Positions 1 through 64,000 of a DNA stretch of 64,000 nt are shown here, piece after piece. The stretch is taken from the NCBI GenBank assembly GCA_029061605.1, contig JAIDRT010000011.1:43374-107373 (forward strand), read 5' to 3'. Under the pieces are notes generated by a model, which was given only the letters and a program-made list of their open reading frames with translations, made no database searches and was not told where the DNA came from. Source of the DNA: Clostridia bacterium. GTDB taxonomy: Bacteria; Bacillota; Clostridia; Christensenellales; UBA3700. A program made the translations under genes and the position numbers. Position 1 is the first letter of the stretch, and every line of letters begins with the position of its first letter.

Positions 1-9090: not shown

Positions 9091-9570
9091 TTAGTGTATT
9101 ACATTACCATTAACATCTACTAAATATGTGATAGTTTCTTTAGATGTCCAATCTTTTTGGTCCAACTTAAAAAATACCCTTGCCCTCCAATATCTTTGAA
9201 CTCCATTTATTGGTGCAGATGTCTCTAATGATTGATTTATATTTAAATCACTTATATAATTCTTATTTTCAAGAGTCATTTGCATATAATCCTCTTGATA
9301 CGTAAGAGAAGAATATAAATATACATACACTTGAATTGTAGATGGTCCAAGAGTAAAATCATTATGTGCCATAGCCCAAACATTACCACCTGAAGATCCT
9401 ATCTGTATTGATATTTTGGTCATTAAACCTCTTGCCTCAACTTCTGTTTCTTCCCCTGTAGTTGCACTAGCAACCATTCCTACACTGCATAATGCTACGC
9501 AAGCAACCAACACTGCTATAAGCATTAAACAAAGTGTATTTCTTACAAAATAATTCTTTTTGTTTTCCAT
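9091..9570 (-). CDS. Small secreted/membrane-anchored protein of unknown function (159 aa)
   Basis: AAGGAG lies 6 nt before the ATG. The N-terminal hydrophobic helix is LCLMLIAVLVACVALCSVGMVA. The remainder looks beta-rich with no motif I recognise. It lies 15 nt downstream of the XRE gene. Confidence 0.6.
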   Translation of the reverse strand: MENKKNYFVRNTLCLMLIAVLVACVALCSVGMVASATTGEETEVEARGLMTKISIQIGSSGGNVWAMAHNDFTLGPSTIQVYVYLYSSLTYQEDYMQMTLENKNYISDLNINQSLETSAPINGVQRYWRARVFFKLDQKDWTSKETITYLVDVNGNVIH

Positions 9571-9585
9571 AAAATGCTCCTTATA

Positions 9586-10221
9586 TTACGACTTATCGTC
9601 ATTTCTTATTATATTTTTACGTTTGACTTTATAAAGTATTAATACAATCCCCATTATAATAGCAACTGATAATGAAACGCTAAATATTATCCAACCTATA
9701 TTCTCTATACTACTAAAGTTATGCTCAATTTTCACTTCACCTCCAAAAGAGCCTTCTCTACTAGGCGGTGCAGTTAAACTATCTATAATAATCATTGATA
9801 ATCCAACCAAAAATACAATTGCAATCACAACTGATATAATTACAATCTTAGCCTTTTTAGATAACTTACGTTTCTTTCTTTTGGTCTCTTGTTGAATTAC
9901 AACATCCTCTACTTTGTCCGCAACAACTTCATTTGTTTGTTCTGACGATAATTCATCACTTACTACCTCAGGTTCTGAGCAGTCTTCTTCGTCTTTATTA
10001 TCCGTCGTTGATTCTATTTCTGTTGGCATTAGATAATTCATCTCAACATTAAAAGCCTTGCAAAGTTGTCTCAACTTATCTGATTTAGGTTGAGAAGCAT
10101 TTGCTTCCCATTTAGAAATAGTTTGACGAGTTACGCCAACTTGAATAGCCAAATAATCTTGCGAGAGTTTGTTACTCATACGAAGGTCATAAATCTTATC
10201 ACCAAGTTTTTCATCACTCAT
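9586..10221 (-). CDS. Membrane-tethered XRE-family HTH transcriptional regulator
   Basis: The N-terminal HTH_3 motif is LSQDYLAIQVGVTRQTISKWEAN. An acidic linker follows, then two predicted TM helices (IVIISVVIAIVFLVGLSMIII, IIFSVSLSVAIIMGIVLILY). I place the start at ATG 10221, 7 nt after GGAGGT. Confidence 0.85.
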   Translation of the reverse strand: MSDEKLGDKIYDLRMSNKLSQDYLAIQVGVTRQTISKWEANASQPKSDKLRQLCKAFNVEMNYLMPTEIESTTDNKDEEDCSEPEVVSDELSSEQTNEVVADKVEDVVIQQETKRKKRKLSKKAKIVIISVVIAIVFLVGLSMIIIDSLTAPPSREGSFGGEVKIEHNFSSIENIGWIIFSVSLSVAIIMGIVLILYKVKRKNIIRNDDKS

Positions 10222-10252
10222 TCTTCTAACCTCCACTCAAGAATATACTAGT

Positions 10253-10281
10253 ATTATATCAGCAAATATTCGATTTGACAA
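10253..10281 (-). promoter_or_regulatory. Sigma-70-type promoter for the XRE operon
   Basis: The minus strand reads TTGTCA (10281-10276), a 17-nt spacer, then TATAAT (10258-10253), about 30 nt upstream of the start codon. Confidence 0.6.
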
Positions 10282-10555
10282 ATACTTTACGCGCTTTTTT
10301 TATAATTTTGACTGAACTTTGCTAAATTTTTCTTTTCAGCAAATAAATTGTCACACATATTATAAATAGCCTTTATATAATTCAAACTAGCCTTCAATTA
10401 CCCATAGATTATACCTCATAGCAAAACGGCCGTATCAATTGGCATTCGCTACTCCGCGTCCTCTCTTGCTTATACATATTGCAAAATAGTTGCGCGTTTA
10501 TTTTACAAACGCTATAATATTGTATATTGTATAAGGTAAATAGGAGGAACAAACT

Positions 10556-11875
10556 GTGAATAAAAAATTATTTATAATATTAATGATACTTACAGTAATA
10601 TGCGTTCTTTTATTGGCTGTAGGTTGCGACAAACAAACTGACGAATTACCTGACAATGACAACGGATCTTTTAGTGGAGATACTGGAAATAATATCAACA
10701 GCGGAGATAATACGCAAGACCATATCCACACGTATGCCAATGAATGGTCAAGTGACAAACAATATCACTGGCGCGCGTCTACTTGCGAGCACGATTTGAC
10801 TGCTGATAAGGCTCAACATAGTTTTGACGACAACGGTATGTGTAGCATATGCAAGTACTACACCACATACGGATTTACTTTCATACTCAATTCAGATAAT
10901 CAATATTATATAATCACAGGATTAGAAGACGACAACGACAATAATCAAATTATTATTCCCTCGTCTTACAGCGGAAAACCTGTAACGGCTATTGACAAAA
11001 ACGCTTTTAAAGACCGCGTCAATCTGACAAGCATATCTATTCCAACCAGTATAACAAGCATAGGACAGGGCGCCTTTGACGGTTGCGAAGGATTGACTGG
11101 CGTCTACATAACAGATATGCTAAGTTGGCTTAATATCCTCTTCCAAGGCAATGACTCAAATCCGCTGGATTACGCAAAACACCTGTACCTCAATAATCAG
11201 TTGGTCACACAATTGACAATACCCAAAGAATTGCATTCATTTAATATTACATCAATTTCTAATTGCGCTGATTTGACTGGCATAACGGTTGAAGAACAAA
11301 ATCCAACATTCAAGAGCGACGGCAATTGCTTGATCGAAAAAGAAACTAACAGATTGGTGTTTGGCTGCAAAAATAGCGTTATCCCCTCTTATGTCACAAA
11401 AATCGGATCTGCCGCTTTTGAAGGGTGCAAAGGACTGACAAGCGTTGAGATACCTTCTGGTGTTGAGTATATTGGATTTGATGCTTTTCGCAATTGCTCA
11501 GATTTGACAACAGTCAAGATTCAACCAGGTTTGACACATATCTATGACGGAGCATTTCAAAATTGCAGCAACTTAAAAGATATTGACTTGCCTCAAGGTT
11601 TAACAGACATTGGATTCCAAGCGTTCTACGGTTGCAAGAGTTTAACATCAGTAAATATCCCCACCGGAACTCAAAATATCCGTTCAGGCGCGTTTGCTTA
11701 TTGCAACAATCTTACTAGCGTGACCATCCCTGTCGGCGTAGTAAAAATTGAATCGCACGCTTTCTTAATGTGCAATGCGCTTATTCTTTATTGCGCAGAA
11801 CAAAGCAAACCCAACAATTGGGACGACACTTGGAATAGCGGTCGCCTGGTAGAATGGGGATATGAAATAGAATGA
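10556..11875 (+). CDS. Leucine-rich-repeat (BspA/LRR_5-type) lipoprotein
   Basis: AGGAGG lies 8 nt before GTG 10556. The lipobox is LLAVGC. There are repeated units of the form xLTSIxIPxSVxxIGxxAFxxCxxL. Confidence 0.85.
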   Translation: MNKKLFIILMILTVICVLLLAVGCDKQTDELPDNDNGSFSGDTGNNINSGDNTQDHIHTYANEWSSDKQYHWRASTCEHDLTADKAQHSFDDNGMCSICKYYTTYGFTFILNSDNQYYIITGLEDDNDNNQIIIPSSYSGKPVTAIDKNAFKDRVNLTSISIPTSITSIGQGAFDGCEGLTGVYITDMLSWLNILFQGNDSNPLDYAKHLYLNNQLVTQLTIPKELHSFNITSISNCADLTGITVEEQNPTFKSDGNCLIEKETNRLVFGCKNSVIPSYVTKIGSAAFEGCKGLTSVEIPSGVEYIGFDAFRNCSDLTTVKIQPGLTHIYDGAFQNCSNLKDIDLPQGLTDIGFQAFYGCKSLTSVNIPTGTQNIRSGAFAYCNNLTSVTIPVGVVKIESHAFLMCNALILYCAEQSKPNNWDDTWNSGRLVEWGYEIE

Positions 11876-11884
11876 ATTCAGAAG

Positions 11885-12784
11885 TTACTCATTTATTAAA
11901 TATTCTAACGCAATATCGCCACGCTCGTATCCATAATTGTCAAGTTTGATTTCTTTAAAGCCAAATTTTCGATAAATATGCAATGCGGGTTTTAGCGTGC
12001 TGTTTGTAACTATAAATAGCCTCTTAGCGCCATTCTTAATCGCCCAATTCATAGACGCTTCAAATACTGCGCTACCCGCCCCTTTGTGCGGAAGGTCTTT
12101 GTTTGAACCAAGTTTGCAAATTTCCCAGGTGTGACCGTCCAATGGTTTTGACATACACGTAGCAAGCGCCTTTTTATTCCTCACTGCGAAGAATATCATT
12201 CCACCGTTTTTAATATCTTTGTCTATATTTTCAAACTCTTCGATATCGTGCTCCTCTATCTTACCAAAATAAGTAGTTATCCAATCTTTATTAAAATCTA
12301 TGAAGTCTTTGCGATACTGCTCCTCAAAAGGTATAACTTTGAAATCACGCTCCGCTCTCTTAAACAACTCCATTGTCAACGTAAGCGATTTGCTAAGTTC
12401 GTCGCATTGTTGGGCGTCTAAATTTGCAATCTTTTCACTAATAAAATTCTTTGACTGCTCCACTAGTCTTGATACCTCTTTTTGCCCCATTTGCGTAAGA
12501 CATACGACCGAATTCCTTTTATCGCTTTCGCCTTTACTTTTTTCTATAACGCCTCTTGTCTCCAATTTTTTCAAGATTCTGCTTAAATAACTTTTATCAA
12601 TGCACAGCGACTGGACTATCTTGTCTTGAATACACTTCTCATTTGTAAATATTTCAAACAAAACTCTCATTTCTGCCACCGAATACGACGTTGATAGATA
12701 ATTCGTATTCAAAAAATTCATTTGGACTGTATAATAACGATTGAATTCACGTATTTTATCTACAGTCTCTTGTCTTGTATTCAT
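11885..12784 (-). CDS. Bifunctional MarR-family HTH regulator / GNAT N-acetyltransferase fusion
   Basis: The N-terminal ~140 aa is a winged-helix MarR-like domain (SVAEMRVLFEI...LSRILKKLETRGVIEK). The C-terminal ~150 aa is GNAT-like (HKGAGSAVFEASMNWA...). Confidence 0.8.
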   Translation of the reverse strand: MNTRQETVDKIREFNRYYTVQMNFLNTNYLSTSYSVAEMRVLFEIFTNEKCIQDKIVQSLCIDKSYLSRILKKLETRGVIEKSKGESDKRNSVVCLTQMGQKEVSRLVEQSKNFISEKIANLDAQQCDELSKSLTLTMELFKRAERDFKVIPFEEQYRKDFIDFNKDWITTYFGKIEEHDIEEFENIDKDIKNGGMIFFAVRNKKALATCMSKPLDGHTWEICKLGSNKDLPHKGAGSAVFEASMNWAIKNGAKRLFIVTNSTLKPALHIYRKFGFKEIKLDNYGYERGDIALEYLINE

Positions 12785-12825
12785 AAACCAACCTCTTCCA
12801 ATTGCTACATTGACTATACAATATC

Positions 12826-12854
12826 ACAAATAGTTGACATTGTCAACTATTTGT
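12826..12854. promoter_or_regulatory. Perfect 29-bp palindrome (candidate MarR operator overlapping -35 boxes)
   Basis: ACAAATAGTTGACA-T-TGTCAACTATTTGT has 14-bp arms with all 14 pairs complementary. It lies 42 bp upstream of the MarR-GNAT start and contains TTGACA on both strands. Confidence 0.7.
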
Positions 12855-12995
12855 ACAAATGTTATCAGAAAGTCAACGAACAAGTTCCCTGGTCATCAAT
12901 AAAAGTAAACGGTTGATAATCGTATATTCTATTAGTAATCTGGCTTAGTGCGCAAATTGAACTTAGTACCCTTATATTGTCAAAAAATATCTATC

Positions 12996-14786
12996 TTATT
13001 CGCCTAATTTATTAACCAGTTTATCTCTATCCCAAAGCGTAATATTATTATCTGCTGCCAATCGTATAGCGGCTGGTTGGAAATAATTGTTTGTTACAAC
13101 CATTCCACTACTCAAATTATAATGTCGCAATCCTGCAACAACCTCTCGCACTGCAGACTGTGTTACTTTATTTGAATAGCATTTTGCTTGAACACCAATT
13201 TTACTAAAATCATTTTCTATTATTAAATCTATTCCATAATCGCCTGATAATGGAGTGCGAGTAACTTTGAAACCTTGCTTAATGAAAAAATCTTCCATAA
13301 AGATTTCAAATTGCTCGCCGTTCATTCTGTCTATACGGTCAATAGGTGTCAATGTTATAATTTTATTATCATATATAGGTATTGTTTTGATTGCGGAATC
13401 ACCAAACAAATCATCTTCTAATTTCTTTTCTTTTTGTCTCGCTATTGTACTTTTTATATCTGAACATATACTGCGATATGTATCAACAAATGGTAAATTT
13501 ATATTCGTGTTATAAATATGATAATAAGTATAAGCAAAGATATTAGGTGTTGTAGATAGAGCATTCGATATATTTTTACAAAATTCTTCTAAACTTTCAT
13601 AACCTAATTCTTTAATATATTTATCGTGGTAATACTTGATTATGTTATTACGCATTATAAAATAAATCAAAATAGGAAATGTGGAGTTATCGTCCCATTC
13701 ACCATTTTCTTTAATTCGCTTCTTTAATCCTTTTATAAAAAACGTAGTTAATTCTTGAATTCTATTATTCAATACATCATTAGCACTTTGGGTAAACTGC
13801 AGTCCATCACGCAAAACTTTATCTTTTAATAATTTTGCCGTTAATTCACTATATTGAAGCGATTCGCTACGATATTGAAATACTTCTCTATACGGATATA
13901 ACAATATGCTTGATAAAGGAATATCACTATCCGTAAACATTTTCAAAAACGGCGTACAATTACTGTCTTTGAGTTTTTTAATAAAATTCTCTACAATACG
14001 TGAATATTTGCCAATTAAATTATCCTTATTAGTTTCAAGATATTTAATACTTTCTCGTTCTCTTGCTTCCTTTTCTTTTTGTATACGCTCACGTTCTAAA
14101 CGCTCTTTTTCTTTTTGCTCTTGCTTATAATTCTCCCACTCTTTATCCCATTCTTGAACTTGTTCTGTTTTTTGCTCTTTTATCAAACATTTGCTTTCTT
14201 CGCCGTGTCGCTTTATTTCTTCATCCTGTTCCTTTTGGTGTTCTCTATTGTAATTAGCTCTTCCTTTGGGAATAATATTGTTTGATTGCCAAGCAAAAAT
14301 TTCTATAATGTTATTGCGTATAATGAAATAGATTAGAGACGGCAGCGTGTATTTATCTGCCCAACTGTTGTCAGCGAGTATTTTGTTTTTTAATTCCGCT
14401 ATTACATCTTCTGTTAGTTTTTTTGCAAATTCTTCATTTGGAAGAATTAAATTAACTTTATCTTTTGGTTTTACGAAACCGTCATATTGATAAATATTAC
14501 TAAGCAAAAGATTTGGCTTTTGTTGCCAATAGTGAGATACTATTAAATTTTTCGTTGTATTGTAAGATACAGTAAACAATAGCGCATCAATCGCTTTGAG
14601 TTTTTCTATATAATTGATTGCTATGTTTGCATAATTTTTTGATAGTGTTTTTACTTCTTCAAAATGCTCGATAAGATATTTTTTGCCTTTATTGGCTTGC
14701 TTGGCAATATATTTACAATAGATAATAAACCCTATTATAGCCGCACCGCCGACAATGCTAATAGCGATTTCCGTTGCATTATCCAT
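12996..14786 (-). CDS. Membrane-anchored protein with C-terminal Mrr-type restriction endonuclease (PD-(D/E)xK) domain
   Basis: 596 aa. The N-terminal TM helix is IAISIVGGAAIIGFIIY. There is an internal duplication (SLIYFIIRNNIIEIF / ILIYFIMRNNIIKYY) and a K/E-rich coiled-coil. The C-terminal GEQFEIFMEDFF...GDYGIDLI...VQAKCY...VVTNNYF matches the Mrr_cat pattern. Confidence 0.8.
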   Translation of the reverse strand: MDNATEIAISIVGGAAIIGFIIYCKYIAKQANKGKKYLIEHFEEVKTLSKNYANIAINYIEKLKAIDALLFTVSYNTTKNLIVSHYWQQKPNLLLSNIYQYDGFVKPKDKVNLILPNEEFAKKLTEDVIAELKNKILADNSWADKYTLPSLIYFIIRNNIIEIFAWQSNNIIPKGRANYNREHQKEQDEEIKRHGEESKCLIKEQKTEQVQEWDKEWENYKQEQKEKERLERERIQKEKEARERESIKYLETNKDNLIGKYSRIVENFIKKLKDSNCTPFLKMFTDSDIPLSSILLYPYREVFQYRSESLQYSELTAKLLKDKVLRDGLQFTQSANDVLNNRIQELTTFFIKGLKKRIKENGEWDDNSTFPILIYFIMRNNIIKYYHDKYIKELGYESLEEFCKNISNALSTTPNIFAYTYYHIYNTNINLPFVDTYRSICSDIKSTIARQKEKKLEDDLFGDSAIKTIPIYDNKIITLTPIDRIDRMNGEQFEIFMEDFFIKQGFKVTRTPLSGDYGIDLIIENDFSKIGVQAKCYSNKVTQSAVREVVAGLRHYNLSSGMVVTNNYFQPAAIRLAADNNITLWDRDKLVNKLGE

Positions 14787-15091
14787 TTAATTATTCTCCT
14801 AAAATTGTTTTGTGTAGATGCTTTTAGAAATACTGTAAATAATTCTACCATATTTGACAAAAATCCGCAAGTGATATGCTACTTACAGGAACATTGATGT
14901 TTTTAATTTCATAAAATACAGTCAAAACTAATAATAGCACTGTGGCGCAACTATATACATAACTGAAAGTGACAAATAAAATTGGTGATTGTGCGCAGGC
15001 TTTCCACAAAAATCTCTATTTTCTTATTTCAAAAGATCTTTCATAAAATGAAATCTAACAATATCTTTGTTTTTAATTTTAGTATTTAATA

Positions 15092-15235
15092 ACTCCATCG
15101 GGAAGTTGGCGAATAAGTTCGCCAAGATTTCGCTACGCTCAATGCGAACCGCGCAATCAGTTACTTCATCGGGAATACTTGCTACGCTCGTGGCTTTCGC
15201 AATCTTAGATTGCTCGGCTGAGCGAACTTGCGTCG
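15092..15235. repeat. Degenerate REP-like units containing two short copies of the tRNA-Glu 3' segment
   Basis: ACTCCATCGGGAA (15092-15104) is identical to tRNA positions 15336-15348. ACTTCATCGGGAAT (15163-15176) differs by 1 mismatch. GCTACGCTC motifs shared with other REP units are present. The 71-aa ORF here is probably not real. Confidence 0.55.
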
Positions 15236-15297
15236 ACATAATCGTTATATATCATATACTATACTTCGACGCTGTTCTTTTCCTACAAGTCACCAAT

Positions 15298-15328
15298 AAA
15301 AACAGACGGTTTATAACCGTCTGTTTTT
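15298..15328. terminator. Bidirectional rho-independent terminator downstream of tRNA-Glu
   Basis: AAAAACAGACGG-TTTATAA-CCGTCTGTTTTT has a 12-bp stem including A/T extensions, with T-runs on both strands. Confidence 0.8.
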
Positions 15329-15330
15329 GC

Positions 15331-15405
15331 TGGTGACTCCATCGGGAATCGAACCCGAGTTACCGCCGTGAAAGGGCGATGTCTTGACCGCTTGACCATG
15401 GAGCC
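15331..15405 (-). tRNA. tRNA-Glu (anticodon UUC)
   Basis: The reverse complement reads GGCTCCATGGTCAAGCGGTCAAGACATCGCCCTTTCACGGCGGTAACTCGGGTTCGATTCCCGATGGAGTCACCA. It has a 7-bp acceptor stem, a TTCGATT T-loop, a CT-TTC-AC anticodon loop and an encoded CCA. Confidence 0.93.
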
Positions 15406-15558
15406 ATATTTAATTTACGCTAATACAATATAATATAAATCAATAATATTGTCAACTGATTTTTTGCAATTAACAAAAATTATTGATAAATCATTTCTGT
15501 AATTGTGATTTTCTAACGGCTGTCGCTCAAAGTGAAGACAGCCGCTGGAAAAGTCAAA

Positions 15559-16752
15559 TCAATTTGCTGTATCAAAAGGGCTGTCGTATACGCTCTCAAA
15601 GTTATTGGATTGCGAATAAGGTTTGCCGTCTATACTAGGCGCCATATGCTTTTCGTAATTAATATTTTGATACACGCGCACGTAGTCAATGTCGAATGAG
15701 GCGCTTTTGTCGTGAGGAAACTGCCCTATCTTCTGACCGTGAGGGCCATAGCCGTCACCAGCGTCAATCTCGTTAGTAAATCTCAAAAATTCAGGAACTC
15801 TGCACACTCCGCCTGCATTGGTTGCCCACGTTGCGTATCCGTCAATAAAGAATACATAACACTCTGGCGTCCACAATAGTGAAAAGGTATGGAAGTTGCC
15901 GTCATAAAGATTTTGTTCAAGTTTGACGATTTGGTCGTCGACTTTACCGCTTTTGCCGTATCCGTTCCACAACAGGGCGTGACCCATTCGCGAAACTTTA
16001 TTGTTGTTATATCTGAAAGCCGACTCGTATATATCTATTTCAGTACCGTCAAGACCGTCATTGCCAATCTCTCGCATCTCGTTGCCTTGCAACCAAAATG
16101 CTGACCACATTCCGTCTACGTCGGGAAATCTTACGCTTGCTTCATAATAGCCGAACGCTTGCGCCCATATTATATTACTGTCGTAAGTTCTACCGCCATT
16201 ACCACTGGAATTCACAACTTCTGTCCTAGTCTCAAACCCGCCTGTAAAACGCCCATTGGTGTGGCCGTAACTTTTGCATATTTCACATTGATGATCGCTA
16301 TCGTATTCCGCCTTGACCTTGACCACGCCGTCAGCGACTGACACCATTTCACTGCACCAATAATTTGCATATTCAGGATGATTTTTCTTCTGACTAACCC
16401 AACGAATGTCGTGTCTTGACGTAGCCCAGATTTGGGGATTTAGTCCGCTGTTTTCAGTGTATACAACGTCAAAATTATCTATCAGCGTTGCATACCACCC
16501 TTCTTCGTTGGCATATTTATTTCCGTCGAAGTAAAGATAAGTGTCTTTAGTCAAACCGCTCAAATCTATAAAGTCTTCGACTTTGAGTTTTGTCAAATCA
16601 ACTTCGTTGGGCGATTTACCCATTCTTTCAAGCGCGATCTTTTCCCATCCGTTGAGAGTAAATTTGTCATAACCAATACAGCCAGAGAATAATATAGCAA
16701 CTGTAAATATAATAACAGTAATAAGTACTAAAGTCGCGTATTTCTTTTTCAT
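15559..16752 (-). CDS. Glycoside hydrolase family 16 (beta-glucanase/laminarinase-like) lipoprotein
   Basis: The lipobox is LFSGC. The GH16 catalytic motif ExDxxE is seen as GTEIDIYES, with WSAFWLQGN upstream. Confidence 0.85.
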   Translation of the reverse strand: MKKKYATLVLITVIIFTVAILFSGCIGYDKFTLNGWEKIALERMGKSPNEVDLTKLKVEDFIDLSGLTKDTYLYFDGNKYANEEGWYATLIDNFDVVYTENSGLNPQIWATSRHDIRWVSQKKNHPEYANYWCSEMVSVADGVVKVKAEYDSDHQCEICKSYGHTNGRFTGGFETRTEVVNSSGNGGRTYDSNIIWAQAFGYYEASVRFPDVDGMWSAFWLQGNEMREIGNDGLDGTEIDIYESAFRYNNNKVSRMGHALLWNGYGKSGKVDDQIVKLEQNLYDGNFHTFSLLWTPECYVFFIDGYATWATNAGGVCRVPEFLRFTNEIDAGDGYGPHGQKIGQFPHDKSASFDIDYVRVYQNINYEKHMAPSIDGKPYSQSNNFESVYDSPFDTAN

Positions 16753-16803
16753 ATAATCCCCCGCTAGAAAATAATATAAAAATATTATAACAGATAAAAA
16801 GAT

Positions 16804-17268
16804 TTATTTCAAGACTTGCTGACAAACAAACTTATAGAGCGCCTCGCATCCGCTCTTTATATCGTCGTAAGTTTTGTCAAAATCTCCAGTATACCAAGGG
16901 TCTGCAACGTCTCTGTTTGAGCCAACGTATTCAAGCATCAAATGAATTTTACCAGCAGGATCTGCTCCAAAAATTTTGAGCATATTGACAAGATTATAAC
17001 TATCCATACCAACGAATAGATCATAATTATCATAGTCCTCTCTCGTCAATCTTACCGCGCGCTTTCCTGCGCAACTTATGCCATACTGCGACAACTTGCG
17101 TACTGTGCCATAATGTACAGGACTGCCAATCTCCTCATTGCTTGTTGCGGATGACTTTATCAAAAAGTCAGACTCTCTTCCTTGTCTTTTGACTATATCT
17201 TTGAATACAAATTCCGCCATTGGCGAACGGCATATGTTGCCGTGACATACAAACATTATTTTAAACAT
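16804..17268 (-). CDS. Low-molecular-weight protein-tyrosine phosphatase
   Basis: The N-terminal P-loop is VCHGNICRSPMAE (CX5R-S). The size is 154 aa and a DPWY motif lies near the C-terminus. Confidence 0.9.
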   Translation of the reverse strand: MFKIMFVCHGNICRSPMAEFVFKDIVKRQGRESDFLIKSSATSNEEIGSPVHYGTVRKLSQYGISCAGKRAVRLTREDYDNYDLFVGMDSYNLVNMLKIFGADPAGKIHLMLEYVGSNRDVADPWYTGDFDKTYDDIKSGCEALYKFVCQQVLK

Positions 17269-17291
17269 ATATTACCTTTATAGATTTGATT

Positions 17292-17431
17292 TAGATTCTT
17301 CGACTACACTGCGTTTCGCTCAGAATGACGAATCCACATTATGTCCTTTTAATTTTACTGTTGAGATTTCTCCACTTCACTTCGTTTCGGTCGAAATGAC
17401 GCTGCACCTGTCACCTCGTACATCAATGACG
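17292..17431. repeat. REP-like unit cluster
   Basis: Units are 17292-17330 TAGATTCTTCGACTACACTGCGTTTCGCTCAGAATGACG, 17363-17401 GAGATTTCTCCACTTCACTTCGTTTCGGTCGAAATGACG and 17410-17431 GTCACCTCGTACATCAATGACG. Confidence 0.8.
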
Positions 17432-17570
17432 AAACCACACGTGAGCGCAGAGATTAGTGTGATTTTCGCTTAAGCAAGAGCGAGGAGAAGTCGTCAAGTG
17501 TACTTGCCGTACACGTCGACTTCCCAAGTCTCGTAGATTAGGCGGAAAGCGCGCTGATATATGCGCTCGC

Positions 17571-18314
17571 CTAAACGTATTCTACGCTCTCAAGATAGAG
17601 CCCTTGCGGGTCAAGCGTCTTTCCTGTCCCAACGTGTCTTTTTGAATCAATAATCTTGGGTATATCCTCTGGCGCTATTCTGCCCCTGCCAACGTCAACT
17701 AGCGTACCTGAAATAATACGCACCATATTGTGCAAAAAGCCGTTGCCGGTAACTCTGATATATATCTCGTCGTCGGCTTGCTCCACGGCCAAAGCATAGA
17801 TAGTGCGCACGGTATTTTCCTTTTCTTCATTGGCTAGCATAAAGGCTCTGAAATCGTGCTCGCCCTCAAAATACTTGCAAGCGTCCTGCATCTTTGCGAT
17901 ATCCAAATCGTAAAAGCATATATGAAAATATTTGCGTTTGAGTGGACTGTGAATCTTGCAAAGGCAGATTTTATAAAGATACGTCTTGCGTTTTGCGCCA
18001 AACTGCGCGTGAAATTCGTCGCTTACTTTCTCACAAGAAGTGACGGCTATGTCTTTGGGTAAAAGCGTATTGATACTGTATCCAAAACTTGACGTCTTTA
18101 TCTCGCTGTCAACGTCGAAATGCACGACTTGAGCTATTGCGTGCACGCCTGCGTCCGTCCTGCCGCTGGAATGTACTGTAATTTGCTGTTGAAAACGCGT
18201 AGAAAGCGCTTCTTCAAGTTTTTGCTGAACGGTAGGCAAATTGTTTTGTCTTTGAAAGCCGTAATAATCGCTGCCGTCATAGCATACCGTCAATTTATAT
18301 CTTGCCATACTCAA
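17571..18314 (-). CDS. truA: tRNA pseudouridine(38-40) synthase TruA
   Basis: Motifs YDGSDYYGFQRQ and GRTDAGVHA (catalytic Asp) are present. It lies downstream of ecfT, as is usual in Firmicutes. Confidence 0.93.
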   Translation of the reverse strand: MSMARYKLTVCYDGSDYYGFQRQNNLPTVQQKLEEALSTRFQQQITVHSSGRTDAGVHAIAQVVHFDVDSEIKTSSFGYSINTLLPKDIAVTSCEKVSDEFHAQFGAKRKTYLYKICLCKIHSPLKRKYFHICFYDLDIAKMQDACKYFEGEHDFRAFMLANEEKENTVRTIYALAVEQADDEIYIRVTGNGFLHNMVRIISGTLVDVGRGRIAPEDIPKIIDSKRHVGTGKTLDPQGLYLESVEYV

Positions 18315-19213
18315 CCCGAAATGCTCTTGATAAGATTGTATACGAAAATATCAAGTCCTTGAACATCAAAACCTCCGAGATCGGGAGACGGCACCATTGC
18401 GCCAATATAATACTTGTCAAGGAAAATCAATACGACAAGCGCTGTAAATACAAAAAACGTGATCAAGTCGGTTGCTTTTAACTTAAAGACTTTCATCTTA
18501 GTACGCTTATTGGAAGCGTTGTAGCATCTTGCGTCCAAAGCGTCGGCAAGTTCGTCTGCTCGCCTAAACGCGCTTACAAAAAGCGGGATAAGCACAGGCA
18601 GCATAGCCTTGATTTTCTTAAAGAAATTGCCGCTGTCGAGATTTGCTCCTCTAGCCTTTTGCGCCATCATAATCTTATCGGTTTCTTCCATAAGTCCTGG
18701 GATAAAACGAAGCGCTATTGACATAATGATAGCCAAGTCGTGCACCGGAATTTTGATATAAGTCAACGGCTTCAAAAGCACTTCCAACGCGTCAGTAAGT
18801 TCTGTTGGCGTAGTAGTAAAAGTCAATATAGAAGACCCCAAGACGAGCAACGAAAATCTCAACGCCATCTTGATTGCAAAATTTATGCCTTGATCAGTTA
18901 TACTAATGACAAGTTTTCCAATATTAAAAGACAAAAGCGAGTTGCCCGACGAAGTAAAAAATATATTGATGATCGCCGTAAAAATCAACAGGAAGAGCAA
19001 TCCTTTGATACTCCTCAATACGATCCTGTAAGGCACGTGAGAGATGGCAATTATTATCGTCAAAAGGGTAAACATACAGAAAAACGCAGTATACGATACG
19101 ATAAAGAATACCGATACCATATATAATAAAGTCACCAATATCTTTATTCTTGCGTCAATACTGTGAATGAAAGATTTGACGGGATAATACTGTCCAAAAG
19201 AAATATCTCTCAC
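18311..19213 (-). CDS. ecfT: Energy-coupling factor transporter transmembrane subunit EcfT
   Basis: The protein is polytopic. The N-terminus FGQYYPVKSFIHSIDARIKIL and the ARG...R/ADELA coupling-helix region are typical of EcfT. It overlaps both neighbours by 4 nt. Confidence 0.9.
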   Translation of the reverse strand: MRDISFGQYYPVKSFIHSIDARIKILVTLLYMVSVFFIVSYTAFFCMFTLLTIIIAISHVPYRIVLRSIKGLLFLLIFTAIINIFFTSSGNSLLSFNIGKLVISITDQGINFAIKMALRFSLLVLGSSILTFTTTPTELTDALEVLLKPLTYIKIPVHDLAIIMSIALRFIPGLMEETDKIMMAQKARGANLDSGNFFKKIKAMLPVLIPLFVSAFRRADELADALDARCYNASNKRTKMKVFKLKATDLITFFVFTALVVLIFLDKYYIGAMVPSPDLGGFDVQGLDIFVYNLIKSISG

Positions 19214-20310
19214 TCTTTATCCTCCTTGACTTTATTCTTTGACACAGCGTCTTTTTTTGAAGTCTTGTTCTTCTTCTCGCTTTTCAATCCAAATTTTTTT
19301 GTAGACTTGCGCGCCTTATTGTCGCTGTTGATATCGTCTTGCGAAACGGTGATAAGTCCCAACGCTTCTCTCTCTTCTGACGTCAGCCACTTTTGAGAAA
19401 AATCATACATATCAAATACGCCTGCATTCTCGTCAATATTCGTAGAATGTATTGCATTATATCTCGTAATTATCGCTTTGAGCAAATCCTCTGCCGTAAC
19501 TATCTCGTCCCCGAGGTCAATTCCGCGCTCGCGCAAAGCGTTGACGACTTTGACTGCTCTTGGGATATCAAGTCCCATTTCCTGCAAATGCTCCGAATGC
19601 TTGAAAAGTTGTTGCATAGGCTCGTCGTAGACAATATGCGAATCGTTGAACACTACTATTCTGTTGGCAAAACGAGTAATCTCGTCGATATCGTGCGATA
19701 TCACGACGATAGTAGGCGAACAGTGCGTCTTGAGGTATTTGATAAGATTGAGTATTTGCTCTTTACCAAACGGATCAAGACCTGCCGTCGGCTCGTCAAG
19801 AATGAGCATCTTGGGTTGCATTGCTATAATTCCTGCAATTGCTACCCTGCGTTTTTGACCGCCAGAAAGTTCAAACGGCGCTCTGTCCTTGACCGCCTCG
19901 TAATCAAGCCCCACTATCTCTATGGCGTGCTTAACTCTCTTTGCTACCTCGTCTGCGCTGAGCCCCAAATTCTTTGGTCCAAAAGCAACGTCCTTTTCTA
20001 CCGTGTCAGCAAAAAGTTGATACTCTGGATATTGGAATACCATACCTACGCCGCTTCTCAAAGCCCTTAAATCCACCTTTGGTCTTTTGGCGGGAGTGAG
20101 TTTTATATCAAAAATCTCTATCTCGCCTTCTTGCGGTTTGATAAGTCCGTTGATATGCTGGATAAACGTTGATTTTCCGCTTCCGGTATGACCTATGATA
20201 CCAAGAAAATCTCCTTCGTTGATCTGCAAATTTATATTGTCAAGCGCTCTTTTTTCATACGGTGTCTTGGCGCTGTAAGTAAACGTAAGATTCTTTATAA
20301 CAACTGGCAT
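19210..20310 (-). CDS. ecfA2: ECF transporter ATPase EcfA2, with Lys-rich C-terminal extension
   Basis: Motifs are Walker A GHTGSGKST, LSGGQKRRVAIAG and ILDEPTAGLD. I place the start at ATG 20310 (GGAGAG RBS) rather than track start 20400, which lies inside ecfA1. Confidence 0.9.
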   Translation of the reverse strand: MPVVIKNLTFTYSAKTPYEKRALDNINLQINEGDFLGIIGHTGSGKSTFIQHINGLIKPQEGEIEIFDIKLTPAKRPKVDLRALRSGVGMVFQYPEYQLFADTVEKDVAFGPKNLGLSADEVAKRVKHAIEIVGLDYEAVKDRAPFELSGGQKRRVAIAGIIAMQPKMLILDEPTAGLDPFGKEQILNLIKYLKTHCSPTIVVISHDIDEITRFANRIVVFNDSHIVYDEPMQQLFKHSEHLQEMGLDIPRAVKVVNALRERGIDLGDEIVTAEDLLKAIITRYNAIHSTNIDENAGVFDMYDFSQKWLTSEEREALGLITVSQDDINSDNKARKSTKKFGLKSEKKNKTSKKDAVSKNKVKEDKE

Positions 20311-21128
20311 AATCTCTCCACAAGTTCCTCTTGGTTTACTATTCCTTCGCCCACGTCTACGCCTGCTTTTTGCAAAGATATAGCCATTTGCGTTTCCCAC
20401 GGCACAGCAAGTTTGATTGCCTTGAGTTCTTCATAATTTTTGAATACTTCTCTGGGAGTTCCGTCAAAAGCAATATGCCCGCCGTTCATCACGATAAGCC
20501 TGTCCGCGCCTAAAGCCTCTTCCATAAAGTGAGTGATATGTATTACGGTAATGCCGTCCTGCTTATTGAGTTCGTGCGCAACCTTAAGCACCTCGCTTCT
20601 TCCTTGCGGGTCAAGCATTGCCGTAGACTCGTCAAGTACCAAAATTTTAGGCTTTATCGCAAGCACGCCTGCAATAGCCAAACGCTGTTTCTGCCCTCCG
20701 CTCATCTTAAACGGTGTGCGCTTGCGATATTCAAGCATTCCCACTTTGGACAGCGCCCACTCAACTCTGCGGATTATTTCCTCTCTCTCAACGCCGAGAT
20801 TCTCAGGGCCGAACGCGACGTCGTCTTCGACTATAGAGGCAATCATCTGATTGTCGGGATTTTGAAAGACCATTCCGACGTTTTTTCTTATTTCATAAAT
20901 CGTGTTTGGATCGAGAGTGGAGTTGCCAAATATCTTTACCTCGCCGCTGGATGGCAACAAAAGTCCGTTGAGCAACTTGGCAAGCGTACTCTTTCCGCTG
21001 CCGTTGTGTCCCACGAGCGCGACGAAAGTACCTTCTTCGATATGCAACGAAAGTTCTTTGACTGCGTCAATACGGTGAGTATCGTTGATATTATAAGAAT
21101 ACGTAACGTTGTCTAATAAAACAGCCAT
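20295..21128 (-). CDS. ecfA1: ECF transporter ATPase EcfA1
   Basis: Motifs are GHNGSGKSTLAK, MSGGQKQRLAIAG and VLDESTAMLD. It is the first gene of the ecfA1-ecfA2-ecfT-truA operon. Confidence 0.9.
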   Translation of the reverse strand: MAVLLDNVTYSYNINDTHRIDAVKELSLHIEEGTFVALVGHNGSGKSTLAKLLNGLLLPSSGEVKIFGNSTLDPNTIYEIRKNVGMVFQNPDNQMIASIVEDDVAFGPENLGVEREEIIRRVEWALSKVGMLEYRKRTPFKMSGGQKQRLAIAGVLAIKPKILVLDESTAMLDPQGRSEVLKVAHELNKQDGITVIHITHFMEEALGADRLIVMNGGHIAFDGTPREVFKNYEELKAIKLAVPWETQMAISLQKAGVDVGEGIVNQEELVERLCQLL

Positions 21129-21160
21129 ATACTTTCATCTCGCCTCAAAATATTTTGTAT

Positions 21161-21189
21161 ATTATACCATAAAAAACAAGAGAATACAA
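21161..21189 (-). promoter_or_regulatory. Promoter of the ecf-truA operon
   Basis: The minus strand reads TTGTAT, a 17-nt spacer, then TATAAT preceded by TGG (extended -10 like). Confidence 0.6.
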
Positions 21190-21267
21190 ATATATGCCGT
21201 CACTTTTTTACAACGCATAATAATATTATAAAAACCATTTTGTATAAGGAAAAATATATAAAATCCA

Positions 21268-21296
21268 TTGACTTGACTATATATAAGTATTATAAT
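21268..21296 (+). promoter_or_regulatory. Promoter of the PFOR gene
   Basis: TTGACT (21268-21273), a 17-nt spacer, then TATAAT (21291-21296). The GGAGG RBS lies 9 nt before ATG 21348. Confidence 0.7.
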
Positions 21297-21347
21297 TATT
21301 TAGGTTTAAATTAAACAATCATATTCCTAAACGGAGGTAAAAATTTA

Positions 21348-24300
21348 ATGAGTAAGAAAATGACAATCGACGGTAATACCGCAGCCGCTCACGTCGCATA
21401 CGCGATGAGTGAAGTTGCTGCAATTTACCCAATCACCCCTTCTTCTCCAATGGCAGAAAACTGCGACGAATGGGCTACAGCAGGAAGAAAAAATATCTTT
21501 GGACAAGTTCTTCGCCTTGCGGAAATGCAATCGGAGGCAGGCGCGGCAGGCGCTGTTCACGGCTCGCTTATGGCAGGCGCTTTGACGACTACTTTTACGG
21601 CAAGCCAAGGTCTTCTCTTGATGATCCCAAATATGTATAAAATCGCAGGCGAATTGACGCCTTGCGTATTCCACGTGAGCGCAAGAGCGCTTGCATATCA
21701 CGCGCTCAATATTTTCGGCGACCATTCCGACGTAATGGCTTGCCGTCAGACAGGCTTTGCAATGCTCTGCTCCAACTCCGTACAAGAGGTAATGGACCTT
21801 GCTCTCGTATCGCATCTTGCGACGCTCAAGGCAAAAGTCCCATTCATTCACTTCTTTGACGGATTCAGAACTTCTCACGAAGTATCCAAGATAGAAGTAA
21901 TAGATTACGCAGATATCAAGAACACTGTTGACAAGAAGTATATGCCTTATATCGACGAGTTCCGCAAGCGTTCGCTCAACCCTGAGCACCCAGTTCAAAA
22001 GGGTACGGCGCAAAATCCTGATATCTATTTCCAAAACCGCGAGGCTTGCAACAGTTATTACAACGCTGTTCCACAAATCGTCGAAGAGGCTATGGAAGAC
22101 GTCAAGGCTATCACCGGTCGTGAATATAAGCCTTATCAATATTACGGCGCAAGCGACGCAGAGTCTATCATAGTCATTATGGGTAGCGGCGCAGACGCAG
22201 TAAGCGAGACCGTTGACTATCTCAACGCAAGAGGCGGCAAGTACGGCGTGCTCAAAGTCAGACTTTACCGTCCGTTCTCCGCTAAGATGTTTGCTGACGC
22301 AATACCTGCAAGCGTAAAGAGAATCGCAGTGCTCGACAGAGTAAAAGAAAGCGGTAGCGCAGGCGAGCCTCTCTACCTCGACGTAATTACTTCTCTCCAC
22401 GAGACAAACAGAAAAGATATCGTCGTAACAGGCGGAAGATACGGTCTTGGCAGCAAGGAATTCACTCCTTCTATGGTCAACGCGATCTATAAGAATATGG
22501 AAAGCAAAGACGCTAAGAATCACTTCACCGTTGGTATCGTAGACGACGTGACTGGCACTTCTATTGACGTAACTGAGACTATCGACGCGTCTGCAAAGGG
22601 CGCTATCTCCTGCAAATTCTTCGGACTTGGCTCCGACGGTACCGTAGGTAGCAACAAGAACTCTATCAAGATCATAGGCGACTATACCGAAAAGTACGCT
22701 CAGGCATATTTTGCATACGACTCCAAGAAGTCGGGCGGTATCACCGTATCGCACTTGAGATTCGGCGACACTCCAATCAGAAGTTCTTACCTCATAGACC
22801 AAGCAGACTTCGTGGCTTGCCACAATCCGTCTTACGTCGTAAAATACGATATGATTTCCGACCTCAAGGACGGCGGAATATTCTTGCTCAACTCCCCTTG
22901 GAGCCTTGCAGAAATGGAAAAACAACTCCCTGCTAGTATGAAGAATATGATTGCTAAAAAACATATCAAGTTCTATAATATCGACGCTATAAAAGTCGTA
23001 ACCGAGATTGGTCTTGGCAACCGTATATCTACGACTATGCAGGCTTGCTTCTTTAAACTTGCTAATGTCATAGACTATGCAGAAGCCGACAAGCATATGA
23101 AAGAATTTGTCGTCAAATCCTTCTCCAAGAAGGGCGAGAAGATCGTCAATATGAACTTCGCCGCAATCGACAACGCAATCGCAAATATCCAAGAAGTAAA
23201 CTACCCTGAGTCTTGGGCAACCACGACAGACGGCGCCGTGACAAAGCCTGTCACAAAAGACGCTTACTTCACGAATATCATTGCTCCTATACTTGCTCAG
23301 GAAGGACAAAAACTCCCTGTATCTGCATTTATGGATCACGCAGACGGCACCGTTCCTACTGGTACGACCAAGTATGAAAAGAGAGGCATTGCAGTTAAAG
23401 TTCCTGTATGGATAAAGGAAAACTGCTTGCAATGTAACCAATGCTCTTTCGTATGTCCGCACGCTTGTATCATTCCTGTTGCTCAAAAGGCTGACGCGCT
23501 TGAGAAGGCTCCAAAGACCTTTGAGACAGTGCCAATGAAGAATCCAAAGGCAAAGGAATACAACTTCAGAATTCAAGTATCCCCGCTTGACTGCTCGGGC
23601 TGCGGCAACTGCGCAAATATCTGCCCCGCTAAGCAAAAGGCTTTGGTAATGACCCCGCTTGCAGACGTACTTGCAAGCGGTCAAGCAAAGAATTGGGAAT
23701 TTGCAGACAAACTCGACGAAAGCGACGTGCCAATCGCAAGAGACAGCGTGATAGGAAGTCAGTTCAACCGCTCGCTCTTTGAGTTCTCCGGCGCTTGCGC
23801 AGGTTGTGGAGAAACTCCTTATCTCAAGGTGATCACCCAACTTTACGGCGACAGAATGATAGTAGCAAACGCTACCGGTTGCTCCTCTATCTACGGCGGC
23901 TCCGCTCCTACTTGCCCATACAGCAAGAATAAGAAGGGCGAAGGTCCCGCTTGGGCAAACAGTTTGTTTGAAGACAACGCAGAATTCGGTTTTGGTATGC
24001 TCACTGCTACCAACCACCGCAGAGTTAAACTTATGGAAGATATGGAAGCCGTAATGGCTCTCGGCGTAGACGCTGATCTTGCAAGCAAGTTTACCGCTTG
24101 GATGGAAACGTATAACGACGCTATCGCAAATAAGGGCGCAAGCCAAGCAATCAAAGACGCGATCGCAAAAGCCGCTAAGGCAGAAAAAGACAAAGAGAAA
24201 AAGGCTCTTCTCACAAATATCGCAAAGAATACAGACTGCCTCGTCAAAAAGTCAGTATGGGCATTCGGCGGTGACGGCTGGGCTTACGATATAGGTTACG

Positions 24301-24887
24301 GCGGTCTTGACCACGTACTCGCTCAAGGTCAAAATATCAACGTAGTCGTACTTGACACGGAAGTATACTCCAACACCGGCGGTCAGGCATCCAAGTCTTC
24401 TCCGACAGGCGCAGTCGCTAAGTTCGCAGCAGGCGGTAAGATGACCAAGAAGAAAGACCTCGGCAAGATGGCAATGAGTTATGGATACGTATACGTCGCT
24501 CAAGTGGCTATGGGCGCAAATATGAATCAATACGTCAAGGCTTTGAAAGAGGCTGAGGAATACGATGGACCGTCGCTCATCATCTGCTACGCTCCTTGTA
24601 TCAACCACGGTATCAATATGTCCAACTCTCAACTTGAAGAAAAGAGAGCCGTTGAAGCAGGATACTGGCAGTTGTATAGATTCAACCCTGCTCTAGCAGA
24701 GCAAGGCAAGAATCCGTTCACTCTCGACAGCAAAGAAGCAACCGCAGATTACAAGGAATTCCTCCTTGGCGAAAACAGATACGCTCAACTTGCAAAAGCA
24801 AAACCGCAAGTCGCAGAAAAACTCTTTGCTATCAACGAAAAGGAAGCAAAAGAAAGATACGCTGGCTATAAGAAGTTGTCTGAATAA
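21348..24887 (+). CDS. nifJ: Pyruvate:ferredoxin (flavodoxin) oxidoreductase, single-polypeptide PFOR
   Basis: 1179 aa. The N-terminus is MTIDGNTAAAHVAYA...YPITPSS. There are two 4Fe-4S ferredoxin motifs (CLQCNQCSFVCPH, CSGCGNCANICP) and the TPP-binding GGDGWAYDIG motif. Confidence 0.95.
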   Translation: MSKKMTIDGNTAAAHVAYAMSEVAAIYPITPSSPMAENCDEWATAGRKNIFGQVLRLAEMQSEAGAAGAVHGSLMAGALTTTFTASQGLLLMIPNMYKIAGELTPCVFHVSARALAYHALNIFGDHSDVMACRQTGFAMLCSNSVQEVMDLALVSHLATLKAKVPFIHFFDGFRTSHEVSKIEVIDYADIKNTVDKKYMPYIDEFRKRSLNPEHPVQKGTAQNPDIYFQNREACNSYYNAVPQIVEEAMEDVKAITGREYKPYQYYGASDAESIIVIMGSGADAVSETVDYLNARGGKYGVLKVRLYRPFSAKMFADAIPASVKRIAVLDRVKESGSAGEPLYLDVITSLHETNRKDIVVTGGRYGLGSKEFTPSMVNAIYKNMESKDAKNHFTVGIVDDVTGTSIDVTETIDASAKGAISCKFFGLGSDGTVGSNKNSIKIIGDYTEKYAQAYFAYDSKKSGGITVSHLRFGDTPIRSSYLIDQADFVACHNPSYVVKYDMISDLKDGGIFLLNSPWSLAEMEKQLPASMKNMIAKKHIKFYNIDAIKVVTEIGLGNRISTTMQACFFKLANVIDYAEADKHMKEFVVKSFSKKGEKIVNMNFAAIDNAIANIQEVNYPESWATTTDGAVTKPVTKDAYFTNIIAPILAQEGQKLPVSAFMDHADGTVPTGTTKYEKRGIAVKVPVWIKENCLQCNQCSFVCPHACIIPVAQKADALEKAPKTFETVPMKNPKAKEYNFRIQVSPLDCSGCGNCANICPAKQKALVMTPLADVLASGQAKNWEFADKLDESDVPIARDSVIGSQFNRSLFEFSGACAGCGETPYLKVITQLYGDRMIVANATGCSSIYGGSAPTCPYSKNKKGEGPAWANSLFEDNAEFGFGMLTATNHRRVKLMEDMEAVMALGVDADLASKFTAWMETYNDAIANKGASQAIKDAIAKAAKAEKDKEKKALLTNIAKNTDCLVKKSVWAFGGDGWAYDIGYGGLDHVLAQGQNINVVVLDTEVYSNTGGQASKSSPTGAVAKFAAGGKMTKKKDLGKMAMSYGYVYVAQVAMGANMNQYVKALKEAEEYDGPSLIICYAPCINHGINMSNSQLEEKRAVEAGYWQLYRFNPALAEQGKNPFTLDSKEATADYKEFLLGENRYAQLAKAKPQVAEKLFAINEKEAKERYAGYKKLSE

Positions 24888-24921
24888 TAGACACCACGTA
24901 TTGAAAATACGCAATTACACA

Positions 24922-24962
24922 AACAGGGAAGCAAATGCTTCCCTGTTGTTTGTTTAATTTTT
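24922..24962 (+). terminator. Rho-independent terminator of PFOR
   Basis: AACAGGGAAGC-AAAT-GCTTCCCTGTT is followed by the T-rich GTTTGTTTAATTTTTT. Confidence 0.85.
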
Positions 24963-24971
24963 TAACGAGTA

Positions 24972-25096
24972 ATTCTGAGCGAAACATAACGCCGTAAAAT
25001 CTATTGTCATTTCGACCAAAGCGTAGCGTCGTGGAGAAATCTCAACATATTAAAAAATATACGGATAGAGACCTCTCCACTTCAGTCAAGGTGACG
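24972..25096. repeat. REP-like unit cluster
   Basis: Units are 24972-25001 (short form), 25006-25043 GTCATTTCGACCAAAGCGTAGCGTCGTGGAGAAATCTC and 25068-25096 GAGACCTCTCCACTTCAGTCAAGGTGACG. Confidence 0.8.
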
Positions 25097-25145
25097 ATAA
25101 AAATGTCACTATTACATAAGTAAACGTTTATAAATTTATACCTAT

Positions 25146-25853
25146 TTACCTAAACATATACCTTAAATCCACGTCCGACGTGAAGATATATACTTGGTCT
25201 TTGAGATATATCACGTAGGCTTGCTTAAGCGCTTCATTGACAACATAAGTCGAATTATATACGGCGTACTTGCCGCTTATAAACTTATAGCCGCCGCTGA
25301 GAATAGCGTAATATCTTCCGTCCATACTTGTGACGTTACCTTGAAGCAATACCGTCACTTCGACTTTTACGTTGTCTTTGACGTAATATTCTCTATACGC
25401 GCTCTCGTCTTGCGTGACCTCAGTCTCCACGACAGTCCAATCGTCTTTATAGTCATAGATAAGGTCTATGCCTAAGTCTTTAATATTTTTATCAATATCG
25501 TCAAAGGAAATATTATTGTCAAGCGTAAATCTCCAACTACTGCGATAGTCTATCACGTCCGATCCTATGTTGGCGCCGTCATAATTATCTTGTCCAGGCG
25601 CGTTGGTCGGTCCGCCAAATATTGACGAAGAAATTAGTATAACAACAATTGCAATCACAACAATTGAGCAAGCAAAAGAAGTCCAAGCAACGCGATTTCT
25701 ACGCCTTGCTTTCTTGGCTTTTGTCTCTTGTTCAACAAACTCTCCGCCAAGCGCCTTCTTGCTTTGAATCTTCTGCAATAAGACGTCTTTGTCAGGAGCG
25801 TTTAACTCTTCAAAAGCCTTGATTAAATTGTCCTTTTGTTTTTTCTTCATCAT
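25146..25853 (-). CDS. Single-pass membrane protein, putative anti-sigma factor
   Basis: It lies immediately downstream of the sigma-factor gene. A short cytoplasmic N-terminus is followed by a TM helix (FACSIVVIAIVVILISSSIF) and a ~150-aa extracytoplasmic domain. The function is inferred from position only. The start is uncertain (ATG 25853/25850; the track start is TTG 25901). Confidence 0.5.
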   Translation of the reverse strand: MMKKKQKDNLIKAFEELNAPDKDVLLQKIQSKKALGGEFVEQETKAKKARRRNRVAWTSFACSIVVIAIVVILISSSIFGGPTNAPGQDNYDGANIGSDVIDYRSSWRFTLDNNISFDDIDKNIKDLGIDLIYDYKDDWTVVETEVTQDESAYREYYVKDNVKVEVTVLLQGNVTSMDGRYYAILSGGYKFISGKYAVYNSTYVVNEALKQAYVIYLKDQVYIFTSDVDLRYMFR

Positions 25854-25909
25854 TCCTCTATTTTTAATACACTTTTTTTGATATTTTGTATCGCCTATCA
25901 ATTATTTTG

Positions 25910-26461
25910 CTATAAATAATCTTTTAATTTACCAATTGCCCTCTTATACGTTCTCTCCACACTACCCAGCGACTTGCCGATTTTTTGCGCTATCTCCCTA
26001 AAAGTCATATCCATATAAAACTTGCAATATATCACGCTGTACTCCTCGTCGTCAAGAAGTTTTAGACCTTCGCGTACTGTAATTGACGTTACCTTATCGT
26101 CAATACTCTGCCTTGTGGCTAGTATATTTTCATTGAGCGGAGCAATTGGACGCCGCTTTTCGCCTCTTGTCAAATTGAGATATTTGTTCTTGATTATTTT
26201 GCAAAGATAATTAAAAGCGCTACGCCCCGGCTTGTAATGACTTGCGATATACTCGATATTGGCAAAAACTTCCGCCACCAAGTCTTCCGCCGTCATTGAA
26301 TGTCGACAGTATCTAAAGGCTACGCAATAAAGTCCCTTGTAAGTGAGTTCAAAAAGAGCGGCAATACTATCCGTATTGCCCTGACAAATGTCCAGCATAT
26401 ACTTCTCGGCTGTCTTGTCAAGATCCCTACCCACTTCCTTCATATATTGAGCGTAACACAT
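25910..26461 (-). CDS. RNA polymerase sigma-70 family (ECF-like) sigma factor
   Basis: The region-2-like segment is DLVAEVFANI. The region-4 HTH is TFREIAQKIGKSLGSVERTYKRAIGKLK. The start is uncertain because none of the candidate ATGs has a clear RBS. Confidence 0.8.
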   Translation of the reverse strand: MCYAQYMKEVGRDLDKTAEKYMLDICQGNTDSIAALFELTYKGLYCVAFRYCRHSMTAEDLVAEVFANIEYIASHYKPGRSAFNYLCKIIKNKYLNLTRGEKRRPIAPLNENILATRQSIDDKVTSITVREGLKLLDDEEYSVIYCKFYMDMTFREIAQKIGKSLGSVERTYKRAIGKLKDYL

Positions 26462-26571
26462 ACCGCGACGAATTGTCAACCTTGAGTTTTATAAAAAATT
26501 TTTCATCAAAGCGATACAAAAGACTTTTTGCGGTGTAGTATTAGTCGAAATGCAAAGACGGAGGAAAAGGT

Positions 26572-28155
26572 ATGAGAAAAAAATACGTTGTTTTCACAAT
26601 TATTCTTATAATTATTGCGTCAATGACTTTATGCGCATTTACGGCTTGCGCGTCGGGTCCAAAAGACGATAATAACGGCGGATGGAGTTGGGGACCTCCT
26701 ATCCCTGGCACGCCTGGAGACAATGGCTCTGCCTTTTACCCGGGAGACTCATCCGATTCAACTCACGAACCGGGATTTGATAATTATGAGATAAAAGAAA
26801 ATCCTGTGGTAGACACGAACATTCAAAACGACTTATACTTTTCCGTCGACACTCACACTGCCGCGTATACTCAACTCAAAAATCTCATCCTTAACGGACG
26901 CTATTACGGCTCTTTGGCAAATCACGTCAAAATAGATCAGATGCTCAACTATTTCCATTATGACTACTCCACTCCGCAAGATGACGAATTGCTTGCCGTC
27001 AATGCTTCTATGTTTGACTGCCCATACAACGGTAAAAAGAAATTGCTCCGCATAGGACTTACGTCAAAAGAAGTAGAACTAACAAGCGCTCAAAACAATA
27101 TCGTATTGCTTTTGGACGTATCAGGCTCTATGAGCGGAGCCAGCAAAATCGAACTTATGAAAAAAGCAATGATTATGACAGTAGAAAATCTCAGCCCTGA
27201 CGATAAAATATCTATCGTGACATACAGCAACGTAACAAAAGTCATAATCGACGGAATGACAATGGGCGAAAACGCCAACGAGATAAAGCGCAAAATCAAC
27301 GATTTGAGAGCAGACGGCGGAACTAACGGCGAAGGCGGAATACAAAAAGCATATGAAGTCGCAAAAAGTCATTTCATTGAGGACGGCAACAACCGCGTAA
27401 TTCTAGCCACGGACGGAGACTTCAATATAGGCATAAGCGATCCCGGCGAACTCAAAGAATTTATATCTTCAAAGCGCGACGACGGAATATACCTCACCTG
27501 CATAGGACTTGGATATAATTACGATTACTCCACTGCCACTATGGAAGCGCTTGCCAAGAGCGGCAACGGATATTGGGGATATATGCAAAATATGGACGAC
27601 GCCAAAAAGTTGCTTGTGGACGACCTTGCTTCAACTATAATCACCATTGCAAAAGACGTCAAAGCAAAAATAGTATTCAATGCCGACACTGTCAAAAACT
27701 TTAGACTTTTGGGATATGAAAACAACGTCATCTCCAGCGACGACTATGAAGACAATAGGACGGACGCAGGCGAAATAGGCACAGGCTTCACTCTTTCGCT
27801 GTGCTTTGAAATTCAACTAAACGACGACGTGGACTTGTCTCAAGAACTTGATATTGCCAACGTCAACGTGAGATATAAAGATGCAAAATCTACCCCTGAA
27901 GATATATCCAGCGAGTTGGATTTGCCAATCAACAGCAGATGCTACACTGACGAGCCGTCGCAAGACGACAAATTCGTGGCAAGCGTAGTAGAATTTGCGC
28001 TCATACTTCTTGAATCAAGATATAAGGCTGACGCAAATCTCGACAACGTCATTGCAAGATTGCAATCTATGGAATTCGACGACGAGTACAAAACTCAATT
28101 CGCAGAGGTAGTCAATACCTATAAAGAAAATTTGAATAACAACAACTTGCGATAA
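26572..28155 (+). CDS. von Willebrand factor type A (vWA) domain lipoprotein, YfbK-like
   Basis: The RBS is GGAGGAAAAGGT and the lipobox is AFTAC. The MIDAS-containing vWA core is VLLLDVSGSMSG...TDG. The N-terminal and C-terminal flanks resemble the YfbK architecture. Confidence 0.85.
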   Translation: MRKKYVVFTIILIIIASMTLCAFTACASGPKDDNNGGWSWGPPIPGTPGDNGSAFYPGDSSDSTHEPGFDNYEIKENPVVDTNIQNDLYFSVDTHTAAYTQLKNLILNGRYYGSLANHVKIDQMLNYFHYDYSTPQDDELLAVNASMFDCPYNGKKKLLRIGLTSKEVELTSAQNNIVLLLDVSGSMSGASKIELMKKAMIMTVENLSPDDKISIVTYSNVTKVIIDGMTMGENANEIKRKINDLRADGGTNGEGGIQKAYEVAKSHFIEDGNNRVILATDGDFNIGISDPGELKEFISSKRDDGIYLTCIGLGYNYDYSTATMEALAKSGNGYWGYMQNMDDAKKLLVDDLASTIITIAKDVKAKIVFNADTVKNFRLLGYENNVISSDDYEDNRTDAGEIGTGFTLSLCFEIQLNDDVDLSQELDIANVNVRYKDAKSTPEDISSELDLPINSRCYTDEPSQDDKFVASVVEFALILLESRYKADANLDNVIARLQSMEFDDEYKTQFAEVVNTYKENLNNNNLR

Positions 28156-28206
28156 TTTTTCCAATCAACACCTAAAACCTTAATTGCATCTTTATATCTA
28201 AAATAC

Positions 28207-28238
28207 AAGACAACCGCCATAATTATGACGGTTGTCTT
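28207..28238. terminator. Hairpin between convergent genes (bidirectional terminator)
   Basis: AAGACAACCG ... CGGTTGTCTT is a 10-bp stem with an internally palindromic loop (CATAATTATG). Confidence 0.6.
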
Positions 28239-28302
28239 ATCTATTATAATTTAATCTTAAGATACTTTTCTCTTCCGCAACTTCTCCACCGCGATATCTA
28301 TC

Positions 28303-28767
28303 CTATCGCAACTTGTCCTTGATCAAAAGCCAAGGTCCTATATCCCAACTCCCCGCATTTGCCGGCGAAGTAGACGGTAAGTAATGAAAAGTCAAATGCG
28401 GATAAGCCTTTTTTGCCGTATCAAATGACTTGCGTCCATTGCAAAAAATACCTTTTATATCAGCGGTATTAAGCACTCTTTCTATGTCGTTGGGCACAAC
28501 GTCAGTGATGTCGCTGTCTAGAGAGCCTTTTCGGTTACACGAATATATAATGTCCATAAGCGCAATATTATTGTCGATAAGCCATTGTCTTTTGCCTGCG
28601 ATATCGTCAGGCGCCGATGAGCCTACGACTTGTGAGATCGTATTCCAGAATCTATTGCGCGGATGCATATAATAAAATCCTTTCTCAAGAGATTTTACTG
28701 ACGCCATAGAGCCGAGTATTAGCACGCGGCTATTCTTATCATAGATAGGCTCAAAAGAATATATCAT
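28303..28767 (-). CDS. DNA-deoxyinosine (hypoxanthine) glycosylase, UDG superfamily
   Basis: 154 aa. RVLILGSMASVKS...YYMHPRNRFW is the characteristic motif of this UDG family. Confidence 0.78.
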   Translation of the reverse strand: MIYSFEPIYDKNSRVLILGSMASVKSLEKGFYYMHPRNRFWNTISQVVGSSAPDDIAGKRQWLIDNNIALMDIIYSCNRKGSLDSDITDVVPNDIERVLNTADIKGIFCNGRKSFDTAKKAYPHLTFHYLPSTSPANAGSWDIGPWLLIKDKLR

Positions 28768-29594
28768 TATTTACTTATAAAAATTTTGGTGCACGGCGCC
28801 TGTCCACCAATCACTTCGGATATGCTGTAACGTGGATTTGCAATATATACCTCGCTGCCGTTTTTGAGCGGCTCTTTGATATACTCAAGTTTTGCAACCG
28901 CTCCGTTTGCGCCCACTCTCGACGAGCCTATGCACTTGCTTTGCGCGGCGCATACCGCGTCGATAAGTTCATAACTATCCTTACCTGTGATATTTCTTAT
29001 CAAAGTTTTTTCATCCGTAGGGTCTGAATAAATGCCAAGCGTCGACGTATAAATAAGCAAAGTCTTGCACTTGACAAGGCAAGCGATTTGCGACGCTGTC
29101 TCGTCGTTGTCCATACAGTGCACGACGTCTTTTCTGTGTTTTGCAAGTTCTTGCAACTCAACTTTGTCTATCTCCTCAGAAGATAGCGGGTCGTTGTAAT
29201 TTATGATTGGTATAGCGCCTTGCGCAGGACATCTCAACAGCAATTTCTTGAGATTTTCTTTCTTTGCAGGGTCGTTAAAATGTCTATGTTCAACAAGTAT
29301 TTGCCTTACGGAATATCTTGGGTCGATATATTGGCGATAGTTGTTCATAAGAATAGTCTGTCCCTGCGCGGCATAATCCACTTTGACTTCGCTGTAATCG
29401 CCGTCAATCTCTCTACCGTTGCGTCGAATGTAATCAATTCTTCCTATTTCCGTCGCTCCGCTCGATACCCAAATATATCCTGATTTGAGTTCTCTGCTTA
29501 TTCTTGCAATGGCGTTGTAGTCTATATCGCCCCAAGCCTTGTTGACAAGCGCCATAGAGCCAACTTTTCCCACAAGTTCTACGTCAAATTTCAT
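28767..29594 (-). CDS. Amino-acid kinase family protein (glutamate-5-kinase-like)
   Basis: The N-terminal KVGSMAL, the SSGATEIG motif and a DNDETASQIA motif resemble the ProB/AAK fold. The specific substrate cannot be inferred. Confidence 0.6.
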   Translation of the reverse strand: MKFDVELVGKVGSMALVNKAWGDIDYNAIARISRELKSGYIWVSSGATEIGRIDYIRRNGREIDGDYSEVKVDYAAQGQTILMNNYRQYIDPRYSVRQILVEHRHFNDPAKKENLKKLLLRCPAQGAIPIINYNDPLSSEEIDKVELQELAKHRKDVVHCMDNDETASQIACLVKCKTLLIYTSTLGIYSDPTDEKTLIRNITGKDSYELIDAVCAAQSKCIGSSRVGANGAVAKLEYIKEPLKNGSEVYIANPRYSISEVIGGQAPCTKIFISK

Positions 29595-29636
29595 ATCCTA
29601 AAACCTCTTCTGTTTATCCTACTTTACTATGTAAAA

Positions 29637-30905
29637 TTATATTGCTCCGACTTCAATAAAGTCGCAACCATATTGCTTTATACAAATCAACACGACCTGC
29701 CCTGACTCGTTGATTTCTCCGCTGTCGATCTCTCCGATAGGCTTACCTGTCGTGGTATTTTTATCGGAGTTCTCGTCCGCAATGAGATTGATCACTCCGT
29801 TTTCGTCGATCTGCACGGTCACTGTGCCGTCCTCGTCAGTGCGATATACTTGCGCAAAGCCGTTGTAATCGTCGTCAGGAACAAGGTCTCTGTATATATC
29901 AAGCCTCTCAAGCACTTCAGGCGTCGGATGTCCGTAACTGTTGCCTGCTCCGCACGATATAATAGCGTATTCGCAATCTACTTTGTTGAGGAATTCCATC
30001 ATTGTCGAAGATCTCGAGCCGTGGTGTCCCACCTTCAGCACGTCTGCGTCAACGTTGTCAAAATACCCTTTATTCATAAGATACGTCTCAGATTTTTCGT
30101 TGGAATCGCCAGTCAAAACTATAGTTCTGTCAGCATATTCTAGAAAACAAGTTGGAGACACTGCATTTTTATTTTCGGCGGAAGAGCCGTTCTTGATCGA
30201 CGGATAATCCTCTTCGTCAAATGAATAACACTTCATAAGCCAATTTTCGCCGCTTATTTCATAAGAGCCAACGTTATAATTTATCTCGGCTTGCTTGGTT
30301 TCGCCATCTTCAACGTACGTTTCGCTTAAAGCCGCATTGTATGCGTTACGCCAAGTTGCGCTGGTCTCTATATCTGCCACCGGCAAATAGAAACTCTTGA
30401 TTTGATAATTGTCTACGAGTTTTTTAGTCTCTCTTATATGATCATAGTCTGTATGCGTAAGGAATAGATAATCAATAGTGGTTATCTTCAACTCCTTCAA
30501 CGCGCCGTCAATCACGTTCCAAGGCGAAGTCGTTCCCAACTCGCTGCCTATATCCATTACCATTACTTGACCGTCGGGGAAAAGCAAAAGTATGCAATCG
30601 CCCTGTCCAATGTCGAGCACACGCATTTCCATAATATCTCCGCTCAACTCGGCAACTCCACTTGGAATAGGCTTATTGGATACGTTCCCGCTTGATATAT
30701 TGCCGCTTGACTGTTCGCCGGATGGCAATTCTTCTTCCGCAAAGAAATTCTTGACAATGTCTATTATATCCTTCCACAGTCCTCTGATACTTATCAATAC
30801 GATTGCAATTATCAAAACAATGACCAAGATTACCGTCAAAATGGCTATAATCTTTTTTGTGTCTGAATTATTCTTTTTTGAATTTGAAGGCTTTCTGCTT
30901 GCCAT
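29637..30905 (-). CDS. Membrane-anchored metallo-beta-lactamase fold protein (ComEC/Rec2 C-terminal-domain-like)
   Basis: There is an N-terminal TM helix. Motifs are VLDIGQGDCILL, LTHTDYDHI and KVGHHGSRSS. Confidence 0.8.
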   Translation of the reverse strand: MASRKPSNSKKNNSDTKKIIAILTVILVIVLIIAIVLISIRGLWKDIIDIVKNFFAEEELPSGEQSSGNISSGNVSNKPIPSGVAELSGDIMEMRVLDIGQGDCILLLFPDGQVMVMDIGSELGTTSPWNVIDGALKELKITTIDYLFLTHTDYDHIRETKKLVDNYQIKSFYLPVADIETSATWRNAYNAALSETYVEDGETKQAEINYNVGSYEISGENWLMKCYSFDEEDYPSIKNGSSAENKNAVSPTCFLEYADRTIVLTGDSNEKSETYLMNKGYFDNVDADVLKVGHHGSRSSTMMEFLNKVDCEYAIISCGAGNSYGHPTPEVLERLDIYRDLVPDDDYNGFAQVYRTDEDGTVTVQIDENGVINLIADENSDKNTTTGKPIGEIDSGEINESGQVVLICIKQYGCDFIEVGAI

Positions 30906-30923
30906 AAAAACTCCTTTGACAAA

Positions 30924-32462
30924 TCAATCTTCGTCAGAAAAATACTCCAACATCTTTTTCTTTTTAGGCGGCTTATTGTCGCCGTGCTTAATAAATACCG
31001 TCGTCAGCAAGGCAAGCCCTATGAATATGGAAGCATAAATAAAGACCGTGCTTTGGTTTATCTTATCCATAAATATACCTGCGAACGCCGGTGTGACCGC
31101 TTGCGCCGACATAGAAAATGCGTAATAGTATCCGGTATATTTGCCGACGGTGCTACCCCTTGACAACTCCGTGACCATAGGCAACGTGTTGACGTTGACG
31201 CATACCATACCAAATCCCGCAAGCAAGAAGCACAGTGGGAATAGGTATTTAACACCTGCCGTATTTGCCGTCATAAAGAAGCACGGTATAAATGCAAGCG
31301 CAGCGACGACTACTCCAATGATTATCGTCTTCTTTCTGCCCAGTTTGTTGGCAAGCAATGCGACAGGCAACAGCGCTATTGCTCCGCCTGCGCCGTTGAG
31401 TATAGATATTGTTCCAACGTAGCCTTGCTCAAATAGCAACGTCTGCGTTGCGTACGTCGAAAGGTGCGACTTGACGGCGTTATATCCCATAAACCACAAA
31501 AATACCGTCATCAAAATCAAGAAGAGCGACACAAGTTTTGCTTTTGGCAATTTATCCGTGCCTTCCGCCTCTTCTTCGTCTACGACGTTATACTTTTCCT
31601 CTTCCTCTTCTCTCAACTGCACAAACTTTTTTTCTTTGACTGTGAGCATAAATGCGAGAAGTATCAACAACAGCACTGTAGCCGTTGCGATAAACAGCCA
31701 TAGATAATTCTTCGTCTCTTTGTTGGCGAATATCTTATAGAGCACGATTGCGACAAGTCCGCCTGCTCCGCCCATAAACGTAATAAGCGCATTGGCTTGC
31801 GATCTCAGCGGCTTGGGAGTAATGTCAGGCATAAGCGATACCGCAGGCGAGCGGTATGAAGACATAGACACCAACAGCAACAACAACGCTATGATAAACA
31901 TCACAAGTATCCATACGTTGTCTTTTGCAACCTGACCCGCCATTGCAATTTGCGCCTGCTTCAAAGCAGAAAGTATCGCCGTATCCTTCGTCGCCATAAG
32001 ATCGGCATAACTTGTATTCAAATTCAATCCTGCTCCGGTAATAGCGTCTGCAAGCGCAGGATTGTATTCCATCAATTTTGCGGTATCAGCATAACCTGCC
32101 GCCATAATTTTTTGAAACTCTAAAAGTTCGAATATGGACAAAATAATCAAAGCCACCGCGGCTGCGATAGATCCCCAGAAAATAAACTTGGTGCGCCTAC
32201 CCATCCTTGCATTGACCGACTTGTCTGAAATTGAGCCAAACAAAGGCAAGAGAAAGATTGCCAAAAGATTGTCAAGTCCCATAATCAAGCCGTACTGCCA
32301 AGAATTGAGACCAAAACGCGTGTTGAGGATAAGCGGCATTATGTAATCGTAGACTTCCCAAAAACACATTATGCCAAAGAAAGCAAATCCCACAAGTATC
32401 GTTCTCTTGTAGTCCAATCTCAAAGTATCGCCTTTTTGCGCGGTATTTTTTTCTTTTTCCAT
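30924..32462 (-). CDS. MFS transporter (glycoside/SLC45-like)
   Basis: 512 aa, about 12 TM helices with an extended central loop. It is adjacent to a glycoside hydrolase gene. Confidence 0.78.
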   Translation of the reverse strand: MEKEKNTAQKGDTLRLDYKRTILVGFAFFGIMCFWEVYDYIMPLILNTRFGLNSWQYGLIMGLDNLLAIFLLPLFGSISDKSVNARMGRRTKFIFWGSIAAAVALIILSIFELLEFQKIMAAGYADTAKLMEYNPALADAITGAGLNLNTSYADLMATKDTAILSALKQAQIAMAGQVAKDNVWILVMFIIALLLLLVSMSSYRSPAVSLMPDITPKPLRSQANALITFMGGAGGLVAIVLYKIFANKETKNYLWLFIATATVLLLILLAFMLTVKEKKFVQLREEEEEKYNVVDEEEAEGTDKLPKAKLVSLFLILMTVFLWFMGYNAVKSHLSTYATQTLLFEQGYVGTISILNGAGGAIALLPVALLANKLGRKKTIIIGVVVAALAFIPCFFMTANTAGVKYLFPLCFLLAGFGMVCVNVNTLPMVTELSRGSTVGKYTGYYYAFSMSAQAVTPAFAGIFMDKINQSTVFIYASIFIGLALLTTVFIKHGDNKPPKKKKMLEYFSDED

Positions 32463-32566
32463 AATTTCCCTACTTTTAAGAGTTTATTTATATGAGTATA
32501 TCATATAACGCGCTACTATGTCCATTATTTTTTACTTCACCAAAAGCGTCTGATAGAAACGCCATA

Positions 32567-34570
32567 TTATGATGAGATTTTGGATACGATCTTTATATTA
32601 TGCAGTCTCATTTCAAAAGGTTGAAGCGAAATTTCAAATTTATCTCCGCTTTCGACAGTCACAGTTTCACCGCTTATTGGATAAAAACCGGAGATCTCGT
32701 ATCTGCTATCGTCAAAACTCAACGCCTTATGGTCAAAGGCATACTTCATTGCCCTGTCGGAAGAATTGCGGATCGCCAATATTCCCTTGCCCTCGTCAAA
32801 GGCATAATAGCCATATACACCGCCGTCTTCTGGAGCGTCGCCAAAGAATACGCTATGGCGAATCGTATCAAAGTTTGCCTCAGCCCATTGCAAAACTTCA
32901 GTAGCCGCCTCATATCTCTTTGCGTCAAACATATGAGGCGAAAAATATAGTTCTACAAAGCCAGTGCCTCTCATCATACACATATAAAGATACGTCTTAA
33001 ATTGATCTATATCGTATACCACCGTTGGATGCGCAGGTCCGGGATTCTGCAAATTGCTTGTCATTGGCGGATTGCAATTGCGCTCTGCATAACACGGCTC
33101 GTGATTGTACAAGTTGGATACTGGGAATTGCAACTGCCTCACTTCAAAGAAATCGCGGTACTTACCGTCGCGATAGTTGAGGCATTGCGAAAGATCATCA
33201 CCCTTGCCTGCATACCCCATATCGGCGCAGTTGTTGAGCCAAATTGCGTCGCACCACTTCAAAAACCAAGGCGAACAGTGCGCGTACGACGTGACGTTGA
33301 GGAATACGTCGGGACGCGTCTTGCGAATATTCTCAAATCCCTTAGTCCACTCTTCCCAAAGGAAAGTATAGAAATAAAGTCCGTCGCCTACGCCTTTTGG
33401 GTGTCCGTGATTTTTTGCCTTGCAAGGCGTGATCGCAAAGCCGTCTATCTTAAAATAACTTACGTTGTAATTCTCGCAAAAATCTGCCATCTTTGCGCAC
33501 AGATCTTTGATATATCTTGGATTGCAAACGCAAATATCGTGAGACTGGTCGCACTTGGGATAACCTATGCTCTCTAGCAATTTAGCATACTTATACGTCT
33601 GTTGAGTATATCCGCCGCGCGGACCAAACCATACGCCGAAAGTTGAGCCGAGTTGTTTTGTCAAATTGCTTTCGCTATAAAATTCATTGGGGAACTTATT
33701 TCTGTCAAACTCCCAAAATTTTGCACTCTCATAATCTATCCAGCCGTCGTCAACGACGTAGCAATCAAGCGGACGAAGTCCCGCTTGAGCAAAGCCGTCT
33801 GCAATTGCCTTAAATGACTTTTCGATCTTATTGCTGTCAATAGCAAGCATATTGTCATACCAACTATTGAATTGCAATCTAAATTTTGCAGGCTGCGCGG
33901 CAATCGTCGCAACGTAATCAAAGAAGTCAGCGCGCATTGAGTGAAAATTGCAATGCTTTCCGCTGCCTATCACAAAAGGTATAGTCGTATACGTTCCGTC
34001 CTTTGCAATTTCGGCAAACTTCCTGCCAATATAATATCTGCTGTAAGCAAAGTCATTTTCAATTCTGTTGTCTGCTACTGGAAACTCTCCGCCGAAAAAC
34101 ATATCGCCTACGTAATATGGCTGTCCCATAGTCGTAATATATGCCGGTATCATCACTCTTTTTTTAACTTTGGGTATGCTCCACTTAAAATCTATTCCGC
34201 TTACGCCAAAACCGTCAAGGTCAATAAAGTCTATCGTCACTTGCGGATTGGACACTTTTAATTCAAGAGTTTTTCTCAATACTCCTGATTGCTCGTCAGC
34301 AACGTATGCTATACGAATATTCCAATCAATTCCGCCGTGCGTAATAGCCAACTCTACTTGACTTTCGTCGGCTTTAACGACGCTCATTTGCGTACTGTCA
34401 AAATATGCCTTCTTGCGCAAAATACCGCTTTTTACAAAATACGATACTCCGCACTCATACCCCGATTGATTTATTTTGTTGCCTGTAATTTTGTTGACGA
34501 TATACGTTCCAACGATTTTATCTCCGCTGACGTCAATTCCCTTGATTACTTTTTGCGATTCAAATTTCAT
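32567..34570 (-). CDS. Glycoside hydrolase, alpha-galactosidase-like (clan GH-D type motifs)
   Basis: CYVVDDGW and YFKIDGF motifs resemble the GH36/GH27 catalytic barrel. Family assignment is tentative. I place the start at ATG 34570, after GGGGAGAG. Confidence 0.6.
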   Translation of the reverse strand: MKFESQKVIKGIDVSGDKIVGTYIVNKITGNKINQSGYECGVSYFVKSGILRKKAYFDSTQMSVVKADESQVELAITHGGIDWNIRIAYVADEQSGVLRKTLELKVSNPQVTIDFIDLDGFGVSGIDFKWSIPKVKKRVMIPAYITTMGQPYYVGDMFFGGEFPVADNRIENDFAYSRYYIGRKFAEIAKDGTYTTIPFVIGSGKHCNFHSMRADFFDYVATIAAQPAKFRLQFNSWYDNMLAIDSNKIEKSFKAIADGFAQAGLRPLDCYVVDDGWIDYESAKFWEFDRNKFPNEFYSESNLTKQLGSTFGVWFGPRGGYTQQTYKYAKLLESIGYPKCDQSHDICVCNPRYIKDLCAKMADFCENYNVSYFKIDGFAITPCKAKNHGHPKGVGDGLYFYTFLWEEWTKGFENIRKTRPDVFLNVTSYAHCSPWFLKWCDAIWLNNCADMGYAGKGDDLSQCLNYRDGKYRDFFEVRQLQFPVSNLYNHEPCYAERNCNPPMTSNLQNPGPAHPTVVYDIDQFKTYLYMCMMRGTGFVELYFSPHMFDAKRYEAATEVLQWAEANFDTIRHSVFFGDAPEDGGVYGYYAFDEGKGILAIRNSSDRAMKYAFDHKALSFDDSRYEISGFYPISGETVTVESGDKFEISLQPFEMRLHNIKIVSKISS

Positions 34571-34707
34571 TGCTCTCCCCATAACTGTAAAATCTTTGAT
34601 TTTGAAAAATATAAGACTAGTAAAATATATTTATTCAATGTATCTATAATAACATAATATGGATATAATTTCAAGAGGCAAATGCGATAATTCGCGCTTA
34701 ACATTTT

Positions 34708-34918
34708 TCTTGGCTTCCCTTTGAGTTTTTATAATGTCACCTCAACCGAAATGGAGAGGTGACATTATAGACTCGTTTGACGCCGCTTACGCTACGCTCA
34801 GAGTGACGAATTGAGTGTGTTATTCTCGCTTTAAACGCGTCACCCTGAGCGTAGTCGAAGGGGCATTCTGCCATTTTGACCTACTTTTGATGTCATTTTG
34901 AGCACAGTCGAAATGACG
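34708..34918. repeat. Largest REP-like array in the window
   Basis: Components are 34708-34730 TTCTTGGCTTCCCTTTGAG (G-rich sub-unit fragment), 34736-34763 GTCACCTC...GAGGTGAC hairpin, 34779-34808 ...GCTACGCTCAGAGTGACG, 34839-34864 GTCACCCTGAGCGTAGTCGAAGGGGC and 34892-34918 GTCATTTTGAGCACAGTCGAAATGACG. Confidence 0.8.
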
Positions 34919-35033
34919 TTTATATATATTTATCCACACCTAAAAAGGTGCGTACTATATCATACACACCTTTTTAATATATCTGTTGCGTTAACAACAA
35001 TTTCACTGCTCTTTGCGCTATATGCGATTGCTC

Positions 35034-38000
35034 TTACTTCTTGTTTCTCATAGCGCGCTGCTCTTTGAGAAGATCTTGATACCGCTCGATTTGGTCTTCT
35101 CTCAAATCAATCATATTCCTTGCTACTTTGCAAGACTGCGCGTCATCAACTACGACTTCTGTCTCCTTTACCTTGACTTTTGTTCCGTCATTTGTCGCGT
35201 CTCTTCTGATGTCCTTCAAATACTCGTCTTCCATCTTAAAGAGCGCTACCGTAGTGTCTTTCTTTATCGTCAACTTGATAAGCGGATTGACGCTCGACTG
35301 ACCTAAGAGTATGAAGTAAGTCGACTTCTTCTCTTTACACTTGTCTTTCGTCAACGCGTATTCTCTTAGGCTGTCAAAGTACTTTTTCTGTTGCTTAGAC
35401 AGTCTTGCGTACGCTTCGTCAAGTGTAAGTCTCGGAGCCCTTTCCTTTGGCGTCTTTACAGGTGCGGTTACTTTTACTTCTTTCTCAATTACCTTTTCTA
35501 CCACTTTCTCTACAGGTACTTCGACTATTTTCTCTACCTCGACAGGAACTTCTACCTTGACTTCTTTCTCTACTACTTTTTCTACTTCTACTGGCACCTC
35601 AACGACTTTTTCCACTATCTTTTCGACAGGCACTTCTTTCTCAATTATCTGCGCTTGAGGTTGAGTTGTTGACAATTCCAAGATTTTTTCCATTAGTTTT
35701 TCTTGGTTTTGCATCAAGTTTTCCTGCGTCTTCATCATCTGCTTTATTGTTTCGTCATTAGCAAGCGTTGCCACTACTTCTTTCTCGACGATTTTCTCGG
35801 CAGGCTGATCCGCCATTTTCTTCATCAACAATTCTTGATTATGAGCAAGGTCTTCTTGCGTCTTCATTATCTGTTTGATAATTTCGTCATTATTCGAAGC
35901 CTGTTGAGGCAACATCTGTTGCATACCAGGTAACATTGCCGTAACTGTCTCGGAGATAAGTCCTCTCATTTCTTCGACGCTTATGCCGGATTGCGCGTAA
36001 GCGTATCCGCCCTGCGGCATTCCCTGTCCCATATTGCCGCCTGCATTTCCGCCCATCATACTCATAAACATCATTTGCATATTTTCGTCGCGCTTTCTTG
36101 CCTCTTCTTCTCTCTTTCTATCCTCTACGTCTGCCTTATTGCGCTCGTACTCGTCGCGCAACTCCTCGGCGTATATCAACGACTTGTTATACTTGCTCTT
36201 TGCTATTATCATAAATACGATACTCAATACCGCCAAGCCCATCAATACGCACGCTATCGCAGTCCAGCCTGCCGTTGCAAGTCCCAAGAACGCTCCTGCA
36301 TAATACGTCTTGTATTTGCTCTCCGCCATTCTCTTATTCTGCTTGCTCTTGGACAAATAGCCAAAGCCTTTGCTTGCAAATATTAGTATCAATATTATGG
36401 ATATTATACTTGCTATTATCTGCCACAGCGGTATCTCTTTGAGTTTTTGCAATATCTCGTCAAGTGTTCCGCCACTATTGTTGCCGCTACCTGGGTTATC
36501 TCCGCTAGGCGTATTATTGTCTCCGCTATTGCTTGGCAAATCGGGATCAGTCTGCGGATAAGACGGATTGCTTGGAGAATTTGGATCGTACAACTCTTCA
36601 TTGCCTGTTACGCTGAATTCCTTCCAAGCCGTCTCTATCGTGCCGTCGGCAAATATAAAGTTGTTCAGTTGGTCATCCTTTATCTTGCCTCTTATTCTAT
36701 ACGTCTTTCCTGCAACCAATTCGTTATACGCTACGACGTTATCGTCAGCGTCTACAATCTCATATTCTACTCCGTTGATTTGTCCATATTTCAACTTGAG
36801 CGTAGGCGGCTTGATATTGTCGTTCCACTCTACCGCTATTTGCGCTTTGACTATCGCGTAGTCAAATTCGTAATCGCCATCTATTTGGTATCTGTCTATA
36901 TATGCATTCTTTAGACTTATCTCAACTCTGTAATTTCCAACTTCCGTAGGCGCGGTGGCAAGTCTCGTATATCCGTCGTAATAAGTCAAGTCAAAAGCAG
37001 TCGTCGGCAATGCTCCGTTTGCCACTGCGAGTTTTGCGTGTCTAGGATTGGTGTTGTATTCCATAGTCGCGTTTTCAAGAGATACGCTAACTTTCGTCAA
37101 GTCTTTACCTACTCTGAATATCTTGGATTGCGCCGAAGGGTCGTCAAGCAAATAATTGAGCGTATCTTGCAATACAGGCTTTGCGATATAGAACTTGGCT
37201 TGGCTCTCCGACCAAATTATATCTTCTTTCCTAATCGGCGTATCACTCTTTATATTGCCCATTGAGTCACATTCGTAATAGTCATACGTAACCACGTCGC
37301 CGTCGGCATTGGGATCTCTTAACACCGGAATATCAAATGCCTTGCCATTGCTATCCGTAGTGGAAGAGTTCTTCCAACTTGACGCCTGTATCTCCGCCTT
37401 GACTATATTCCAACTCTTATTCCACTCAAAATCTTCGTTTAAATCGATATACGACGTCGGGTCGTTTTCGTCCGGCAGTACGTAGTTATCCTCGTATCCG
37501 CTTGCCAAGGCAAAAGTAACGTATGCCGAACCGCTCGTGCCAACCGTCGTACCGGTGTAATTGCCATAAGTCGGTATAAGTCCTTCCGGCAAGGTCTTGG
37601 GATCAAGTATCGCTTGGCTTCCGTCAACTTTGTTATACGGCAACTGTCCGTCATATTGCCACTTGACATTAGATAAATCAAACTTAGCCTTCTCAATTGT
37701 CCACTTGATAGAATACTCTTTGATTGTACCTTCTGGCGTCTTTACTCTTGCTGTAGTTATATACTCGCCTGCGTTGGTGCCTTTTGCGTTTTTATATCCA
37801 TTGATATACCCCTCTACACTATAACTTGTATCAACTGAATATCCGCTGGGCAAACTTGTTGTTAAAGAATGTTCTTTACCGCTATAAACCAATTTTATTT
37901 TATCAAATTCTGGAGTAGTCGCAATATCTATATCAAAATACATTGACGTCTTTATAACTCCATTGATACGTAACTGCCAAAAGATTGAAGAATTTACGTC

Positions 38001-40337
38001 TACTTTCTCTTGAATATTAAACGTGATATCAGTCCAAGTTGCCTTATAGTTGGTATAGTCACTGCTCCCATCTATATTTTTTACCTTAACGATCAACTTG
38101 TAATTTGCCGGTATCTCAACTTTAGACAATTGCAATTTGATTGTAAAATCAGCCATTTGGGAGTCTAGTACAAAGTCAGAATAAACCAAAGTCTCCGATT
38201 CGCTTCCCACTCGCTGTACGTAAAAATCTAATAAAACACTTTCTCCTGTACGCGGGCGAGATTGCACTTGCACATATAAATCAAGGTCTTCTTCAAGCAT
38301 ACTGTCAATTATAGTATCAGATTCTATTTTCAATTCAAGTGGCAAAGGCTCTATTTTAAACTCTAATCTCACACTGTCTTTCGCAACTGTTCCATCTTCA
38401 AATCTCCATTGAGTATTAACATTGTCCGTCAATCTCAATTCCAACTCATACGTACCCGCTTGCGCGACTTTAACAGTCACCGTTCCGTCTGTTGTTACGT
38501 TTTTGTTTAATTCATATTTACCAATAAATTCAGTAGGTATGTGTACTGTATAATCTCCCTTATAATCTCCGCCAAGTTCAAGTTCATAAGTTCTAGTAGA
38601 GCCATTATAGTTATACCAACTCTTTGGGAAGAATGTTGGCAAGGGAATATTTGTCTCAGTCTTTATAAAGTTCTTTGACAGAGCAACGTTGTCAGCCAAG
38701 GAATAATTGGAATTACTCAACGAAGTTATCGTGACAGTATAATCTCCAATTTTTTTAGGCATAGTCGTAGAGTCATATTCAGTATTGTTTCTGCCAGTAT
38801 ATTTTACATTGATATTCACAGTATCTTTGACGCCGCCGGCATTTGAACAAATCTCAGTATCAATCAGCGACGGTATTGCAACGCCCTCATCGTTATTACT
38901 CCAAGTAACGCTTAGCGGTTTTGGAGTAATCTTAAACTCAAATACTCTCGTATAATCATCCTCGCCTTTACTTGTATCAGGTTCCCCCGCAAAAACAGCG
39001 CCTGTTGCAATTGTGTCATCATTAAGTTTTACTGTAACCGCGTGAGTTTTAGCGCTTTTCATATCTGTAGGACAACTCAAAGCCGACATATAATTTGTGT
39101 TATACCAATTCGTTTTAGTTGTATCTGAGATATAGGATAGATCTTGAATCTCTCCGTTGTATTGACTTTCTACGTCGGACGGCTCTGAAAAGCCCACTCT
39201 ATCTACGACTTTTTTTAAATTGAGATGGAATGCAGGTCGCACGCCATTGCTGTAAATAGGTCCAACATTTCCTACTCCCATACCTGTGCCTCCTGCGGCC
39301 AATACATACACACAATCGTAATTAAAATAACGAGCCGACCTCAACCACACAGTCTGACTGTTAGAGCGTTGATTATTGGATAACTTCCACATTCCTTCAA
39401 CTCCGTTTACACCTGTTTCAGCAATACTTGGGAGCCATATTGAGTCAGCGCCCCAAGCCTTATAGCCAGTAGTATCTACTGTAGCGTCAGTCAAAAAATT
39501 GGCAGCAGTACCGTTTCCGCCCAAATCTAATGCGTCGTTATTATTATTGTAACCATAAGAAGTCCTGTATTCGCTGGACGTGACGTGAGTCAATGCTTGT
39601 TGATTGCGTTGCCAACTCACATTGTTAGGTACTTCTATAAATTCCTTTATGCTACCCGCTACGCCCTGCGCTTTGGTCATAGTATATATAGCCCAATCAC
39701 TACTTGCGCTTTGAGCAACACTAGTAAGCGAACTTGCATTATACGCTGCGGCATAACCGCCGCCATTATTGAGTACGCTCGCGCGCATCCAACTTGTTCC
39801 GTACATAGGGCTAGGATATTTTCCTTTACTGTTAGTTACGCTTGTATTGAAATTAGCGCTCCTAACTTTATTCTCACTGGAATTAGCCAGCCAAAAAGTT
39901 AATATTGGCTCTCCACTACTATTTGTAGATAAGTATGTGGGCATCCATTTTAATCCGTTTATCTCTACAACAAGATCCTTGCCATTATTTATACTGTTTC
40001 CATTATTTCTAATATCATTTGAAGTCTTAGTCAATGCTAAAGTAGCAATATCTGACAATTTCATATTTTTTTGTCCGGTTATCGCTTCAATCATATCAAA
40101 GAATACCGCACCGTTGAATACTTTTCCTGTGCCAGTCGTATCCCCCTCATAGCCATCCAACAACAGTTCTCCCAAATTTTTTGCTTGAGCGCTGGAAACT
40201 TCTCCATTTGTTATCGTAAGCGCTTCTGTTGATTTACACTTTAAAGATATTACTCCTATGCAACTTATCAACATTGCTAGCGCAATGATAGTCACTAGGC
40301 ATACTTTTTGTACTCTTATTTGTTTGCTAAAATTCAT
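35034..40337 (-). CDS. Giant surface protein (1767 aa): signal peptide, WLRS...VRPAFHLNL (DUF6273-like) domain, Ig-like repeats, membrane-spanning segment(s), ~390-aa charged repeat-rich tail
   Basis: The ORF is uninterrupted. I place the start at ATG 40337, 6 nt after AAGAGGTG (the track start is GTG 40346). Hydrophobic segments are IIASIISIILILIFA and AGAFLGLATAGWTAIACVLMGLAVLSIVFMIIA near aa 1300-1380. The tail has a duplicated NDE(I/T)IKQ(I/M)MKTQE(D/N)L motif and VEKxVExPVE tandem repeats. Confidence 0.85.
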   Translation of the reverse strand: MNFSKQIRVQKVCLVTIIALAMLISCIGVISLKCKSTEALTITNGEVSSAQAKNLGELLLDGYEGDTTGTGKVFNGAVFFDMIEAITGQKNMKLSDIATLALTKTSNDIRNNGNSINNGKDLVVEINGLKWMPTYLSTNSSGEPILTFWLANSSENKVRSANFNTSVTNSKGKYPSPMYGTSWMRASVLNNGGGYAAAYNASSLTSVAQSASSDWAIYTMTKAQGVAGSIKEFIEVPNNVSWQRNQQALTHVTSSEYRTSYGYNNNNDALDLGGNGTAANFLTDATVDTTGYKAWGADSIWLPSIAETGVNGVEGMWKLSNNQRSNSQTVWLRSARYFNYDCVYVLAAGGTGMGVGNVGPIYSNGVRPAFHLNLKKVVDRVGFSEPSDVESQYNGEIQDLSYISDTTKTNWYNTNYMSALSCPTDMKSAKTHAVTVKLNDDTIATGAVFAGEPDTSKGEDDYTRVFEFKITPKPLSVTWSNNDEGVAIPSLIDTEICSNAGGVKDTVNINVKYTGRNNTEYDSTTMPKKIGDYTVTITSLSNSNYSLADNVALSKNFIKTETNIPLPTFFPKSWYNYNGSTRTYELELGGDYKGDYTVHIPTEFIGKYELNKNVTTDGTVTVKVAQAGTYELELRLTDNVNTQWRFEDGTVAKDSVRLEFKIEPLPLELKIESDTIIDSMLEEDLDLYVQVQSRPRTGESVLLDFYVQRVGSESETLVYSDFVLDSQMADFTIKLQLSKVEIPANYKLIVKVKNIDGSSDYTNYKATWTDITFNIQEKVDVNSSIFWQLRINGVIKTSMYFDIDIATTPEFDKIKLVYSGKEHSLTTSLPSGYSVDTSYSVEGYINGYKNAKGTNAGEYITTARVKTPEGTIKEYSIKWTIEKAKFDLSNVKWQYDGQLPYNKVDGSQAILDPKTLPEGLIPTYGNYTGTTVGTSGSAYVTFALASGYEDNYVLPDENDPTSYIDLNEDFEWNKSWNIVKAEIQASSWKNSSTTDSNGKAFDIPVLRDPNADGDVVTYDYYECDSMGNIKSDTPIRKEDIIWSESQAKFYIAKPVLQDTLNYLLDDPSAQSKIFRVGKDLTKVSVSLENATMEYNTNPRHAKLAVANGALPTTAFDLTYYDGYTRLATAPTEVGNYRVEISLKNAYIDRYQIDGDYEFDYAIVKAQIAVEWNDNIKPPTLKLKYGQINGVEYEIVDADDNVVAYNELVAGKTYRIRGKIKDDQLNNFIFADGTIETAWKEFSVTGNEELYDPNSPSNPSYPQTDPDLPSNSGDNNTPSGDNPGSGNNSGGTLDEILQKLKEIPLWQIIASIISIILILIFASKGFGYLSKSKQNKRMAESKYKTYYAGAFLGLATAGWTAIACVLMGLAVLSIVFMIIAKSKYNKSLIYAEELRDEYERNKADVEDRKREEEARKRDENMQMMFMSMMGGNAGGNMGQGMPQGGYAYAQSGISVEEMRGLISETVTAMLPGMQQMLPQQASNNDEIIKQIMKTQEDLAHNQELLMKKMADQPAEKIVEKEVVATLANDETIKQMMKTQENLMQNQEKLMEKILELSTTQPQAQIIEKEVPVEKIVEKVVEVPVEVEKVVEKEVKVEVPVEVEKIVEVPVEKVVEKVIEKEVKVTAPVKTPKERAPRLTLDEAYARLSKQQKKYFDSLREYALTKDKCKEKKSTYFILLGQSSVNPLIKLTIKKDTTVALFKMEDEYLKDIRRDATNDGTKVKVKETEVVVDDAQSCKVARNMIDLREDQIERYQDLLKEQRAMRNKK

Positions 40338-40443
40338 TGTCGACACCTCTTTTGTCTTATATACTTTTATACAATAGGCTCTTCTAAACCAAAATTTGTA
40401 TATTTTTTTAACAACTTACAAACTTTGATTTGAGTACGAAATT

Positions 40444-40562
40444 CTAAAAAAAGTATACTTTTACTGACCCAAAAATATTGCAAATTATTGATACGCGAAG
40501 TATAATGTAATTGAAAAAATTTGCCTTTTCGCAGGCAGTCAGTAAAAGTATACTTTTTTTGG
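40444..40562 (+). promoter_or_regulatory. 25-bp inverted repeats flanking a near-consensus sigma-70 promoter
   Basis: CTAAAAAAAGTATACTTTTACTGAC (40444-40468) and GTCAGTAAAAGTATACTTTTTTTGG (40538-40562) match at 24/25 positions. Each contains the perfect palindrome AAAAGTATACTTTT. Between them lie TTGCAA (40478-40483), a 17-nt spacer and TATAAT (40501-40506) on the plus strand. Confidence 0.65.
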
Positions 40563-40609
40563 AAAAGTGAAAAATTGGCATTAAATTAGAATTTAATTGG
40601 ATAAAACGA

Positions 40610-40640
40610 ATGACACACAAGTTTGTTGCGTGTCATTTTT
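40610..40640. terminator. Rho-independent terminator-like hairpin
   Basis: ATGACACACAA-GTTTG-TTGCGTGTCAT has 11 bp with 1 mismatch. It is followed by TTTTT on the plus strand and by TTCGTTTTAT on the minus strand. Confidence 0.65.
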
Positions 40641-40666
40641 ACGGATATATTATATTACATTAGATA

Positions 40667-40799
40667 TTTTGACTTAACTACGTTTCGCTCAATATGACAT
40701 ATTATTTCATTTGACTTGGCTTCCCCTTGAGGGGAGGCTCCGCCATAGGCGGTGGTGAGGTGTTTTATGTCACCTCGAGCGTAGTTGTACGGTCTAATC
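40667..40799. repeat. REP-like cluster incl. G-rich hairpin sub-unit
   Basis: Components are 40667-40698 TTTTGACTTAACTACGTTTCGCTCAATATGAC, 40711-40762 TTGACTTGGCTTCCCCTTGAGGGGAGGCTCCGCCATAGGCGGTGGTGAGGTG and 40769-40799 GTCACCTCGAGCGTAGTTGTACGGTCTAATC. The last unit overlaps the stop codon of the next gene. Confidence 0.8.
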
Positions 40800-41001
40800 A
40801 TTGTTTAACGATCTCTGCAAAATCTTCAAAAGAATACCCTTTTCTTTTCATATCTGGGTCGGCTACGTTGAAAAAACAACTTGGTATTTCTCTCAACTTT
40901 AAATTCTTTGCAATGCAAAGCGAGCATCCCTTGTCGTGATTTGTTGGGTGCAACGGACACTTGGTATCCTTGCAGGTGCAAAACTCACTTAGATTTGACA
41001 T
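40798..41001 (-). CDS. Small cysteine-rich protein (DUF6485-like)
   Basis: 67 aa with the pattern CTC...CPLHPTNHDKGCSLC...IPSCFF. It lies 20 nt downstream of the ALDH gene. Confidence 0.6.
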   Translation of the reverse strand: MSNLSEFCTCKDTKCPLHPTNHDKGCSLCIAKNLKLREIPSCFFNVADPDMKRKGYSFEDFAEIVKQ

Positions 41002-41021
41002 AGTATTTCCTCCTGAGTTTT

Positions 41022-42389
41022 CTATTTCATAAAGAATTTTATCAATTTATAGTGCTTATCAGTATAAGGCTGATAGCGCACAGGCAAATCAAAGTAAGTC
41101 TTTTTGTCGATTATGCTCTTATAATGAGTGAAGGTATCAAAGCCTGCTTTGCCGTGATACTGCCCCATACCGCTTTGCTTGAGACCGCCAAAAGGCAAAG
41201 TCGACGACGCTATGTGCATAATCGTATCGTTGATACAGCCGCCGCCAAACTTACAACGCGACGTCACCTCGTTTTGATTTTGCTTGCTCTGCGAGAAGAA
41301 GTAAAGCGCAAGCGGCGTTGACATTGAGTTGACTTTGGCGATCGCCTCGTCTAATTCCTCAAAAGTGACGATTGGCAACACCGGTCCGAACATCTCGCAA
41401 TTCATTTCTGGACGGTCAAAATCTGAATCAAGTAAAGTCGGTTGAATTTTGAGTTTTTCCTCGTTGACTTTTCCGCCGTAGAGCAATCTGTCATTATCAA
41501 TATAATTCTTTACTTTGTCAAAGTGTTTTTGATTGATTATCTTGGGATAATTTTCATTCGTCAATGGATCTTCAGAGTATTGAATTTGTATTTGCTTTTT
41601 GAGTTCTTCCACCAACTGCGCCTTGACTGCCTTGTCGCAATATATGAAGTCAGGCGCTACGCACGTCTGTCCAGAATTGAGGAACTTGCCAAATACTATG
41701 CGCCTTGCCGCAAGCGGAATATCTGCCGTCTTGTCGACAATGCAAGGACTTTTTCCGCCCATCTCCAAAGTGATTGGCGTAAACTTTTCGGCAGCCTTTT
41801 GCATTACAATTTTGCCCACTGCCGTGCTACCGGTGTAGAAAATATAGTCAAAGTCTTGTTCCATCAAAAAGGCGTTTTCTTCCCTACCGCCGCTCACGAC
41901 TATGACCTCGTTTGTTTCAAATGTCTTTTGCACAAGTTTTTCTATTACGCAAGAAGTGTTGTGCGAATACCTGCTAGGCTTGAGAACTACGCTATTGCCT
42001 GCGGAAATCGCATCGACTAGCGGCTCTATAGAAAGCATAAACGGATAATTCCAAGGGCTCATAATGAGCACACAACCGTAAGGACACGGCGTAATCACGC
42101 TCTTTGCAGGGAATTGGAAAAACTCGCTTCTAAACTTCTTTGGTCGAGAAAACTTCTTGATATGCCTCAACATATAAGATATTTCGCAAAGTACCATTCC
42201 TATTTCAGTCGTATAACTCTCAACTTCGCTCTTGTTGAGGTCTGCTTTGAGTGCGGCAAAAATATCCTCTTTCATAAGCAGAATGTTTTGATACAACTTC
42301 TTGAGCGCCTTAATCCTCTTTTTATAATCCCAAAAAGCGCGTTCCGCCTTTTGCTTTTCTATACAAGTCAATATTTCTTCTCTTTCCAT
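41022..42389 (-). CDS. Aldehyde dehydrogenase family protein (ALDH3-type)
   Basis: Motifs are LEMGGKSPCIVD (catalytic Glu region), FLNSGQTCVAPD (catalytic Cys) and GSTAVGK. I place the start at ATG 42389, after GAGGT (track start 42404). Confidence 0.9.
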   Translation of the reverse strand: MEREEILTCIEKQKAERAFWDYKKRIKALKKLYQNILLMKEDIFAALKADLNKSEVESYTTEIGMVLCEISYMLRHIKKFSRPKKFRSEFFQFPAKSVITPCPYGCVLIMSPWNYPFMLSIEPLVDAISAGNSVVLKPSRYSHNTSCVIEKLVQKTFETNEVIVVSGGREENAFLMEQDFDYIFYTGSTAVGKIVMQKAAEKFTPITLEMGGKSPCIVDKTADIPLAARRIVFGKFLNSGQTCVAPDFIYCDKAVKAQLVEELKKQIQIQYSEDPLTNENYPKIINQKHFDKVKNYIDNDRLLYGGKVNEEKLKIQPTLLDSDFDRPEMNCEMFGPVLPIVTFEELDEAIAKVNSMSTPLALYFFSQSKQNQNEVTSRCKFGGGCINDTIMHIASSTLPFGGLKQSGMGQYHGKAGFDTFTHYKSIIDKKTYFDLPVRYQPYTDKHYKLIKFFMK

Positions 42390-42429
42390 ACCAACCTCAT
42401 TCATATACTTTTTAAGTTATTCGTATTAC

Positions 42430-42531
42430 GTCACCTCAACCGCAGTATGAATATATCTATCCTTTTTCTTGGCTTCTCCTTGAGGAGAGGCTCCGCTATA
42501 GGCGGCGGTGAGATGTCTTCCTTGCCGTCCC
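42430..42531. repeat. REP-like cluster incl. second full G-rich hairpin sub-unit
   Basis: Components are 42430-42442 GTCACCTCAACCG (as at 34736), 42466-42515 TTCTTGGCTTCTCCTTGAGGAGAGGCTCCGCTATAGGCGGCGGTGAGATG and 42520-42531 CTTGCCGTCCCC (reverse complement seen at 48975-48990). Confidence 0.8.
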
Positions 42532-42533
42532 CA

Positions 42534-42977
42534 TTATACGCGTTGACTAATACTTTCAAGATTATTGCTTAAGACAGCCAAGCATTTATAAAATACCGCC
42601 ATTTCATCCTTAGTCAATCCCATATCCGACTTCGACAAAATATTGTCAATTATCTCCGCAATTTCTCTGCCTGTCTTTTCGCCCTGCTCCGTAAGGCAAA
42701 GTTGACTTTTATACCTCTTTTCTTTCTTCGCGTCGCAAGAGATATATCCGTGTTCTTCAAGATACTCCAGCGAACGCGATATTGCTGCCTTGTCCTCTAG
42801 ACATATATCGCAAAGTTGTCTTGCCGTCAATTTCCCTTCGTTTTTATACATATAATAAAGGCAGGATACGTGAGTGCTTTTGAGACCAAACTTGCTCATC
42901 TCCTTGGTCTTGATCTTGAGTATGCTCCTTGATATCTTGTTTATCAATGTCGTAAAAGTGTTAAATCTGTCAATCAT
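42534..42977 (-). CDS. MarR family transcriptional regulator
   Basis: 147 aa from ATG 42977 (GGAG RBS at 7 nt; the track start is TTG 43025). The winged-helix region is LTARQLCDICLEDKAAISRSLEYLEEHGYI. Confidence 0.85.
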   Translation of the reverse strand: MIDRFNTFTTLINKISRSILKIKTKEMSKFGLKSTHVSCLYYMYKNEGKLTARQLCDICLEDKAAISRSLEYLEEHGYISCDAKKEKRYKSQLCLTEQGEKTGREIAEIIDNILSKSDMGLTKDEMAVFYKCLAVLSNNLESISQRV

Positions 42978-43032
42978 TTCTCTGCTCCGCTGACTATCGA
43001 CATTTGATTTGCAAGTCGCATACAAGCGCTCA

Positions 43033-43052
43033 CTTGTTGATATATCAACAAG
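43033..43052. promoter_or_regulatory. Perfect 20-bp palindrome, candidate MarR operator
   Basis: CTTGTTGATATATCAACAAG lies 56 bp upstream of the MarR start codon. Confidence 0.65.
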
Positions 43053-43099
43053 CCATAATATATCACAAGACTATCAGTATGTCAATAATTTGAGTGTAA

Positions 43100-43136
43100 A
43101 ATGAAGTTTAAAGCGCAAAAGACCGTGTGGGTCTTT
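43100..43136. terminator. Strong hairpin between luxS and the MarR gene
   Basis: AAAGCGCAAAAGACC-GTGTG-GGTCTTTTGCGCTTT is a 15-bp perfect stem with A/T-run flanks. Confidence 0.75.
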
Positions 43137-43168
43137 TGCGCTTTTTCATTTGAATTCAAAAGTCATAA

Positions 43169-43594
43169 TCACCTTGTCAACACATCAAGATACTTGGCAA
43201 TCTCGTTCTTTGCCTCTTCAAGATTATGTTCTCTAAAGTTGCCGCACTCCTTTTGCGTAGTTCCTGGCACGCTATCAAGCGTCAAACACTTCTTGAGACA
43301 TTCTATAGTGACGCGCTTTGCCTCTTGCTCCTGTATGCCAAAAAGCAAAAGATAGCACCCGGTACGGCACCCCATAGGACCAAAATATACCACCTTGTCC
43401 TTTATCTCGCTGTTGCGAATAACCACCGCAAAAAGATGCTCAATAGAATGCAAAGCGGCGTAAGATATATAATCCCCTTTGTTGGGATATTTGAATCGCA
43501 TATCATATGTATATACGCCGTTTGCCTCGCCAAGACAATAAAAGCCGGGCGTCATTGCGTCGTGATCGAGTTCAAAAGATTTTATGTTGTCCAT
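43169..43594 (-). CDS. luxS: S-ribosylhomocysteine lyase LuxS
   Basis: The metal-binding motif HSIEHL and GPMGCRTG are present. I place the start at ATG 43594, 6 nt after GAGGAG (the track start 43663 adds 23 unlikely residues). Confidence 0.92.
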   Translation of the reverse strand: MDNIKSFELDHDAMTPGFYCLGEANGVYTYDMRFKYPNKGDYISYAALHSIEHLFAVVIRNSEIKDKVVYFGPMGCRTGCYLLLFGIQEQEAKRVTIECLKKCLTLDSVPGTTQKECGNFREHNLEEAKNEIAKYLDVLTR

Positions 43595-43741
43595 AGTCTT
43601 CTCCTCACTTGCTTTCGTCAATTTCCTTTGAAGTATTATACGATAACAAACTTTGCAAGTCAATAAATTCTGTCATTTACGACGTTTTTTTGCGTTTTTG
43701 TCGGACTTTGCTCTTTTGAGCGGTTTTATATTTTTTGCCTA

Positions 43742-43771
43742 TTGACAGCGCAAGCCGACAGCATATATAAT
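43742..43771 (+). promoter_or_regulatory. Promoter of the GPH transporter operon
   Basis: TTGACA (43742-43747), an 18-nt spacer, then TATAAT (43766-43771). Confidence 0.6.
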
Positions 43772-43821
43772 TATATATATTGATTAAATATTTTATTATA
43801 ATATTATATTAAGGTGGAATT

Positions 43822-45408
43822 ATGACAGACGAAAAAGATATTGCGACTTGCGATACCTCAAAAGAAGAAACTACAACTGCGAGCGGTTATTCCGCTCCGC
43901 CTATGAAGACTTGGGAAAAGATTGCATACGGCGGCGGAGAGATTTACGGCAGCGGTTACGCCGCTTTGCTTGGCGTGGTGCTGTCCTTCTTCTTGACCAA
44001 TCTCGTACTCGTGGGAATCAAGAATGCAGAACTTTATGCGGCGATAATCATAGTCGTGTCAAAAGTATGGGATGCAATATCCGACCCGCTTATGGGCGTG
44101 ATATCCGACAACACTCGCACGAAGATAGGCAGGCGCAGACCTTGGATAATAATTGGCGGTGCGCTGGTGCCGGTTGCGTTTGCGATAATGTTTATGCCGT
44201 GGGCAAAGAATATTGAGAATCAAGCGTTGAGAATAATTTACGCTTGCGTGGGTTATTTCCTGCTCTGCACCGTCAACACGATTTCGCAAGTGCCTTACGC
44301 CTCTTTGAGCGCAGAAATCTCTGGCGACTTCAAAGAGCGCAACAAAGCAAATTCTATCAAACTACTATTCTCTCTCGTATGCTCGGGACTTTTCTTCTTG
44401 ATACCGTCGGCGGCTACAGAGGCTTATTCTGCGTACCTCAAAGGCACGACGTCTATGTACGGCACCACGAATGAGACAGGCTTTTTCCTTATCGTAGCAG
44501 TGCTTTGCGGAGTTATATTCGGCGTGGCAACAGTGCTAGTCGGCGTATTCAGCAAAGAGCGCATACCTTATGACAAAACGCAAAAGAGCAAGTTTTCTTT
44601 CAAAAGTTATGCCGTACCGCTTAAAAACAAATCTTATAGATACCATCTTATGATGTATCTTATGGCTTTTGGCTGTTATGATTTCATATCTGCGTTGGTA
44701 CTCTATTACGTCACGGCAGTAGTGCCAAGCATAACGATATTCGGTATGAAAATGAGTTCGCTGTTTATCGTCGCGCCTATGATGGTAATGGCTGCAATAA
44801 CATATCCTTTGAATATGAAACTTAAAAATACCAAAGGCAAGCAATTCGTATACCGTTGGGGATTGCCTTGCTATATTCTCGGCGCGCTTGGTTTGGCGGT
44901 CTTCCCCAATACGACCAACACAAACGTGAGTTGGATTCTTCTGCTGTGCTCGGCAATAATGGGCGTGGGCTTTGGCGGAGCGCAAATGATGCCTTGGATG
45001 ATCTTCCCTGACACGCAGGACGTGGCGGAACTCAAGACGGGCATAAAAGACACAGGCTGTTACAGCGGTCTTATGACTTTCACTCGCAAGATTGGCACTG
45101 CCATTGCGCAAAGCATTGTGCTTATTGTACTCGCTTGCGTAGGTTACAGCGAGTGTACGGAAAAAATATACAATCAAGAATTGGACGCATACCCAGCAAA
45201 AGTGACGCTGGCTATTAGAATACTCTTTGGAGTAGTCGTAGTCGTAATGATAAGTCTTGCGATATGGGCGTCGTTGCAATATAAGGTCACAGACCAAAAG
45301 TTGACAAGAATAAAATACTTCCTTGAGAAACAACGCGCAGGCGAAAACGATACGCTGACGGACGAGGAAAAAGCAGAAAAAGATGCATTAATAAAGGAAC
45401 TTGGTTGA
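43822..45408 (+). CDS. Glycoside-pentoside-hexuronide (GPH) family cation symporter (MFS)
   Basis: 528 aa, about 12 TM helices. The motif DAISDPLMGVISDNTRTKIGRRRPWI is typical of the GPH family. Confidence 0.85.
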   Translation: MTDEKDIATCDTSKEETTTASGYSAPPMKTWEKIAYGGGEIYGSGYAALLGVVLSFFLTNLVLVGIKNAELYAAIIIVVSKVWDAISDPLMGVISDNTRTKIGRRRPWIIIGGALVPVAFAIMFMPWAKNIENQALRIIYACVGYFLLCTVNTISQVPYASLSAEISGDFKERNKANSIKLLFSLVCSGLFFLIPSAATEAYSAYLKGTTSMYGTTNETGFFLIVAVLCGVIFGVATVLVGVFSKERIPYDKTQKSKFSFKSYAVPLKNKSYRYHLMMYLMAFGCYDFISALVLYYVTAVVPSITIFGMKMSSLFIVAPMMVMAAITYPLNMKLKNTKGKQFVYRWGLPCYILGALGLAVFPNTTNTNVSWILLLCSAIMGVGFGGAQMMPWMIFPDTQDVAELKTGIKDTGCYSGLMTFTRKIGTAIAQSIVLIVLACVGYSECTEKIYNQELDAYPAKVTLAIRILFGVVVVVMISLAIWASLQYKVTDQKLTRIKYFLEKQRAGENDTLTDEEKAEKDALIKELG

Positions 45409-45409
45409 T

Positions 45410-46213
45410 ATGGATTTCAATACTACACCGCTTACAAAACTTACTGGCAGTCTATGCAAAATTATGGGCGTCGAGCCGCCTGAGCATTCAGAAGGAGTGA
45501 TAGACGAACTCGTCAATTACGCAATGGCAAAGACGGAAGGCAGATGCGTAGACAGAATACTTATGTACAACCCAGACGCAATAGGTCAGTGGTCATACGA
45601 AAAATACTCCGACAAGTTTGAGCCTATGCGCGAACACGCTCCGTTTGAACTCAATATGCTGACGGTGTTTCCACCAAAGACCCCTGTATGCTTTGGCAGT
45701 ATGTACACAGGCGCAAGTCCTCAAGTGCACGGCATACAGCATTACGTCAAGTCGCTTATTACGATAGACAGCATATTTGACGCTCTTATAAGAGCAGGCA
45801 AAAAGCCTTGTATTGTCACTGTCAAAAACTCTTCTCTATCCAAGATTTTTAATGAGAAAAATATGGATTACTACCTTGAAGATTATGACAACGAAGTTGT
45901 TGCGCGCGCAGTTGAACTCATCAAGCAGGATAAGTATGACTTCATAGTCGTATATAATCAAGAATTTGATGACGTAATGCACCGCTCGCACCCAAATTCC
46001 AAACGCTCGCAAAAGGCTCTTGACCACCACGCGCAATCTTTTGATATACTTGGCAAACACGTCAAAGAGTATTGGAAAGGACACGATACTTTGATAGGCT
46101 GCGCAACCGATCACGGCACGCACCGCGAATGGTATCTTCTCGGTCAGCATTGCAAAAATATCCCTGAAGATATGAACGTCAAGCACTATTACGGAGTTAT
46201 TCCCAAAGAATAA
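45410..46213 (+). CDS. Type I phosphodiesterase/nucleotide pyrophosphatase (alkaline phosphatase superfamily) protein
   Basis: The nucleophile region is FPPKTPVCFGSMYTGASPQVHGI. Metal ligand motifs are FDDVMHRSHP and ATDHGTH. It starts 1 nt after the transporter stop. Confidence 0.7.
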   Translation: MDFNTTPLTKLTGSLCKIMGVEPPEHSEGVIDELVNYAMAKTEGRCVDRILMYNPDAIGQWSYEKYSDKFEPMREHAPFELNMLTVFPPKTPVCFGSMYTGASPQVHGIQHYVKSLITIDSIFDALIRAGKKPCIVTVKNSSLSKIFNEKNMDYYLEDYDNEVVARAVELIKQDKYDFIVVYNQEFDDVMHRSHPNSKRSQKALDHHAQSFDILGKHVKEYWKGHDTLIGCATDHGTHREWYLLGQHCKNIPEDMNVKHYYGVIPKE

Positions 46214-46231
46214 TTTGCAAATGCACTTTTT

Positions 46232-46264
46232 CCCGACGCCAAAATCGCGTTGGGATTTTTTCTT
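46232..46264 (+). terminator. Rho-independent terminator
   Basis: CCCGACGC-CAAAATC-GCGTTGGG is followed by ATTTTTTTC. Confidence 0.7.
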
Positions 46265-46386
46265 TTAATGCATATTTTCCACCCAAAACACCGCAATTCT
46301 ACCTATATTCGACTTAATTCTATTGAAAAGTAATTGCAAAATGATTTAAACTATCATTGCAAAGCCAATACAAGGAGAACGAATGT

Positions 46387-47109
46387 ATGAACGATTTTTC
46401 AGAATTTTTATACACCCTTCGCAAGGAAAAAGGTATGACGCAAGCGCAACTTGCTGAACTTTTGGGCGTAACCAACAAAGCCGTGTCAAAATGGGAAACA
46501 GGCGAGGCAATGCCCGAAACCAGCCTGCTCTTGCCGCTATCTCGTATATTAGACGTAACGGTAGACGAACTGTTAGACGGCAAACGCAAGATTGAGAATA
46601 CAACGAATTATGAAGATATTAAGCACGAAACTACGTCTGAAGAATACGACCCAAAAGCGCAATTTGATTTTGACGATATCAAACGACATATGTTTACCAA
46701 AGGAAAAGAAGACGAAAAAACCGTGTTGGAAAGCGTATGCGGAGTTGTGTGCGCAAGCGTCTTTTTCTTGGGGCTTATATCATATTTATTGATAGGCGCA
46801 GTCTGGAATCTATGGTCGCCGTATTGGATAATAATCCCAATATGCACTCTATCTTGCGGTATAATTGGTATAATTTTTGACTTATTCGATGTCAAGAAAC
46901 GCAATAGAAAAAAAGAACGCGGAGAAAATCCATATATTGGCGCAATTTGCGGAGTAATTATGCTTGTCTGCACACTCACTTATTTGATTTTGGGCGTGAT
47001 ATTCTCACTGTGGCATCCATATTGGATAATAATTGTGATAGGCTCTTTCTTGTGCGCTATAATCGGCTCAATCGGCGGAATTATCTCACATAAAAACCAC
47101 AAGAACTAA
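46387..47109 (+). CDS. Membrane-tethered XRE-family HTH regulator
   Basis: The HTH is MTQAQLAELLGVTNKAVSKWETGEAMP. The C-terminal half has two similar double-TM modules (WNLWSPYWIIIPIC... / FSLWHPYWIIIVIG...). AAGGAG lies upstream of ATG 46387. Confidence 0.85.
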   Translation: MNDFSEFLYTLRKEKGMTQAQLAELLGVTNKAVSKWETGEAMPETSLLLPLSRILDVTVDELLDGKRKIENTTNYEDIKHETTSEEYDPKAQFDFDDIKRHMFTKGKEDEKTVLESVCGVVCASVFFLGLISYLLIGAVWNLWSPYWIIIPICTLSCGIIGIIFDLFDVKKRNRKKERGENPYIGAICGVIMLVCTLTYLILGVIFSLWHPYWIIIVIGSFLCAIIGSIGGIISHKNHKN

Positions 47110-47193
47110 TATAACGTGCAAAATATCCATATTTTGTCAAAATAGTACATATATGGTATTGACTTTTACCATAATTTATAGTTTAATATAAAT

Positions 47194-47898
47194 ATGGAAG
47201 TTATAATGTATATTTTAGTGGCGGTTTGTATCGCTCTTGGCGTATTCAAATCCTATTCCCGAAATAAGGGCAACTTCGATATTGAATTGATTGCAAAGAC
47301 GTGCGGATCGCTTTGCTTTGTCGCCGTAGGCGTACTCGCCTTTTATCTATCCGAGCACACCGGCAAAGAAAAGTCATATGCCCTTGCCGTAATTTTAGGT
47401 CTAATACTTGGATTGATAGGAGATATATTCCTATGCCTCTATGACTGCAATTCTCATCCAAAAAGAAAAAATCTAATTCAGACTGTGGGCGTAGCGTTCT
47501 TTTTCTTGGGACACCTATGCTATATGTTCAACTTCCTGACGCTTGAGCCCTTTAAACTCTATCTGCTCCCCACGCTTATAGTCTTGCCAATCGTATATAT
47601 CATACTTGCCTGCAAAGTCCTCACTTCAAGCAAGGCTCAAAATATAATGCTGGCAATATACTATCTTGCGCTCAATCTGATACTCACGTCTTCTATCAAC
47701 CTTATGATTGTGAGAGGCGTCAACGCATTTACTCTGCTCAACTTGATTGGTTGTGTACTCTTTATATCATCTGACACAGTGCTGGGACTGTCTTGGTTTG
47801 CGCCGTCGCTTAAACTTCCCAAAAGTCACGATTATTATATCATTTTGAGTTACTACGCCGCTCAATGTCTGTTTGCATTGTCAATATTCTTTATATAA
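47194..47898 (+). CDS. YhhN/lysoplasmalogenase family membrane protein
   Basis: About 8 TM helices. The motifs GLIGDIFL and FISSDTVLG are typical of YhhN. Confidence 0.7.
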   Translation: MEVIMYILVAVCIALGVFKSYSRNKGNFDIELIAKTCGSLCFVAVGVLAFYLSEHTGKEKSYALAVILGLILGLIGDIFLCLYDCNSHPKRKNLIQTVGVAFFFLGHLCYMFNFLTLEPFKLYLLPTLIVLPIVYIILACKVLTSSKAQNIMLAIYYLALNLILTSSINLMIVRGVNAFTLLNLIGCVLFISSDTVLGLSWFAPSLKLPKSHDYYIILSYYAAQCLFALSIFFI

Positions 47899-47907
47899 GA
47901 TAATAAT

Positions 47908-48192
47908 TTATTGTTTATCTTTGAGTTCATATCCGCAAATCTCAAGGGCTAATTTTGCTCCGTACAAAAATCCTTGCTTAAAATATTGTTCATTTATTAT
48001 GCTTTCATATCCTGCGGTAGCCAAATCATATTGAAAAAATATTGCCTTAAATTTATCATCTCCCTCTACTCTTTTCAGCATCAAATCTTGCCATTTCAAT
48101 ACTTCGTCAAGTTCTTTTTTGTAAAACTTTTTATCAATTACTACTTGATTTCCAACAATATCTCTATATAATTGTAATATTTTTGATTGCAT
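47908..48192 (-). CDS. Hypothetical small protein (94-104 aa)
   Basis: The ORF is AT-rich and divergent from the tandem-HTH gene. ATG 48192 is preceded by AAAGGAG (10-nt spacing); the track start is GTG 48222. I recognise no motif except a C-terminal QGFLYGAKLALE helix. Confidence 0.55.
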   Translation of the reverse strand: MQSKILQLYRDIVGNQVVIDKKFYKKELDEVLKWQDLMLKRVEGDDKFKAIFFQYDLATAGYESIINEQYFKQGFLYGAKLALEICGYELKDKQ

Positions 48193-48219
48193 AATGCTTG
48201 TATCTCCTTTGTTTTTGCT

Positions 48220-48254
48220 CACTATATTGATAATATTGTATACTGCATATAGTG
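48220..48254. promoter_or_regulatory. 8-bp inverted repeat in divergent intergenic region (candidate operator)
   Basis: CACTATAT (48220-48227) and ATATAGTG (48247-48254) are separated by 19 bp. Confidence 0.4.
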
Positions 48255-48298
48255 GGGTGTCAATAGAATTTTAATGAAAATAGTGAGAAAATTTTAAT

Positions 48299-48748
48299 AT
48301 GGATGCAAAATTTACTTCAAACATAAAAAAGTTGAGAAAAGAGTTTAACATATCTCAACTTCAACTATCACTAGAAATCGGATATGGAAAGAGTATCATA
48401 AGTTATTGGGAAACCAGTTTTCGTATTCCTTGCGCAGATGCCATCATAATTTTATCTCGATACTTTCAAGTAAGCACTGATTATGTATTAAACTTAACAG
48501 ACGACAATACTATGTTACATCGCATAGATGATTTTGAAGTAGATATGTCTACATTTAATTTAAGACTAAAAGAATTGAGAAAACAAAAGAATCTATCACA
48601 AGACCAACTTGCATTAAAAACAGGACTAACTCAAACTTCTATAAACCATTGGGAAAAAGGCAAATGCATACCTACTGCAGACGCTATCGTTGCGCTTGCC
48701 CGCTACTTTGGCGTGACTACAGATTATTTATTGGGCGAAAGCGATTAA
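48299..48748 (+). CDS. Tandem double-HTH XRE-family protein
   Basis: There are two HTH_3 modules: LRKEFNISQLQLSLEIGYGKSIISYWET...STDYVL and LRKQKNLSQDQLALKTGLTQTSINHWEK...TTDYLLGE. Confidence 0.85.
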   Translation: MDAKFTSNIKKLRKEFNISQLQLSLEIGYGKSIISYWETSFRIPCADAIIILSRYFQVSTDYVLNLTDDNTMLHRIDDFEVDMSTFNLRLKELRKQKNLSQDQLALKTGLTQTSINHWEKGKCIPTADAIVALARYFGVTTDYLLGESD

Positions 48749-48757
48749 ATATTGATA

Positions 48758-48993
48758 GAGATTTCTTGCGTTCTGCTCAGAATAACGCGTTGAATGCGCA
48801 AGTATGTTAGGCGAAAAGCAGTGTTTGCAATTATTACATCATAGTTTTTGGTTTAGTTACTCTCGAATTTTTGATAAATCTCACTAAAAAATATGGTAGT
48901 AATTTTGCAAATTCTGCTTGAGCCTTTCGTCACATCTTCTACACCCCCCTTCCGTCACCTCGTGACACCTTCCCCTCAAGGGGACGGCAAGAA
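48758..48993. repeat. REP-like units
   Basis: Units are 48758-48787 GAGATTTCTTGCGTTCTGCTCAGAATAACG and 48955-48993 GTCACCTCGTGACACCTTCCCCTCAAGGGGACGGCAAGAA. The latter is the G-rich sub-unit in the opposite orientation, with a CCCC-TCAA-GGGG hairpin. Confidence 0.7.
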
Positions 48994-49026
48994 TAAAAAC
49001 GATTTTTAGTACGAAAGGAGCGACGC

Positions 49027-49575
49027 TTATACGCTGTCGCTCTTTGTTAGTTTTTCTTTAATGACTTTTAAAAGGTCAATGTCTTTGACAGTACAATACG
49101 TCGATAAAATCGGCACTGCAAGGAATATTGCTCCCATTATCGTGCCCAAAGTGTATATCACGTGTTGCCAACCGTTGTTGCCGACCAGATTTTGGAATGC
49201 AACTACGATTTCTCTTACCATACTGTCCAAAAAATCAGGCAAAGTTGCGCCTGCGCCCACTGGATACATAAGTATAAATGCCATAAAAAGCGGTATCGTC
49301 ATTATAGTGCTGTATACGCACACAGCAATTGAAAAGATAGTCTTGACTTTGCCCTCAAAAGTGCCTGCCGCCGCAGACATAAGCATTATGCCTATTGCAT
49401 TCGTCACTATGACGACGACGTATCTCAAAATAATGTTGGGAATTGCGCTGATATACCCCAGTCCCGCATTGCTGCCTGTAGCCTGCACGATAGACATTAT
49501 ACCCAATATTATAAACACTGCCGCTACGGCAATCATTACGCTTTGCTTGATGATTTTCTTTTTCTTCTCGTCCAT
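49027..49575 (-). CDS. Polytopic membrane protein of unknown function
   Basis: The start is MDEKKKKIIKQS... at ATG 49575, after AGGGGA. It has 5-6 hydrophobic helices. The mirror plus-strand ORF (49061..49663) looks non-protein-like. Confidence 0.65.
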   Translation of the reverse strand: MDEKKKKIIKQSVMIAVAAVFIILGIMSIVQATGSNAGLGYISAIPNIILRYVVVIVTNAIGIMLMSAAAGTFEGKVKTIFSIAVCVYSTIMTIPLFMAFILMYPVGAGATLPDFLDSMVREIVVAFQNLVGNNGWQHVIYTLGTIMGAIFLAVPILSTYCTVKDIDLLKVIKEKLTKSDSV

Positions 49576-49666
49576 AATTTCCCCTAACGGCAAGATTTTG
49601 CCGACAAATAATAATTTCATTATAAAGTATATTGCGCCTCAATGCAATATATTTTTAAAATAAATT

Positions 49667-50032
49667 TTACATTAATGAATATGCGCCGTCTTTCAACGCT
49701 GTCAAAGCCTTATCTATATATTGCTCTTTGACCAATATATAGTCGGTGTCATAAGTCGATACTGCAAATATAGGCACGCCTGCCTTTGCCAATAGCGCCG
49801 AGATATCAGCAAGTATGCCCACCAACGAAAAGTCAAGAGCGCCTACTATGCGAAATCCTCTCCATACTTTATCTATTACTGCGCATTCTTTGGGAGCGTC
49901 CTCTTCTTTGCATACCAAAGACGTCTCGCTGTCAGTCTTGGCAAGAAAGAAAAAATCGCTGTGCATATTGACTTGGCTTACGCTATCCATTTTGCATACG
50001 CAAAACCTGTCTTGAAGTAACTCTAATTGCAT
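49667..50032 (-). CDS. ACT domain-containing protein (ACT_7/CASTOR-like)
   Basis: 121 aa. FRIVGALDFSLVGILADISALLAKAGVPIFAVSTYDTDYILV is the typical ACT_7 pattern. Confidence 0.75.
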   Translation of the reverse strand: MQLELLQDRFCVCKMDSVSQVNMHSDFFFLAKTDSETSLVCKEEDAPKECAVIDKVWRGFRIVGALDFSLVGILADISALLAKAGVPIFAVSTYDTDYILVKEQYIDKALTALKDGAYSLM

Positions 50033-50126
50033 AATTATATTTTAACAATATTACCATATGCCGTCAAGTCAATTGAATTTAAGCATTGCAAAACGTGTAA
50101 TCGTGTGATATACTTATTTTGAAATT

Positions 50127-50450
50127 ATGAAAACCTGTCCTAAATGTAATTCGCAAATAGATGAAGATATGGCGCTTTGCCCAACCTGCGGCGAGCGTCT
50201 GCGCACCTTTTGCGACAAAAATAAATATGACAAACACAACGTGCTACTAGTGCGCTTTTTGATGATAATATCAGTTCTATTCCCGCCCATTGGCGCAATC
50301 GTAGGAACCGTCATCAAAAAACGCCATACCGTACTCGGCAAGTTGTGTTTTAGATACGCCCTTATGGGGCTTGCAATCTACTGTATGCTTACTCTGCTTG
50401 CGTTGATATGCTATCTCGCAATGACTTTTCTTGGAATATCATACCTGTAA
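50127..50450 (+). CDS. Zinc-ribbon domain membrane protein
   Basis: The N-terminal CPKC...CPTC zinc ribbon is followed by two TM helices. No obvious RBS. Confidence 0.6.
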   Translation: MKTCPKCNSQIDEDMALCPTCGERLRTFCDKNKYDKHNVLLVRFLMIISVLFPPIGAIVGTVIKKRHTVLGKLCFRYALMGLAIYCMLTLLALICYLAMTFLGISYL

Positions 50451-50458
50451 TCTCTTAC

Positions 50459-50537
50459 GTCATTTCTAGCGTAGTCGAGAAATCTAATCCTATTAAGATT
50501 ATAATGACAGCGACCTCTCCACTGCGGTCGAGGTGAC
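50459..50537. repeat. Convergent pair of REP-like units between convergent genes
   Basis: Units are 50459-50490 GTCATTTCTAGCGTAGTCGAGAAATCTAATCC and 50510-50537 GCGACCTCTCCACTGCGGTCGAGGTGAC. Confidence 0.8.
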
Positions 50538-50550
50538 ATTAATTGATAAA

Positions 50551-52272
50551 TTATCCGCGCAATTGCTCCATTTGCTCTTTGATTATTGCTTTTATTTCGT
50601 CAATTGCCTTTGCATACGCAACTTTTTTGCACTCTTTGGTGGCTCTGACAGTAATCTCAACTTCGTCTGTCGCAAGGCTCTTGGGAGATATGACCACTCT
50701 TATAGGCATACCCATAAGGTCAGCGTCATTGAATTTTACTCCTGCGGCTACACTTCTGTCGTCAAAAAGTACGTCCACGCCTTGCTTGACGAGATTATTG
50801 TATAATTCGTTTGCCTTGCCGTTGACATTCTCGTCGTCAAGTCTCAATGGGCAGATATGAACCTGCCAAGGCGCAACGCTCATTGGCAATATAAGCCCCT
50901 TGTCGTCGCTTGACTCTTGCGCTATTGACGCAATCGCTCTACCTACGCCTATGCCGTAACAACCCATTATCGGATTGAACTCCACTCCGTCTGCGCCGTG
51001 CACCGTCATATCCATTGACTTGGTATACTTGGTGCCGAGTTGGAATATATTGCCTATCTCTATGCCATTCTCAACCCTCAACTTGCCTCCGCATATCGGA
51101 CATCTGTCGCCGTCTCTCGTCTTGGATACGTCGCAGAACTCAACGGACGGCATATCTCTCTTGAAATTAAAGCCAGTGTAGTGATACTCCGCTTTGTTTG
51201 CGCCGATTACCAAAGAATTGATATTCTCAAGCGACTTGTCAAACACCGTGATAATGCTCTTGTCAAGTCCCATAGGTCCTATGTTACCGCACGCCAAAAC
51301 CTCGCTTGCTCCGCCGTCATAAGGTACAATATCTTTGCGCAACGCCTTTTTGAGTTTTGCCTCGTTGACCTCAAGGTCTCCTCTCGTGAACGCAATTACT
51401 ATCTCGTCTGCGCTGCCTTTGACTGCAAACACAACTGCCTTGCAAGTGAGATCTTGCGGCACTTGCAATCTTGTCGATACCTCTTCAATAGTCTTATCTT
51501 CGCCTGTAAAGACGAGTTCAAGCGGTTTAATTTCGCTTGCAGGCGTGTCTATCACACCGTCTGCAACTTCCATATTTGCTCTGTAATCGCAGTTGTTGCA
51601 AAGCACAATGCTGTCTTCGCCGACTTCAGTCAAAAGCATAAACTCGTGCGCTACGCTGCCGCCCATCATACCTGTGTCAGACTTGATGTCAATAAAGTTC
51701 TTGAGACCAATTCTTTTGAATATGCGGTAATATGCGTCAAATACTCTTTGATAATATTGCTCCAAATCCTCTTTTGTTGAATGGAAAGAGTAAGCGTCTT
51801 TCATAGTAAATTCTCTTACTCTTATAAGTCCGCCTCTAGATCTCGCCTCGTCGCGGAACTTGGTCTGCAATTGGTAAATCATCATTGGCAGTTGGTTGTA
51901 ACTGCTGACTATGTGATTGGCAAGGTGTACTGCCGCCTCTTCGTGCGTCATACCAAGCAGCATATCTCTATCGGCTCTGTCCTTAAATCTTACCATCTCG
52001 CTGCCGATCGAATTGTATCTGCCTGACTTTTCCCAAATTTCTCTTGGCATTACGACAGGGAACAACACTTCTTGACCGTCCAAAGCGTCCATCTCCTGAC
52101 GGATGATGGCTTGTATCTTTTGGCTCATCTTCTGGCAAGGCATTGTCATAGTATAGATACCGTTTGCCACCTGCTTGATAAAGCCTGCTCTCGACAAAAG
52201 GATATGGCTTTTGATTTTTGCGTCTTGCGGAGCCTCTTTAGTACGCTCGCACACCAACTTGCTCAATAACAT
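50551..52272 (-). CDS. proS: Proline--tRNA ligase (bacterial type, with INS editing domain)
   Basis: The start is MLLSKLVCERTKEAPQDAKIKSHILLSRAGFI... at ATG 52272, after AGAGGT. Class II motifs (FRDE..R, GGSVAHEF, GCYGIGVGR) are present. The 54 upstream codons in the track ORF are non-coding leader. Confidence 0.93.
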   Translation of the reverse strand: MLLSKLVCERTKEAPQDAKIKSHILLSRAGFIKQVANGIYTMTMPCQKMSQKIQAIIRQEMDALDGQEVLFPVVMPREIWEKSGRYNSIGSEMVRFKDRADRDMLLGMTHEEAAVHLANHIVSSYNQLPMMIYQLQTKFRDEARSRGGLIRVREFTMKDAYSFHSTKEDLEQYYQRVFDAYYRIFKRIGLKNFIDIKSDTGMMGGSVAHEFMLLTEVGEDSIVLCNNCDYRANMEVADGVIDTPASEIKPLELVFTGEDKTIEEVSTRLQVPQDLTCKAVVFAVKGSADEIVIAFTRGDLEVNEAKLKKALRKDIVPYDGGASEVLACGNIGPMGLDKSIITVFDKSLENINSLVIGANKAEYHYTGFNFKRDMPSVEFCDVSKTRDGDRCPICGGKLRVENGIEIGNIFQLGTKYTKSMDMTVHGADGVEFNPIMGCYGIGVGRAIASIAQESSDDKGLILPMSVAPWQVHICPLRLDDENVNGKANELYNNLVKQGVDVLFDDRSVAAGVKFNDADLMGMPIRVVISPKSLATDEVEITVRATKECKKVAYAKAIDEIKAIIKEQMEQLRG

Positions 52273-52460
52273 AAATTTACCTCTTCTAATAAATTTGTAT
52301 AAATTCGTATAAAGTTTAACATATTGCTTTGTTAAAATCAAGTAAAGTAAAGACAAAGTGTCTTTACCGCATAACAAATTTGTTTGATTGTCCAACGTAT
52401 TTTGCAACAAACGAAGAGAATACAAAATTCGCAAAAATTGTCAAACGTGACGATACAATT

Positions 52461-52560
52461 ATGATATATACAAATATTCAAATGCAGATATGAGCATATA
52501 TCAATATGCAAGTATGTACATATGTCAACTTATAAATATGAATATGTGCAAATATGTATG
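52461..52560. repeat. Degenerate 8-bp-period tract (octamers ending in TATG)
   Basis: In phase from 52477: ttcaaATG cagatATG agcatATA tcaatATG caagtATG tacatATG tcaactta taaatATG aatatgtg caaatATG. Confidence 0.6.
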
Positions 52561-52577
52561 AATAACGGTAAATCGAT

Positions 52578-52615
52578 AGATTCTTCAACTCCACTGCGTT
52601 TCGGTCAGAATGACA
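52578..52615. repeat. REP-like unit
   Basis: TAGATTCTTCAACTCCACTGCGTTTCGGTCAGAATGAC is nearly identical in layout to 17292-17330. Confidence 0.8.
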
Positions 52616-52836
52616 ATACACACTTCCCTACCGCCAGACAAGAAGAGAGATAAACGTCTTTAGTCTCCCCTCTCGTTTGATGAGAAGGGAGTGACACAAG
52701 ATTTACGCGAGCAAAAATGTTTTCAAAACAATGAAAACGAATGCAGGCGTACTTGTTGTACGTCAAGTGAGTTTGAAGAAGTTTGGGAAACATTGGTGCC
52801 GTGTAAAATTGCGACACCTCCTTTCTCGCCAAACGC

Positions 52837-54075
52837 TTAACGCAAACCTACGGAAGTGTTATCTTTGTGTCTGTCTCTCAAAGCGTCGATAGGATGCTCG
52901 GCAATTTGATAGCGGTAATCTATACCCTTTTTGTCAATATACTCGCCTATGACCTTATGCGACGCTACGGCGGCAGTCTTCGGGTTGACAATGCTCTGAT
53001 AGTTGAAGAAGTCGCTGTCTTTTGGCATATCGCCCACGTTGATATAATTCTCTCTGTCGGCGGTAAGACGAACGCTCTCAAGTTGTTGACGCACGTAATC
53101 TTTGCAAGAATGGAAAGACAGAAGTTCTGGGAATTCGCCAACGGGAATAATTTGCTGCCAATCCTTTTTCTCATACTTCTTGAGCATTTGCGCAGCGGCG
53201 TGCAAATGCGCTACTTCCTGCTCAAAGAGTTGTTCCCACATTGCCTTGATACGCTTGTCGCTCTCATCCATATAGCAAGAATAATAGAGATAAGCCTCGC
53301 AATATTCGTGCATAAGAGAATTCTCAAGCCAAGTGCAGTTGGTATCCATCAAAGAGCCGTATTGCGTGACGTGCTGCTCTTCGATCATTGCGATCTCCGT
53401 ATAGAGTTGTCTGCCAAGAGTAGATTGATCGTAGAAAGAGCCTTGATTCATATAATAATTCATAGTCTGCTGTTCTGCGGCGGTAATTATCATAGTATTG
53501 AGCACAGTCAGCATATCGCTCGACTTGCTGTCGATATGATATCTTATGCTGTCGTATGGGTGTCTATGCTCGGCAATCGTAGGTCTGCCCGGCATAATCT
53601 CAACGTATTCGCCAACTAGTCTTTGCGCCTTGACACCCTGCTCCATTTCCAAGAGATCGGCGTATCTATAAAGGTGGTCGAAATCCTCAAGCAATGCAAA
53701 ATCAAGCGCCTGCTTGACGTAGCCGTTCTTTTCTCTTTGCGCAAGGAGCGCAGTCAAATCCACAGCCAAATGCTCGTATCCTATCGTATGCTCCAAGATA
53801 TTTTCATTGAGCGGCTTAAGATTGGCGATACGCTTTTGCTGTTGTTGTTCCACTCTTCTCGTTGCGGCAAGTTGTCTGCGAATGTCGTTGTTGTCGCAGT
53901 TGCGCGAAAAGCGGTGCAAGAAATTGACGGATTCAAATTCCGTTCCGTTCATAAGGATTATACGAAGTTTGGTATAAGGACTTACTTCTTCCTTATCGTA
54001 AGGCTTTGAGTTGAGGCAAGACCAATCACAAAATTGCTTGTCTTGCGACATAGGTTTGAGTTCAAAAGGATTCAT
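52837..54075 (-). CDS. Ferritin-like di-iron carboxylate family protein (hypothetical, 412 aa)
   Basis: I place the start at ATG 54075, 6 nt after GGAGGG. Paired E...ExxH-like motifs (LEDFDHLYRY, AAEQQT, IEEQHVTQY, EQEVAHLH) suggest a four-helix-bundle di-iron site. The function is unknown. Confidence 0.55.
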   Translation of the reverse strand: MNPFELKPMSQDKQFCDWSCLNSKPYDKEEVSPYTKLRIILMNGTEFESVNFLHRFSRNCDNNDIRRQLAATRRVEQQQQKRIANLKPLNENILEHTIGYEHLAVDLTALLAQREKNGYVKQALDFALLEDFDHLYRYADLLEMEQGVKAQRLVGEYVEIMPGRPTIAEHRHPYDSIRYHIDSKSSDMLTVLNTMIITAAEQQTMNYYMNQGSFYDQSTLGRQLYTEIAMIEEQHVTQYGSLMDTNCTWLENSLMHEYCEAYLYYSCYMDESDKRIKAMWEQLFEQEVAHLHAAAQMLKKYEKKDWQQIIPVGEFPELLSFHSCKDYVRQQLESVRLTADRENYINVGDMPKDSDFFNYQSIVNPKTAAVASHKVIGEYIDKKGIDYRYQIAEHPIDALRDRHKDNTSVGLR

Positions 54076-54353
54076 TATATTCCCTCCATATTTTTTAAGT
54101 TCAAGAGTAGTATTGCCATTACTCAAATTTTTTATCACGGAAAATTCGTTAATTTTTTTGCAATCGCTTGTCTTCCTTAAGGCAGGTAAACTCTTTTTAA
54201 TTATATTTTCTCGGCTCAACCTCGAATAATATCAAATTATGTAAAAATTTTGTATATGATTTTACCCAAACCACCCCAAAAACACTTTTTATTTGTCGCA
54301 AATAGTGATAGAATAAAAGCAATAAAAGTCATTATTAAGTCTAAGGAGTGTTT

Positions 54354-55178
54354 ATGGACAAACAAAAGTTGGAATATCTCCAATCCAAAGCGCTTGACGT
54401 GCGCAAAATCGCCGTTGAGATGATTGGAAGATTGGGCGTGGGACATATCGGCGGCACGTTGAGCATAGTCGACCTTCTCGCCGTATTATATTACGACCTT
54501 GCAAAAGTAGACCCCAAAAATCCTAAAGATCCCAACAGGGACAGAATTGTTATGAGCAAAGGTCACGCAGGACCGGCGCTTTATAGCGTACTTGCCGAAA
54601 AAGGCTACTTCCCAATGGAAGAAATCAAGACCCTCAACCAATCGGGCACAAATCTCCCCTCGCACTGTGATATGAACAAGACAGTCGGCATAGATATGAC
54701 GGCAGGTTCGCTCGGTCAAGGCTTGAGTTGTGCGGTAGGTATGGCTCTCGCAGGCAAAATCGACAAAAAGGATTACAAGGTATTCTGCATACTCGGCGAC
54801 GGCGAATCGCAGGAAGGTCAGGTATGGGAGGCGCTTATGTACGCAGGCAATATGCGACTTGGCAATCTCGTCATCTTCATTGACAACAACGGTATGCAAA
54901 TCGACGGTATGACAGCAGATATCAACGCAATTGAGCCGCTTGAAGAGAAAGGCAACGCATTCAACTTGCATACTCAAAGAATAAACGGTCACGATATAGA
55001 GGCTATCGAAAACGCAATCAACACTGCTCTTTCTATCAAGGACAAGACCTCTCTTATTATCCTCGACACCGTCAAAGGCTACGGCGTAGACTGGGTATCG
55101 AGCAAGGGCGCAGGCTGTCACTCAATGTCTATCACTGAAGAACAGTGGCGCGAATTCTGCGGCAAGGAGGACGAGTAA
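54354..55178 (+). CDS. Transketolase, N-terminal (TPP-binding) subunit
   Basis: AAGGAG lies 5 nt before ATG 54354. Motifs are GHIGGTLS, SKGHAGPALY and GDGESQEGQVWEA. Confidence 0.92.
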   Translation: MDKQKLEYLQSKALDVRKIAVEMIGRLGVGHIGGTLSIVDLLAVLYYDLAKVDPKNPKDPNRDRIVMSKGHAGPALYSVLAEKGYFPMEEIKTLNQSGTNLPSHCDMNKTVGIDMTAGSLGQGLSCAVGMALAGKIDKKDYKVFCILGDGESQEGQVWEALMYAGNMRLGNLVIFIDNNGMQIDGMTADINAIEPLEEKGNAFNLHTQRINGHDIEAIENAINTALSIKDKTSLIILDTVKGYGVDWVSSKGAGCHSMSITEEQWREFCGKEDE

Positions 55179-55179
55179 T

Positions 55180-56121
55180 ATGCAAGATATGTTGGAAATG
55201 AGAGAAGTATACTGCAATTGTCTAATAGAAGAGGCTAAGACCAACGACAAAATCGTAGTCGTCGAGGCCGACCTTATGAACTGCATCAAGACAGGTCCGT
55301 TCAAGAAAGCCTACCCCAACAGATTTTTCAACGTGGGTATCGCAGAGGCAAATATGGTGGGCGTGTCGGCAGGTCTTGCCACCTGCGGCAAAATCCCATT
55401 CTGCTCTTCTTTCGGCACTTTTGCCACAAGAAGATGCTATGACCAAGTATTTATCAGCGTAGCGTATAGCAAGCAAAACGTCAAAATCGTAGGCACCGAT
55501 CCCGGTATCTGCGCAGAAATCAACGGCGGCACTCATATGCCTTTTGAGGATATGGGTATTATGCGCGGCATACCTAATATGCTTTGCGTAGAGCCGACAG
55601 ATGCAACAATGCTCAAGTCGCTTATGCCGCAAATCATTGCTTATGACGGCGCAACGTATATAAGATTGCAACGCAAAAAGGCGGAGACTGTATATCAAGA
55701 GGGAGAGAAATTTGACCTTCTCAAAGCAAAGACTGTCATACCCGGCAAAGACGCGACTATTATTGCATCAGGAATTATGGTAAGCAAAGCAATTGAGGCA
55801 AGCAAAATATTCAAAGGTATGGGAATGAGCGTAGGCGTACTCAACGTCTTCACTTGGAAACCTATTGACGAAGAGGCAATCGTCAAAGCCTGCAAGACCA
55901 CAGGCGCAATCGTTGTGGCTGAGAATCACAATTTCCGCAACGGACTTTATTCCGCTGTCGCAGAAGTCGTCGTCAACAACTGCCCTGTACCAATGGAAAG
56001 CGTAGGCGTACAGGACGAATTCGGAGAAGTTGGCAAAATGCCATACCTTGCTCAAAAGTTCCACTTGACTGTTGACGATATCGTGCAAAAGACTTTGAAA
56101 GCAATCAAACGCAAAAAGTAA
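55180..56121 (+). CDS. Transketolase, C-terminal (pyrimidine-binding) subunit
   Basis: It starts 1 nt after the upstream stop. Motifs are FNVGIAEANMVGVSAGLA and PFEDMGIMRGIPNM. Confidence 0.92.
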   Translation: MQDMLEMREVYCNCLIEEAKTNDKIVVVEADLMNCIKTGPFKKAYPNRFFNVGIAEANMVGVSAGLATCGKIPFCSSFGTFATRRCYDQVFISVAYSKQNVKIVGTDPGICAEINGGTHMPFEDMGIMRGIPNMLCVEPTDATMLKSLMPQIIAYDGATYIRLQRKKAETVYQEGEKFDLLKAKTVIPGKDATIIASGIMVSKAIEASKIFKGMGMSVGVLNVFTWKPIDEEAIVKACKTTGAIVVAENHNFRNGLYSAVAEVVVNNCPVPMESVGVQDEFGEVGKMPYLAQKFHLTVDDIVQKTLKAIKRKK

Positions 56122-56135
56122 TTTATTCTAAATGC

Positions 56136-56167
56136 AAAAACGGAAGTTCAACAACTTCCGTTTTTTT
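56136..56167. terminator. Bidirectional rho-independent terminator
   Basis: AAAAACGGAAGTT-CAAC-AACTTCCGTTTTTTT lies between convergent genes. Confidence 0.85.
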
Positions 56168-56187
56168 ATTACTTTCATCTTGAATAA

Positions 56188-56598
56188 TCACAAGGACATT
56201 CGCATCCAAATATGTTCGCACCCCTCGTCGTAATCAACTTCGCCAAAAGAAACGTAGCCTTGCTTTTGATAAAAACCCTCTGCGCGTTTTTGAGCGTGGA
56301 TTCTTATCTCTTTTGCGCCCAAATCTTCTATCTGACGTCTTGCAAATTCAAGTAATTTTCCCCCAAGACCGCTGCCCCTATATTCTTTAATTACAGCAAT
56401 GCGACCTATCAAATAATATCCGTCTTGACAAAAGTATCTGCAAGTCGCAATTGCCCTGCCGCCGTCAAATGCAACTACGTGCGTAGCGTAATTGTCCACA
56501 TTGTCAAACTCTTCTTCAAAGCCTTGCTCTTTGACAAAAACTTCTATGCGAATATCTTTTGCCTCGCTAGGCAATCTGTCGTACGTCTTGAATTCCAT
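56188..56598 (-). CDS. GNAT family N-acetyltransferase
   Basis: 136 aa. The acetyl-CoA motif RGSGLGGKLLEFA is present. Confidence 0.85.
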   Translation of the reverse strand: MEFKTYDRLPSEAKDIRIEVFVKEQGFEEEFDNVDNYATHVVAFDGGRAIATCRYFCQDGYYLIGRIAVIKEYRGSGLGGKLLEFARRQIEDLGAKEIRIHAQKRAEGFYQKQGYVSFGEVDYDEGCEHIWMRMSL

Positions 56599-56652
56599 AT
56601 CAATATTGTATATTATTTATATGGAATTTGCAACGAAAAATCTACCTCTTAC

Positions 56653-56680
56653 GTCATTTCGAGCGTAGTCGAGAAATCTA
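56653..56680. repeat. REP-like unit overlapping a stop codon
   Basis: The CTA (56678-56680) of GTCATTTCGAGCGTAGTCGAGAAATCTA is the TAG stop of the 56678..57583 gene. Confidence 0.8.
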
Positions 56681-57583
56681 AATAATCGTCGTCGTCAAAG
56701 TTGCGCCAGACACAGCCGACTGATACATCATCCAATATCCCCTGCCGCCTTTCTCTATCTCCATCCACTGTCTGCAATCGCTGCTGTTTTGCGGAGGATT
56801 GGAATCGTCCTTATCTGGCACGCCGTAACAAATAATATCTGGCACGCCGTCGTTTTCTATCACACCTACGACGTAATAGCCGTCTCCCTCAATAGGCACT
56901 CTTACCCACTTGCTTGATGGAATAAGCAACGTCAATTCTTCGTCGCTTTCGTGAGCGTCAAAAAGTTGACTTAAGTTGTTTTCTATCTTTTTATAAAACG
57001 GCTCTGCCGTCTTAGTTTTGCTTACCTTTTTGTTTTGTGTGACTTGCTCTGACTTCTCTTCCTTCGTCTCGACAATTTCTTGGATAACTTGCATAGGTAT
57101 ATCTTGCTCGACAGCAATCTGCTCTGTCGCAATTACTTCGTCTGCGCGCTCTTCTTCAACAGCCAAAGGCTCTATATGCGTCTGCTCAATCGTCTGCGGC
57201 TCAACTACTTCTCTCCTATCTATAGGATTCTCAACCGCCTGAGCAAGACCTGCAAAATATCTGTGTATATCTATCATTATAGCGTTTGGCGAAAATCTTC
57301 CCTTATTGCTACCCATACACACGATACTGCCGTCTGATACTACGACGATTTGAATGGTCTTGTTGAGGTCATAAAGCGCATTGAACGTATGCTCGCCGTC
57401 AAAAAGATTTCCGCAATACATAATATTGTCTCCGCTCTTTATGCAAATCACACCTTTGCCGTCGAGTCCCAAAATTCTTACAAAGCAACTTGTCCTACCT
57501 GCAAAATTTTCAAACTTGACAATACCTGAGCAATTACTCTTGCCGTGCTCAGTCATTATAATTATCTTTTTCAAAATTACCAT
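56678..57583 (-). CDS. Hypothetical protein (301 aa)
   Basis: GGAGG lies 6 nt before ATG 57583. There is an acidic/Q-rich central linker. The C-terminal segment is GYYVVGVIENDGVPDIICYGVPD...GYWMMYQSA. I can name no family. Confidence 0.65.
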   Translation of the reverse strand: MVILKKIIIMTEHGKSNCSGIVKFENFAGRTSCFVRILGLDGKGVICIKSGDNIMYCGNLFDGEHTFNALYDLNKTIQIVVVSDGSIVCMGSNKGRFSPNAIMIDIHRYFAGLAQAVENPIDRREVVEPQTIEQTHIEPLAVEEERADEVIATEQIAVEQDIPMQVIQEIVETKEEKSEQVTQNKKVSKTKTAEPFYKKIENNLSQLFDAHESDEELTLLIPSSKWVRVPIEGDGYYVVGVIENDGVPDIICYGVPDKDDSNPPQNSSDCRQWMEIEKGGRGYWMMYQSAVSGATLTTTII

Positions 57584-57641
57584 ATTCTACCTCCGTACAC
57601 GATAACTTATGCGGAGAAAATATGAATTATGCTAAAAAATA

Positions 57642-58619
57642 TCAATCGTCAAAACACCAGTAAGTTTCGCCGTCAAACCCCAACTCTTTAAGTATCTTGA
57701 CAGCGTATAAATAATTTTCGTAAATATAATCGGGCACGTCCTCTCGCTTAGGCGCGTAAATTTCGCAATAAGAGGGATGCCAATGCGCATCTCTAATTCC
57801 ATAATCGTTAGGTCCTTTCAATTTTTCTCTATTGACTATAAAATCGTTGTCGTCCAAATCAATAATATAAGAGTCGTTGTCTCCGTCTTGCATTTTATAA
57901 CACATAACGCCATAATTGATTTTATAATGCTTAAACGAAACTAATTGATATTGATTCAAAAATGCAGGGAATTTAATATGGTGTATTGATATGCACTTGT
58001 TTTTGCAGTCATCACAGTCTTTATTTTTACACTTATACAAGTCCGTAACGCCGTAGTTGTACATATTCACGTCAATTATTTCCAACTTTTTACCTAAAAG
58101 ACACTCGCCGAGATGACCGACTTTTTCGTGAATATCCGACGGCTTTTGCGGAGCAATCGCCGTAGCCTTAAAAATTTTATAGTAGACGAATTTGCCGTCA
58201 ATTAAAGTTCCCGATTTGCTATTATATACGTAACCGTCACTGTATTGTTTATTATAAAACTTAATAAGCGTTAAAGCGTCTTCAAACGTCTTCGTAATAA
58301 ACGACCTTTCCTCAGGAAAACCGTCGTCCGTAATTATATTTATCTCAAATACGCAATCGTCAGACGGTCGCATAAAATCTTCATAATATCTAGTATGCAA
58401 TTCAATAAGTTTTTTCGCGTGAAAACCTACGTCTTTATCTTCAATACAATTTGCCGCTTCTTGCAAAAGTGCAATCTTCTCGTCATAATTTCGTGAATAA
58501 TCGTTTATGATCACAAGCAAGTCTTTCTCTTTGAATTTAAACTTGCTTGCCTTTAAAAATTCTTTTAAAGTAATTGAGGGTATCAATTTAATAACTTTAT
58601 TATAAAACTTTTTATCCAT
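57642..58619 (-). CDS. Hypothetical protein (325 aa), AT-rich gene
   Basis: It starts 4 nt after the rsmA stop. It has a Cys cluster (CKNKDCDDCKNKC) and no recognisable domain. Confidence 0.6.
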   Translation of the reverse strand: MDKKFYNKVIKLIPSITLKEFLKASKFKFKEKDLLVIINDYSRNYDEKIALLQEAANCIEDKDVGFHAKKLIELHTRYYEDFMRPSDDCVFEINIITDDGFPEERSFITKTFEDALTLIKFYNKQYSDGYVYNSKSGTLIDGKFVYYKIFKATAIAPQKPSDIHEKVGHLGECLLGKKLEIIDVNMYNYGVTDLYKCKNKDCDDCKNKCISIHHIKFPAFLNQYQLVSFKHYKINYGVMCYKMQDGDNDSYIIDLDDNDFIVNREKLKGPNDYGIRDAHWHPSYCEIYAPKREDVPDYIYENYLYAVKILKELGFDGETYWCFDD

Positions 58620-58623
58620 AATT

Positions 58624-59454
58624 CTATCCTAATAGCAATTCGCTCAACTTAATAAACTGGTCTATATCCAACACTTCGCCGCGTATTCTCTCGTCAAGTC
58701 CCATATCGTTTAACGCTTTTTGCGCTAATTCTCTGCTCACGCCTAGACCGCTCATAAGATTGTTGACAAGCGTCTTTCTGCGCATTGCAAAAGCGCACTT
58801 GATGACTTTCTTGACTTTGGCTTTGTCCACGTGCGAGTACTTATCGTCAAGGTCAATACGCACGATACAACTATCCACGTTGGGTTGAGGCGTAAACATA
58901 TATCTTGGCACGTCGCGCATTATCTTGGCTTTGCCTTCCAATGCTATGGCAAGCGTAATTACGCCGTAATCTCCGTCAGTCGCCGTTGACGTGAGACGCA
59001 CCCCCACTTCTTTTTGTATCATTACGGTTATGCTCTTGGGACGGCGCGCTCTCTCCAAAAATCTCATTATAATAGGCGTAGTAATGTAATAAGGCAAATT
59101 GGCAACTACCTTATAATCTTTGCCGCCCAAAAGTTCGTCCAACTCGTCATCGCTTACCTTTTGGATATCTCTGAAGACAACTTCGACTTTGTCTTCCAAG
59201 CCTTTGAGCGTCTGCCCCAATATCGGCACTAGATTGCGGTCTATCTCAAATGCAAGCACCTTGCCAGCGGCAGATGTGAGTTCTCTCGTGAGCGTACCTG
59301 CGCCCGCGCCTATCTCAACAACAATATCGTCTTGATTAACGCCGCTGTCCTTTACCATAGCCTGCAAAAGATTGGTATCGGTAATGAAGTTCTGCCCAAA
59401 CTGCTTGTTAAATCTAAAGTTGTGGTCTTGTAAAATTTGTTTTATATCGCTCAT
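58624..59454 (-). CDS. rsmA: 16S rRNA (adenine1518/1519-N6)-dimethyltransferase RsmA/KsgA
   Basis: Motifs are KQFGQNFI, the SAM motif VVEIGAGAGTLT and NLPYYITTPI. The start is ATG 59454 (the track uses TTG 59463). Confidence 0.92.
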   Translation of the reverse strand: MSDIKQILQDHNFRFNKQFGQNFITDTNLLQAMVKDSGVNQDDIVVEIGAGAGTLTRELTSAAGKVLAFEIDRNLVPILGQTLKGLEDKVEVVFRDIQKVSDDELDELLGGKDYKVVANLPYYITTPIIMRFLERARRPKSITVMIQKEVGVRLTSTATDGDYGVITLAIALEGKAKIMRDVPRYMFTPQPNVDSCIVRIDLDDKYSHVDKAKVKKVIKCAFAMRRKTLVNNLMSGLGVSRELAQKALNDMGLDERIRGEVLDIDQFIKLSELLLG

Positions 59455-59463
59455 CTTTTCCAA

Positions 59464-59976
59464 TTAGTTTTTACTTAATGACATTTCTTTTATTTCGTAT
59501 TCTTCAAAAATTTCGATAATGCGGTCTACTCCCATAATGCCGACCATTTTAAGATAGTTAATTTTCCCAAAAATTCCTGCGTCGGCTAAGCAATTGAAAT
59601 TTACGGTAACGGTTGCCTTGCTGTTTTTACCGCTTTTGACAGAATACCCTATTATTTCTGCCCACTCAACGAAGAAAAAGGAATTGTTGCCTTTACTTGT
59701 AAAATAAATACCGTTTTCCGTAACGGTAAATATTAAGTTGGGCACATCCCATTTAAGAGAGGTCTTTCTAATCACAATTGCCGAGCAAATAAAAAAAGCA
59801 ATTGCTATAACTATGACTGACCCACCAATAATCAAAGTAGTTTCACTACTATCCGATGACGCCGATAATATAACACCTATAAGCGAACCTACCATAAGAA
59901 TAAGGCAACTATAAATCAACAACGCACATTTATATCCGCTAGTCTTGCTTTTCCACAGCGTCTTATCACTGTTCAT
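59464..59976 (-). CDS. Hypothetical membrane protein (170 aa)
   Basis: Two N-terminal TM helices are followed by a ~90-aa soluble domain. Its stop abuts the rsmA start region. Confidence 0.6.
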   Translation of the reverse strand: MNSDKTLWKSKTSGYKCALLIYSCLILMVGSLIGVILSASSDSSETTLIIGGSVIVIAIAFFICSAIVIRKTSLKWDVPNLIFTVTENGIYFTSKGNNSFFFVEWAEIIGYSVKSGKNSKATVTVNFNCLADAGIFGKINYLKMVGIMGVDRIIEIFEEYEIKEMSLSKN

Positions 59977-60006
59977 AACTCACTCTCCTATTTGTTTTGA
60001 TACTAA

Positions 60007-60092
60007 GAGGTCTCTATCCGATTATTAAAGAATAGTTAATTGATAACAAGGATTGAGATTTCTCCATTCTGCTACGCTACAATCAAAATAAC
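60007..60092. repeat. REP-like units
   Basis: Units are GAGGTCTCTATCCG (60007-60020) and GGATTGAGATTTCTCCATTCTGCTACGCTACAATCAAAATAAC (60050-60092). Confidence 0.7.
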
Positions 60093-60101
60093 ATTAAATA
60101 A

Positions 60102-60698
60102 TTATAATAATTCTCTCACTCGCAACTTTGCGCCGACAGACTTTGCAATATCTCTTGCCTTGACTATCTCTTCTTTGCCTATCACGTCAACTACACTTAA
60201 TACCACGTTTGCGCCGTGATTTACGCACTTCTTGGCAAAGTCAAGCATAATGTCAAATGCTCGCTCGCCAAAGTCGCTGTGACATATCTTGTTGTACTTG
60301 ACAGCGTCGGTAGCGTTGAGCGAAATATTGATAGTATCTATACATTTAGATATTCTCGGCGTGATATCCTGCCCGAGTATCTCATTTGCCTGACCGTTGG
60401 TATTTATTCTCGTCACTCCGCCTTTGGAATGGACGTAATCGCATATCTTCTCTATTGCGTCAAATCTATACGTAGGCTCGCCGTAACCGCAAAATACCAC
60501 TTCGCCGTAATCTTTGAGATTATAATCTCTCTCAAGAATCTCAATGACGGTATCTGCGCTAGGCTCGTCCTTTATCCACAAGTCTCCGTATATAGGCTTG
60601 TCATAATACCTCACGCAAAACTCACAGCGATTGGAGCAGCGATTGGTCAAATTGATATATATATTGTTGTCTACTGTATAAACGTACCTGTTTTGCAT
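60102..60698 (-). CDS. Radical SAM protein, TatD-associated family
   Basis: A CxxxCxxC cluster (CSNRCEFC) lies near the N-terminus. The start is ATG 60698, after GAGGT. It lies directly downstream of tatD, as described for the TatD-associated radical SAM family. Confidence 0.8.
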   Translation of the reverse strand: MQNRYVYTVDNNIYINLTNRCSNRCEFCVRYYDKPIYGDLWIKDEPSADTVIEILERDYNLKDYGEVVFCGYGEPTYRFDAIEKICDYVHSKGGVTRINTNGQANEILGQDITPRISKCIDTINISLNATDAVKYNKICHSDFGERAFDIMLDFAKKCVNHGANVVLSVVDVIGKEEIVKARDIAKSVGAKLRVRELL

Positions 60699-60708
60699 AT
60701 TCAATACC

Positions 60709-61482
60709 TCACTTGTCGTATTTGAAAAACAATGCTTTTGTATTTGCATAAGTCAGTCGCTCAATCTCTTGCCTATCCATACCCTTTACCTCAGCAATCT
60801 TATCTGCAACCAAATTGACGTACTTTGGCTCGTTGGGCTGTCCTCTAAAAGGCACAGGCGTCATATACGGACTGTCCGTCTCCACCAAAAGTCTATCATT
60901 TGGAATTGCCTTAATTACGTCGTCTTTCTTTGCGTTTTTAAAAGTTATCGCTCCGCCAAGAGCGTAATAGCAACCGTATTTATTAAACTGCTTTATCATC
61001 TCAACGCTACCCGAATAGCAGTGCAACAAAACTCCGTGATTCAACTTATCCTTATGCGCGTCTAATATATCTACAGCGTCGCCGTAAGCGTCGCGGATAT
61101 GCAAGACTATTGGCAATCCTACTTTGTCGGCAAGGACTATCTGTCTTGCAAAGACGTCGCGTTGAACGTCTCTTTCGGACTTGTCGTAATAATAATCCAA
61201 TCCTATCTCGCCTATAGCAAGGACCTTTTTGTGACTTGCGTATTGCATATAAAACTCTTCGCACTCGCTGTCGTAGAACTTTGCGTCGTGGGGGTGCGTG
61301 CCTATTATCGCATAGATATTGTCATACTCTTTGGCAAGCGCCAATGCGCTCTTGGACGATTGCAAGTCAAAGCCTACTTCAAAGACGCTCTCCAATCCGT
61401 CATTTGCCAAATTGCGTGATATTTCCCCAACTCTGTCGATTAATCTTTCGTCGCTCAGGTGCGCGTGAGAATCTATTAACAT
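60709..61482 (-). CDS. TatD family metal-dependent hydrolase (DNase)
   Basis: Motifs are MLIDSHAHL, GEIGLDYYY, HIRDA and ETDSPYM. Confidence 0.9.
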   Translation of the reverse strand: MLIDSHAHLSDERLIDRVGEISRNLANDGLESVFEVGFDLQSSKSALALAKEYDNIYAIIGTHPHDAKFYDSECEEFYMQYASHKKVLAIGEIGLDYYYDKSERDVQRDVFARQIVLADKVGLPIVLHIRDAYGDAVDILDAHKDKLNHGVLLHCYSGSVEMIKQFNKYGCYYALGGAITFKNAKKDDVIKAIPNDRLLVETDSPYMTPVPFRGQPNEPKYVNLVADKIAEVKGMDRQEIERLTYANTKALFFKYDK

Positions 61483-61489
61483 ATTCTTC

Positions 61490-63463
61490 TTATCCGACTA
61501 TACTTCCTGCCTTGACAGCCTTGCAAGGAGTAATCAACGCCAAATCGCCGTTCTCATCCTCTGCGCAAAGCACCATACCTTGAGACTCAATACCTCTCAA
61601 CTTGGCAGGCTTTAAGTTGGTAACTACGATTACTTGTCTGCCGACCATATCTTCAGGAGTGTAATACTTGGCGATACCGCTGACAATCGTGCGCGGAGCG
61701 TCTTCGCCCACGTCGATTTGCGAACAGAGCAACTTGTCTGCCTTTTCCACCTTCTTGCACTCAACGACAGTGCCGACTTTGAGTTCTATTTTTGCAAAAT
61801 CTTCTATGCCGATTTGCTGCAACGTAACTGCGTTTTCCACTTTCTCTTTCTCCTTTTTGATTTGCGACTTGGCTTTTCTTCTCTCTTCCTCAAGGATATC
61901 GTCCATTACTTTGAGTTCTTTGGCGACATCTATTCTCTGGAAGAGTTGTTCGCCCTTGTCGACTTTCAATCCGTCAATCTTTGCTCCGAACTTAACAATA
62001 CTGTCAAAATCCGTCAAGCCCTTACCTTCTTTGATACCCAACTTCGCAAATATCTTGACTGGCGTCTGCGTAAGGAACGGCTGAAGTATGACAGAAGTCA
62101 TTCTTATCGTCTCGCAAAGGTTGAAAAGCACTGTCTTGAGCCTCTCTTTTCCCTCTTCGCTCTTGGCAAGTATCCAAGGCGTGCACTCGTCAATATACTT
62201 GTTTGCCCTTTGAATAACCTTGAAGATAGTCTCCAAAGCCTCAGGCGCTCTCATCTCATCCATATACGCCGTGACGGTAGGATACATCTTTTCTGCCAAC
62301 GCTATCAAATCCTTGTCTATATCGTTGCAATCTATGGGTGCAGGAATTACGCCGTCAAAGTATTGCGTTACCATTGCCGTAACTCTCGACACAAGATTGC
62401 CAAGATCGTTGGCAAGGTCGCTGTTGCGGAGTTTGAGGAATATCTCGTTTGTGAAGTTTCCATCCTGTCCGAATGGCACTTCTTTGAGCATATAATATCT
62501 CAAAGCGTCAACTCCGTATCTCTCGCAGAGAATAAATGGGTCAACTATATTGCCCTTTGACTTGCTCATCTTGTCGTTGTTGAACATAAGCCAACCGTGA
62601 CCGTATACCTTCTTTGGCAACGGTATGTCTAGCGCCATAAGAATTGCCGGCCATATGATAGAGTGAAAACGTATTATCTCCTTGCCCATCATATGCACGT
62701 CGGCAGGCCAATACTTCTTGAACAACTCTTCGTCATCACTGCCATAGCCAAGCGCCGTGATATAATTGGTAAGCGCATCTATCCATACGTACACGACGTG
62801 CTTTGGATCGAAAGGAACTTTGACGCCCCAGTCAAAGGAAGTACGCGACACGCAAAGGTCTTGAAGTCCCGGCTTGATAAAGTTGTTGAGCATCTCATTT
62901 TGACGAGTGACAGGCTGCAAAAATTCCTTATCCTCTTCAATGAGTTTTTGAATTCTGTCCTGATATTTGCTCAATTTGAAGAAATAACTCTCTTCTTTTG
63001 TCAATTCCACTTCTCTTCCGCAATCGGGACACTTGCCGTCAACAAGTTGCGTCTTCGTCCAAAAAGCCTCGCAAGGCGTGCAATACCAACCCTCGTAAGC
63101 GCTCTTGTATATGTCCCCCTTGTCATAGAGTTTCTGGAATATATTCTGCACTGCCTTTTCGTGATATTCGTCAGTCGTGCGAATAAACTTGTCATACGAT
63201 ATGTCAAGCAAATCCCAAAGTTTCTTGAGTTCGTCAACAACGCCGTCAATATATTTCTTGACTTCCACGCCGCACGATGCCGCAACCTTTTGAATCTTTT
63301 GTCCGTGCTCGTCCGTACCGGTAAGATAGAATACGTCGTATCCCTGCATACGCTTGTATCTCGCCAAAGCGTCGCAGATGATCGTCGTATAGCAAGTGCC
63401 TATGTGCCACTTACCGCTGGGATAGTAAATAGGTGTAGTGATATAAAACTTTTTTTTCTCCAT
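61490..63463 (-). CDS. metG: Methionine--tRNA ligase with C-terminal tRNA-binding (EMAP/Trbp111-like) domain
   Basis: The start is MEKKKFYITTPIYYPSGKWHIG (HIGH) at ATG 63463, after GAGGAAGG. The KMSKS motif and a Zn knuckle (CPDCG) are present. The C-terminal motifs are KVGTVVECKKVEKADKL...NLKPAKLRGIESQGM. Confidence 0.93.
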   Translation of the reverse strand: MEKKKFYITTPIYYPSGKWHIGTCYTTIICDALARYKRMQGYDVFYLTGTDEHGQKIQKVAASCGVEVKKYIDGVVDELKKLWDLLDISYDKFIRTTDEYHEKAVQNIFQKLYDKGDIYKSAYEGWYCTPCEAFWTKTQLVDGKCPDCGREVELTKEESYFFKLSKYQDRIQKLIEEDKEFLQPVTRQNEMLNNFIKPGLQDLCVSRTSFDWGVKVPFDPKHVVYVWIDALTNYITALGYGSDDEELFKKYWPADVHMMGKEIIRFHSIIWPAILMALDIPLPKKVYGHGWLMFNNDKMSKSKGNIVDPFILCERYGVDALRYYMLKEVPFGQDGNFTNEIFLKLRNSDLANDLGNLVSRVTAMVTQYFDGVIPAPIDCNDIDKDLIALAEKMYPTVTAYMDEMRAPEALETIFKVIQRANKYIDECTPWILAKSEEGKERLKTVLFNLCETIRMTSVILQPFLTQTPVKIFAKLGIKEGKGLTDFDSIVKFGAKIDGLKVDKGEQLFQRIDVAKELKVMDDILEEERRKAKSQIKKEKEKVENAVTLQQIGIEDFAKIELKVGTVVECKKVEKADKLLCSQIDVGEDAPRTIVSGIAKYYTPEDMVGRQVIVVTNLKPAKLRGIESQGMVLCAEDENGDLALITPCKAVKAGSIVG

Positions 63464-63493
63464 ACCAACCTTCCTCAATAATTTTTCTATAAT

Positions 63494-63522
63494 ATTATAC
63501 ATTACGCGCGTAAAAATGTAAA
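63494..63522 (-). promoter_or_regulatory. Promoter of the metG operon
   Basis: The minus strand reads TTTACA (63522-63517), a 17-nt spacer, then TATAAT (63499-63494). The leader is only ~25 nt. Confidence 0.65.
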
Positions 63523-63641
63523 CATAAAAAGACGCATAATTGTAATTCAAATGTTATTTCAACCATAGCGGAGAAATCTATATCTAAATCATCAGTGTGC
63601 CGCTTTTGTATACTCACAATAACTTATTGACTAATTTGCTT

Positions 63642-63679
63642 AAAATAAAAATTCCCCTATCTACTAACGATAAGGGGAA
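63642..63679 (-). terminator. Rho-independent terminator of the small membrane protein gene
   Basis: On the minus strand, TTCCCCTTATCG...GATAGGGGAA is followed by TTTTTATTTT. Confidence 0.7.
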
Positions 63680-63699
63680 ATCAATTAAAATTATCAACT

Positions 63700-63909
63700 T
63701 TAATTTTTTGGCGGTCCAGATATCGCCGGGTCGCACATATTCAGTCCAAGCACTACGCCCAAAACTATCCAAAGCGCTATGCCACAAAACATACTTTGAA
63801 AAAACGCTTTTTTATAATCTTGATTTTTGACGACAAAATAAAGCGCCAGCGCCAACGGCGGCAACAGCACACCTGTCAAAAAACAAAGGTCCTTAAGCGT
63901 CTTGGACAT
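63700..63909 (-). CDS. Small membrane protein (69 aa), unknown function
   Basis: GAGGAGG lies 5 nt before ATG 63909. There are two hydrophobic helices. Confidence 0.55.
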   Translation of the reverse strand: MSKTLKDLCFLTGVLLPPLALALYFVVKNQDYKKAFFQSMFCGIALWIVLGVVLGLNMCDPAISGPPKN

Positions 63910-64000
63910 CTATACCTCCTCAGCCAACATCGCCTTGACTTTTACAAGTCTGACAATCGTACTTCTTTCGTTCTCGTCAAGTTTCATTGTGATAAAGCGT
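63910..64000 (-). CDS. 3' end of an unidentified gene (last ~29 codons), truncated by the window edge
   Basis: The frame is open from the window edge to TAG (63912-63910), which directly abuts the next start codon (TAGATG). The peptide ...MKLDENERSTIVRLVKVKAMLAEEV is not diagnostic. Confidence 0.35.
   Translation of the reverse strand, partial: RFITMKLDENERSTIVRLVKVKAMLAEEV

Follow-up and report, generated by a model that had tools for sequence, protein, structure and literature searches.

What is a promoter doing between two near-perfect inverted repeats, 105 bp from the start of a giant gene, when it points away from that gene and into a terminator? This question is raised by one intergenic region of the window (the whole 64-kb stretch of DNA that was analysed), for which an initial annotation had offered three readings, an sRNA gene, a pair of looping operators and a MITE. 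In this study, we propose that the element is very probably an invertible promoter (inverton) which gates the giant secreted-protein gene at 35034-40337 by site-specific DNA inversion. The layout itself had been described correctly: the two 25-bp inverted arms are present, each in fact two bases longer (27 nt; 26/27 complementary, 96%, with 69 nt between them, by a repeat finder and sequence reading over 40100-41100), each carries an exact copy of the 14-bp palindrome AAAAGTATACTTTT (40449-40462 and 40544-40557, 95 bp start to start), and TTGCAA-17-TATAAT does lie between them on the plus strand, at 40478-40506, aimed away from the giant gene. This promoter matches 10 of 12 positions and is the top promoter-like site of the region. 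The hairpin with a T-run to the right of the element was recovered at 40609-40637, the ORF listing together with sequence reading gave no credible ORF between promoter and terminator, and the giant gene that had been noted close by on the other strand starts 105 bp left of the left arm. The features are as follows, where OFF denotes a promoter directed towards the terminator, and where promoter, terminators and transcripts are predictions at the level of consensus motifs.

40442..40468, no strand: putative gene-side recombination site (left arm), 27 nt, reading TTCTAAAAAAAGT-AT-ACTTTTACTGAC, with its palindrome at 40449-40462 and the central AT at 40455-40456
40538..40564, no strand: putative terminator-side recombination site (right arm), reading GTCAGTAAAAGT-AT-ACTTTTTTTGGAA, with its palindrome at 40544-40557 and the central AT at 40550-40551
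40469..40537, plus strand: invertible cassette, 69 nt, in OFF orientation, running from promoter through an A-run to a GC hairpin
40478..40506, plus strand: predicted sigma-70-type promoter, -35 TTGCAA at 40478-40483, 17-nt spacer, -10 TATAAT at 40501-40506
40512..40537, minus strand: cassette hairpin TGCCTGCGAAAAGGCA followed by a T-run, terminator-like, on the opposite strand to the promoter
40565..40608, plus strand: AT-rich "T-flank", family consensus TGAAAAATyyGCATTAAATTAGAATTTTAnTTGAATAAAA, always away from the giant-gene side
40609..40642, no strand: predicted intrinsic terminator, an A-run, a 12-bp stem and a T-run, read as bidirectional
40338..40441, minus strand: leader from the switch to the giant gene, partly kept among family members (CCAAAATTTGTAT...ACAAACTTTGATTT)
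35034..40337, minus strand: giant gene putatively controlled by the switch, 1,767 aa, ATG at 40337 with the ribosome-binding site AAGAGG upstream

Within the 64-kb window, AAAAGTATACTTTT is found just as the two arm copies, and a single further site, at 6665, comes within 2 mismatches. Of the T-runs after the hairpin at 40609-40637, the one on the plus strand (to ~40642) is stronger than that on the minus strand; a terminator scan listed this hairpin on the minus strand only, together with a minus-strand terminator-like site at 40537-40522, and it is our own reading that 40609-40642 would act in both directions. The hairpin inside the cassette is terminator-like and faces against the promoter, since its T-run follows on the opposite strand.

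The initial annotation had suggested a search for other copies of the arm, and such copies are abundant. A scan with the arm 20-mer GTCAGTAAAAGTATACTTTT, using one genome per species, with loci handled as 8-kb tiles and copy numbers therefore to be read as lower bounds, matched more than 112 stretches, all from ~15 MAGs that carry the labels Christensenellaceae, Christensenella or Clostridia, with up to 26 tiles from a single MAG (both among the matches listed). An inverted repeat of 26/27 within 100 bp has an estimated chance expectation of ~1e-4 or fewer per window, which together with this recurrence in other genomes excludes chance as the origin of the arms. The majority of the matches form inverted pairs around the same promoter cassette, at least 70 of which were found when up to 3 mismatches were allowed. 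Unpaired matches lie mostly at contig or tile edges, with the partner arm beyond the sequence, and in five internal ones that were read individually (L009, L021, L027, L045 and L066), the inner half of the partner arm has diverged. The palindrome centres are 94/95 bp apart in 45 pairs, 105/106 bp in 20 and 134-136 bp in 4, which corresponds to 9, 10 and 13 helical turns.

In an alignment of 44 distinct copies of the 68/69-nt class, little or no variation was seen in the arms and in the two promoter hexamers (-35 TTGCAA, -10 TATAAT), whereas the spacer and the hairpin stem vary; near-invariant hexamers beside a varying spacer suggest that the promoter is under selection. The stem of the cassette hairpin carries compensatory changes in these 44 copies (pair 85:94 is CG in 37, UA in 6 and UG in 1; pair 86:93 is UA in 29, CG in 7 and UG in 6), and a second class of cassettes, of 79/80 nt, has a longer stem. 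Conservation extends 50-130 nt beyond the arms in each direction with a constant polarity, the leader and giant gene lying across the element from the flank and terminator. With every copy oriented so that its promoter points rightwards, the T-flank motif lies downstream and is present in most of 58 aligned flanks, and a hairpin with a T-run, of unrelated stem sequence from copy to copy, follows the T-flank in every family member. Upstream of most copies lies a very long ORF pointing away from the element, often reached through a conserved leader of ~110 nt. A scan of JGI metagenomes with the leader-type pattern added 13 further loci. A genome of this group carries at least 10-26 switches, each before a paralogous giant protein and mostly OFF. 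One of the JGI loci, L131 from a related organism, is orthologous to the window locus itself, 86-87% identical on the aldehyde dehydrogenase side and also OFF.

Direct evidence that the cassette inverts came from orthologous loci. Between L031 and L114, a flank of ~6 kb aligns on the minus strand in five blocks of 84-90% identity, and the 124-nt element matches at 89.5% on the plus strand; the comparison of L069 with L091 puts the two flanks on the minus strand and the element, at 90% identity, on the plus strand; and flanks and element likewise fall on opposite strands when L040 is compared with L095 and with L049. As flanks and 124-nt element are thus opposed in strand at orthologous loci, the segment has been inverted. 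In a further comparison, L130 (ON) and L049 (OFF) are homologous in the gene-side flank only (953 nt, 84%). The promoter points towards the leader or giant gene, and away from the terminator flank, in a minority of copies, including L040, L057, L073, L074, L076, L091, L097 and L114, and these flipped copies include orthologues of OFF copies from other MAGs. Among 62 complete switches, 50 are OFF as in the window, 9 are ON and 3 are unclear, and the JGI metagenome loci divide into 11 OFF and 2 ON (n=13).

Sequence variants of the arms locate the exchange. The outer-half variant AAAGGTATAC sits on the arm upstream of the promoter in all ~18 carriers called OFF, and on the downstream arm in the ON copies L040, L074, L091 and L097; it switches arm with orientation, which means that the outer half remains attached to the gene-side flank. 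GTCAAG, a variant of the inner half, is by contrast downstream of the promoter in L041 (OFF) and L114 (ON) alike, and since it keeps its place relative to the promoter, the inner half moves with the cassette. On these variants, strand exchange must take place between -3 and +7 around the central AT of GTATAC.

Both orientations were seen between different species-level MAGs or paralogous loci and in no case inside a single sample, and the window's own locus was seen in OFF only. Exact-protein look-ups with DUF6485, the giant protein and the 48-aa ORF yielded no flipped version of the window locus; the matches were the source contig, which is NODE_30 of the metagenome assembly ERZ14208416 and 123.8 kb long, two short contigs ending before the switch, and L002, a 98%-identical strain in the same orientation whose sequence ends at the inner edge of the left arm at 5x coverage and is uninformative. 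The 13 JGI metagenome loci contained no orthologous ON/OFF pair, and a resolvase-adjacent locus (P0002) showed one orientation in 4/4 samples. Short-read assemblers can mis-orient segments between inverted repeats. Such mis-orientation is nevertheless an unlikely cause of the flipped copies: assemblers usually finish at k-mers longer than the 27-nt arms, the OFF and ON counts depart strongly from 50:50, and the arm variants are coherent with orientation.

We propose that each 27-nt arm acts as a recombination site composed of two half-sites about the central AT in GTATAC. Both sites, with 95 bp or about nine helical turns from centre to centre, would be bound by a recombinase that is putatively encoded at another place in the genome and that would pair them, exchange strands near the central AT and thereby flip the cassette. 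The initial annotation had taken the palindromes for sites of a dimeric protein, and they do look so; what it had overlooked is inversion of the segment between the arms. In the OFF state, which is that of the window, the promoter would fire rightwards through the T-flank into the terminator ~125 nt off, with the transcript ending at 40609-40642, and the resulting ~125-nt RNA would be a by-product of that state. The cassette hairpin with its T-run and the flank terminator may at the same time keep transcription of the convergent Aldedh-DUF6485 operon from running on into the giant gene. In the ON state, as modelled by flipping the cassette, the promoter would read leftwards through the arm and ~155 nt of leader or 5' UTR into the giant gene. 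For the T-flank, two roles are conceivable: it may serve the recombinase as an accessory site, or it may make up the body of the transcript in OFF. From a family of such switches, one would expect the cell surface to undergo phase or antigenic variation.

Each of the three readings of the initial annotation draws on real features of the element. As an sRNA gene, the locus would express a non-coding RNA of ~125-130 nt from the plus strand, an RNA that has its own function and to which the repeats are either incidental or regulatory. Consistent with this, a strong promoter in OFF faces a terminator ~125 nt away with no ORF between, the 40 nt making up the body of such an RNA are conserved in the family, and most copies were assembled in the OFF orientation. 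However, a by-product transcript of the OFF state accounts for the same facts, and the RNA itself shows no sign of being a structured or known sRNA: Rfam gave no match over 39500-42000 even at E<=5 except chance-level miRNA hits, the fold is no better than that of shuffled sequence (z=-1.6), the conserved part is AT-rich with no covarying helix, covariation being confined to the small cassette hairpin, and the sole helices are terminators of unrelated sequence. A promoter-terminator unit moreover exists in one orientation only, the sRNA reading leaves both the inverted cassettes and the constant giant-gene neighbour unexplained, and we regard an sRNA gene as improbable.

The 14-bp palindromes would suit an operator pair just as well at first sight, bound by a dimeric HTH repressor that loops the intervening 95 bp and controls the giant gene or the internal promoter with no rearrangement of the DNA. 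The two palindromes are identical, their centres are spaced in whole helical turns throughout the family (94/95, 105/106, 134-136), sites at many promoters resemble a regulon, and a MarR-type regulator is encoded 2 kb away. The phasing stands, but static DNA cannot give two cassette orientations at orthologous loci, nor can it explain the separation of outer- and inner-half arm variants; 27-nt arms with asymmetric halves in an inverted-repeat layout are needless for an operator regulon, and a recombinase dimer, being an HTH protein too, binds and synapses palindromes, so that the same features and phasing would be expected under inversion. Looping operators are thus very improbable. A transposing MITE of 123 bp, with inverted repeats at its ends and an outward promoter inside, would account for the small size, the terminal repeats, the more than 100 copies and the many short-read contigs that are broken at the element. 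The multicopy nature is beyond dispute, but there are no target-site duplications; the bases outside the arms are conserved in the family and differ between left and right (cgaa|...|tgtg), the flank conservation is polar and reaches 50-130 nt past both arms, and the copies lie 5' of one gene family, nearly all of 62 oriented complete copies adjoining a family gene or its leader on one side. Orthologous loci, in addition, differ by inversion instead of presence versus absence, and no transposase was seen among ~125 loci; transposition of a MITE is the least probable of the readings. Inversion of the cassette by a site-specific recombinase thus remains our preferred reading.

The genes behind these switches encode giant proteins of 1,000-1,950 aa where complete, with a basic-then-hydrophobic N-terminus and a signal peptide. 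The giant protein of the window (1,767 aa) begins at the N-terminus with a signal peptide or membrane anchor and continues through a variable body to the C-terminus conserved in the family; across 7 complete paralogues or orthologues, the bodies vary and the C-terminus is strongly conserved (...NPLVKLTIKKDTTVALFKMEDEYLKDIRRDA...REDQIERYQDLLKEQRAMRNKK). Pfam gave weak matches only, to DUF6273, MBG and Flg_new, and NCBIfam no match for the giant protein. A lipobox-like motif is found in 22/44 N-termini of family proteins, only half of them, and thus we do not claim the family proteins as lipoproteins; their exposure on the surface is assumed. To the right of the element, the minus strand carries a 48-aa ORF overlapping intergenic repeats, then genes for DUF6485, aldehyde dehydrogenase, a MarR-type regulator and LuxS. 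The other large gene of the window, at 4116-8828, was considered as a member and rejected, as it does not belong to the family and is without a switch.

Which enzyme flips the cassette was pursued in the window and in the other switch-bearing stretches. No recombinase was present among the 25 listed of 55 Pfam families for 36 window proteins, and the ~7.5 kb further along the contig hold a V-ATPase operon only, with no recombinase. Across the MAG tiles and the window, 1,211 ORFs in all, phmmer with the L104 enzyme and with approximate query sequences of Hin and XerD retrieved only L104 itself and one large phage-type serine recombinase in L058; the same queries found no recombinase at the 13 JGI loci. 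Across ~125 switch-bearing stretches, L104 alone has a small serine recombinase gene by the switch. This gene, from a different MAG than the window, encodes a 213-aa protein (PF00239) and starts 134 nt from an element with the same core, the arms of which are near-perfect 26-bp palindromes of 12+2+12 bp, GTCAGGAAAAGT-AT-ACTTTTCCTGAC, bracketing a promoter aimed at the recombinase gene. Relatives of the enzyme with 60-69% identity also adjoin promoters flanked by inverted repeats, with a different repeat sequence. The L104 enzyme is no more than a lead, a candidate invertase whose one link to the site is adjacency. It was also compared with the Mpi family and rejected as a member (38.7 bits against the NF009949 cut-off of 272 in NCBIfam, over residues 3-77 only). 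As for the type of recombinase acting on the family, we estimate that a serine enzyme is somewhat favoured and that a tyrosine enzyme is rather unlikely; the mapped crossover would fit the 12+2+12-bp serine geometry and a 6-bp GTATAC tyrosine overlap equally well.

Switches of the inverton type are well known as a kind, and the family of the window seems undescribed: our literature search found no paper that links Christensenellaceae with invertons or names the motif, and large automated surveys may list such loci without describing them. What sets the family apart is a very short, helically phased segment, internally palindromic sites with a symmetric central dinucleotide, a promoter paired with an opposing terminator and accompanied by a conserved flank and a terminator that we read as bidirectional, and the size of the regulon, in which every switch stands before a giant protein gene. 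Tentatively, and with slightly less than even confidence, we suggest that these features constitute an undescribed surface-variation system of the Christensenellaceae, in which at least 20 giant genes per genome are governed by minimal flip cassettes and one shared recombinase, with the T-flank enabling a tight loop. If such a system exists, 95 bp (nine turns) would be near the physical lower limit for synapsis and the segment among the smallest natural invertible ones, and the T-flank would be the accessory or architectural site for the tight loop.

The Christensenellaceae are a prominent gut bacterial family, among the most heritable and associated with health, and little is understood of how they interact with the host. 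If confirmed, a regulon of dozens of giant, phase-variable proteins on the surface would be a major factor in facing host immunity, phages and neighbouring microbes, and the switch sites would explain where MAGs of this family break. The shared 27-nt site has a practical use, as one pattern finds all the switches in a genome and could make the ON/OFF repertoire measurable in existing metagenomes. The short, helically phased segment with its symmetric core would also offer a compact test case for recombinase synapsis on tightly bent DNA, and the cassette is a possible compact flip-switch part for engineering.

Several known systems share parts of this design. Bacteroides fragilis reportedly controls its capsular polysaccharides by invertible promoters under a master serine invertase, Mpi. 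As in the family described here, these promoters are many per genome, share an inverted-repeat sequence, are mostly OFF and govern surface architecture in a gut commensal, and their recombinase is encoded elsewhere, as is putatively the case here. However, the phylum and the repeat are different, the site centres are 95 bp apart here against roughly 170-230 bp, and the targets are single giant protein genes instead of polysaccharide operons. The mpl (P35) lipoprotein family of Mycoplasma penetrans is said to have an invertible promoter of its own for each gene, and is thus likewise a multigene family of surface proteins (surface location being assumed in our case) with a private short promoter-inversion switch per gene. 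That arrangement gives combinatorial ON/OFF antigenic variation. The mpl switches have 12-bp repeats, a segment of ~135 bp and tyrosine recombinases, whereas the family of the window has 27-nt arms with a perfect internal palindrome, a flank terminator for each cassette and giant proteins of 1,000-1,950 aa.

The RecV-dependent inversion switches of Clostridioides difficile (cwpV, flgB, cmrRST) belong to the same class, Clostridia; one of them serves a large protein of the cell wall, and RecV is encoded away from the switches, as the recombinase putatively is here. At cwpV, though, a terminator lies in the leader and the promoter outside the switch, unlike the window cassette with its promoter inside, and RecV is a tyrosine enzyme whose repeats differ between sites; no multigene family there is known to share one site. 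The serine invertases Hin, Gin and Cin act on 26-bp hix/gix sites that are near-palindromes, with two 12-bp half-sites, A-tracts and a central dinucleotide. The L104 sites resemble them in being exactly 12+2+12 bp beside a small serine recombinase gene; the family of the window differs in its symmetric central AT, in a segment ~10 times shorter and in a recombinase gene that is not beside the switch, and we know of no enhancer or Fis-type element in it. The fimS switch of Escherichia coli is a single locus with 9-bp repeats, a 314-bp segment and two tyrosine recombinases, FimB and FimE, encoded alongside. Here as in fimS, the invertible segment carries the promoter, and the adjacent gene for a surface structure would be driven in one orientation only.

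Two conserved elements adjoin the invertible promoter cassette (the switch), one on either side:
40338-40441, - strand: leader, between the switch and the giant gene
40565-40608: AT-rich T-flank motif, between the switch and its terminator, from the family alignment

Most switch copies of the family alignment retain the T-flank motif, which spans about 40 nt (TGAAAAATyyGCATTAAATTAGAATTTTAnTTGAATAAAA). It may serve the recombinase as an accessory site or act as a weak outward promoter, TTGTGA-16-TAGAAT being present in many copies. Conservation of the leader (~110 nt) is confined to a subset of copies, including those of loci L007, L030, L093 and L110, where it contains a hairpin (CAAAGTTTGTA...TACAAATTTTG); other copies additionally carry the palindrome ATAGAATTTTCTAT. 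The leader may be a second regulatory layer, or an anti-termination element for the very long genes. In a 98%-identical strain (L002, ERZ14208425 NODE_5946), a contig ends exactly at window position 40468, the innermost base of the left arm, which fits a graph break at the repeat but is uninformative at 5x coverage.

Intergenic REP-like repeats (GAGATTTCTCC...TCGCTCGAAATGAC plus short GC hairpins) were observed at gene ends across the whole window, and also adjoin many switch loci in the MAGs. Together with the other large secreted protein of the window, they are located as follows:
~626-680, 3791-3850, 17316-17400, 25006-25045, 40655-40800, 50459, 56653, 60055 and 63570: REP-like repeats
4116-8828, - strand: secreted protein of 1,570 aa, the second very large one

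Repeats of this kind span the whole of the 48-aa ORF called at 40655-40801, which is unlikely to be a real gene. At its C-terminus the 1,570-aa protein is rich in glycine (GGTGGLGGDGGDGG...), and it contains a single weak Flg_new repeat; it is unrelated to the switch-controlled family, and its gene has no switch upstream.

A switch subclass was identified in which the arms are fully palindromic (GTCAGAAAAAGTATACTTTTTCTGAC) and 134-136 bp apart:
L070:5332-5491, L082:4135-4296, L024:1028-1188 and L018:249-409: palindromic-arm switches

In L070 and L082 the neighbour of the switch is not a giant gene but an ABC-transporter operon and IMPDH, so other functions may also be under the control of the same recombinase. 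In MAG MGBC165376 a large serine recombinase (L058:6570-8000; domains Resolvase, Recombinase and Zn_ribbon_recom) is separated by 6.5 kb from a switch arm located at a contig start; it probably belongs to a mobile element and is probably not the invertase. Small serine recombinase genes (P0002, P0008 and P0018) were found at loci L119-L125, each with a promoter upstream flanked by inverted repeats of the AAAAAGTAGAGAwTTCyTGAC type, and in L119-L123 the recombinase gene is divergent from an operon whose products include a Peptidase_M73-like protein and another of >1,100 aa. Orientation was identical in all four samples of one such locus (P0002). L119-L125 look like a related switch family with the invertase gene adjacent.

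Follow-up and report, generated by a model that had tools for sequence, protein, structure and literature searches.

In the window analysed here (the whole stretch of 64,000 nucleotides, from a Clostridia bacterium) the genes for an aldehyde dehydrogenase (ALDH) and a DUF6485 protein are bracketed by two copies of a short sequence that can fold into hairpins. This raises the question of whether the repeats are recombination sites on either side of a mobile gene cassette, elements that act in RNA, or members of a dispersed family of repeats. The original prediction was that the hairpin is under selection, and that the bracketing hinted at mobility of the gene pair.

The two copies are 48-nt units lying in the same (+) orientation around the DUF6485-ALDH block (40798..42389, − strand). 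They are ~90% identical and 1.75 kb apart, with exactly two genes between them, and no match of this kind arose in 100 shuffles. The five differences first reported hold over the full unit defined by the covariance model discussed below; the 45-mers that had been quoted (40715-40759 and 42468-42512, both +) differ at four positions. Going from copy 1 to copy 2, C10 is changed to T together with G19 to A, so that CCCC/GGGG in hairpin 1 becomes CTCC/GGAG and pairing is retained. In hairpin 2 the loop-closing C-G pair is converted by C to T into a T.G wobble on the + strand, which on the − strand reads as a C.A mismatch. Both changes are as originally described. The remaining two (T to C and G to A) lie in the 3′ box. 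A reverse-orientation copy had been noted at 48968-48985. It is real, and extends beyond those 18 nt as part of a complete 48-nt unit (copy 3) that comprises CTTGCCGTCCCC-TTGA-GGGGAAGGTG, then GTCAC-GAG-GTGAC and then a degenerate box, located between convergent genes (48299-48748, +, and 49027-49620, −).

Features of the window discussed in the text, in order of position.
Feature	Position	Strand	Details
Relic CTTGGCTTCCCTTTGAG	34709..34725	+	Hairpin 1 5′ arm and loop; direct-repeat family D13; missed by model R1
Terminator-like hairpin and T-run	40609..40637	−	Downstream of DUF6485 and the repeat cluster
Second repeat family member (GTCAYYTCGAGCGNAG..., reverse-complemented)	40659..40698	+	Families D2, D5
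Copy 1, subtype A	40715..40762	+	R1 51.3 bits, E = 5.5e-13, full length
Copy 1 hairpin 1	40718-40739	+	Nine base pairs, two of them G.T; TTGA loop at 40727-40730
Copy 1 hairpin 2	40740-40752	+	CCGCC-ATA-GGCGG
Copy 1 3′ box	40753-40762	+	TGGTGAGGTG
Right arm of inverted pair (GTCACCTCGAGCGTAGTTG...)	40762..40797	+	Families D3, I9
DUF6485	40798-41001	−	Pfam label
Aldehyde dehydrogenase (ALDH)	41022-42389	−	Pfam label
Second-family half-element GTCACCTCAACCGCAGT	42430..42446	+	Adjoins copy 2
Copy 2, subtype A	42468..42515	+	R1 40.3 bits, E = 8.9e-10
Copy 2 hairpin 1	42471-42492	+	CTCC/GGAG variant
Copy 2 hairpin 2	42493-42505	+	CCGCT-ATA-GGCGG, T.G closing pair
Copy 2 3′ box	42506-42515	+	CGGTGAGATG
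12-nt relic CTTGCCGTCCCC	42521..42532	+	Read directly; same letters as the start of copy 3
MarR-family regulator	42534..42977	−	Pfam label
Promoter-like site	43085-43057	−
Copy 3, subtype B	48944..48991	−	R1 47.6 bits, E = 6.8e-12; fits the pattern of the metagenome scan as well

The 64 kb thus contain three copies and two relics, all at 34.7-49.0 kb. The copies are solo (i.e. not in doublets) and all three are intergenic. The relic at 34709 is a truncated 5′ part downstream of a gene of 1767 aa, while the 12-nt relic abuts the MarR stop codon (42534-42536) and is short enough to have arisen by chance. No target-site duplication is common to the flanks of the three copies, their 5′ flank being merely T-rich, and they do not show the combination of terminal inverted repeats and target-site duplication expected of a MITE. 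Single copies fold modestly better than their shuffles (z of −0.9 to −3.2). One compensated pair among five differences has by our own estimate a chance probability of roughly 0.05, so the two window copies taken alone are only suggestive, and it is data at the level of the family that carry the structural argument.

Scanning metagenomes for the two-hairpin architecture found at least 120 further loci. The scan requires GANGG; copies 1 and 2 have GAGGC and so fall outside it. The family was reached through copy 3, and copies 1 and 2 were assigned by R1, a covariance model constructed from 71 metagenome copies and zero window sequences. R1 gave exactly three full-length matches in the window (model positions 1-50, E from 5.5e-13 to 8.9e-10) and 185 in 488 kb of metagenome loci. 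In the family hairpin 1 is nearly invariant, with 9-10 bp in the form CCTTCCCC-TTGA-GGGGAAGG and a consensus start of NNNG(C/G)CTTCCCC. Hairpin 2 varies in sequence and length and is almost always palindromic, and the 3′ box is G-rich, (C/T)G(A/G)TGAGGTG. All three window copies have this architecture of hairpin 1 with its TTGA loop, hairpin 2 and G-rich box. Two subtypes are distinguished by a flip of pair 5-24 from G-C in subtype A (CTYGGCTTCCCC-TTGA-GGGGAAGCT, hairpin 2, then TGATGAGGTG) to C-G in subtype B (CTTGCCTTCCCC-TTGA-GGGGAAGGTG, hairpin 2, then CGGATGAGGTG). Among the matches listed the closest relatives are L110 (GGCTTCCCCTTGAGGGGAAGCTCCGCGAAGCGGTGATGAGGTG) and L111. Copies 1 and 2 have in common the derived characters A22 to G, the CCGCYATAGGCGG hairpin and a GGTGAG box, which are in none of the metagenome copies listed and inspected; most likely one was copied from the other inside this lineage.

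The repeat family is apparently undescribed. No match to Rfam 15 was obtained at gathering threshold, nor at E ≤ 5 over 34500-49200 or E ≤ 1 in seven copy-rich loci, and no relevant paper came to light in literature searches with the core sequence, read from both strands, or on clostridial REPs. A scan of genome contigs with CTTGGCTTNNNNTTGANNNNAGGCTC, a pattern that included the window-specific AGGCTC, returned 12 matches in unrelated taxa, none with stems, where ~17 are expected by chance, as estimated from the size of the collection. We note that a spurious 48-aa 'gene' has been called across copy 1; a protein search with this pseudo-ORF gave no matches beyond this locus as it occurs in other strains.

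Covariation between the copies collected is strong at the level of the family. At two pairs left unconstrained by the search pattern, 118 unique metagenome copies (among the matches listed) have T-A in 110, C-G in seven and one mismatch at pair 7-22, and C-G in 104, T-A in eight, G-C in one and five mismatches at pair 10-19. The CTCC/GGAG form of copy 2 is a recurrent allele present in both subtypes. Across an alignment of 71 sequences, 93.5% of cells form pairs, compared with 82% for shuffles and 44-55% for slid controls, and both-sided changes occur in 9 of the 15 pairs. Hairpin 2 has 80 different sequences among 102 copies, of which 99 fold better than their own shuffles. These comparisons support the view that the hairpins are maintained as structures across the family. 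That part of the original prediction stands; the conservation may reflect the proposed selection, whether on RNA or on a DNA hairpin, or equally a mutational process that restores palindromes.

Could the unit be a structured non-coding or cis-regulatory RNA, transcribed on the CTTG→GAGGTG strand? Hairpin 1 and the box would then bind a factor, and GAGGTG resembles a Shine-Dalgarno sequence. The covariation is in keeping with this, as are pairs compatible with G.U on the + strand only. These are G4.U25 in the consensus (G4.T25 in 63 of 71 copies) and, in the window, T7.G22 in hairpin 1 and the T.G closing pair. On the + strand hairpin 1 folds as RNA with 9 bp, compared with 5+2 bp on the − strand. 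Such pairs hint that one strand matters, which would be superfluous for an element acting purely as double-stranded DNA. However, the transcription unit around copies 1 and 2 runs antisense to them, the family has neither an orientation preference nor an associated class of gene, inverted doublets predominate, Rfam offers no match and the RNA fold z-scores are weak (−0.2 to −2.8). Moreover, in nearly every copy hairpin 2 forms a perfect palindrome; it has very few G.T (G.U) pairs and mostly G..A loops (GAA, GCA, GTA), features more in keeping with DNA hairpins than with a typical RNA. We regard an RNA role as unlikely.

A second alternative is that the copies are inert relics, in which intrastrand template switching or gene conversion within quasi-palindromes has kept the structure in place of selection. 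The arms of hairpin 2 are indeed near-perfect complements with few wobble intermediates, and the window copies deviate from the family consensus in box and loops. In addition, hairpin 2 (GGAGA) and an outer pair of hairpin 1 are disrupted in one strain contig (L018). By contrast, hairpin 1 and the box are almost invariant over contigs of 37-69% GC, so neutral decay with palindrome correction is insufficient, and this explanation is improbable.

The hairpins might instead terminate or attenuate transcription of the genes beside them. GC-rich stem-loops lie 22 nt past the MarR stop codon and 36 nt past that of DUF6485, and hairpin 2 of copy 1, with GTGTTTTA after it, is picked up on the + strand by a consensus scan. 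Yet A-runs and not T-runs come after the hairpins when the coding (−) strand is read, a separate canonical terminator is present at 40637-40609, and most family copies have no T-tract, some lying between divergent genes. Intrinsic termination was rejected on the first two of these grounds, and the wider role in termination or attenuation is very improbable. Copy 2 is probably intercistronic, since the stretch from MarR to ALDH yielded no terminator. The terminator-like hairpin lies beyond the repeat cluster, which places copy 1 in the 3′ UTR, where it is read antisense to its CTTG→GAGGTG orientation. Copy 1 is itself located in the spacer of an inverted pair of another repeat family, of which 40659-40698 is the left arm, and CACCTC in the right arm can pair with GAGGTG of its 3′ box. 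Close by, the 69-nt segment between 27-nt inverted repeats (40442-40564) is not inverted in strain contig L004. The half-element beside copy 2 is orthologous to a complete element upstream of ALDH in a related species (L143), and R1 gives a weak reverse match at 42432-42495.

In the related species L140, L143 and L149 the ALDH-DUF6485 pair occupies the same place, with LuxS upstream and the same downstream neighbours. R1 found no copy in the loci of L140 and L143, and none is present in the short spacer of L149 on direct reading; its repeat-free MarR-51 nt-ALDH arrangement is an empty site. Since the orthologous spacers of all three species are without the element, the window copies are gains in the lineage of this species. 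In all five contigs from the same species, the gene pair is retained together with both repeats. Judged by this synteny, the ALDH-DUF6485 pair beside LuxS is ancestral and vertically inherited, and is not a mobile cassette; the mobility originally suggested fails on just the invariance among relatives that had been named as counting against it. The reading of the direct repeats as attC-like or homologous recombination sites that make the gene pair mobile or excisable is hardly credible and already largely refuted, for although two such similar units bracket exactly two genes, and RecA-independent deletion between them is possible in principle, the pair is retained with and without repeats, no integrase or transposase is among the Pfam labels of the genes called around the locus, GTTRRRY and RYYYAAC boxes are absent, and family copies elsewhere flank nothing particular and are mostly in inverted pairs. 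The MarR gene was also considered, as a horizontally acquired neighbour with which the repeat might have hitch-hiked. It has host-like GC, and its homologue in L149 is 79% identical in the same LuxS-MarR-ALDH order without the repeat, indicating that MarR is older than the repeat; co-transfer is unsupported.

The distribution of the family is that of a dispersed element. The 129 ORFs that flank metagenome copies fall into 127 different Pfam families (e.g. Pth, HisG, PRPP synthase, Hfq and DprA), none seen more than twice. From rough ORF calls the copies have no orientation bias and occupy spacers of all types, including those between divergent genes. Some contigs have at least five copies in less than 9 kb, and many begin or stop at an element, which points to a high copy number. 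Neighbouring copies (≤250 nt) form 39 inverted and six direct pairs; 27 of the inverted pairs are tail-to-tail, with spacers of 30-64 nt, and 12 are head-to-head. Of the 27 tail-to-tail pairs, 16 join an A copy to a B copy. We note also an inverted pair of family members in the rsmH-tgt-rmtG region of Klebsiella plasmids.

These properties resemble those of REP, BIME and REPIN elements. Such elements are imperfect palindromes, short and rich in GC, which are scattered outside genes beside unrelated neighbours, often in 3′ UTRs or between cistrons, and which form mosaic clusters with other motifs. Two subtypes inverted at a fixed short spacing recall the Y and Z REPs of BIMEs and REPIN doublets, a trait found across the family and not in the window. 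There are differences. A REP has one conserved palindrome, whereas the unit here is bipartite, with an invariant hairpin, a hypervariable one and a 3′ box. REPs are expected in tens to hundreds of copies per genome; the window has three, with two relics, in 64 kb. A GTAG tag and a RAYT transposase are the defining traits of classical REPs. The family consensus has no GTAG or CGTC guide tetranucleotide at the hairpin foot; CGTC occurs inconsistently on the reverse strand of certain hairpin 2 variants. No Y1 (RAYT or IS200-like) transposase was matched by tblastn in 823 kb of window and loci using an approximate IS200 TnpA query, which is weak for distant RAYTs and could easily overlook a gene present once per genome, and there is no transposase among the 25 flanking Pfam families listed of the 127. 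Lastly, the host belongs to the Clostridia and not, as for the known REP, BIME and REPIN elements, to Enterobacteria or Pseudomonas. A survey of REPs (PMC3733652) is silent on Firmicutes and Clostridia, and a second paper (PMC6006769) touches on Clostridia only briefly, where it gives the taxonomic distribution of IS200-type transposases; neither describes the family.

Other known systems were compared. Integron attC sites are also imperfect palindromes in which structure is conserved over sequence, and as direct repeats flank genes. They were rejected because the R′′, L′′, L′ and R′ boxes are absent, the neighbouring genes carry no integrase label and form no cassette array, and the genes between the sites are syntenic core genes in three species. 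A resemblance to the hammerhead core (CUGAUGAG) arises since the box of subtype A reads CTGATGAGG directly after a hairpin; subtype B has CGGATGAGG. A hammerhead ribozyme, suggested by CTGATGAG in subtype A, was likewise rejected, as there is no GAAA, no three-way junction and no match to an Rfam hammerhead, and subtype B has CGGATGAG. The BOX elements of Streptococcus pneumoniae (boxA-boxB-boxC), and similar stem-loop repeats of Firmicutes, are modular intergenic repeats of a Gram-positive host with strong predicted structure; the number and composition of their modules vary, and like the family here they have no transposase of their own. BOX modules are longer (~45-60 nt each) and AT-richer, and vary in module copy number and not by a hypervariable palindrome. 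The likeness is one of general organisation.

We consider that the 48-nt unit is probably a REP-like module of gut and rumen Clostridia, dispersed and palindromic, in which two adjacent GC-rich stem-loops are followed by a G-rich box. It would be non-autonomous mobile DNA that spreads through a single-stranded hairpin intermediate recognised by an enzyme acting in trans, for which the invariant hairpin 1 and the box may form the recognition part. The evidence of transposition is that of presence and absence between species. The copies here would be passengers in a transcription unit of MarR, ALDH and DUF6485, with copy 2 between cistrons and copy 1 in the 3′ UTR, and by analogy with the REPs of E. 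coli would at most modulate processing or stability of the mRNA. More tentatively, and with some doubt, the family might be a very widespread undescribed superfamily of REPIN-like mobile elements, in which hairpin 1 and the box are the handle for an enzyme other than a classical GTAG-reading RAYT. In such a superfamily a hairpin 2 that is hypervariable yet always palindromic, with G..A loops, would suggest either a single-stranded DNA hairpin intermediate with copying that regenerates the palindrome, or strong structural selection. The family could then mark the Firmicute origin of DNA captured by plasmids, such as the Klebsiella rsmH-tgt-rmtG region.

For this locus a false lead is removed; ALDH and DUF6485 form an ordinary operon in which the repeats are passengers. 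In gut and rumen metagenomes the family reaches very high abundance, breaking assemblies and creating spurious small ORFs. R1 would let annotators mask its sequences, and these are a possible marker of horizontally captured DNA. The biology of REPs and RAYTs has been worked out mainly in Proteobacteria, and a Firmicute family built of a conserved hairpin, a variable one and a box, with heterotypic A/B doublets, would broaden it.

The window sequence corresponds, in reverse complement, to an ENA metagenome contig (ERZ14208416 NODE_30, 123,790 bp), has a GC content of 40.8%, and contains three complete copies of the 48-nt element together with truncated relics. The original prediction that the two repeats flanking the ALDH-DUF6485 gene pair differ at five positions is borne out over the full unit, and shuffled sequence gave no match like this pair. 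Comparing copy 1 with copy 2, the C10/G19 pair of hairpin 1 is changed to T/A, so that pairing is compensated. At the closing pair of hairpin 2, C has become T (T.G as read on the + strand, C.A on the -), and two changes lie in the 3′ box. Both copies fold into two adjacent hairpins on either strand, hairpin 1 being longer on the + strand because of G.T/G.U pairs; the fold z-scores of the copies are modest (-0.9 to -3.2).

Table. Coordinates of repeats, genes and transcription signals in the window
Feature	Position	Strand	Remarks
Quoted 45-mers	40715-40759; 42468-42512	+; +	4 mismatches
Full 48-nt units, copies 1 and 2	40715-40762; 42468-42515	+; +	bounds from covariance model
Third complete unit, copy 3	48944-48991	-	subtype B
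Truncated relics of element	34709-34725; 42521-42532		
Promoter-like site preceding MarR	43085-43057		
Canonical terminator	40637-40609		after repeat cluster
1767-aa protein	35034-40346	-	no Pfam domain; internal repeats; extra vs L140
MarR regulator	42534-42977	-	extra vs L140
HTH_3 gene and 94-aa ORF	47908-48748		extra vs L140
Second repeat family	619-747, 3784-3947, 17290-17400, 24995-25100, 34732-34915, 40659-40698, 40762-40797		groups D2, D3, D5, D6, D8, I1, I2, I6, I9 (both rows)
Second repeat family, continued	42430-42446, 50452-50542, 52575-52614, 56646-56681, 60053-60092, 63546-63581		

Species-representative genomes, scanned with a pattern that proved specific to the window, gave chance-level matches only. 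The pattern CTTGSCNTCNCCTTGAGGNGANGG found at least 120 loci in metagenomes; those listed are from assemblies of gut, rumen and human gut, on contigs of 37-69% GC (median 58%). All listed copies have a near-invariant hairpin 1 (CCTTCCCC-TTGA-GGGGAAGG), a variable second hairpin and a conserved box (CGGATGAGGTG). A second subtype is a bystander in the same loci (GGCTTCCCC-TTGA-GGGGAAGCT, then hairpin 2, then TGATGAGGTG); this is subtype A, to which copies 1 and 2 belong, and their nearest relatives among the matches listed are at loci L110 (GGCTTCCCCTTGAGGGGAAGCTCCGCGAAGCGGTGATGAGGTG) and L111. Seventy-one metagenome copies, with window sequences excluded, were used to build a covariance model (R1), which gave exactly three full-length matches over the 64-kb window (51.3, 47.6 and 40.3 bits; E = 5.5e-13 to 8.9e-10) and 185 over 488 kb of listed metagenome loci. 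Many metagenome contigs among the matches listed start or stop at the element.

The original prediction of structure-preserving variation is supported at the level of the family. In 118 unique copies among the matches listed, counted at positions left free by the scan pattern, pair 7-22 is TA in 110, CG in seven and mismatched in one, while pair 10-19 is CG in 104, TA in eight, GC in one and mismatched in five. Pair 5-24 distinguishes subtypes A and B as G-C versus C-G; the CTCC/GGAG variant turns up repeatedly in either subtype, alongside many different sequences of hairpin 2. Hairpin 2 itself has 80 distinct sequences in 102 copies (again among the matches listed), is 11-59 nt in length, folds better than its own shuffles in 99 of them, and mostly has G..A loops (GAA, GCA, GTA, GNNA). 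In the 71-sequence alignment 93.5% of cells are paired, compared with 81.9% for column shuffles and 44-55% for slid partners; both sides change at 9 of 15 pairs, and G.U is rare in hairpin 2.

Copies 1 and 2 have a set of derived characters in common, A22 to G, CCGCYATAGGCGG and a GGTGAG box, none of which occurs among the listed metagenome copies inspected. The two are thus more closely related to each other than to any of those, and it was in this lineage that the compensated difference originated or was converted. In contigs from other strains the loop of copy 2 is altered, copy 1 shows the same C to T closing-pair change, and a hairpin 2 is disrupted in L018, so the constraint on single copies is not absolute. 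The same-species contigs L018 and L019 carry a 35-36-nt insertion, GTGTGAGCATCAATAT(T)CTAATGCAAATAAAATAT, relative to window 40700-40712, placed between copy 1 and the repeat that flanks it on the left, indicating that this spacer is indel-prone.

The suggestion that the repeats mobilize the gene pair as a cassette is refuted on the criterion that the original prediction itself set for it. The related species L140 (GCA_029058005.1; DUF6485 78% identical) has the long-range order of the window (ProRS ... YhhN-HTH-Phosphodiest-MFS-LuxS-ALDH-DUF6485-662 aa-MFS-Lactamase_B), without the MarR, 1767-aa and HTH_3/94-aa genes. LuxS-ALDH-DUF6485 is also present in L143 (GCA_948560855.1; 88% identical), where its spacers hold the other repeat family; R1 found no element copy in either L140 or L143. 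In a further related species, L149 (MarR 79% identical), LuxS-terminator-promoter-MarR is followed by a 51-nt AT-rich spacer and then ALDH; direct reading of this spacer revealed no repeat, so it represents an empty site for copy 2. Each of five contigs from the same species, at 98-100% identity, retains MarR-ALDH-DUF6485 together with both repeats. The ALDH-DUF6485 pair is thus ancestral and fixed, and the element copies reached its spacers recently. All four G-rich copies or relics in the window adjoin variable genes (1767-aa, MarR, HTH_3/94-aa); this association may be coincidental, since L149 has the MarR-ALDH adjacency without a repeat.

Given the promoter-like site before MarR, the lack of a detectable terminator between MarR and ALDH in the window and the terminator beyond the repeats, copies 1 and 2 are probably transcribed inside the operon mRNA, antisense relative to the element. 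A predicted 48-aa protein (MIRPYNYARGDIKHLTTAYGGASPQGEAK...) at 40654-40800 (-), corresponding to 11589-11735 of contig L001, is a mere translation of the repeat cluster; the only relatives it has in databases come from this locus in other strains, and we reject it as a spurious ORF.

The element forms mosaics with a second family of dispersed hairpin repeats (GTCAYYTCGAGCGNAG...; GTCAYYTCGAGCGNAGTCGAGARRTC, its reverse complement and a GAGACCTCTCCACTNCGGTCGAGGTGAC variant), which is the more abundant of the two; copy 1 lies between two inverted members of it. Members of this second family occupy numerous spacers between genes, frequently as inverted pairs, and occur also in L143. The 1767-aa gene has, ~100 nt upstream, an inverted repeat of 27 nt with 96% complementarity (40442-40564). 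The 69-nt segment that it encloses carries a promoter-like sequence, TTGCAA-17-TATAAT at 40478-40506 (+), and is a candidate for an invertible promoter, which in the window is directed away from that gene. In strain contig L004, which ends at the left arm, the segment has the same orientation and is unusually divergent inside. Close to the window's left end, a 300-nt direct repeat (1-300 and 3166-3465; 95% identity) adjoins two very long ORFs, both on the - strand (767-3772 and 4116-8828).

Klebsiella pneumoniae plasmid pKP13f (L148, NZ_CP004000.1) has two family members as an inverted pair at 2890-3050, just upstream of rsmH-tgt-rmtG, as on Klebsiella and Enterobacter resistance plasmids. R1 scores one at 38.2 bits (E = 3e-10) and the other at 20 bits, and hairpin 1 shows variants with compensating changes (CCTTCCTC/GAGGAAGG and GGCTCCCTC/GAGGGAGCT). 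This is a hint that a Firmicute chromosome was the source of a captured rmtG region.

The family is dispersed, forms doublets, conserves its structure and is gained or lost between species; it is best interpreted as a REP-like, non-autonomous dispersed palindromic DNA element. For the 129 ORFs flanking listed metagenome copies, Pfam hits spread over 127 different families with ordinary housekeeping roles, and no family recurs more than twice. Neighbouring copies ≤250 nt apart among the matches listed comprise 27 tail-to-tail, 12 head-to-head and six direct pairs; the tail-to-tail pairs have spacers of 30-64 nt and combine subtypes A and B in 16 of the 27. This inverted-neighbour habit matches that of BIMEs and REPINs. 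From rough ORF calls there is no bias in orientation relative to neighbouring genes, and copies occupy co-directional, convergent and divergent spacers. Rival readings, each of low probability, are a strand-specific RNA motif, neutral palindrome maintenance, attC-like sites and terminators. Mobilization of the REP-like element would occur via a single-stranded hairpin, by a trans-acting enzyme, and any effect at this locus would be limited to a side effect on mRNA stability. The element has no GTAG tag, a classical REP hallmark, and tblastn of 823 kb of window and loci with an IS200 TnpA query found no RAYT, the other hallmark, although this is a weak test. We therefore describe it as working like REP/BIME sequences and do not class it among RAYT-type REPs.

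No Rfam 15 family matches the element, and none of the papers searched gives its core sequence on either strand. A survey of REPs leaves Firmicutes and Clostridia unmentioned (PMC3733652), and another such survey names Clostridia only in passing, regarding IS200-type transposases (PMC6006769). The family is a new member, apparently undescribed, of a recognised kind of element. What gives it moderate interest is that it is abundant in gut Clostridia and has an unusual build, with a conserved hairpin, a hypervariable hairpin and a box.
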